From assembly GCA_050613775.1 (NCBI GenBank), contig JBODTK010000129.1, positions 434,001 to 485,030 on the forward strand: a stretch of DNA of 51,030 bases, read 5' to 3'. The DNA comes from Neocallimastix sp. 'constans'. Its lineage: Eukaryota. The notes beneath the pieces are model-generated. The model was not told the origin of the DNA. It did not search any database and was given only the letters and a program-made list of their open reading frames with translations. A program made the position numbers and the translations under genes. Shown here one piece after another: positions 1 through 51,030 of the stretch. Within the stretch, counting starts at the first letter, position 1; the number at the start of each line of letters is the position of its first letter.

Positions 1-284
1 AAAAAAAACTTTTAATATAATATTTGTATCAACCCTTTCTATATTATAATAATATTAATAAAATTAATTGAATACTAAAATAATTTAAATTTGTTTTTTC
101 AAAAAATTAACAGAAAAAAAAAAAAAATTTATTTATTATTATTAAAATTTAAATTTAAATTATTTCCTTATATGGTAATTAACATATCTTTTTTTAAATA
201 AAAAAAAAAACATAAAAATTAATCATAAAAAATTAATTTATTATATTTATAAATTTATTAAAAAAAGAAATTTTAAATAAAACT

Positions 285-549
<265 letters not shown>

Positions 550-1265
550 TAATCATAAATTATAATATAATTATATATATTCATTTTATTTATTTTTTTA
601 TTATTACAAAAATTTTCATTTTTATTCATTATTAGTTATTTTTAATTTAAAATAAAAAAAAATCTCCAATTGATTTACTATAAATAATTTATGTAAATTA
701 TTACAAATAACATTTTATCAAACCAACATTTTTTATATAATATATATTATATATGATTACTAAATACTTAAATTTTTTTTTTTTAAAAAAATAAATAAAA
801 CAGCTGAATTGTTATTCTTTTAATAATAAATAATAATTTTCATAATATTAATGATATATAAATAGTATTAATATAAGAATTAAATCAATTATTTGCTTTG
901 TTTGTTTATATAATTATATTATTAAATCAACCAAGAATTTAAATATAATCTTTTTAATTATAGAAAGTTTTTATTAGTTATATTTCTAGTAAACAATTAA
1001 TAATATTATAATTATTAATAAATATATATATATATATATAAATACATTGTTTTATATAATTAAAAAAATTATATTAAACAATTATTATTATTAATATATA
1101 TTTATATCTTATTATATTTGTTTTTCAAGTTTCAGAGATAAATATATCAAATGTCAAATTTTAATATAGTATTTGAAATATACACTTAGTAAATTATATA
1201 AACTAATTATAATTTAGTTTATATAATTTAATGAAATTTATTAGTATATAAGATGACTATATAAG

Positions 1266-1305
<40 letters not shown>

Positions 1306-1458
1306 GTGGATTATTATTTATAATTATAAATTATGGATATAAATTTATTTCTTTGATATAATTATATATATTATTTTCATATTATTTAAAAAAAAAAGTA
1401 TTTAATCTCTCATTGCTAATGATGAATATAAATAACTTTACTATATTTGAATATTATT

Positions 1459-1565
1459 TGTGAAATAATAAATACATTTAATATTAAAAAATAAATAATA
1501 TGTAGTACAAATATCAATGTAAAATGTATTTATTTAGTAATTATTAATATTTTATTATAAACCAG

Positions 1566-1608
<43 letters not shown>

Positions 1609-1794
1609 TCTTTTCTATTTTTTAATTGATTTTTGAAGTTTTATATAAAAAATTTACATTGTTTAATGTAGATATATTATTTTAATATTTATTAATAAAA
1701 TTATTATTTCATAAACCCAATTGTTTAATTGAGTTTTGTACGTTCGAGTGTTTGTTTTCTTTATTTTTATATATTAATAAATTAAATTTTAACA
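1459..1794 (+). repeat. 5' LTR (336 bp)
   Basis: Starts TGTGAAATAATA and ends TTTTAACA. By eye it matches 7640-7986 except for the internal A-run (39 vs 50 A). Confidence 0.97.
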
Positions 1795-1809
1795 GATTAA
1801 GAGTCTCAT
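1795..1809 (+). promoter_or_regulatory. Primer-binding site complementary to the anticodon arm of tRNA-Lys(CUU) (half-tRNA type)
   Basis: GATTAAGAGTCTCAT abuts the LTR. Its reverse complement ATGAGACTCTTAATC is the anticodon stem-loop of eukaryotic tRNA-Lys(CUU). There is no TGG (anti-CCA) start. Confidence 0.85.
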
Positions 1810-1908
1810 TGACTCATTATAATTTTACTTCGTTGAAAAATCATTCAATTTCAATTTTTAAATAAGTAAATAAAAAAAAAAAAAAAATTAAAATATTTAA
1901 AATTCAAA

Positions 1909-2934
1909 ATGAGTAAAAATACTTTAAAACGATCAACAGAAAATGCTACTTCTAGTACCATTACTACTATGGATAACAATATTCCTCAAATCAAAAGATT
2001 TGATCCCTCTGTCCTAATAGGAAAAGTTATATATGAATTAGACAGTAATAACATCATAACCTGGCAACTATTCATGAGAGGTATCTTACAATACTATGAT
2101 CTCGAAGAATGGGTCGATATAGATCATACTCCAAAAGTTCCCATAGTTAATGGAACAGAAAGTATAAATGATTTAATTGCACCATATGAGTACAAAATGA
2201 AATATGGAGAATCAGTGACAAAAGAGGATTTAAAAACAGATGCCAGTTTAAAAAGTTTAATAAGAAGCACGTTGGGACCAAAAACACAACAAGATATTCA
2301 AGATCCATCTCTTACAGGTTATCAAATTTGGCAAACGTTACAACAAATTCATATTGGAGATGATGTAACAAGGAGAAATCAACTAATCGATGAAACTAAT
2401 GCTTTAAGATACAACCCCAAAACAAGCTTTTCAAGATTTTTAACAAAATTAAGTAAGAATATTAATATGATAGAATATATGAATGTTGTAGTTACAGATG
2501 AGGAAAAGAAATTACTATTATTTAACTCTTTACCAGAAGAATATCAAAGCGTAAATATTTTTGATCAAAAAGACTGGAAAAGCTGTAAAGAATATACATT
2601 AGGGCTTGTAGAACGACTCAAGAAAGTCGAAGAAAGGAAAAAAGGAAAGATGATAGGAATACAACATGTATTCAGCACTACGACCCAAAGCCAAGGAAAA
2701 GGAAAAGGAGTAAATCAAGACTTTAGAAGATATCCAAAAAGAAATTATGAGAAAGGTAATGGAGAAGGTAGAAAAACTAATTCTAATGTTGAATGTTTCT
2801 TTTGCCACAGATTTGGTCATTTTGAAAGAGATTGCAAGATTAAAAGGAAGATGTCACAAGAATTCGCCAAGAAACAAGGGAGGCAAGGTAAACAAAAAAC
2901 AGGCCAATATGACAATAACAGAAACAGACAATGA
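1909..2934 (+). CDS. gag: Copia Gag with CCHC zinc knuckle
   Basis: 341 aa ORF with a copia-type N-terminal motif (WQLFMRGIL...LEEWVD) and the zinc knuckle CFFCHRFGHFERDC. It lies directly after the PBS. Confidence 0.93.
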   Translation: MSKNTLKRSTENATSSTITTMDNNIPQIKRFDPSVLIGKVIYELDSNNIITWQLFMRGILQYYDLEEWVDIDHTPKVPIVNGTESINDLIAPYEYKMKYGESVTKEDLKTDASLKSLIRSTLGPKTQQDIQDPSLTGYQIWQTLQQIHIGDDVTRRNQLIDETNALRYNPKTSFSRFLTKLSKNINMIEYMNVVVTDEEKKLLLFNSLPEEYQSVNIFDQKDWKSCKEYTLGLVERLKKVEERKKGKMIGIQHVFSTTTQSQGKGKGVNQDFRRYPKRNYEKGNGEGRKTNSNVECFFCHRFGHFERDCKIKRKMSQEFAKKQGRQGKQKTGQYDNNRNRQ

Positions 2935-5467
2935 TAAATTAAATCTTAATGATTTATTTGTTCTGGATTATAACACTTCTTTTGAAAATCCATGTAGTGG
3001 CAATACAAAACAATGCAATAATGTATTTAATAATAACGTAACTAAAAATCATGTAGAATGTAGTTGGTGGACTCTAGATTCAGGTGCATCTAATCATATG
3101 ACTCAAAACAAAAATATACTAATGAATGAAGAGGAACACGTGGAAGAAATAAATTATGCAAATGGGAATACAACCAACTCAACACACATTGGAGAGATAC
3201 AAGGAAATATGAACAAAGAATTATTAAAGCTAAAGGAAGTATTATATGTTCCGGATATTAAAAGAAATTTAATTTCGATTAGTAAACTAGCAAGGGATGA
3301 ATATGTAATAGTTTTTATAAAGGAATACGATGACGTATATGCGTATATCCTAGATAAGTATTTTAATACAATTTCAAAAATTAAAGCTAGTGATAATGAT
3401 GTTTTTGAAGTATGTATTAAAAGTAGTAATATACTATGCAATAACGTCAACACTAAAGGTAATGATATTCTATGGCATCGAAGAATTGGGCACCTGACCT
3501 ATGGAAACAAAATAGATAAATGTGAGATCTGTATGCAAGCAAAAATGAAGAATGAACCATATGGTAAAGCACAAAATAATTCGAGAAAAATTCTTGAATT
3601 AGTGCATATAGATCTTGTTGGACCGGCACCACCATCAATTTATGGCAACTGTTATTTCGTGACTATTTTAGATGATTATAGTAGATATGGTTGGGTCCTT
3701 ACAGTAAAGAAGAAGTCGGAAGTATACCAAGTATTTGAAACATGGTATATCAAAATTAAAAATAAAACAAATTCAAATATAATATATTTAAGAAGTGATA
3801 ATGGAACAGAATTCACTTCAAATAATTTTAAAGAAATATGCAACAAATACGGAATCACGCAACAATTCACTGTACCAGGAAATCCTCAACAAAACGGTAG
3901 AGCAGAAAGACTAAACGGAGTGCTTATCCAAATTGCTACCGCAATGTTAATAGATAGTCAATTATGTAGAAGATTTTGGGAAGATGCTTTAAAGACAGCT
4001 AATTATGTGCATAATAGGGTGCCGCATCATGGAAATAATAACAAAATCCCATTCGAAGTATTCTACGAAAAGAAAGTTGACAATAGTAAATTACATGTAT
4101 TTGGCTGTAAAGTTTACTATTATGAAGTAAATCCAGAAAAATTTAGGAGTAATTCAAGAAAAGGAATTTTTCTGGGATATGACGAAGACTCAACAGGGTA
4201 CAGAATATTCGATATTGATAAAATGAAAATATATGTGAAACGTGTGGTAGAATTTCTTGAAGACCAGCCAGGTAACTTTAACTTTGATTATGTATCTGAA
4301 ACAAGGAGATATGAAAATGAAGAAACCGAAACGCAAGATGAAGACACATTAATGAAAAACTTAGAAGAAAGAAATTACTACAACAGAAATGACATAATTA
4401 ATATTATTCAAGAAAATAAAGAAATAGAAGAAGATCCTCAAGAAGAGAACAATGAAGAGAACAGGAGTCAAAGAGATAATAACAATGAACGAACAGTAAA
4501 AGAAGATATTGTCAATTTAGACATGCAAGATTTTCCAAATAATTCAAAAAATGATATCAGTAAAGATAAAGAAGAAGAAAATCTTTCATTAAGTCAAAAA
4601 GAAAAAGAACATCTTGAGAATAAATTTAAATTAATAGAAGAGAAACTTGAGAACATAAACACGTTGATAAAGCACGGTAATACAAAAACGAATACGCTTT
4701 CATTAGGTGAAGCAAAACAGAAAGAAAAATTAGAAGAAAGTTCAACAAGTAAACAGAACTATAACGAAGAAAACAATATTAAAAACAATATAAATATTAT
4801 TAATGAAAGGAATAAATTAATCAATAATAATAGTGAAGTTATTCTAAATAGAAATGTTAACGAAGATATTTATTTCAATAAAGGTAAGGGAGAAAGTATT
4901 AACGGCGAAAAAGTATCTATTATAAATAAAAACAAAGATAAAGGTAAAGAGATATTGGAATTAGATGACTATGATAAAGAAGAAATTACCATTATAAACA
5001 AAAATAATGAAAATGACGCGTTTAATTTAAAAGAAAACATTATAATTGAAGATAATTCAAATAAAAATATTTTAATTGAAAATAATTTAAATAAAAATTT
5101 AGTTGAAAATACTTCAAATAATAATAATTCAACTGAAAACAATTTGAGTAAAAATAATTTGAGTGAAAATAATTTGATTGAAAATAATTTGAGTGAAAAT
5201 AATTTGATTGAAAATAATTTGAGTGAAAATAATTTGATTGAAAATAATTTGAGTGAAAATAATCCCAATGAAGAGTGTTCTCATTTAGATGTAAACAAAG
5301 AAATTTTTGAAAATAACAATAAACAAATTGTTAAAAATATTATTCCAAATAATAATAATAATAATAATAATAGTAGTAATAATAATAATAATAATAATAA
5401 TAAAGAAATTAGTCAAAAAATTAATTTAGAAATTAATCCAAATAAAGTTAATGTCGAAAATCATTAA
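2747..5467 (+). CDS. pol: Copia Pol part 1: protease, pre-integrase, integrase and start of a long Asn/Glu-rich linker (+1 frame relative to gag)
   Basis: WTLDSGASNHM (aspartic protease), LWHRRIGH...CEIC (HHCC), VHIDLVGP / LRSDNGTEF / QQNGRAERLN (DDE integrase) and KGIFLGY...GYR. Ends at an isolated in-frame TAA. The ATG at 2747 is probably not the true start. Confidence 0.95.
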   Translation: MRKVMEKVEKLILMLNVSFATDLVILKEIARLKGRCHKNSPRNKGGKVNKKQANMTITETDNDKLNLNDLFVLDYNTSFENPCSGNTKQCNNVFNNNVTKNHVECSWWTLDSGASNHMTQNKNILMNEEEHVEEINYANGNTTNSTHIGEIQGNMNKELLKLKEVLYVPDIKRNLISISKLARDEYVIVFIKEYDDVYAYILDKYFNTISKIKASDNDVFEVCIKSSNILCNNVNTKGNDILWHRRIGHLTYGNKIDKCEICMQAKMKNEPYGKAQNNSRKILELVHIDLVGPAPPSIYGNCYFVTILDDYSRYGWVLTVKKKSEVYQVFETWYIKIKNKTNSNIIYLRSDNGTEFTSNNFKEICNKYGITQQFTVPGNPQQNGRAERLNGVLIQIATAMLIDSQLCRRFWEDALKTANYVHNRVPHHGNNNKIPFEVFYEKKVDNSKLHVFGCKVYYYEVNPEKFRSNSRKGIFLGYDEDSTGYRIFDIDKMKIYVKRVVEFLEDQPGNFNFDYVSETRRYENEETETQDEDTLMKNLEERNYYNRNDIINIIQENKEIEEDPQEENNEENRSQRDNNNERTVKEDIVNLDMQDFPNNSKNDISKDKEEENLSLSQKEKEHLENKFKLIEEKLENINTLIKHGNTKTNTLSLGEAKQKEKLEESSTSKQNYNEENNIKNNINIINERNKLINNNSEVILNRNVNEDIYFNKGKGESINGEKVSIINKNKDKGKEILELDDYDKEEITIINKNNENDAFNLKENIIIEDNSNKNILIENNLNKNLVENTSNNNNSTENNLSKNNLSENNLIENNLSENNLIENNLSENNLIENNLSENNPNEECSHLDVNKEIFENNNKQIVKNIIPNNNNNNNNSSNNNNNNNNKEISQKINLEINPNKVNVENH
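5135..5263 (+). repeat. 15-bp coding tandem repeat, ENNL(S/I), in the integrase-RT linker
   Basis: GAAAATAATTTGA(G/T)T repeated about 8-9 times, with alternating AGT/ATT variants. Confidence 0.92.
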
Positions 5468-7619
5468 AGCAATTCAAAATTAAAAAATAAGAATTCAAGG
5501 GAAATAAAAATAAAAACAAATAATACGAAAAATAATACAAACCTAATGAATCAAATATATCCTGAAAACAAAATAATTGAAAACAAAAATCCTGAAAATC
5601 CTGACAAAAATCCTGTAAAGTTTGATAAAAATCCTAAAAAAAATCATGTAGAAGTTATAAATAAATATAAAATTAATATAAAAAATAATTATTCAGAAAA
5701 TAATCAAAAATCTAATTTACATTTAACTTTTAAAAATAAAGACAATAAAAAATTTTCAAAAGATAAAAATTTATTAAAATCGTATAAATTAAAAAATAAT
5801 TTAATTAATTCAAAAAATAAAATTAATGAATCAAAAATGGACAATAATAAAAATTTTGAGAAGTTTAAAATAATTAATAATGATTCGCTAAATTTTAATA
5901 AAAATAAAAGTAGAGAATATGAAACAATAATGCATGAAGGAAAAAGAAAGGTTAAAAGTTTAAATAAAAATGCTAATGTAAATACAAATGTAGAGGAAAA
6001 TGTGGAAGGAATTAACGTAAGTGACTATAGAGGAGAAATACAAGAGAACAGTAATAAGAGAAAAAGGGAATGTTTAACGACAATTAACCAAATCAGAGAA
6101 CCAAATTCATATATGGAAATCTTCAAAAGAAAAGACAAAGAAAAAATGGATAAGTGCTATAGAAAACGAATTAAATAATATGAAAGAAAGGAAAGTATTT
6201 AAAAAGATTGAAAAGGTTCCTGAAGGCGCTAATATAATCGATTCCAGGTGGGTTTTCAAAATTAAAAGAGATAGTGAAGGAAAAATCGATAAATATAAAG
6301 CAAGGCTAGTAGCAAGAGGTTATACCCAGGAATATGGAGAAGATTATAAAGAAACTTTTTCACCAACACTAAAGCAGGATTCATTAAGAATAATAATATC
6401 TATTGCTGCAGAAAACAATTTTAACATTCACCAAATGGATATAAAGGCAGCTTATCTATATGCCGATTTGAAGGAAGACATTTTTATGAAGATACCTGAA
6501 GGAGATCCAAATTTTGGAAAAGGATATTTTAAGTTACAAAAGGCTTTATATGGACTAAAACAGGCTGCAAGAGAATGGAATAATAATATTAGTACTACTT
6601 TAAAACATTTGGGATTCTATGAATTAGTCAGTGAACCGTGTATTTTTATTAAGAAAAAAGATAATAAACTCGTGTGTGTTATAGGAGTATACGTAGATGA
6701 TTTATTAATTACAGGTAAAGATGATGAAATTAATAAAACAGTAAGACTAATTAAAGAAAAATACTCTGTAACTGATATTGGTAAAGCAAATTTTATTATA
6801 GGTATAAAAATAGAAAGGATTCCTAATGGTTACCTTTTACATCAAGAAAGATATTTGGAAGACATACTCGAAAAATTTGGACTAAAAGATTGTAAAGAAA
6901 TAGGAACTACCGAACCAAGTTTATCTGATAAAGAAGATGATGAAGAATTATTTGATCCAACAACGTATAGGTCCGCCGTAGGAAGTTTAATATATTTGGC
7001 TATCTGTACAAGACCAGATATTATGTTTTCTGTGAATAGAGTAGCTCAACATTGCAAAGAACCAAAGGTAAAAGATTGGAAAAACGTAATACAAATATTC
7101 AGATATTTAAAAGGAGCAAAATATTACGGTATTTTATTTAATGGAGAAAAATGTCTAAAAACGTATGTCGATTCAGATTATGCTAATGATAAAGAAACGA
7201 GAAGGTCTACGACAGGTTTTATCTATTTTATGGGTTCAGGTCCAACTAGTTGGTACTCAAAGCTTCAAAAGTGTGTAGCTACCTCCACCGCAGAAGCCGA
7301 ATATTATGGACTATGTGAATGTGCGAAACAAGCTTTATGGTATAGAAACATTTTAGGAGAAATAAAGGATCAAAGAGAATGCATAAAAATTTACATTGAC
7401 AATCAAGCAGCAATATATAACGCTGAAAATAATACAATAAACCCAAGATCAAAACACATTGACATTAAATATCATAAAATCAGAGAATTAATAAAGGAAA
7501 AAAAAGTAGAACTTGAATACATAGAATCAAAGAATAATAAAGCAGATGGTCTGACGAAATTTTTAAATAAATATAAAATGCAAAATTTTAGAAATAGTTT
7601 ATTATACAAATATAAATAA
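5468..7619 (+). pseudogene. pol: Copia Pol part 2: linker, reverse transcriptase and RNase H, interrupted by a one-base frameshift in the A-run at 6141-6146
   Basis: The frame continues past the TAA at 5465-5467. Removing one A restores EPNSYMEIF...KEKWISAIENELNNMK into the RT. Motifs: YKARLVARGY, HQMDIKAAYL, KALYGLKQA, YVDDLLI, YVDSDYA, STAEAEY, SKHIDIKYH, ADGLTK. Confidence 0.95.
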
Positions 7620-7631
7620 AAATTAATAATT

Positions 7632-7639
7632 AGGGGGAA
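7632..7639 (+). promoter_or_regulatory. Polypurine tract
   Basis: AGGGGGAA immediately before the TG of the 3' LTR. Confidence 0.9.
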
Positions 7640-7746
7640 TGTGAAATAATAAATACATTTAATATTAAAAAATAAATAATATGTAGTACAAATATCAATG
7701 TAAAATGTATTTATTTAGTAATTATTAATATTTTATTATAAACCAG

Positions 7747-7800
<54 letters not shown>

Positions 7801-7986
7801 TCTTTTCTATTTTTTAATTGATTTTTGAAGTTTTATATAAAAAATTTACATTGTTTAATGTAGATATATTATTTTAATATTTATTAATAAAATTATTATT
7901 TCATAAACCCAATTGTTTAATTGAGTTTTGTACGTTCGAGTGTTTGTTTTCTTTATTTTTATATATTAATAAATTAAATTTTAACA
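7640..7986 (+). repeat. 3' LTR (347 bp)
   Basis: Direct repeat of 1459-1794, followed by the TSD TTATT. Confidence 0.97.
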
Positions 7987-8693
7987 TTATTTAACTTTCG
8001 ATAATTATATATTAAATTTATTTATTACTTTATCTGTACTTGTTTCTTAGCTTAATGAAGATATTCAAGGGTTATAATATCTATAGATAATTTTTATTAT
8101 TTTTATTATTATTATTATTTAAACTCATAGATAAACAGATTAACCCTTTAATTATATATATATTTTTAGTTTTGTAGTAGGCATTTGAGATTTGATAATA
8201 ATTATTTATATAATCTATTATATATAATTAATATTTATTTTTAAAAAAAAGTAATATTATAAATCATATAGAAAATTGATAAGGACTTGTCATATCCAAT
8301 AAAAAATTTTTGATAAGAATTCAATTTAAATTATAATATAATTATCATTTATTGTAATATATTTATATATATTGATAACTATATATATTAATATATGATA
8401 ATCATATAAATATATATATATTAAGAAATTTATAAAATATATATATATATATGAATATTAATATAAATACAAAGTAGTTTTTCTTCAAAAAGTAAAATAT
8501 CAATCAATATTATATAATTAACAAGCATAATTCAATATAACTTTTATTTTATTTTTTTTTAAATTTTAAAAGTGTATTATTAAAAAATAAAAAATTTTTT
8601 GTGCTCTTCATTTCGTAAATTTTATAATAATTTCATTTTAAGAAATAAAAAACAACTTTAAATATTTTTAAATAAAAAAAAAAAAAAAGAAAA

Positions 8694-9086
8694 ATGTCTG
8701 CTACTACTGCTACTCGTCAATATCGTCATGCTATTCCAACCATGATGAGACTCAAAAGAGAACCTTCTTGTAAAAATATGGTTTTTAAACCACAGACACC
8801 ATTTCCAAATGCTGAAACGGTCCTTCATAAAATAAAGAGTGAAGGTAATATGAATCCTAGTGCTAAAGATCTTGCCAATGCTTTATTCAAGGAATGTAAT
8901 AAATGGTTAAAAGCGAACGGTTTTAAGGAGTTTATTCCAAGTCAAGATCTTGGATGGACTTTAAAAAATGGTATTATTTCTCGTCCAGGAGCTAAAGTAT
9001 GTTTTGATGCTAAATCCATTTCAAGACAACAATCTGCTCAAAGAGTTTTATCTGAAACTATTAAACATAATAATGCTCAAATATAA
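8694..9086 (+). CDS. Uncharacterised 130-aa basic protein, tandem paralogue 1 of 5
   Basis: Intact intronless ORF with GC well above its flanks and A-rich start context. Four paralogues with many synonymous differences lie downstream. Confidence 0.92.
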   Translation: MSATTATRQYRHAIPTMMRLKREPSCKNMVFKPQTPFPNAETVLHKIKSEGNMNPSAKDLANALFKECNKWLKANGFKEFIPSQDLGWTLKNGIISRPGAKVCFDAKSISRQQSAQRVLSETIKHNNAQI

Positions 9087-12000
9087 ATTGATTTTAATTA
9101 ATTAAGTAAAAATTAAAAAAAGAAAAAAAGAAAAAAAAAAAAAAAAAAAACATAGAGAATGGGGTTTCATATATATATATATATTGATAAATAATATATT
9201 TAATTTAAAAATATATTGATTTTATCAATTGGAATTATCAGTAAGGAAGAAAAAAAAATGGGCATAAATAAGTTATTATTAATTTTTAATAATAATTAAT
9301 GGAAATAGAAATTGGGTTTATATATATATATATATATTACTTATATAATATTTCATTATTATATCATTATTAAATATTTTTTTTATTTCATTAATTATTA
9401 ATGAAATTTTTTTCTGTAAAAAAAAAAAAAAGTCTAAATTTTTTGAATTTTTATTTTATAGATAATAAACTTAAATAAAATTATTGAATAAATTGTACAT
9501 AAATAGAGAATTTTTAAAAAAAATAATAAATAATAGATAATAGATAATAGATAATAAAATAATAAAATAATAAAATAATAAAATAATAAAATAATTAAAT
9601 AATTAAATAATTAAATAATAAAATAATAAATAATAAATAATAAAATAATAAATAATAAAATAAAAAAAAAAAGAAAATAATTTATAAAATAATAATACTT
9701 ATAATAAAATAAATAATTTAAAAAAGTAATAAAATAAAACAAAAGAATTAGTTAATATTTGTTTTCTTGTGTCTAAAATTTTTATTAATTTTAAAATTAT
9801 ATTAATATGGTAGCAATAAAAAAGTATTGTATTAATAAATAAGTCTATTAATACTATTGTTATTATTATAATTATTATTTTATTTTTAATTTTAAAAGAA
9901 TCTAATTAATTTATATTAATTATGAAAGATTATTTTTTTTTTTTTTTTTTTTTAAATTATTTATATTTTAATTTTTATTTTAATTTATTTTGTTTTATTT
10001 TTCATGTTATATAACTTTTTTTTTTTTTTTTAATTTATTAATAATAAGTCAAAACATTTCATAAGTTAATTCGTTTTATTTGCATTTCAAATCAAAAAAA
10101 AAAAAAAAAAAATATATATATATAAATAATTATAAAATAATAAAATAAAATAAAATATAAAATAAAATAAATTTAAAATATAAATAAATTATTAGGTAGT
10201 CAATGAGCTGCTCTATCGATAAAAAAAATGAAAAAAAAATTTTTTTTTTTTTTGGGTAATTATAATAGTTTTATATTAAAAACTATAATAATAATAATTA
10301 TTATTTATTATTTATTATTTATTATTTCTATTTTGATATATATACATTAATTATGCTTTTTATAAATAATTATTTTATAATTTTATTGTTTATTTTTTAG
10401 TATAATAATTATAATTATAATTATATAATTAAAAAAAAAAAAAAAATTAAAATTATAATTATAATTATATACAATTAAAAAAAATTATACTAATTATAAT
10501 TATAATATTTATAATTAAAAAAAATTTATACTATTCAACCACTAACTTATAATTAATATATATTATTACTATTAGTATTATTGGTTGTAGTAGCCGTAGT
10601 ATTTATTGAATGAATGGACGATTACCCGACCAATTTTAATATATAATAACTAATAATAATTTATTATGAAAATGGAAAACATTAATATTTTATAACTAAT
10701 TTGATAAGAGTTAACTAAAAATCGCAATATATTGTGATATCAATGCTCATATATTAACAAATTATATATATATATAAATAATAAAGATACAAATATAAAT
10801 TTGTTGAATAGAATTATTAAAAATAAGTAATGAAAAGGAGGTAAATTTTAAAAGACTCATTAATAGATGGGTGATGAAAAGTAATTTTTCAAATTAAATT
10901 ACTTCTTTTTATTGAGTATTTATTTACTTAGGAATAAATGTTAAATGGTTATTTTGGTAAATAAATTAAAGAATAAAAAATATATATATATATTTATTCT
11001 TTCTACCTATTAATAATAAAATATGAAAAATCTATTATAATTTTTTTTTCAATAAATTATCTTTTATTGTTTTTTTTTTTTTTTTTTTTTTTTAATTTTT
11101 AATATTAGAACTTTACGTATATATATATATATATGTATAAAATAACATAAAAAAAAAATAATTAATTATAAATTAAAATGAAATATTGCGGTATTGATCA
11201 TTGCGGCTATTTATATAATATTCAAAAAAGTTTAAAAATAAAAAAAAAAAAAAATAAAATTCATGTGGTAATTTTATTTATATATATAAAAGTTACCAAA
11301 TATGGTAATAATTAATCTAAAGTTATTTTTAATAATAAAAAAAAAAAAATTTATGTAAATATTAATATTTTTATTTATTATAATATATTATTAATATTAT
11401 TGAAAAAATTTAAATGAATTTTTTATTTTATTTTATTTTATTTTTTTCAACACATAAAAATAATGACAGAAGAAGGAAAAAAAAAGTTTTTATTCTTTAT
11501 TCAATAAATATTTATATACATTTATATTTATTTTTAATTTTATTAATTTATATTTAGTTATTTACTTCTTTTTTTTTTTTTTATATTACGCTATATTAAA
11601 CTTCATTTATTGATAGAAAAATTGTTATATTTAGATAGTTAAGAAGCTTTTTTTTTTTTTTCCTTTTTTTATTTTATTGTTCATTTCAATTATTTGAATA
11701 ATCAATATTGCTATTATTTAGTCTGGAGAAAGGCTTTATCAAATATTATATATATAAGATATATACTATGACATAATATATATTAATTACTATTCTTACT
11801 AATTAAAGTTTTGAATTTAAATTTCTAAATAATTATAAATATATAAATATTTAATATAAAAGTATATCTAAAAATTTTATTATAATTTTATACTTTTATA
11901 TTATAGTATATCTAAAAATTTATTAATTTTAATTATTAATTTTAATTATTATTAATTATAATATCTTTAACTATATTCTTCTTATATCAATTATTAATTA

Positions 12001-12806
12001 TGATTAAAATTTCTTAATCATTATTATCATTAATCATTAATAGTAGAACCACATAATTAATTAAATTAGATTTAAAAATCAAATAGTTTAGTTTTAATTT
12101 ATAGATTATTAGATTAATCCTTGAATTTTATTATTTTATATATATTTACAAATATATATATAAGTTTAATTTTCAAATGAGGTGAAAGACTGATAAATAA
12201 TTATAACTATAAATAATTTTTTTATTTTTTATTAAAAAAAAAAAAAAAGTACTGGTTTAATATTTTCTAAATAAATTTTGATAACGTTGAATATATAAAA
12301 TTAAAATTTTTGATAAGAGGATATATAGATAACAATATATTAAAATGTATTAATACATATATTAAAATATATTATAATATAATATTAATTTATATTATCA
12401 AAATATTAATATAATAAATTTATAAAATTTATTTAATTTAAATTAAAAAATTTGCTTTTTTTTTTTTTTTTTTTAGGATTTTTATATTAAAAATGATATG
12501 AAAAGAAAACAAAAAAAAATTATATAAATAGGAAGAGCTTTTTCTTTTTAAAATTTAATCACTGTGATTTTAACATTTATTAAATTATTATTTCTTTTAA
12601 AAGAATAATTAAATTTTTTTTTTAAAAAAAAAGGAGAATAAAATTATCTTATATTTAATAAAATATAATATATATATAAAAGCAAAATTATTATTATTAT
12701 TATTATTATTTCTATTATTGCTACTATTTATAATTAAATAATAATTATATTTTAAATTTAAAAGTATTATTATCTTAAAAAAAATACATACATATATATA
12801 TATAAA

Positions 12807-13190
12807 ATGGCTTCTACTCGTCAATATCGTCATGCTATTCCAACCATGATGAGACTCAAAAGAGAACCTTCCTGTAAAAATATGGTTTTTAAACCACAGA
12901 CGCCATTTCCAAATGCTGAAATGGTCCTTCATAAAATAAAGAGTGAAGGTAATATGAATCCTAGTGCTCAAGATCTTGCCAATGCTTTATTCACGGAATG
13001 TAATAAATGGTTAAAAGCGAATGGTTTTAAGGAGTTTATTCCAAGTCAAGATCTTGGATGGACTTTAAAAAATGGTATTATTTCTCGTCCAGGAGCTAAA
13101 GTATGTTTTGATGCTAAATCCATTTCAAGACAACAATCTGCTCAAAGAGTTTTATCTGAAACTATTAAACATGATAATGCTCAAATATAA
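12807..13190 (+). CDS. Uncharacterised 127-aa protein, tandem paralogue 2 of 5
   Basis: Intact ORF. I count 7 nucleotide differences from copy 1 downstream of the variable N-terminus. Confidence 0.92.
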   Translation: MASTRQYRHAIPTMMRLKREPSCKNMVFKPQTPFPNAEMVLHKIKSEGNMNPSAQDLANALFTECNKWLKANGFKEFIPSQDLGWTLKNGIISRPGAKVCFDAKSISRQQSAQRVLSETIKHDNAQI

Positions 13191-13387
13191 ATTGAATGGA
13201 GGTTAATTATATAAATGAAGAAAAATAATATTACTAAAAAAAATATTATTGTTTCTTCTCCTTTTGAGGAAAATAAAAACAAAATTGGTAGATATGATGT
13301 GAAAAAAAAAATGATTGAAATGAATTTCTGGATCATGGGATATAAACTATTGTTAATTTTTTAAAATCTAATAAATGATTAAAATGA

Positions 13388-13426
<39 letters not shown>

Positions 13427-13770
13427 TATCATTATTATTATTACTTTTATATTTATTTCATAATAATAATTATTATTTTTTTTTATTATTTCATTTCATT
13501 TTATTTGTATTAATGAAATTTAGAAAAAAAATTTATTAATACTATAGAGATACATAGTAAATATTAGTATGAAATAAAAAATTTATAATTTGTATTAAAT
13601 TTATAAAAATTAAAATAAATAAATTATTAAAAAATAATTATACTAATTAGTGTTGTGTAAAAAAAAAAAATTTTTTTTTTTTTTTTTGGTATATAAATAT
13701 ACATTAAATAATTCTTAATTTAATCAATTAAAAGTAAATAGTTAAATTAAAAAATGGAGATAATAGTTGA

Positions 13771-13811
<41 letters not shown>

Positions 13812-14860
13812 GTTGTTATTTCTAAATAAACATTTTTTATATTAATTAGAAAGATATATTTAAATTAAAGATTAATTATTTTTAGTTAAATTACTTTTTT
13901 TTTTCTATCTATTCATAAAGATAGATTAATAAAATAGGTATTGTGATAAATAGGGTGGTAAAGAGAAAAAAAAAGTTTACTTTTATTTTATTTTATATAC
14001 TTGTACTTTTATATTGTTACATTCAATATTTATTTTATTTTATTTTATCTTATTTTTTTTAAAAAAAAAAGAAAATAAAAATAATATAAATATAATAGGT
14101 TTTCATGGTGTAAATGAAAAAAAAAAAAAACCATAAAGAAATGAAAAATAAATTTTAGTCATTTTTCTTTTACTATTAAGATATAATTGAAACAGTCAAA
14201 AATAACAAATGAATAAATCAATGAAAGATAAGAAAAAAAGTTTTAAAGTTTTGATAAAAATTTTTTTTTTTTTTTTTAATAAATCATAAACTAAAAATAT
14301 TTATTAATGTTTATTAATATTATATATATTTTTAATATTTATAAATATTATAAAAAAAATTTTTTTTTTTTTATTTCTATTTTTAAATTAAAAGAAACAA
14401 AAAAAATATAGATTAATTATTACCATATATGGTAATAAACTAATTTAAACATCAAAAAAAATTTTTATTAATTTGTTTATTTAATTTTTTTTTGACAGTT
14501 GACAAAAATTTTTTTTGTTAATCAATTTAAAAAATTTTTGGTAAATTTTTATATTATTAATAATTTAATTTATATTTAATAGTTAATATTTATTTTTTAT
14601 ATTTATTAATGTTTATTAGTTATATTTAATAGTTAATAATTATTTTTTATATTTCATATTTATATTTAATAATAATATAGAAATAAATTAATTTTATTTT
14701 AATATTTATTTTAATATTTATTCATTATTTTATATTTAACATTTATTCATTATTTTATTTTTTATCTTTAATTTTTTTTTTTTTTTTAATATTTATATAT
14801 TTTTATTTTATGATAAGTAAAAATGAATCATGTGTTATTATCAGTTGTATATATTTTATT

Positions 14861-14895
<35 letters not shown>

Positions 14896-16291
14896 ATTTA
14901 AAATTAATACTTTAAATTGTTATAGATTTACTCTTTATTATCTATCAACAATTGAATTGTCTTTTAAAATCTTTTATTTTTTATTTATAAAAAAAAAAGA
15001 TTTTAATAGTCTTTTTTTTTTTTTTTTATTTTGTCTATTTTATATTAATATTAATATTAATATTAATGAAAATATTAATAATAAATAAATAAAATATTAT
15101 TGGAATAAAATAAATAAATTATTATTTAAATAATGAATGAATTGCTAAATTTTATTTATTTTAAATATAAATATAAAAAGTATAATATTATATGATGAAT
15201 TTGATGAATATTATGAATATTAAAAGTTATTTTTATATATATATTTTGGTAGGATTTATTTTAATATAATTATTATTATTATTATTTTTACCTTTCGATA
15301 ATATTATATATTTATATGAATTGCAAATTTTTAAAAAAGTAGAAAATTTTCCTTCTTATTTTTTTTTTTATTAGTTTTATTTTATAATATTAATATAATA
15401 TAATATAATATTTTTTGAATATTTGTTTTTTGGTTAATAATCATTAAAGACTATTTTATTTCACTTGAATATTCTATCGGTACTTGAGAATTCTTAATGA
15501 TTTTATTTGTGAATTAGCATTTTTAAGAAATTTTATTTTAATAATAAAATAAAAAAAAAAAAAAAAAATAAAACATGATTTTAAAAAAAAATAATTATAA
15601 TCAGATATAAAAAAAATTACTTATTTACTTATATAATAAATAATAATAATAAAAATTCAAACCACAAAAAATTAAACTAAAATATGTTGAATATATTTTG
15701 ATAATCAGTTAAGGATTGCATTTTTTATTTAAAAAAAATAATAAAAAAATAAAAATAAATTTGATAATTTTATTTTGAATATTAATAGTCAAAATAGATT
15801 ATTATTATTTTATTAATTATTTTATTATTATTAAATTATTTTATTAATATTAAATTATTTTATTATTAGTATTATTTATTTATTTATTTATTCATTCATT
15901 TATTTTAAAAAATTGATAACAAAAAATTTTATATCATTTTTTTGATAAGAAATAATTAAAATTAAATATATTAAATTAAAAAAGGAGTATATATTAATTT
16001 ATATTATAATATATTCATTTCAAGTATTATGAGGAATAACTTTTCAATAATAAAAAGACAATTAAAAAAACGAATTAAATCCAAAAAAACATCATTAATT
16101 AATTAAAGAAAAACATTATTTTATATAAATTATATATAAATTATATTTTATAAATTATATAAAAATAATAATAATAGTTATATAAAAATAATAATAATAA
16201 TAGTTACATAAAAATAATGAAAAAAAAATTTATATATAAATAACAAGTTTTTTCCTTTTGGTATACGAATAAAATTAATAAAAAATATTTA

Positions 16292-16323
<32 letters not shown>

Positions 16324-16569
16324 TTAAAAACATTCTTTTATGTAAAGAAGAACAATTGAAATAAAATTTTATATACTATTTAAAAAATAAAAGATAATTA
16401 ATTAATAAAAAAAAATTAATATATCACATTAAAGAAATTGAATTTTTTTTTTTTATTTTATTAGTTTAAAAAAAAAATTAAAAGTTTTTGATACAAGAAA
16501 AAAAAAATTATATATAATCTAGTTAAAAAAAAAAAAAAACCAATAATAATTATAATAATAGTAATAAAA

Positions 16570-16962
16570 ATGTCTGCTACAACCGCTACCCGTCAATATC
16601 GCCATGCTATTCCAACCATGATGCGTCTTAAAAGAGAACCCTCTTTTAAGAATGTTGCTTTTAGACCTCAGACTCCATTTCCTAATGCAGAAATTGTTCT
16701 TCAAAAAATAAAGAGTGAAGGTAATATGAATCCAAGTCCTCAAGATCTTGCTAAAGCCTTATTCATTGAATGTAATAAATGGTTAAAAGCGAATGGTTTT
16801 AAAGAATTTGTACCAAGTCAAAATCTTGGATGGACTTTAAAAGATGGAGTGATTTCTCGTCCAGGAGCTAAAGTTTGTTTTGACGCCAAATCCATTTCAA
16901 GACAACAGTCTGCTCATAGAGTTTTATCGGAGACCATTAAACATGATGGAGCTCAAATATAA
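16570..16962 (+). CDS. Uncharacterised 130-aa protein, tandem paralogue 3 of 5
   Basis: Intact ORF with the same core (RQYRHAIPTMMRLKR...PQTPFP...KIKSEGNMNPS...ECNKWLK...LGWTLK...SRPGAKVCFDA). Confidence 0.92.
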   Translation: MSATTATRQYRHAIPTMMRLKREPSFKNVAFRPQTPFPNAEIVLQKIKSEGNMNPSPQDLAKALFIECNKWLKANGFKEFVPSQNLGWTLKDGVISRPGAKVCFDAKSISRQQSAHRVLSETIKHDGAQI

Positions 16963-17964
16963 AAAAAAAAATAATCCACATAAATAATAAAAAAATCAAA
17001 AAAAAAAAGAATAATTATAATATTTATTTATTAGTTTAAATAAATTTTATCCTTTTTTTTTTTTTTTTTTTTTTATAAATTCGCAAAAAGGTTGCAAAAA
17101 CTATTAAAAAATCGCAAAGGCTAAGAAAAGGTTGTTTTACTTTCTATTAATATTTGGGAAACTATCGAAAGTATTAATTATAAATAATTATAATAAATAA
17201 TATTAAATACTAGAAAGAAATTCTCAATGGGAAAAGGAATGGAATAATGAATATAAAAAAAAATTTTTTTTTTTTATGCCATTAGACCTTTTTTTTTTTT
17301 TTTTTTTTTATTATTATTTTTTTTTTATAAAAAAAAATTTTTTTTTGTATATAAATTTTTTATAAATATTATTCATAGAATCATTTTTTTTTATTATTAA
17401 ATAAATGCAGTAATAAGAAAAAAAATTTTTTTTTAAACGTTGTAGTAATAAAATTTTTGATATTGTAATTAATGAAAAACAAATAGATGTATCTAACTCT
17501 TCAAATGATAGAGTTAATATTTTTTTTTTTAAATTTATCTTTGAAATAAAAAAAAAATTATTTTTTTTGTGTAAATAAATAAAATAAAATAAAATAAAAT
17601 AAAATAAAATTAAATATGTATATATATATTATATTGATTATAATTTTTTTTTTTTTGTGTATCTATGTAAAAATATTTCATTTACCTACATATTATTATT
17701 GTTATTAATAGTTTTAAATAGATCAAAATATTAAAATACTCAATATTTAAATAGGTTTTTTTTTTTAAAGTAAAAGTTAAAAATAAATAGATAGAAAAAT
17801 CAATTATAATAATAATAGTATATTGATTTGGATAATATGTTCGATATTGATAGTTATTATTTTATATTATTATATATAATATTAATTAGTATTATGGTCC
17901 ATCATAATTAGTATACGTTCACACTATAGTTATATATAAATACAATACTACTATTGCTATTAGA

Positions 17965-18560
17965 ATAGGTAGAGTTTCAGAAGATTGTTTCAAGATTTGC
18001 CCCTGCTGTGGTGATGATAATCAATCTTTTGAACATTGAATTTTTAAACGCGATGCTCTTGCATCTTTTAGATGGAATTCTTTAAATTTCATCGATGACC
18101 TCTATGTTTTTTTTTTTGTTCGCTAGGAAGATTAGAGTGCTAAATCATTTTTCTTCCGATGACTCAATCTCTAATTTTGATGATTATATCAATCATTATG
18201 TATACTTGTTTCTTCTTGGTGGAACTTTAGTTTTAAATGAGCAACATTTCGATAGTGGGGAATGGGGATGTTTTATTTAGGAACCAAATCATTTCTGGTG
18301 GTTATTCTAAAACGCCATTCTTGGTGGGATCTACAGCCCTCTTTTACAGAAATTACGCCTAGGGCTAGTACTCGACAAGGGTTGCTATTCCAACAGGTAT
18401 AAGGGCAAATTAATCAAGGAGCGTCAATGCTAAAAATATAGAAAGACAGGCTAGCATGGCCAATGCCTCTGAAGGAGAAGATCATAATTTCTTTCACCGG
18501 TAGTCAATTCAAATCCTAATCCAGAATAAGTAATCTGGAAGTGAGGTTCATTGCCTATGA
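17965..18560 (+). mobile_element. Decayed 3'-terminal fragment of a LINE (non-LTR retrotransposon)
   Basis: GC-elevated island. It translates in part as PCCGDDNQSFEH*IFKR, a degenerate CxxC-x7-H-x4-C knuckle typical of LINE ORF2 C-termini, followed by YLFLLGG. Stops and frameshifts are present and boundaries are approximate. Confidence 0.65.
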
Positions 18561-18663
18561 ACTTTTTTTTTTTCTGAATTTATTTATACATTTTATTTCA
18601 TATTACTATTTTAAATATTATTATGCTCTAGTTGGACAAATAATATTTATTTTTTTTTATTGT

Positions 18664-18709
<46 letters not shown>

Positions 18710-19167
18710 TAAAATATTCATGTAATTAATAAATGAATAATTAAATAAAGATTAGAGTTTGTAATAATTGCTGCTGTAGAAAGAAAAAATCAAAATAATC
18801 ATGAAATAATTGCTATATAAGTATAAAAAAGAAGGGAGAGAGAAGATAAAATAGATTAGAAATAAAATAATAATCATGTAGCTAATAGATTGAATCAGAA
18901 AAATTAAAAATTAAAATAAAAAATAAAAAATTAAATTAAATTAAATTAAGTTAAATTATTGGTGACATATTTTGACATTAAGTTTTTTTTTATTTATTTA
19001 TTTTAATTTTTATTTTTAGGTTTAAAGATTTATATCAAATTATTTTAGTAATATTAATAAACAATATTTAATAGGATATCTACATATTTCAAAGAAATTT
19101 ATGAAATTAAGATACCTTTTTTTTTTTTTTTTTTGTTATTGTTATTATTATTGTTGTTATTGTTATT

Positions 19168-19204
<37 letters not shown>

Positions 19205-19578
19205 TAAAAATTTAATAAAAAAAAAAAAGATATATCTTATTTCTATATAATATTAAAAAAAAATCATTTATTCGTACATATACATTTATATTTTTTATTC
19301 AATTATCCTTTTTTCTATATTAGTATCTTTGAATGAATTCTATATAAAGAAATTAATAAATAGCTAAAGTAACATCGGCTTTAAATGTCATAGTAACATA
19401 ATTAATGATAATATCACATTTAATTATGTAACTAGTTTTTTTATTATTTTATTTTTTTTATTTTATTTAAATTTTTAAATTATAATAATTAATTTATTAA
19501 AAAGATATTTTCATCTCTTCTTATCTGTATTGCACAGTTTCTAAATATAGTAATAGGTAAAAAATTAATTATATATGA

Positions 19579-19610
<32 letters not shown>

Positions 19611-21066
19611 TTTTCTGTATTTGTATTATTTTGATTTAATAAATTAATTATCAATTTAAATTAATTTACTTGTTATCAATTTTCACATAAAACCCTACAA
19701 ATTTTTAAAATTTGTAAAATATTTTAATAATTCCTTTAAAAATATATATATATTTTTTCCATTTTATAATTAATTAATTATTAAATTCTAATTATGATCA
19801 TATATAATATATTTAATTATTTTTATATTTTATATCGATTTATAAAAGTCCTAATATTAAAAATAATAAAAAAATTATTATTATTATTATTATTATTATG
19901 ATTTTATAAATTTAATTAGTCAATTTACATTCTTTTTTTCTACTTAAACTTTTTTTTTTCCTAAGAAGTAATTATCTATTAGTAATAAAATCTAATCTTA
20001 ACATTCATAATAAAATAATTACAATTAATTTCTAATATTATATATAATAATAATTTATAAAATAATATTTATATGTCTATAAACATTTATATATATATTT
20101 TTTTCTCTTTTTTTAAAAATAAAAACTTTTTGATGACTTTTTGAAATATGAATTTTAAGTGTAACTATAAATTTTATAAATATTTTATAGATTAAATCGA
20201 TCATTTTATAAATTAAAATATGAATGGATAATCCATTTTGAAAAAAAATAAAAATAAAAATAAAAATAATTTAATTATTTTTTTAGATTTTGATAAAAAA
20301 AAATTATTTATATTCTATTCTATATTATATTATATTATATTATATTATATTATATTATATTATATTATATTATATTATATTAATTTATTTTAATTTTAAA
20401 AAAAATTAATTGATAATAATAATAAAAAAAGTCAAAATTTAAATTTGAAAATGTTATTATTATTATTATTATTATTATTAATCTATTTATTTATTTTTTG
20501 ATAAAATTTAATTTAAATTCAATCCTAATAAAAAAAAAAGTTTGATTAACTAATTTATCAAATTTATTTATTTATATTTAATAATATTTATTTATATTTA
20601 ATTATATGTATTTATTTATATTTAATAATATTTATTTATTTATATTTATATTTAATAATATTTATCTATCGAAAATTCAAAAAAAAAAAATTATAAAATT
20701 AAAGTTTGGAAAATGAAGATATTTCCTAGAAATAACAAAAACAATAATACCATAAATTAAAAAAAAAAATATGAATAACAATAATTTTTTTTTTTAATAT
20801 TATTATGTGATAATTTTTTTTAAGATAATAAAAAGATAAAAAAAAAACATATAAATATGAATAAAATCTTTTTAAAAAGTTTTTTTTCTCATTTATTATT
20901 AAATATAATTTTAAAAAATATTTTTTTATATAAAGTTTAACATAAAACAAAAAATAATAAAAATAATAATATTTTATTATATTTTTATTAATTGTAACAA
21001 AATCATATTTATTTTTTTTAAATATTTATAATTTAATTTATTTTTATATATTTATATATAAAAAAA

Positions 21067-21459
21067 ATGTCTGCTACTACCGCTACTCGCCAATATCGTC
21101 ATGCTATTCCAACCATGATGCGTCTCAAAAGAGTATCCTCTTTAAAAAATGATGTCATAAAACCTCAGACTCCATTCCCTAGTGCTGAAATGGTTCTTCA
21201 AAAAATTAAAAGTGAAGGTAATATGAATCCAAGTACTCAGGACCTTGCTAATGCCTTATTCATTGAATGTAATAAATGGTTAAAAGAGAATGGTTATAAA
21301 GAATTTATACCAAGTCAAAATCTTGGATGGACTTTAAAGGATGGCGTAATTTCTCGTCCAGGAGCTAAAGTTTGTTTTGATGCAAAATGTATTTTAAGAC
21401 AACAATCAGCACATAAAACTTTATCCGAAACTATTAAACATGATAATGTTCAAATTTAA
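21067..21459 (+). CDS. Uncharacterised 130-aa protein, tandem paralogue 4 of 5 (most divergent)
   Basis: Intact ORF with the same core and private changes (RVSSLKNDVIK, KCILRQQ). Confidence 0.92.
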   Translation: MSATTATRQYRHAIPTMMRLKRVSSLKNDVIKPQTPFPSAEMVLQKIKSEGNMNPSTQDLANALFIECNKWLKENGYKEFIPSQNLGWTLKDGVISRPGAKVCFDAKCILRQQSAHKTLSETIKHDNVQI

Positions 21460-22233
21460 ATAAAAAAAAAAAAAAAGAAAATATTTATTTTATCTTTTTT
21501 TTTATTAATAAATTTTAATGAAAGATAAAATGAAAGATAAAATGAAATATAAATGATAAAAAATAAAAAAAGAATAATTTTTATATATTATTATAAAATG
21601 GTGTTATAATAATATTGTTGGTTGAATAAGTAAAAAATATTTTGAAAAGAAAATTTTTTAAAATTTCATTAATATTAAGGAATTAATGAAAAAAAAATTT
21701 TTTTTTTTTTTCAAATAAGAATTCAAAATGATAATAAAGATAAAACAAAACAAAAACAAAATATAAAATCCCACAAGATAAGAAAAAAAATATTTACAGA
21801 TGATTTGATAAAAATAGAATTAAATATAAAGTGAAAATAATAATTATAATAATCTAAAAAAAAAATTATTAACAATAAATTAAATAAAAAATAAAATAGA
21901 AAAATATCTATCTAAATATAAAGTAAATATCTTTTCTGTTTTATAATATAATATGATAAACATTCCTTTTAAAGCAAATAAAAAAAAAGAATAGTATAAA
22001 AAAATTTAATTGTTATAGAAGAATAAAAACCAAAAGGAAATGAATAACGTATAAATAAAAGAAATTAAAGTAAAATAAGTTATTAAAAAAAAAAAAAAAA
22101 AAATAAAAGTAACGAAGTGTTATTAAAATAAATTAATTGTAAATAAATAAATTAATAAATAAATAAATTAATAAATAAATAAATTAATAAATAATAAATA
22201 AATAAATAAATAAATAAATAAATTAATAAATAA

Positions 22234-22264
<31 letters not shown>

Positions 22265-23078
22265 AAATTTAGATTTAAAAAAAAAAAGATAATTTTCAAA
22301 TAAGAAAGAGATTAATTATTATTGAAGCATAAGGATTCAATATTAAGTAAAATCAATTTATTGTAAGTCATCATTGGTAATATATTAATATAATATTTAT
22401 TATTTATTTTGTTTTGTTTTAATTAGTTAATGAATATATATTATATATATACCCATATATACATTTTATAATTTTTTTTTTATCTTTTTGAAATTTTTAG
22501 TGGATAAATAGAGTTATCAAAAAATAAAAAAAATAATAAAAAAAATAAAAAATATATAAAAAATATAAATATTTATATATATATTTTTATATTTATATTT
22601 AGATATTCTATTTGAAAATACATTTTTGATGTTGTTTTTAACGGCTCATAGACTTAAATAATACATTATATGAAATATATATTATATATTTTTTAATGAT
22701 ATTATAACATATTTAAAAATTAGGATTATTTTTTATTAATAGAATAAAATTTCAATGAATAAAAATATATATAATAAAGAACATATATATATATATATAT
22801 ATAGTTATTGTTTTTTTCTTTTTCTTAACTTTTTTGATATGTTTTTTTTTTTTTTTTTTTTTTTAGCTTATTATAAAAAGTTATTTAAGATATTAATTCT
22901 ATATTATATTTGATTAAATTTTATTAACTATATCATTTACTTATTTTAGATAATAATATTAATTATTTATTAATATATTAAAAAACAAAAAAAAAAAAAA
23001 AATATCAAATATCTTAATTATTTTCAGTGTAAAATACATTGATTAATATTATTATTTATGAAAAGGTTTTAAATTTAC

Positions 23079-23116
<38 letters not shown>

Positions 23117-24146
23117 TTATTTAATCATTAAATTATTCTTTTAGAAAAATATTATTAATAAGTTAGATAATGATTAATACTTAAATATCAACCACAGAAA
23201 AATTGAATTCCCCGATTTTTCAATTTATATTTTTTTAATTTTTTCATAAATTATAAAAAAACCGACTGAAAAAAATAAATAAATAAAAATACAATAAATA
23301 AATAAATAAATACAAATAAATAAATAAATAAAAATAAATAAATAAGAATAAATAAATAAATAAATAAAAATAAAATATTAAATAAAAATATTAAATAAAA
23401 TATTAAATATTAAATGTAAAATATTAAATATATATAGAAATATAATATATATATTATTTATTTTTTAATGATAATTATTTATTAATTGATAACATAAAAA
23501 AACAGAAAAAAAAATTATATTTTTTTTATTTTATGATAAAAACGAACAAAAAAATTTTTAATATAAATTTGTATTAACCAATATCTAATATATTATAATA
23601 ATAAATTCTTATTTTCTTATCAAAAAAAAAAAAAAAAAAAGAAAAAAAATTTTTTTTTGATAAAATATTATTTTTGGATCAAAATCATTATTAAAAGATA
23701 TTTTATTTAGAGAGAGAGAGAAAAAAGAAATATATATATAGGTGTCAAAGTTTTAAATTCTTTTAATCCATTTTTATGACCTTACAGGCATTTTATTAAA
23801 TAATAAAATTGAATATTTATATATATTATTATTATTTTTTTTAAAAAAAAATAAATAATATAAAAATAATTAAAAGAATAAATTATTTAATAAATTCTTT
23901 ATAAAAATAAAATAATAGTAATAATAATAATAATAATAATATTAATAGAAATAATAATAATAAAAATAAAAAAAAAATAAAAAAAAATAAAAATAAATAA
24001 AAAAAAAAAAAAAGAGAAGGGAAAAAAAAATAGATAAAACAATATAATATATATATAAATATTTGATTTTATTATTATATATAAAGTTTTTAATTATAAA
24101 ATAAAGTTAAGAATTTTTTTTTATTTTATTAAAAGTTAAAAAAAAA

Positions 24147-24554
24147 ATGTCTGTTAGTGCCAAAAAAACGACTAAAACTACTCGTCAATATCGTCATGCT
24201 ATTCCTACTATGATGCGTCTTAAAAGAGAACCTTCTTTTAAGGATGTCGTTTTTAAACCTCAAACACCATTTCCAAATGCTGAAATGGTTCTTCAAAAAA
24301 TTAAAAGTGAAGGTAATATGAATCCAAGTACTCAGGATCTTGCTAACGCTTTATTCATCGAATGTAATAAATGGTTAAAAGCGAATGGCTTTAAAGAATT
24401 TGTACCAAGTCAAAACCTTGGATGGACTTTAAAGGATGGTGTGATCTCTCGTCCAGGAGCTAAAGTATGCTTCGATGCTAGATCCATTTCAAGACAACAG
24501 TCTGCTCATAAAATTTTATCGGAGACCATTAAACAAGATGGTGTTCAACTCTAA
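24147..24554 (+). CDS. Uncharacterised 135-aa protein, tandem paralogue 5 of 5
   Basis: Intact ORF with the same core and a longer N-terminus (MSVSAKKTTKTTRQY). Confidence 0.92.
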   Translation: MSVSAKKTTKTTRQYRHAIPTMMRLKREPSFKDVVFKPQTPFPNAEMVLQKIKSEGNMNPSTQDLANALFIECNKWLKANGFKEFVPSQNLGWTLKDGVISRPGAKVCFDARSISRQQSAHKILSETIKQDGVQL

Positions 24555-25957
24555 AATTTTTATTTTATCCAATATATATATATTATAAATATAAATATAT
24601 ACATATAAATATAAATATATATATATATTATAAATATAGATATATATATAAATATATGTTTATATAACAATGAATATTTTTATATAACATTTTTATTATT
24701 ATTTCTAAAAAAAAACAAAAAAAGAAAAAATAGTGATTATCAAAAACCAGAATAAAATATTTTTTTTTTTCATTTTGGTTTGGTAATTTTAAGTCATTGG
24801 TTTTAATTCTCTTATGAAACCATTTTTTTTTTTTTTTTTTTTTTTTTATAAAATATTTCATTTTGAACAAATATGGTTTTTAAAAATCAAGAAAAACTGA
24901 ATATTTTCTATCAATTTATATATAAAAGAAAATTAATATATTTATTATTAACAAAAAAACAAAAATATATATTTATATACATTTTACTAAATATTAAAGG
25001 AATTATTGATAGAAGTTAAAAATATTTTAATAAAAAATACATATGATAATAATAATAAATTAAGTTTATATTTAAAATATTGTAACACTGAAATATTTAA
25101 AAAAAAAAAAAAAAAAAAAAAAAATTATATTATTAATAATAGAATCATTCGAATGATAAATTTTTTTTTTATTATTTAGAAAAAGAAAACAAAACAAAAC
25201 AAAGTAGAAATCAATATATATAAAATTTTATTATAAAGTTATATCTCTTAAAATAGATTAATATATAATTTATTTTTATGTTTTCAAAAATTACAAATAT
25301 AAAAAAAAAATAATAATAATAAAAAATTAAAAAAAAAAAAAATTAAAAAAAAAATAAAAAAAAAAAAATAAAAATAAAAAAAAAATAAAATATAAAAGAA
25401 ATAAAAGATACAAAAATTTTTATTTTATTTTATTTTATTTTATTCTATTACAAAAGAATATAATAAAAAAAAAGCAGTCTTTATTGTTATAAAATTCAAT
25501 TGATGTTTTAAAGAAATAGTATTAAAATGTTGAAAAAAAAATTTTTTTTTTTTTAATAAAGTTATATATATATTTTTTATTATTATATCAAACTATTATT
25601 TATTAATGTTTTTTTTTTTTAGCAAATTATTTCCCTATTTTATTTGAATTTATCTTAATTTATATATAAATTAATATAGATTCCTTTATAATAATTTGCA
25701 AAATTATTTTAAACAAAATAATAAAATCTATTAGCTTTATAGATCTAGCTTATAAATATTTATTTTTATGTAAATTTTAAATACAGTTGTTTTTATCTTT
25801 CTTTTATCCTTTCTAATGTTTGATCAAAATCTTTAGATTTCATTAATAACCTTTTTATTATAACATGTATATTTATATTATCTCTACCTTTTCTTTTTTT
25901 TTTTTTTTTATTTATTTATTTATTTGTTTATATATATATCTTTATATTTAAAAAGAT

Positions 25958-28900
25958 ATGTTTCTGAGGGGATCAGCAAATAGTATAATAATAAAATTTT
26001 TCCATTATTTTTCAATTTATATGAACATTTATAGCTTTATTTTTATCCATAACCTTAATTCTTGGTCCCCTAGTAAACTAATAGCTCAAGTAATTAGTAA
26101 GATCCTTAACTACTATGAAAATATTCCTTATATTAAAAAACTTTTTTCTCCAAGGTATGGCTCATACTTCATTATAAGGATTAATAAACACAAAAATGAT
26201 CTCAACTTTTTCGAAGTTTTAAGTTTCTTAAGAGAAAAAATTCTTGAAACAGCTAAAATTAACTGGTCCTTGTGTAATAAACTTAAACAAGAGAACAAGT
26301 CAAGAAAATCTAATAAATATGATGTTGAACTTCATCCTATGGCAAAAGATTTTTTTTCCAGCCATCTAAATTCAAATTCTTCTTTCTTTAATATCTGTGT
26401 TAGTTGGAATATTAATGGTTGGAATACTGAAAAGCGTGATAGTATTTTATACCTCAACTCTACTTTTAAACCTATATGTATAAGAAACTGGAAAAAGTAA
26501 ATATCTTCCAAAAGATGTTTCATCACCATTAATTCCAAATTACAACTCAGTTTTCCTTAGAGCTAATCCTAAAACCACCGGTATGAGAGGACTCCTTATT
26601 GGCGTTCATTCTTCGTGCTCTTTCTTCCAAGAACCGTTTTTATACAAATATATCATTTCAGTAAATATTACTTCTTTATGGAATCAAAAATGTACTATTG
26701 AAAATATCTACTTTCCTCAAAGTAAAATGGAAGGAAGCAAGACTAGTTTGCTTTTGATGAACTTTCTCAGTGGTTACGTTTTCACAATAGAAAAAAAAAA
26801 TGTTCCGGCTGTCCTAGTTGGTGATTTTAACATGTCATTAACGAAAATTAAATCATACATTTCAAATAATTTTTACTAATTGGTATATTGCTCACTTATA
26901 TGGTAATCAATTTACTTATGCCAAAGGTACTAGATCATCTTGCATTGATGATGTCATCTATAATGAGGCTTTAGAAACTCATATTAATAAGACATCGGTT
27001 TGTACTTCATTTTATGGTATTTCTGATCATGAACCTATTTTGCTTTCTTGCAACCAAGTTCTTTCCGATGGCTTTACAAGGCCTGCTAAAGTTTTTAAAT
27101 GGTCTACACATATTTGTAAAACAAAAAATTCAGATATTTTATCACATAATTATTTTTCATTCTTAGCAAATGACCTCGATTCTCATTACAATTCGCTTAC
27201 TGCTGATGAAATGGTAGAAAAATTTATCAATACAGCAAATAATATCGGGAAAGATATTAAGGCCTTCATTCCATCAAATTTAAAAAGCTCTGCTTTTCGT
27301 TGTCCTTATTACATTAAAAAACTGTCTCATGAAAAACATATTACAATTAGAAATATTAAGCCTTACTTTAACTGTGAAAATGTTGATAATTACCTTGAAC
27401 AATTTAATAAATATGAAAAACTTTGTAAATTAATCAAGAAGACAAAGAGTAAATTTCATTCTGTTAGATATAAGGCTAATAGAGTAAAAATCAATAATTA
27501 TTTTTTGAATTAAGATTTCAAAAATGGTTGGAGATATTTAAAAAAAAAATGGCTAAACCATCTTATTCATCTACCTCACTTACTTATATTAAATCTAAAT
27601 TTCGTCAAGATATTATCTCTCCTACTAAGCAATTAGATAGATGAGCTGAATATTATAAAGATCTAGCGTCTGACCCCTCAGGTCACAGTCTTAATCGTAA
27701 CTACTGGAATCATGCTCTTCGAAATATTAGTCTTAGATCCTCTGCTTGGAATATTAACGGTCCAATAACAATTGAAGATATTAAAAAAAAAACTATTTCA
27801 TCAATGAAAAACAACAAAGCACCCTGCCCCTATGGTATCCCGATTGAATTCTACGAAGCTCTTTTCTACAATGAAGAATTACTAGAAACACATCCTGTTG
27901 CTGAAAACTGTCTTAAATTGATATTTAATAAAATCTGGAATGGGTCCTTTTCTAAAAAATGGAACTCAGCTTCTATTGTATCTATCCCTAAGAAAGGTGA
28001 CCTCTCAGATTGTAGTAACTATCGAGGTATTTCTCTTATTAATGTTGGACTGAAAATCATTTCAAAAATTATAACAGATAGAATATCTACTTACGCACTT
28101 ACACACAATTTCATTAGACCTGAACAATTTGGTTTTTCGCAACCTTGAAGAATGCATTAGTTTATTCATTTTCGTTAGAGAAATTTGCCAAAGAAGAAAA
28201 TTTCAAGGAAAATTCATATATTTATCTTTTTTAGATCTTAAAAAAAGCTTATGATTCAGTACCTATATTTTAATATTCTTACTAAATTATATCATTATGG
28301 AGTCAGTGGTAAATGTTTTGATTTTCTTTGTAATTTATATACTTCACCTAAAGCACGTGCTTGATTTGCTTCAATGTTATCAAATGAATTTCCTATTAAA
28401 AGAGGTGTTCGTCAAGGCTGTCCATTATCTCCGATCTTATTCAATTTATTCATCAATGATATATTAAATGACTGTGAAAAGTATGGTGTTAATATTGGAA
28501 GAAAAAAGTGTTGTGGTGAACTCTTTGCTGATGATGTTGTTCTCATTGCTCCGAGTGCAAAAAAATTAAGAAAAATTATTAAAAAAGGTACATAAATGGG
28601 CTAATTTAAATGAAATGACTTTTGGTATTGAAAAATTTGCAATTATGGTTATATAACCAATGAACTTCCAATCTCCTCCAAATTGTAGTGATTCAACCTT
28701 CTATTTAAGAATGAATACTATTTCAAAAGTTTCTAGTTATGCTTATCTAGGTATTCCTTTCTCAGATGATCTCTTATTAGAACACATTATATCTCACATG
28801 CATTTTATAGTTAGAAAATCCCTTCTTTCATTTACACGTTTCTTTTCAAATAAACTTATTCTTATTGTATACAAGAAAAAAGATCTTCAGTCCTTTTGTT

Positions 28901-29270
28901 ATTAATAAAGTTATTTATTATTCTCCTCTACTTGGTTCAAACAAATCTTAAACGGCTAGAATTCAAACATTAATTAATAATGGTCTATTTTGGTGTATCG
29001 GTTCCTTCTCTAAATATAGTAATACAAATTCAGAAAACAATGACTATATTAGACATAATTCTACTATGAGTACTTATGCTTTATCTCGAGATCTAAAGCA
29101 TCCCTCCTATTGCTGGTATCTGCGCAGCCTTACAGATTAAATCTTTTGCAAAATGGAGTAAATCACACTGTATTATAAAGGAATCTTATTAAATCTATCC
29201 CCAAAATGCCTTATTATTCCTGGACTAAAGAATCTAGAACTTTGTACAAAAAAATCAAAAAATATGAATG
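25958..29270 (+). mobile_element. Decayed LINE: APE endonuclease plus reverse transcriptase pseudogene, 3' end missing
   Basis: Motifs in order across shifted frames: VSWNINGWN, LVGDFN, ISDHEPI (APE); KAPCPYGIP, PKKGDLSDCSNYRGISL, EQFGF, GVRQGCPLSPILFNLFIND, LFADDVV, YLGI (non-LTR RT). Many stops and frameshifts. Confidence 0.93.
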
Positions 29271-29425
29271 TATAAAAATAATTATTATTATTGTTTAATC
29301 AAGAAAAAGAAATAATAAAAATAATTAATTAATAAATAAATAAATTAAATAAATGATAATAATAATAAGTAATAATTCTCTATTTTTTATTTTTTAATTT
29401 TTTTTATTTTTTTTTAATTATATTT

Positions 29426-29472
<47 letters not shown>

Positions 29473-29535
29473 GTAATAATAATATAAATTTAAAAACAAT
29501 GAAATATTTATATATACTCGAAAATATAATTAAAA

Positions 29536-29573
<38 letters not shown>

Positions 29574-29771
29574 ATTGTAATAATTAATAAATAGAGAGAA
29601 ATAATATATATTCTTATAAATGTTATTTATACAAATAATTTTATTTTATTTTATTTATTTTATTTTATTTTATTTAATTTTTTTTTTTTTTTTTTTCTTA
29701 AAAATTTATTAATATATATATATATATATTTATATATTTATTTAAGTTAATTTATATAAATATTTATTTGT

Positions 29772-29808
<37 letters not shown>

Positions 29809-30018
29809 TTTATTATTATTAATTTATTTATTTATAATTATTTATTTTTATTATATATATTTATATATATACATTTATTTATTATTTTTATTATTTTTAT
29901 TTATTTTTTATTTTTTTTTTATTTTATATTTATTTATTTATTAATATAATTTTTTTCATTCATTATTCATATAATTATTACATGAAATGAAATGAAATGA
30001 TTTTTTTTTTTTTTTTTT

Positions 30019-31382
30019 TTAATTATCTTTATTAGTTAGAGTATCTTTTTTCTTATTATTAATATATGATCGAGATAGAATAGTGGAAGAGACATTAATT
30101 TCTGATAATGTATTTTGTGAATGAAGAGAATTAGAATAAATTGAATTGGTGGGTTGTGAGTAGAGTGAGGAACTTAAAATATTTACACCGGTATAATTCG
30201 ATGAAGCATTACTGTAGCTTAATATGGGCGATATCGTACTACTACTATTATTATTACTTTTAATGTAATTTGAATAATTTATATTACTATTACTATTATT
30301 ACTACTATTATTATAACTAAATGAATTTTCATTTATACTACTTATAACACTAAGATAATTTTTATTTATGGGTGTATTATTAGTATTACTATTACTATTC
30401 GTATTACTGTTATTACTATTATTATAATAACTATTATTATTATTATTAATGTATTGATAAAAATTGCTTGTGCCAAAATAATTTGAGGATGATCCCACTG
30501 AAGAAGCAGCATAAAAGTATTGTCTATCATTATCCATAGATTGTAATACTTGTTGAAAGCATTTATTATTTAAGCTGGCACTTTCTGCAAATTCATTCGC
30601 AAGATTCCTATATATTTATATTTATATTTATAGTTGCATTTATAGTTTTATTTATAGTTGTATTTATAGTTGTATTTATAGTTGTATTTATATTTATAGA
30701 AATAGTTATATTTATATTTATAGATGTGTTAAATAAAAATTAAAATTTATATATATTATAAATCCATTAAATTAATAATTAGTATAAATTATATATAAAT
30801 AATTAAATAATTAATATTTTGATTTTGATTGTATACTATGTATATATATATATATTTAAAGAAAGAAAAAAAGAAAACTTACGAATCTGTTGCACCAAGT
30901 TGTATTAATTTATAGATAAGTTTTCTTAGATTTGGTAATGTATTTTTCAAATTACTCACATTTTGTTTTATATGATTTAATAACTATAATTAATTTAATA
31001 TTTATTTTTTATTTTTATTTGTTGGTTTATTCATTTATTCATTTATTCATTTTTTTTTTTTATAAAATATATATATATATATAATTAATATATTTAATGA
31101 ATTAAATGAATAAAACATCAATTATATATAAATAAACAATTTTTTAAAATTAATATATTATATTATAATAAACTTATTTTACTTGTTCAATATTTTTATT
31201 TAAAAGAAAAACACCATAGATAAATCGATTATTATTTAATTTTTTGGTAAATAGGGGAAATCTATATATTAATAGAAATAAATAAAAAAAAAAAAAAAAA
31301 AAATAAAAATATAATATGAAAATTTTTATTTAGAAAAAATTTTATAAATTAAACAGAAATTAATAATAATAATAATAATAAT

Positions 31383-31463
<81 letters not shown>

Positions 31464-32044
31464 GTTATTATTATTATTATTATTATTATTTAAAAAAAAT
31501 TTATTTAAACTTTAAAAAATAAAAAATTTACTCGTTCATCGGTTGACATTCTATATTTAATGGATCAATAATGGTTGATCTTGATGACATATGCTTTATT
31601 GGGTATCTTAAAACAACATTAATATAATCCGCTATTATAATAATTAAATGACAGGTATATCCAAGGGCTGTTGATATATCATCTAAATTATAACCTTTTA
31701 TATATAAATGAATTTTTAATTTTAAAAAAAATAAAAAAAATTTTTTAATTAATAAATTTCAAAGATATATAAAAAAATAAAAAAATATATATATGTATGT
31801 AGGTATGTATATATTTATATGGTTTGAATTAAAAGCAAATACCATCATATATTGAATTTGGTAAAGGTATACCACATATAGTATATATTAATGGATCAGA
31901 TACAGACTAGTTATATTAATATTTATTTATGTTTTTATTCAAGAAATATTTATTAATATTTTTAATTCAGTTCTTAATTTATTTATTTATTTTTCTTTTA
32001 ATTCAATTTTTTTTTTTTTTTTTTTTTTGTTTTATTTTAATAAT

Positions 32045-32120
<76 letters not shown>

Positions 32121-34452
32121 GCTTTTCAAATATATATATATAATATTTGATTTAATAACTTACAGGCTCTATAGGATATATATTTAATAAATCTATCAAT
32201 AGTTCAGCGAGACGTTGATTACTCATTGCTCTAAGTTGATTTCTTTTTTGACTAAAAGAATATATTTATTTATATATATTTAAATAATAATAATATTATT
32301 ATTACTATGATTAATTTTTATTTATAAATATTAGAATATAATGAAGATTTATTTATATATAAATAAACTGTTTTAAAAAAAAAAAAAAAAAACATTGAAA
32401 ATAAATCTAGAGTTAATAATAATAATGATAATGATAATAATAATAATGATAATGATAATAATAATAATGATAATAATAATAATAATAATGATAATAATAA
32501 TAATTATAATTTTAATAATAATAAAAAAAAATTATTTTATTTTATTTTATTTTTTACGTCATTTCATTCTCAAATTCTTTTTTTATCTGTTCTAAATTAA
32601 CCATTTTTTGATCAAGTTCCATATTTTTTTTATCTAGTTTAGTACTTCTTGTGTCATTCGAAATTCTATATTCTTCTAATCTTCGAGTATCTAAGAATAT
32701 ATGAATATAATTTTTTTTTTTTTATTTTATTAATTAATACCATTATTATTACAATTATTAAATCTATATTTATCATAAAAATTATTATATACATTACTTT
32801 CTTCAATATTTAGCATACTAATAATCAATTGATTTTCCATTACTTTTGATTCTTCGTTATATTCTGTTCTTATAAAATCCTTTAATAATAATTTTTTTTT
32901 TTATTAATTATTAGTATAAATAAAAGTTATAGTTATGATAAATCTATTATATTTTTAATTTTATATGGATAAATATTTATTATATTATTATATTATATAT
33001 ATATATATAATTTTAATAAAATGGTATTAAAAAATAATTTGATAAATTACTAATTTATGTTTTTCTTTATATAATTTTAGTTTTTTTCTTAAGGCTTTCT
33101 TTTTATTTTCTAATTCTTCTTTTTTCTTTTTTAACTCTTCTTGGACTTTATTTAAACTATTTAATTTTATTAATTTATTTATTATTTATCAATTATATAT
33201 ATTATTTTTTTATATATATTTAAATTGGCTTTATATTTCTTTTATTTTATTAATTATTATTTACTTTATCAACATATTTGCTGAATATGATTTCTTAACA
33301 AGATTTTGATCTACTTTGTAAACATTAATTATATTACCCGATTCCTTTCTCAATTCCTTTATGTTGATTATATAATATATTTTTTTATAAATAAATAATA
33401 GTAAAAATTATAAAAAATATATATATATATATATATAATAATAGTATATTATTATTGAAATTCATATTTATAAAAAATAATATGATGATTAATAAGTAAT
33501 AACTATATATATATTAAAATTAAGATAAAAAAAAAAAAAAACAAAAGAAAAGTTTGTTAAATTACTGAACATTCTGGACATTGAATATAAAAACCATTAG
33601 TATATTCAAAAATCAAAGAATTCTTTGAAAATTCTGTTTTTAATTCAGTTATCTAAACAAGTATATACATATACATATTTTTATTATATCATATTAATAT
33701 AAAAGTTATAAATTTATATGAATAAATATATAAATATATATATATAATATGTATTATGATGACAAAATATCAAATTTTAAAATTATTTAATTTAAAAATT
33801 TAAAAAAAATAAAATAAAAAAAAAAAATAAATATAAAAATAAAAATAAAAATTATTATGTTCAAATGATATTATTAAATTACTCCTTAAGAATTAATAAA
33901 AATAATAATAAAAAGTATTACTAAGTAAATTGGATTAATTATATACAAATATGTTTCTCCATAAGAATTAATAAAAAATAATAATAAAAAGTATTATTAA
34001 ATAAAATGGATTAATTATATGAAATTTTGATTTATAATACCTCAGTTCCAATATACACCAAAAGTTCCCCTTCGATAATATTTGAAAATAGCAATATTGG
34101 ATTTTCATTGTCCTTCCCTGATATAATCCAAACTTTAATGATGAAATGTATTAAAATATAATTATTATTTTTATAGAGAAAAAGATAAAGATATATATAA
34201 TATATACAATATTAAAAATTAAAGATATAATAAATAAAAAAAAAAGTGGAAAATTTGAAATTAAGATTTTATAATGCATTTTTTATTTTTTTTATTTTTT
34301 TTATTTTTTTGAATGAATTTCAGAAAATATTTGATTAACATAAAAGTATATAGATAATATATTTGTTTAAAAAGGATATCAGATGATTGAATATTCATCC
34401 AAGAAGGAAACATTAATCTATCTAATGGATTCCAAGAAGGATTCTTTTATAT

Positions 34453-34492
<40 letters not shown>

Positions 34493-35227
34493 TTAATTTA
34501 TTATTAATATATTTTAATTTATATTTATTATGGAGAAAATTGTAAAATAAATATTTTTATTTATATATTAAGAATGTCTATATTTTTTTTTTTATTTAAA
34601 AATGATAGGTACCAATGAACTTTTTATTATATTACTTTTGAAAAATTCTTTTTGCTCTTCTTTATTGTTTATATTATTGATAGTAAAAAAAAAAATAATA
34701 ATAAATGAAATTGGAAATGTTTATATATTTAAAAAAATAATGATTAATAAAATAAATAATACTATAAAATATTATATAAATTATTAAGAATGCATTTTCT
34801 TTTTTTTATTCTTTTTTTTTTTTGTAATTTTTACCATCATTTGAACATAAAGTATAATAGATGCTAAATAAATCTTTTACTTCAGGTATTTTTTCTATTT
34901 GTCTTCCATAAATTGTTTTCAATTGTTTAATTCGAGGCTAATATTGATAAATAATTGAAAGAATTGAATTATTTATTTGTTTTCGTATTTTTATTATTAT
35001 TTTATTGGTTTTTTTTTTTTAAAAAAAAAATGTTATATAAAATGTATATAGATTTAAATTGAAATTTAAAATTATTATATATATATAATTATTATAGATA
35101 TAATTATTATAGGTAAATACAAAAATAAATGTTATATTTTGATTTTAAAAAATAAACATTTATATTTTAATTTTTTTTTTTTTTTAATTATTTATGTTAC
35201 CTTAATAATTAAAGGTTGTGGTAAATC
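30019..35227 (-). CDS. UVRAG: UVRAG/Vps38-like subunit of class III PI3K complex II; at least 16 exons, 5' end unresolved
   Basis: Hand-built, phase-consistent exon chain on the minus strand: 35201-35227, 34835-34937, 34613-34659, 34380-34443, 34041-34147, 33566-33652, 33265-33356, 33051-33156, 32798-32879, 32558-32690, 32164-32251, 31843-31906, 31532-31682, 31183-31261, 30883-30983, 30019-30607. The translation gives a C2-like region (YYTLC...EFFKSNIIKSSLNPSW...FIIKVW...NSLIFEYTNGFY), a coiled coil, then the UVRAG-type motifs IYPIEP, TICGIPLPNS, ISTALGYTCHL, LRYPIKHMSSRSTIID, FPLF...RFIYGVFLLNKNIEQL and TLPNL, and an Asn/Ser-rich tail. A further exon may lie at 35304-35338. The start codon was not found. 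Confidence 0.9.
34148..34379 (-). other. U12-type (minor spliceosome) AT-AC intron in the UVRAG-like gene, 232 nt
   Basis: On the minus strand the intron starts ATATCCTTTT and ends TTAATAC. Excision joins TCT G|AT TTC in frame (QSS-D-FIIKVW). No AG dinucleotide exists anywhere in the intron. Confidence 0.88.
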
Positions 35228-35545
35228 CTATAATAATGCATAGATATTATATTATTATAAAAAAAATATTCCATTATTAATGAATTTTAATGACATTTCA
35301 TACTTTAATATTTCCTTTAATTTCGTATAAAACATTATCTGTATATATATATATATATATTTTACTTCATGAATTTGACATAATGGAATAGTCATTTTTA
35401 TGTTTCATTTAAGAACAAAAAGTATTTATTGTTGATATAATATGTTTATTTATTGTTATATATTATAAAAATTATGATATTACTTATGTATAGTTTTTAA
35501 TTTAATTTGCCCTAAGTTTTCTTTTAATTCTCATTAATAAAAAGT

Positions 35546-35590
<45 letters not shown>

Positions 35591-36612
35591 TAAAATAATG
35601 CTTTCATTGAATTAATATAACACAAATAAAATATCTAAAGTAACGCAAATTCGTAAAGTATAATTAAATTATAAATATTTATAATAATTTATTATTAAAA
35701 CTTTAAATTAAAAAATTGAAAAAAAAAAAATAAAAAATAAAAAATAAAATAAAATAAAATAAATTTATACTAAAATAATATATTATTATATATATAATTA
35801 ATTATTTGTTTTTATTAAAATATTATTTACATATAAATATTTATTTTTTATAAATATTTTGATTATTAATAAAATATATATATATTTTTATTAATAAAAT
35901 TATCAGTATATTTAGAGCATTAATATCATTAAAATATTGAATGATTATTATTTTTATAAAATATAAAAATAAATAATTAACGTAGTTATTGTTGAAAATT
36001 AAAACTAATAAAAATTAGTAAGATTATATTTTATTTTATTAAAATATAAAAAGGAAAATTTAACTATACGTACATATATTTTAACATATTAAATAATACA
36101 GCATGTAATGTTATCATAACCAGCAAAGATATCTGGAGACAAATGGTAATAATAATGATTTTTTTTTTTTTTTAAAAAAAAAAAAATTATTTTCTTTAAT
36201 AGAAATTTAATAAAATTTTTAACAAATTAAAATGATTTAAAATTATTATTATTATTTTTTTTTTATTCGTAATATATATAAATAAAAAAGTAAAAAGCTT
36301 TAATTCATATTATAAAAATTGTCTTAAAAAATATATATTATTCATAGTAAAAATTAATAATAATAACAATTTTTTTTTATTTATTTTTTATTTTATTTTT
36401 ATTTTTATCGTAATTCCATAAAATGCATTTATCTATAATATCATTATATTTAGGTGATTATAAAATAAATAAATAAATAAATTGAAAGTACAAACATTAA
36501 AAATAGATATCTAATTTTTTAAAAAAAAAAAAAAAAAAAATTGAAGAACTAAATATATATATAGAGTATATAATATTTTTTAATATTATTCAATATATAT
36601 ATCATTTATTCT

Positions 36613-36643
<31 letters not shown>

Positions 36644-37184
36644 GAACAAAATAGATAAAGGAAGTTGGTAAAAATAGATCTATAATTTTAGGGATTATGA
36701 TTGACTCTATGAAAATATTAGGCTACTGCTTTTTCAGCTTTGGAACTAATTTAAGGATTTTTGGGCTTTCATAGGCTCCAGAGTTTTTTTTTTTTTTTTT
36801 ACTTTTTTGATGAATTTATGTTGAAAGAACTGTTGTATATTAAAAAAATTCAGATTTTTTTTTTTTATTTCGGTCAGATTCCGGTATATATCTACAATTA
36901 ATACTAATTTTAGAACTAATATGGGACATAGAGAAACCTGATTGTCTAAATAAAACATAAACATAGGATATACGATGACCAGGATGTGGTATTGATGGAA
37001 TGCAATCTCCACCTAGTAGTCTGAATGTTCAAAATGAAGAAATCAAACTAAGCATAAGTAAATTGATAAGAGTTAACTAGAGATGAATGAATTAATTAAT
37101 GACAATTTCACTGTCCTCAGAAAATAAGTTTGAATAAATTAATAATAAAAGATAACCTTATTGACTCCAATTTTACATCATAAT

Positions 37185-37953
37185 ATTAAACAAAAATAAA
37201 ATAAAATAGAATAAAATAAAAAGTAGAATATTAAATAAGAAAGTACAGATTGAATAAAATAAAATAAAATAAAATAAAATAAAATAAAATAAAATAAAAT
37301 AAAATAAAATAAAATAAAATAAAATAAAAAGTAGAATATTAAATAAGAAAGTACAGATTGAATAAAATAAAATAAAATAAAATAAATAAATAGTTGAAAT
37401 ATAAATATAAGTACAGATTGAATAAAATAAAATAAAATAAAATAAAATAAAATAAAATAAAATAAAATAAAATAAAATAAAATAAAATAAAATAAAATAA
37501 AATAAAATAAAATAAAATAAAAAGTAGAATATTAAATAAGAAAGTACAGATTGAATAAAATAAAATAAAATAAAATAAATAAATAGTTGAAATATAAATA
37601 TAAGTACAGATTGAATAAAATAAAATAAAATAAAATAAATAAATAGTTGAAATATAAATATAAGTACAGATTGAATAAAATAAAATAAAATAAAATAAAA
37701 TAAAATAAAAAGTAGAATATTAAATAAGTAAGTACAGATTGAATAAAATAAAATAAAATAAAATAAATAAATAGTTGAAATATAAATATAAGTACAGATT
37801 GAATAAAATAAAATAAAATAAAATAAAATAAAATAAAATAAAATAAAATAAAATAAAATAAAATAAAATAAAATAAAATAAAATAAAATAAAATAAAATA
37901 AAATAAAATAAAATAAAATAAAATAAAATAAAATAAAATAAAATAAAATAAAA
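37185..37953. repeat. Compound satellite: (AAAAT)n punctuated by eight AAGTACAGATTG-containing modules
   Basis: Two module types (AGTAGAATATTAAATAAG-AAGTACAGATTG and AATAGTTGAAATATAAATAT-AAGTACAGATTG) are separated by variable AAAAT runs. Confidence 0.93.
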
Positions 37954-38229
37954 TGATATAAAGAATTAAAATCAATGATTGTTAAATATTAAGGGGTTCT
38001 CCATTATTTTCCCTTTTTTTAATATATATTTATTTTAAGACAATGAAAGACTTATATGTGTATATATTATAAAATATATATATAAAGTAATTTTAATAGT
38101 TATTTTTAATATTAGGTTTATGAGATATGGATTTTTGAGATTTGACTTGTAAAATAGAAATTTAATATTTATTTATTTTTTTTTTTTTGAATTGAATTGA
38201 AATATATATATTTATTTGTAAATTTTTTA

Positions 38230-39490
38230 TTATTATTTCAGATTGAGAAGTCCTCAAATGTCTTTTTCATTATTATACCATTTTTTTTAAATAATCTATT
38301 AATCAGTTTTTGCATATTTAATTATTTTTTTTTAGTTTTAGAGATTACATGTCTTCAAAAGATTTATCTACATTAATAACAGAAGTTGCCATTCAGGAAC
38401 GAAAATAGGAAAACACTTAATAAACCATAATCAGGCATCATTTCGTATGATTCAAAAAAATTTTTTATAATCACTTAAATATAATAATGTAAAGAATCTC
38501 AAATCTAAACATAGATTCTGACTTTGAATCATTTATTTATTATCCTTACAATGTTATACAATATTACAATCCTTTCTTCATTAACTATGTATCTAACTAC
38601 ATATACTAATTATTGGAATTAACGATTCTTCTTAACTAAATTGATGCTATATAATGTTATAATCCTTTCTTCACTTGCTTTGCATTTAATTACAAATAGT
38701 AATTATGGAAATTAATGGTTCTTCTATACTAAATGAGATTATAACGATAATTTATCAATAGGGTATAGTTAACTTTTCTTATATTAATCTAAGCTCAGAT
38801 CTTATTCTCTTTTAATAGGTAAATAGTCCAAAACTTTATGAATTTCTGTTCTTAATGATAGGAATTCCCCATTATCGAAGGATCAAAAAAGCAACTTCAT
38901 CACTACAAGTCATTTATCCCTGTATTAACTTTTTTTTTTTTTTAGATATCTCTAGCTTGAAATTTTCTGAATTTAAAGATTCAAGAGGACATACTTTTAT
39001 GCTTTAAATTCACACCTTAAAGTAAAAATCAAAGTAATTTTTGTTAATTCGTTCGATTAAAAATTTCTATTCATGCATTTCCCTTAAGAAACCTGTATAA
39101 TATTTTAATAGATGTGCTGCCTCAATCAAACTCCTAGCTTGTTAATTTTTTTTCTCAAACCAGATCAGTTTTTAAAGAATCTTAAATCTGAAAAAACAAA
39201 ACTAGAAGTTCGATTCTCAAATTATTGTATAGAAAACAAATAATAAAAGAAATAAAATAATAAAAATAGTGGAATTTCCAGGTTGCTGAGGTTCATACTT
39301 TTACCACATCTTTTCGTTTATAGACTTTATATTATTATTAGTTTATTTGTTTAATATTTTTATTTACTGTATTATATTTATTATCATTTTTTAATGAAAT
39401 TTTGTTTAAAATACTCTGTAATAATATTGTTTATTTTTTTATTGATATTACTGTTAATATTATTTCGAAATCAATTCAACAGGAAATCCT
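38230..39490 (-). pseudogene. Heavily decayed fragment of the 3' part of the 28S (LSU) rRNA gene
   Basis: The plus strand carries, in the right order, degenerate reverse-complement LSU landmarks: GATTCTGACTT, ATGATAGGAA, ATCGAAGGATCAAAAAAGCAAC, TTATCCCTGT..TAACTTTT, CTCTAGCTTGAAATT, ATTCACAC, AGATGTGCTGCCTCAATCAAACTCC, TAGTGGAATTTC, TCAACAGG. Recognised from memory of the LSU consensus; boundaries are approximate. Confidence 0.85.
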
Positions 39491-39979
39491 ATCAACTTAT
39501 TTAATTTTCAATTATAAAATATTATTAAACATTAATTTGGCAATAAATTAAAAGATTTATTAAAAAAAAATTAAAAATAAATTTATGGTAAAACAATTCT
39601 AAAAACAAAAAGTAAAAATTTTATCAAAAATAACCATATATATTTAATTATATTTAATATATTCTGAATATATAAATTTAAATATTTAAATAAAATTTCT
39701 TTTGATATTATCATTATTATTATTATTGTTAAGAGTCAGGAATTTATGATTTATAATTACGTCAACTTCATTAATATATTTTATAATAAAGAATTACTAA
39801 CACTTAATTATTTTAAATTAAATGTCTTTATACTATTATATTGTGACTTCAGCATTAATTACATTACAATACATTTGAAGCTAAATTTTCATATATTTCA
39901 TATATTCTACCATTTCCTCTTAAACCTAGATATTCTATAATGAATAAATTGATTAACTAGTGAATATATGTATATAAAA

Positions 39980-42620
39980 TTATCTTATGCAAAATAATTT
40001 AAAATATCTCTGACATATAGTCTCATATAAAGAAATATCAAAAATGTCACAGGCGTCATTGGAAATTATGGTATCATTTGAAACCTCACTAAAAGTATAA
40101 TTATTAAAAGTATTATCATTTTGTGTATTAGATGAATCAAATAAATTATTGGTAATTTTATTTGAGGATGTTGAAATTTTTAAAATTTTTATTTTTATTG
40201 TCATAAAAAATTTCATCCTTTTTTTTAAAAATTTTTATTATCCATAATTTTTTTAGAAATATATATAATTTTATGCTTATCATTAATGTTGTTATTATGA
40301 TTATGTGTTTCATTATTATTTAAAAGTTCATATGAAGATTGTAAAATTTTATCACATATAATTAAGAAAATATTATTTGAATTATTATTTGTTTGCTGAA
40401 CTAGGTTTTGATGATTTTATTTTACCCATTGTCTTTATAGGAATTTTTGGCTCAATTTTTGAAAAAAATTTTATTATTAAAACTTTTTCCACTTTCATCA
40501 AAATTGAAATTTTTGTCAATTTTTAATGATTTTTTCTTTGCCTATATTTTTAATAGGAAGAATATTTATTACATCAGGACTCATTGGGTTCTTTTTATCT
40601 TTTAAATTTATTTCATTTTCATTTTTCAATCAAGGATCTTTAATTTTATTATCAGTAATATTTATATTATTAATTGGAATATGGTGTATGAAATTTTTTT
40701 GAGAATTATTATTATTTTTATTAATATTTCCTTTTTAAAAAAATAATATTGTAATATCTTTTAAATTATTAGTTTTATTATTGTTAATTTCATTATTAAT
40801 TTTGAGTAAAAAATTAATTCCATTCGAATTGTTAATTTCATTTGAATTAATTTCATTTAAAAATTATCTTTTACAACATCATTATTTTCTTTTTTTATGT
40901 TAATGTCTTCTTCATTTATAATGTTATTTTCAATATTATTATTTTCATTTAAATTTTCATTTACATTACTATTTTCATTTAAATTGTTATTGTTAATATT
41001 ATTATTATTATTATTATTATTATTTTTATTGTTATTTTCAATTAAATTATTGTCTTTATTTATAATATTGTTATTGTTCATATTTAAATTGTTTACTTCA
41101 TTAAAGTTATTATCTTCATTTAAATTACTATTTTTCCTTTAAATATTATTGCCATTTAAGTCTATATTTCTAACGTTTTCCCCATCAAAGCCCATTTTTC
41201 ATAAAAGAGAAACAAGTGTCTTGAAAATTATTGCTTGAATATTCGATGTTTCCTTATTCTTCATCTATACATTCAATGTCTAATATAATTTATTTTTTCA
41301 ATTTTCTGTTCCATAATAATATATGAATACTTCTTTTTATCAAATCCAAGAAAAATACCTTTCCTAGAATTTTGTTTAAATTTTGATTTATGGGGATTTT
41401 GGTCTCTGTAGTAACATACACTTAAAAAAGTCCTTTGATGCTTTATATTTCCTTTTTTAATATAAAATACTTCATCAGGAATTAAATTATTGTTTCTTGA
41501 ATGTGGAATCATATTATTTATATGAAAAGTGTGTTTTATAACAAAATTCCAAATGTCTTCAGATAATTAGCCCAATACATGAGTATTTTACTAAATTTCT
41601 AAGTGTGTGATTAATTTTTTCAGCTTTTACGTTTATTTCTAGACATTAAGGAAGAGAATACATACTTTCAATGCCATTTTCTTTACAATGTTTTTTATCT
41701 TTTTGTTTTTATATTCCTTTCCTCCATCAGATTTAAATATTTTTATTGTATAGTCCTTGAATTGATTATTTAAATAAGTAAAGAATTCTATTATTATATC
41801 TGGAGCTTCAGCCTTTGATTGAGTGTAAATATCCAGACTTTTCTTGAGAATTCATCCATCATTGTAAAGAAGTATTTCTTGGTATTAATAGATGGTTATA
41901 ACCCAGAAATGTCTGAATGGATTATTTCTAGGAATTCTTTTGGAGTTTCTCCTTTATGAGATCCTTTCTTCATTTTAGAAATTTTTCAATCTATTTATGG
42001 AGGAGTTTTTACATCATGTAGATCTAGTTATTTAGGTAAATTACTTTGGTAAAAATGGCCTAATCTTTTTTATCATATTTCAATACTTTTATCATCTAAT
42101 TTTCCTACGTGCATTATACTATTTCTTATTGGTTAAGTACTATTGTAATTTTGTGTTTTGATAGGAAATTGATTATATTTAGATGATAAAAAAGACCTAG
42201 ATTATTTTTATTCTTATCCCATAATTTTAATCTTTTTCTTCATCAAAATCATCAGAAGAGTAAATTAATGATATAAATCCTGATTTTGCAAGTTATATAC
42301 CATTAATAAGATTTTTGTGAACATTTTTTGAAAATAAAACTTTTTCAAACTTAATATATTGTTAATTTATGAAACATTCATATGTTCCATATCCTTCAAA
42401 TTGGCAAATCGAACCGTTTACACAACACAACTTTATCAATTTATATTTGAAATTAACAAGTAAAGATTTATCATTTGTTACATGTTCGCCCTCACCTGGA
42501 TCATAAAACCATGTAACATCATCAGTTATTTCGTTATTATGATTAATATAATCAATAAATTTATTGCTTATGTCATCAAAATCATGAGTATATTTATAAT
42601 TGTTAAAAATAACCTTCAAT
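39980..42620 (-). mobile_element. Decayed copia internal fragment (protease, integrase, Asn-rich linker)
   Basis: WFYDPGEGEHVTNDKSLL (degenerate protease), LEIIHSDISG, FKSDGGKEY and IPHSRNNNLIPDEVFY...NSRKGIFLGFD, parallel to the intact element's VPHHGNNNKIPFEVFY...NSRKGIFLGYD. Many disruptions; no LTR seen. Confidence 0.85.
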
Positions 42621-42629
42621 AAATTATAT

Positions 42630-43430
42630 ATTCTCAGATGGAACTTTTTATATTGCACCTAAATTTAATTATCAAATAGAACTTATGTTAAAGATTTAAA
42701 TGGTTTATATACTGCTTTTGATATTAAAAAATTAAGAACAAGCTACTTATAAGATGTTATTTGAAGAACTAGAAAAAAAAAAGAATTATGTTATAATAAG
42801 TAACAAATAATAATATATATATTTATTATAAAGTGATTTCGAACTTCCTTTTTGTAAATCCTGAATATATAAATGATATTTATAGCAAAGTTAGGTGTGA
42901 AACAAATAATAATGACCAATTTTTGATATTTTTATGATATTTTTTTTTTAAAAAAAAAAAAAAAAAATTGTTTAAAAAATTATAAAATTTTGAATTATTA
43001 TAATAATATCGAGCATATAAAAAATAATGCATCAAAATCTTTCAATAATTATTTATATAATTTATTTTTAAAAAAAACCCTTCTTTTTATATATTAATAT
43101 ATGCATTAAAGCAAGAAGAATCTATATACCACAATGACTACAAAAAAAAAAGTGCAGAATTTAAAAAAAAAAATAAAAAATAAAATAAAACTGATAAAAT
43201 CAATGTTCTAATTGAAAAATACAAAACAATGGAATCCAAATTAATTGATGATAGAAGACCTAGATATGATATTGTTGAATTATGATTTAAATATTTAATT
43301 AATTTAAAAAATATAAATATTGATTTGGAGTAAATGATAAAAGTAATGATCAAATGAAAAAGATTATTCTAATTCTGTCGCAATTATTATTAATAATTAA
43401 AATTATTCTTAATTTAAAAAAAAACATATT
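42630..43430 (+). mobile_element. Mutator-like (MULE) transposase relic, copy A
   Basis: Begins GATGGAACTTTTTATATTGCACCTAAATTT (DGTFYIAPKF), then KNQEQATY-like and NNASESFNNYL-like segments. It is an inverted homologue of 44420-45420. Confidence 0.8.
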
Positions 43431-43466
43431 AAAAATATTTTTATCATTAAATATTAATAATTATTA

Positions 43467-43582
<116 letters not shown>

Positions 43583-44419
43583 TTTTATTAATAACTTTTA
43601 TTTCTATATCATTAACTTTATGAACATTATAAAATTAGAAAACGTGAAGGTTAGAATTTTTTTTCTGGGAAAAATTTTTATTTAAATATTTAAAAATATT
43701 TTATTTTTAAAGAATATTTTATTTTTATATTTAATTTAAAGATTTTATAAAACATATAATTTTAATTTTCATATTAATAAAATTGATTATTTTTTAAAGA
43801 ATTTTTTTATATTTTTAATAATATATATTTAATAAAAAAAATATTAATTTTTTTTATTTTAAAAACTTTTTATAGATTTAAAGAATAATGTTTTTTAAAT
43901 AATACTTTATTATAAATAATATTTTATTTAATATTTATTTTAAAGGAGAGTGTTGCTTTTCGGAAAACTATCTTTTAAAAATTTTGATAAATAAATTAAT
44001 ATATAAATAATTTTAATAAATAATATCAAATAAAAGTTGAAGATTTCTTTTTTTTTTTTTAATCTTTTTTAAAAAAAAAAAAAAAAAAAAATAAGAAATA
44101 AAATAATATATTCTTGAAATTTTTATTATATATATATCTAAAAAAAAAAAAAAAATAAAATATTCTTAAAATCCATAAAAGTTATTTAAAATAAAAATAT
44201 AATAAAATAAAATAAAATAAAATAAAAATCTTTAAATATTATTAAAAATATAAAAAAAATTTTTCTTTAAAAAAAAATCTTTAAATATTCTTAAAAATAT
44301 ATAAAAAAATATTCTTTAAAAAAAATTAATCTTTTATTAATATAATTAACGATAAAGATAATTTTAATATTGTTTTTTTTTTCTTAATTTAAAAATTTAA
44401 AAAATACTAAAGTACAATT

Positions 44420-46031
44420 ATGGATTTTTAGTTAAGAAAAATTTTAATTATTAATAATAATTGAGATTGAATTCAAATAATCTTTTTCATTTGATCATTA
44501 CTTTGCCATTTATTACAAATTAGTATATATATTATTCAAATTTATTAAATATTTAAACAATAATTCAACAATATCATTATTAGATCTTCTAATATCAATT
44601 AATTTTGGATTCCATAGTTTTATATTTTTCAATTAAAACATTGATTTTATCGGTTTTTCCTAATTATTTTTTTTCTTTTTTATTCCTTTTTTTTTCAAAT
44701 TCTTGCACTTTTCCTTTTGTAATCATTGTAAGATAAAAATTCTTCTTGTTTTAATACATATATTAATTTATAAAAAGAGTTTTTTTGAAAATAAATTATT
44801 TAAATAATTATTGAAAGATTCTGATGCATTATTTGTTATATACTCGATATTGTTATAATAATTATAGTTTTTATAATTTTTCAATTAGTTTTTTTTTTTA
44901 TTTTTTATTTTTTCAAAAAAATACTTTTAAAATTTCAAAAATTGTTCATTATTATTTGTTTCACACCTAATTTCACTATAAATATCAATTATATATTCAG
45001 GATTTACAAAAAGGAAGTTCAAAATCACTTTATAATAAATATATATATTATTATATTTTACTCATTATAATAAAATTAATTTGTTTTTAAACTCTAATGT
45101 TCTTTTAGAGTGCAAATACAGTATTTAATATTTATATTAGGAAATATTTTTTCTACTGTATTAGATATACCTTTTTCGAAATCACAATGAAAATTTTTTG
45201 AACTAATCTTAGTATTATTTCTATATTTATTAGCTTGTTTTTTTTTTTTTTTTTTTTTTTTTCTAGTTCTTCAAATAGCATCTCATAAGTAGCTTGTTCT
45301 TTATTTTTTAATATCGAAAAAGAAGTAGTATAAAAGCTATTTAAATATTTAATATAAGTTCTAGTAATAAGCACTTAATAACTAAACTTAGGTGCAATAT
45401 AAAAAGTACCATCTGCAAATATATCTTCATTATAAATAATTTTGATTAGAATGGGAGTTGGAAGATTACTAAATTTGGATTTTTGAATATCACAAAATTC
45501 TCATTTCTTACTGTTTTATAATATATTTTGACTCATCAGGAATTTCATCAAATTTTGTTATATCAAGAGGAAGCTGTATATTTATATCTCTTGTTTATTT
45601 AGGAATTTAATTGTTTTATATTCAGGACATATAAATCCTATTTCTTGGGAAACTTCATTAAATATACCTTTAGGTTTTATACCCAAAGGAATTGAACATT
45701 TTCTAATTTCATCGTTAATTTTATGTTTTGAAATTGATATAGATACATCAAATTCTTTTTCAAGATAATTAAGTAAACTTTTATATTTTAAAATTTCCCT
45801 TTTATTATTTAAAGTAGTGAAAGATTTACATTGATTCAGTTACAAAGAATAATTAAGAAAATATTTAAAAACATTTTATTTTTTATTTATTTCTAAACTT
45901 AATAATAATAATTTATTTATTTATTTATTTATTTATAATTGTATTAAAAAATATTAAAAAAATTTATGGCGTCAAATACAACAACATGGACGCCACATTC
46001 CGAAATGCAACCTTCCGAAATGCACCATACC
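44420..46031 (-). mobile_element. Mutator-like (MULE) transposase relic, copy B, with a remnant terminal repeat
   Basis: Minus-strand IFADGTFYIAPKF...LITRTY...FYTTSFSILKNKEQATYEMLFEEL...NFHCDFEKGISN...TNNASESFNNYL, which are MULE DDE motifs. The end at 45990-46031 reads GGTATGGTGCATTTCGGAAGGTTGCATTTCGGAATGTGGCG on the minus strand and resembles the MITE TIR. Confidence 0.85.
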
Positions 46032-47864
46032 TTATAATTTTAATTTTTATTTATGTAAAGAATATTTTTTTTTTTAAAGAATAATTTTTTTATATTTTTA
46101 AGATATATAAGCCTTTTTAATTTTTAAATATATATATATATATATATTTAATTTAATCTTAAATGCTTTTTATAGATTTCAAGAATGTTTTATATTTTTA
46201 GATATATATACCATGAAAATTTCAAAAATATATTATTTTTAAAGAATATATTTTTTATTTAATAAAATTTTTAAAAGTCACATTTTCAGAAATTCAACTT
46301 TGTGAAATCTCGTATAATATATATACAACATTGATATAAAACAAATATATGTAGTAACATATTTGTATATTTAATATTAATTATTAAATATTAAATTTAT
46401 ATCTTTTTGATAATAATTATTTTATTTTATTTTATTTCAATATGTATTATTATAATTATAGTAATTGTAATACTTAATTCATATAAAATTAATATAATTC
46501 TATATATTAGAATATAAAATTAATATATTACCTATTTCATATAAATAGATTAAATTATTTATATTAGAAATAGAGGACTCTCTTATAAAATTTTAGGAAT
46601 TAGAATTATTATTTTAATTGTACGAATATTATAATTTTATTAATATAATTTACTAAACTACCATTATTTAAAGCCCACTGCTTATAATATTATTGCACAT
46701 AAAAGTCCCGCATATCAACATAGTGATCACATGTATTCATTTATATCATATACACTTGATAATATAGATTAGTGAATAATAAACATTAAATAATACGAAG
46801 GGTTAACTTTCATGATTTCTTTATATCAATATAACATAAATTGAAGCTAGATACATTAGTAAAAAAGTATCTTTTTTTTTTTCTATTTTATTATTATTAT
46901 TCATGAAGTAATCCATTTGTTTATAATAAATCACCTTACTTACTATTTTGTAAGATGATTAAAAGAACTTATTAAGAAATCAAGATTGAGTAATTGATAC
47001 TCTTTTAAAACAAAAAACCCGAAAATTTCTGTTCTTAATTGAATATATATTATTATATATTATGTAGGGAAGTTCAGTATATGATAATATTTAATAAATG
47101 TTATAAAATTAATAAATAAATAAATATCTTTAATTTATCATCATGATATATTTGAAATATTATATATAAATATATTTGATTTTGGTTATAGCGTACGATT
47201 TTTTTATTCTTCGTTCAATACAAAAAAATAATTAAAAAAATTTTTTTCAAGATTTTTGATGATAATAATTTAGTATATTTAATACCATAAATTATTAATT
47301 ACAAAAAAAAAATTGTTATATATTCTATTTCAATAACTTTTTCTATTATAAATAAAAGAATAATTAAATTTTTTTCAAAAAAAAAAAAAAAAAAAAAAAA
47401 AAGTTATAATTTACTATTTTATCCTTAACCCTTCAATAATCCGTTTTTTTTTTTTTTTTTTGAAAGTATTTTATTTCCATACAAAAGAATACTCTTTAGT
47501 CTTTTTTATTTATTTGCTAATAATTAATTTATGATTTTTTAATTAAACCATATGATTAGGATAGTTATATTTAAATTTTATATTAAAAAGTTTTGTGCAA
47601 CAGTAAAAACATGTATAATTTTAAAATAATATAACCTTATTAAACTAAAATATTAATATGGTATAGTATTTTTCTTTTGGTACGAGGAAATTATAAAAAA
47701 AAAATCATGGTAAAATGATCTTGATATAGATCTTGAATATTTATATATATTAAATTAAATACCATATATTTAATTTAACCTTAAAAAAAAAAAAAAAAAG
47801 ATATTAATTAAATTTTTTTTTTCTTTGATGTATATAATATATATACATATATATACGTATATAC

Positions 47865-48260
47865 GGGTGTGGGGCATTTCGCCAAATTGCATTTCGCCAG
47901 ATTGCATTTCGCCAATTTTTTTGAAAGCATGTGGCGTATTAAAAAAATGTGGCATTTCGCCAAATTGCAATTCGCCAAGTTGCATTTCGCCAGATTGAAA
48001 ATTATTAAATAAATAAATAAATCAATAAATAAAATTAATTATTATTAATATCGCATCAAAACAATTTTAAAAAAAATATATTTTAAATTAATATTTATTT
48101 ATTTATTCATTTATTTATATCAATACTCTACTTGTCGAAATGTAACCTGGCGAAAAGCAACTTGGGGAAATGCAACTTGGGGAAATGCAACATTTTAATA
48201 CTACGCCACTTGGCGAAATGCAACCTGGCGAAATGCAATTTGGGAAAATGCAACTCTCCC
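47865..48260. mobile_element. Intact 396-bp non-autonomous Mutator-type MITE with modular TIRs
   Basis: Perfect 9-bp TSD CGTATATAC (47856-47864 and 48261-48269), GGG...CCC ends, roughly 130-bp imperfect TIRs built from 15-bp TTGCATTTCGCCAR units, and an AT-rich spacer. Confidence 0.92.
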
Positions 48261-48264
48261 CGTA

Positions 48265-48465
48265 TATACATATATATATACAATAAAAGAAGTTACTCAT
48301 CCAGTAAAAAAAAAAAAAAAAAAGAAAAAGAAAAAATACAAAAATTTTTTTTCTTTAATAAAACAATGTATATAGTATATATACATATATATACATATAT
48401 ATACAATAAAAAAAGTTGCTTATCCAGTAAAAAAAAAAAAAAAAAGAAAAAGAAAAAATACAGAT
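48265..48465. repeat. Imperfect direct duplication of about 120 bp period
   Basis: ATATATACAATAAAA(G/A)AAGTT(A/G)CT(C/T)ATCCAGTAAAAA...GAAAAA(A)TACA occurs twice, near 48275-48340 and 48397-48462. Confidence 0.75.
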
Positions 48466-49543
48466 AAAAATTTTTACACATAATTTTTAAGATTTAATTT
48501 AAAGATGATTAATATATTAGAAATAAAGATAAAATATAATAAAATATAATATTTAATATTTAACCAAGAAATAAAAATAAAATAAAAAGATAATCTATTA
48601 AAGATCATTAATATATTGTTAAAGTTAAAAAAAAATAATAATAATAAATGAACAAACTAGATAAAAATAACTAAGCAAACAAACAAACAAAATATGGATA
48701 ATAAAGAATCATAAAAAGAAAATTGGGTAAAGATGATCATGAAAGAATAATGACTTAAAATAATATGATTTACATTATGGCTTGACGACAAGAAAATAAA
48801 TTTATCCATTTTATTTAATTTTTGATAAAAAATTAAATAAAATAAAGAAAAATTCTTTTTATGGATAAAAATGAAATGTTTAAAAAAAAAAAAAAAAAAA
48901 AAAGACAAATGTATACGACAAATTCATATTACTTTGAAAAGATTATTCTTTAAAGAATTTTTAATACTTAGATTACTATTGTAGTCAATATTTTAAAGTT
49001 TTTTTTTAAAAAAAAAAAATACTTTAAATTTTTTTTATTATTTTTTTTATAGAAAAAAAAAAGCTTATTATTATTATGAATTTGTTACTTTGCATTGTTT
49101 TAATATTGTTTTAATATTGTTTTGTTCTTATTTAATATTAAAATAGTTAGATTTATCATTTTATATATTTGAAAATGTTCTTTAATATATTTTAATTTTA
49201 AAAAAAAATTTTTTTTTTCTTATCAATGTGAAATTTGAAATTTAGAATAAAAAAAAAAGTTTCTTTTATATATATATAATTTAATTATCAGATTAAAAGC
49301 ATCATCATCATCATTTATTTATTTATTATAGAACATTTTATTAAGTGGTGATTACTTTTTCTGATTTAAAAATTTTTTAATTTATATGATTTTATTGAAG
49401 TTAAAATATAATAATTATAATAATTATAATAGTAAAATCTTCTAGATTAGATTGATTTGATTTTGAAAGAGATCTTTTTTTTTTTTTTTATATCAAATTT
49501 ATTTAATCTACACTAGATTTATTTGATGATTACAAAGCTGTTA

Positions 49544-49582
<39 letters not shown>

Positions 49583-51030
49583 AAATATTATAATTGATAT
49601 TTTTTTGATAATCGATTATTAAAATAAGGTTTGCTTTTAGAATTGAAGTAGATCTTAATTTTTATTTATTTTTTATTTTATTTTATTTTTATTTTTTTTT
49701 ATTATTTATAAATTTTATTATAATTAAAATAAATAAACTAAAAAATAAAAATCTATAAAATACTTACCTTTTTTTCAGTTTTAGTTATAGTTTTTTTTTT
49801 TTTTAATTAAAATAAAAAATTTTTCACAATTGATATATTTGATCCTGATTTTTTTTTTTTTTTTTTTTTATATATAAATATAATTTTTCATTATTTTTTT
49901 AATAAATTTTTTATTTGATCTTTTTATTTTATAAATTTCGATAAATATTTAGATTATAGATGATAGCATAAAGTAGAAATAAAATAAAATTAAGATATAT
50001 ATATATTTGTTTTGATCAAAGTGATATTGTTATATGTATTATTTTTTTTATTTTTATTTTTATTTTTATTTTTTTTGGATATGTTATTTTAATGAAGTTT
50101 AATTGTATTTATAATCGATTATAAATATACTAAACAATTATAAATATAATTATTAGTATCATATACTTCATCTAATTTTTATTTTTATTATTTTTTTTTT
50201 ATTATTCTTTTATTTTTAATTTTTAATTTTCAGTATCCTAATCATTAATTTTTATACTTCATCATTTTTTTTTTTTTTATGATTTTGTTCAATTAAAATG
50301 ATTGTTGTTATTTTAAGAAAACCTGATCTTTCTAAATGAAGTGTAAAAGTTTTCATCTTTCATTTCAATACTTATTAGAAGTGATCTGAATAAGTTGATA
50401 TATTTAATTTATATAAAAAAAAATTATCTATTTATTATATTAATTGCTATATTTATATTGAAAGTTTATTCTATTTATAATCAATTATTATGTTGATTAC
50501 TATTACGTGCTTGATAAATAATACTACTTTATAATTGATTGTTATGTTTATTAGTATTAATACTTTATATTAATAATACCACTTTATGTATTATTGATTT
50601 GTTATATTCATCTTTATTAATATTTAATAAATAATACAATATATGTATATTTATTACTATTTATTGCATATTTTTATATCCATCATTTCATGATAAAGTA
50701 TTAAAATATATAACTAGATCTGTTTATGTTAATTTATTACTTTTATTTTACTTAATTTATATTGTAATATAATATATACTATATATTTATTATTATTATT
50801 ATTATTATGATTTTAAATAATTATTGACTATTTATTGAATACTTTTTTATTATTATGTTTTCTAACATCAAATATTTATAAGATATTAGACGCTTTTACA
50901 ATCAATTTTTATTTATATATAATATTTATTTATAATTAATGGATACTTTTTTTTTTCTGTTTATTATGAGCAATTTTAAATCATACAATGATGATAATAG
51001 TATATACTTAATTATCAACGTTTTTGTTAT

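What the first reader, a model, noticed from the sequence alone, without database searches (positions are those of the whole stretch)
34148..34379. AT-AC minor-spliceosome (U12-type) intron in a fungal-like UVRAG gene
Seen in the sequence: all other introns in the 16-exon model are GT-AG, but the exons encoding NPSWNPLDRLMFPSWMNIQSS and FIIKVWIISG can only be joined without loss by removing 232 nt that start ATATCCTTTT and end TAC. The intron has no AG, and its length is not a multiple of 3, so retention would frameshift. Established: RTATCCTT is the U11-recognised 5' splice site and AT-AC termini are a U12 subtype; the minor spliceosome is lost in most Dikarya and retained patchily in early-diverging fungi. 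Inference: this genome has a working U11/U12/U4atac/U6atac system, and standard gene finders would mis-annotate this gene. I recall UVRAG being listed among human minor-intron genes; if the position is homologous the intron predates the animal-fungal split, but this recollection needs checking. No textbook TCCTTAAC branch site is visible (only TTTTAAT next to the AC and TCTTTAT/TCTCTATAA further up), so the U12 snRNA may be divergent.
Basis: partly seen in the sequence, partly recalled or inferred. Interest (0 to 1): 0.88.

Follow-up and report, generated by a model that had tools for sequence, protein, structure and literature searches.

The report
Real AT-AC intron in gut-fungus UVRAG
A rare intron with AT-AC ends is cut precisely out of the UVRAG autophagy gene of the gut fungus Neocallimastix, likely by the minor spliceosome already reported in this genus; the public gene model misses it, and UVRAG is not on the human minor-intron gene lists checked.

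Summary
A 232-nt, phase-1 intron (minus strand, 34379-34148) starts ATATCCTTT, the exact U12 5' consensus, and ends AC. RNA contigs from 4 of 4 studies skip exactly these 232 nt. A full-length transcript contig gives 17 exons (not 16), with 15 GT-AG introns plus this one. The gene is UVRAG/Vps38 of Neocallimastix.

It is not new: minor introns and U11, U12 and U6atac are already published for N. californiae (129 minor introns). The recalled human link fails: UVRAG is absent from three human/mouse minor-intron lists in which the control genes were found. No textbook branch site exists; the best candidates (-72, -39) are no better than chance. Splicing by the minor spliceosome is inferred, not shown. 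The scan has noted similar introns in other early-diverging fungi, none in this gene. Verdict: new member of a known kind, low interest.

The parts
34148..34379 (-). Intron 5 of 16, 232 nt, phase 1, AT-AC ends (U12-type by its 5' splice site)
   Evidence: Skipped exactly in RNA contigs of 4 of 4 runs and in transcript contig L001
34371..34379 (-). 5' splice site ATATCCTTT, 9 of 9 match to /RTATCCTTT
   Evidence: consensus from PMC2846911 passage
34148..34150 (-). 3' splice site TAC; the intron has no AG, and no other AC after intron position 133
34218..34225 (-). Best U12-branch-like 8-mer TCTTTAAT, A at -72/-73; candidate only, not above chance
   Evidence: pairing score 6 of 7 to AGGAAUG with G-U allowed; 258 of 2000 shuffles reach it
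34184..34191 (-). Second branch candidate TCTTTATC, A at -39; candidate only
   Evidence: 5.5 of 7; 562 of 2000 shuffles reach it
34380..34443 (-). Exon 5 (64 nt), upstream of the AT-AC intron; part of the C2-like domain
34041..34147 (-). Exon 6 (107 nt), downstream of the AT-AC intron
34444..34612 (-). Intron 4 (GT-AG, phase 0); aligns with human L90|N91, one end of the stretch missing from a marmoset UVRAG isoform
33653..34040 (-). Intron 6 (GT-AG, phase 0); aligns with human Q144|I145, the other end of that stretch
30019..35395 (-). UVRAG/Vps38 orthologue, 17 coding exons, 653 aa: weak C2-like N-terminus, coiled coil, PF10186/BARA-like region, Asn/Ser-rich tail
   Evidence: Model translates to P0001 with 1 difference in 653 aa; Pfam; profile hit to human UVRAG chains, E 2e-53

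Best explanation
This is a real AT-AC intron that is removed exactly from the UVRAG/Vps38 transcript of a Neocallimastix gut fungus, and it is likely removed by the minor (U12-dependent) spliceosome. Shown: exact removal of 232 nt, a perfect ATATCCTTT donor, AC end, a frame that needs the cut, and a 17-exon gene whose other 15 introns are GT-AG. From published work on the sister species N. californiae: U11, U12 and U6atac genes and 129 minor introns. Inferred: U11 and then U6atac pair with the donor; U12 pairs through G-U wobbles with a degenerate, AT-shifted branch site (TCTTTATC at -39 or TCTTTAAT at -72; not resolved); the second step uses the terminal AC, the first AC or AG downstream of either candidate. 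Failed splicing would stop the protein at codon 130, before the coiled-coil and PF10186 regions, so UVRAG output would depend on this step.
For: Junction in 4 of 4 RNA runs from 4 studies and in L001 with 0 mismatches over 17 exons. Donor matches the consensus 9 of 9, versus 3-5 mismatches of 8 in the 15 other introns; joint chance about 1.7e-6. Phase 1 fits the known bias of minor introns (passage, weak evidence). No in-frame GT-AG pair exists among 4 donors x 5 acceptors around the junction; three in-frame GC-AG options would insert an intron-derived, lysine-rich stretch seen in no homologue. Minor introns and snRNAs are reported in Neocallimastigomycetes. [quoted passage not shown]
Against: No UCCUUAAC-like site lies in the usual window: the best score within -25..-8 is 4.5 of 7, and the best candidates at -39 and -72 are reached by 562 and 258 of 2000 shuffles. 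By the cruder score, 2 of the 15 major introns hold an equally good 8-mer somewhere. The exon ends in G at -1, a feature tied to major-spliceosome use of minor-like introns in PMC11347168, though that bias is reported not to hold for AT-AC introns. N. californiae has no high-confidence U4atac (0 above the Rfam threshold, 3 putative). No snRNA was tested in this genome. All RNA evidence is from assembled contigs, and no DNA reads were laid.
Confidence: 0.85

Rival explanations
1. Hybrid or 'minor-like' intron: the U12-type donor is read by U11/U6atac or shared with the major machinery, while the 3' end uses a degenerate major-type branch. It would be an intron partway through class conversion that cannot finish without changing both ends.
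For: No canonical minor branch site; G at exon position -1; N. californiae has 264 minor-like and 1711 hybrid introns against 129 minor; only about 10% of expressed minor-like introns responded to minor-spliceosome inhibition in model organisms (PMC11347168 passage).
Against: The donor is a perfect consensus and both ends are AT-AC. The last 13 nt are not pyrimidine-rich in the major sense. The 15 GT-AG introns of this gene score no better against the same motif, so weak branch motifs may be normal in this very AT-rich sequence.
Confidence: 0.1
2. U2-type AT-AC intron, spliced wholly by the major spliceosome.
For: AT-AC ends occur in both classes (PMC7367187 passage); no U12 branch consensus is present.
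Against: U2-type AT-AC introns carry a major-type donor beyond the AT (recalled: ATAAGT-like). This one has ATATCCTTT, unlike all 15 major donors of the gene.
Confidence: 0.03
3. Artefact: the ends are an assembly error or the wrong register (AT-AT or TA-CA), or the true mRNA uses another GT-AG pair, as in the deposited model.
For: The joint can slide 2 nt; no DNA reads were laid; the deposited model P0002 uses a GT-AG join 34834 to 34133.
Against: Two independent errors that also create a 9-nt consensus are very unlikely. All 4 runs and L001 include exons 4 and 5, which P0002 omits. The Piromyces and Anaeromyces models and another gut-fungus transcript keep those 42 residues.
Confidence: 0.02

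Closest known systems
U12-type (minor) introns of Neocallimastigomycota: Neocallimastix californiae (129 minor introns; U11, U12, U6atac above the Rfam threshold; PMC11347168 text and Tables S4, S7) and Piromyces finnis (PMC10639083)
   Same: Same genus; same class of donor; the machinery is reported in the sister species.
   Different: Whether this particular intron is in those catalogues could not be checked (the per-intron databases are online only, and the one N. lanati model seen omits it). Its branch site is weak.
Canonical U12-type AT-AC introns of animals, plants, Rhizopus, Phycomyces and Rhizophagus (PMC2846911, PMC10639083)
   Same: /RTATCCTTT donor, AT-AC ends, phase 1, a single minor intron among many major ones.
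   Different: No UCCUUAAC within -40..-5. The host gene UVRAG is not on the human or mouse minor-intron gene lists checked.
Human UVRAG (PDB chains 9rx5_D, 7bl1)
   Same: Orthologous protein over human residues 31-458 (E 2e-53); fungal introns 4 and 6 align with human L90|N91 and Q144|I145, the ends of the 54 residues missing from marmoset isoform X9 (P0046).
   Different: The AT-AC intron falls at human C112, inside that stretch (recalled as one 162-nt exon in human, not tested), and human UVRAG is listed with no minor intron.

Membership tests
U12-type AT-AC spliceosomal intron | Removed from the mature RNA at the stated ends | tested here: met
   4 of 4 RNA runs skip 232 nt; L001; 2-nt register ambiguity remains
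U12-type AT-AC spliceosomal intron | 5' splice site /RTATCCTTT | tested here: met
   ATATCCTTT, 9 of 9
U12-type AT-AC spliceosomal intron | AT-AC terminal dinucleotides | tested here: met
U12-type AT-AC spliceosomal intron | Branch site pairing with U12 (UCCUUAAC-like) within about -40..-5 | tested here: inconclusive
   No exact consensus. Wobble-compatible TCTTTATC at -39 and TCTTTAAT at -72 rank first or joint first among the 16 introns but are reached by 562 and 258 of 2000 shuffles. The organism's own U12 sequence and weight matrix were not available.
U12-type AT-AC spliceosomal intron | U11, U12, U4atac, U6atac and minor-specific proteins in the genome | not testable with these tools
   No genome held; none in the window. 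Published for N. californiae: U11 1, U12 1, U6atac 2, U4atac 0 high-confidence and 3 putative.
U12-type AT-AC spliceosomal intron | Splicing depends on the minor spliceosome | not testable with these tools
   Needs knock-down or lariat data
Minor intron shared with human UVRAG (ancient orthologous site) | Human UVRAG has a U12-type intron at the same position and phase | tested here: not met
   0 hits for UVRAG or ENSG00000198382 in supplements of PMC6717393, PMC6800510 (one of its files could not be searched) and PMC11347168; controls PTEN, VPS35 and two further ids found
UVRAG/Vps38 orthologue | Homology across C2, coiled-coil and BARA-like regions | tested here: met
   Profile hit to human UVRAG residues 31-458, E 2e-53; fungal and animal UVRAG-named homologues; PF10186 E 6e-7, below the curated cut-off for P0001 and above it for P0003

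The most novel reading that the evidence does not exclude
A minor intron at a site that mammals lack, wedged between two major introns that fungi and mammals share, was gained within the fungal line (minor-intron gain is considered rare). It is spliced from a distal branch point about 72 nt upstream of the AC, meaning that gut-fungus minor spliceosomes have relaxed the tight branch-to-3'-end spacing known from animals.
Probability: 0.12. Interest if true: 0.55.

Novelty: new member of a known kind. Interest (0 to 1): 0.22.

Why it matters
Mostly practical. It corrects a public gene model: the N. lanati protein lacks 42 residues of its C2-like domain. It also shows that annotation-based counts of minor introns in gut fungi miss AT-AC cases. 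It adds no new lineage to the map of the minor spliceosome. The open points are how a minor intron without a textbook branch site is recognised in a very AT-rich genome, and whether the site was gained in fungi or lost in animals. Both need a genome-wide set of such introns rather than this one.

Tried and rejected
Whole genome: none held, so no search for snRNAs or for RNPC3, ZCRB1 or SNRNP35/48. Rfam scan of the window: 0 matches at gathering score. Genomic DNA of relatives, to see whether the intron is conserved: metagenome contigs gave 2 loci of 327 candidate stretches, both transcript-like without introns; genome contigs 0 of 60; viral contigs 0 of 231. Conservation in Piromyces and Anaeromyces is therefore unknown; their intact protein models do not tell which intron type is there. 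Only 4 of the 24 listed runs were laid, so the junction in the cultured-organism runs is unchecked. Other minor introns in the window: of the 11 RTATCCT sites, only 34379 looks like a donor; the two other ATATCCTT sites lie antisense to retroelement coding fragments; 50233(+), 19079(-) and 12324(-) lie in AT-rich sequence and were not tested with RNA. Branch-site scoring was not above chance. Ten Glomeromycota-like homologues lack the whole N-terminal 160-185 residues; this includes transcript-derived ones and does not break at residue 91, so I rejected it as evidence of a shared minor intron. Paper searches: 'UVRAG' + 'minor intron' 0 papers; 'UVRAG' + 'U12' 16 papers, none relevant by listing; 'UVRAG' + 'exon 4' 36 papers, 15 listed, none giving the exon structure by listing; 'neocallimastigomyc' + 'minor spliceosome' 4 papers, the two surveys and their preprints. 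Earlier findings by place, relatives and sequence: nothing.

Full report
Observation. The window is very AT-rich (10-31% GC in 2-kb bins). On the minus strand, 34379..34148 is 232 nt long, begins ATATCCTTTT, ends TAC and holds no AG. Removing it joins the flanking exons in frame through a split Asp codon (phase 1, codon 91). Keeping it gives a stop at codon 130.

RNA evidence. A run search listed 24 runs from 21 studies that hold part of the gene region; I laid 4 of them. In all four (X2, X3, X5, X7; metatranscriptomes of four studies) one contig of about 2.1 kb covers both exons with no differing letter and skips exactly 232 nt. Its loose ends continue into exons 4 and 7. The joint can slide by two letters; of the three registers (AT-AC, TA-CA, AT-AT) only AT-AC places the consensus at +1. 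A further transcript contig, L001, maps to the window in 17 segments with 0 mismatches and gives 16 introns: 15 GT-AG and this one. These are assembled contigs, so they say nothing about splicing efficiency or rare variants, and no DNA reads were laid.

Chance. The donor matches the published U12 consensus /RTATCCTTT (PMC2846911, passages) at all 9 positions. The other 15 donors differ from RTATCCTT at 3 to 5 of 8 positions. With the base make-up of those introns, the chance of ATATCCTT plus AC at the RNA-defined ends in any of three registers is about 1.7e-6. No GT-AG pair among 4 donors and 5 acceptors around the junction keeps the frame; three GC-AG options do, but they insert intron-derived residues that no aligned homologue has.

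The gene and the organism. A single exon found 6 proteins among 7 candidates: 100% identical to a Neocallimastix lanati protein (P0002) and to a transcript-derived protein (P0001, 653 aa), and 79-83% identical to Piromyces finnis, Anaeromyces robustus and two other proteins. My 17-exon model translates to P0001 with one difference. A profile of these six hits human UVRAG chains in the PDB over residues 31-458 at E 2e-53 and UVRAG-named proteins of other fungi, corals, a primate and plants (65 hits). The deposited N. lanati model lacks residues 54-95 of P0001. It matches a GT-AG join from 34834 to 34133 that jumps exons 4 and 5 and the AT-AC intron, and the weak C2 match of P0001 (E 0.042) is lost in it. 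So the predicted mis-annotation is real. The Piromyces and Anaeromyces models are intact at this place.

What is known. PMC10639083 (passages; supplement searched) states that Neocallimastigomycetes, including P. finnis and N. californiae, have minor introns and many or all minor snRNAs. PMC11347168 (passages, section 7 and supplement rows) gives N. californiae 129 minor, 264 minor-like and 1711 hybrid introns, and high-confidence U11 (1), U12 (1), U6atac (2) and U4atac (0; 3 putative). The central inference of the finding is therefore already in print for the genus. I could not test it in this assembly, since no genome is held and the window has no Rfam match.

The human link. ENSG00000198382 is UVRAG (PMC6011598, one passage). 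Neither the symbol nor the id occurs in the supplements of PMC6717393 (8 files, including the mouse/human minor-intron gene table), PMC6800510 (4 files searched, one could not be) or PMC11347168 (Table S8, 675 columns). The controls PTEN and VPS35 were found in the first two, and control ids at columns 17, 203 and 544 in the third. For PMC6717393 and PMC6800510 I saw only the search listing and supplement rows. The recollection is not supported. Counting by hand on the alignment, the intron falls at human C112. Marmoset isoform X9 (P0046) lacks the 54 residues between L90 and I145, and fungal introns 4 and 6, both phase 0, align exactly with those two ends. The flanking major introns thus look shared with mammals, while the AT-AC intron lies inside what I recall as one 162-nt human exon; a two-exon skip is not excluded by my calls. 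Gain in fungi and loss in animals are both open, because no genomic DNA of relatives could be fetched.

Branch site. There is no TCCTTAAC. Scoring pairing to the U12 sequence AGGAAUG (PMC5959240, passages) with G-U allowed and either A bulged gives TCTTTAAT (A at -72/-73, 6 of 7) and TCTTTATC (A at -39, 5.5 of 7); the best within -25..-8 is 4.5 of 7. Intron 5 ranks first of 16 over -100..-5 and joint first over -55..-5, but 258 and 562 of 2000 shuffles reach those scores, and by the cruder score two major introns hold an equally good 8-mer. The TTTTAAT beside the AC puts its A at -4/-5, which I judge too close. Published tools look within -40..-5 or -55..-5 ([PMC7367187, passages]), and in human about half of U12 branch points lie within 20 nt and half further out. 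The result is inconclusive. It does not show a divergent U12, which in N. californiae passes the Rfam threshold.

Mechanism and verdict. Most likely (0.85) U11 and U6atac read the perfect donor, U12 pairs imperfectly with one of the degenerate sites, and the terminal AC is the first AC or AG downstream. Removal and ends are shown; the machinery is inferred from the motif and from papers on the sister species. Rivals are a hybrid or minor-like intron (0.10), a U2-type AT-AC intron (0.03) and an artefact (0.02). The scan has already noted AT-AC introns with wrong gene models in Jimgerdemannia, Dimargaris, Basidiobolus and Rozella (unchecked notes), none in this gene or genome. This is a new member of a known kind in a lineage where the kind is published: interest 0.22. 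The boldest reading left open, a fungal gain spliced from a distal branch point, has probability about 0.12 and would deserve about 0.55.

Noticed in passing
window 1870-7616 (+): Ty1/copia-type retrotransposon: Pol_BBD, rve, SH3 and RVT_2 matches, broken into several ORFs.
   Followed up: partly
window 8676-9083, 12762-13187, 16492-16959, 21037-21456, 24111-24551 (+): Five tandem copies, about 3-4.5 kb apart, of a gene whose first exon starts with a conserved 'RQYRHAIPTMMRLKR' motif. The four copies tested have no Pfam match at E 0.01. Unexplained local gene family.
   Followed up: partly
window 25952-28145 (+): Fragmented LINE-like element; weak RVT_1 match in 27645-28145.
   Followed up: partly
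window 41276-42658 (-): Decayed second copia-like pol fragment (SH3_retrovirus, weak Pol_BBD).
   Followed up: partly
window 36843-37028 (-): GC-richer open frame about 1.5 kb upstream of UVRAG, probably an exon of a separate gene; no Pfam match. It contains ATATCCTA at 36971 inside the open frame, not tested as a donor.
   Followed up: partly
window 32691-32797 (-): The deposited model P0002 also misplaces the donor of intron 10 and adds 19 residues that the transcript L001 lacks.
   Followed up: yes
P0014, P0015, P0021, P0022, P0024, P0025, P0033, P0036, P0037, P0040: Glomeromycota-like UVRAG homologues lack the whole C2-like N-terminus (first 160-185 residues of P0001); real loss or annotation failure not resolved.
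   Followed up: no
window 37180-37950: Long (TAAAA)n array interrupted by a repeated 'AGTACAGATTGAA' unit.
   Followed up: no
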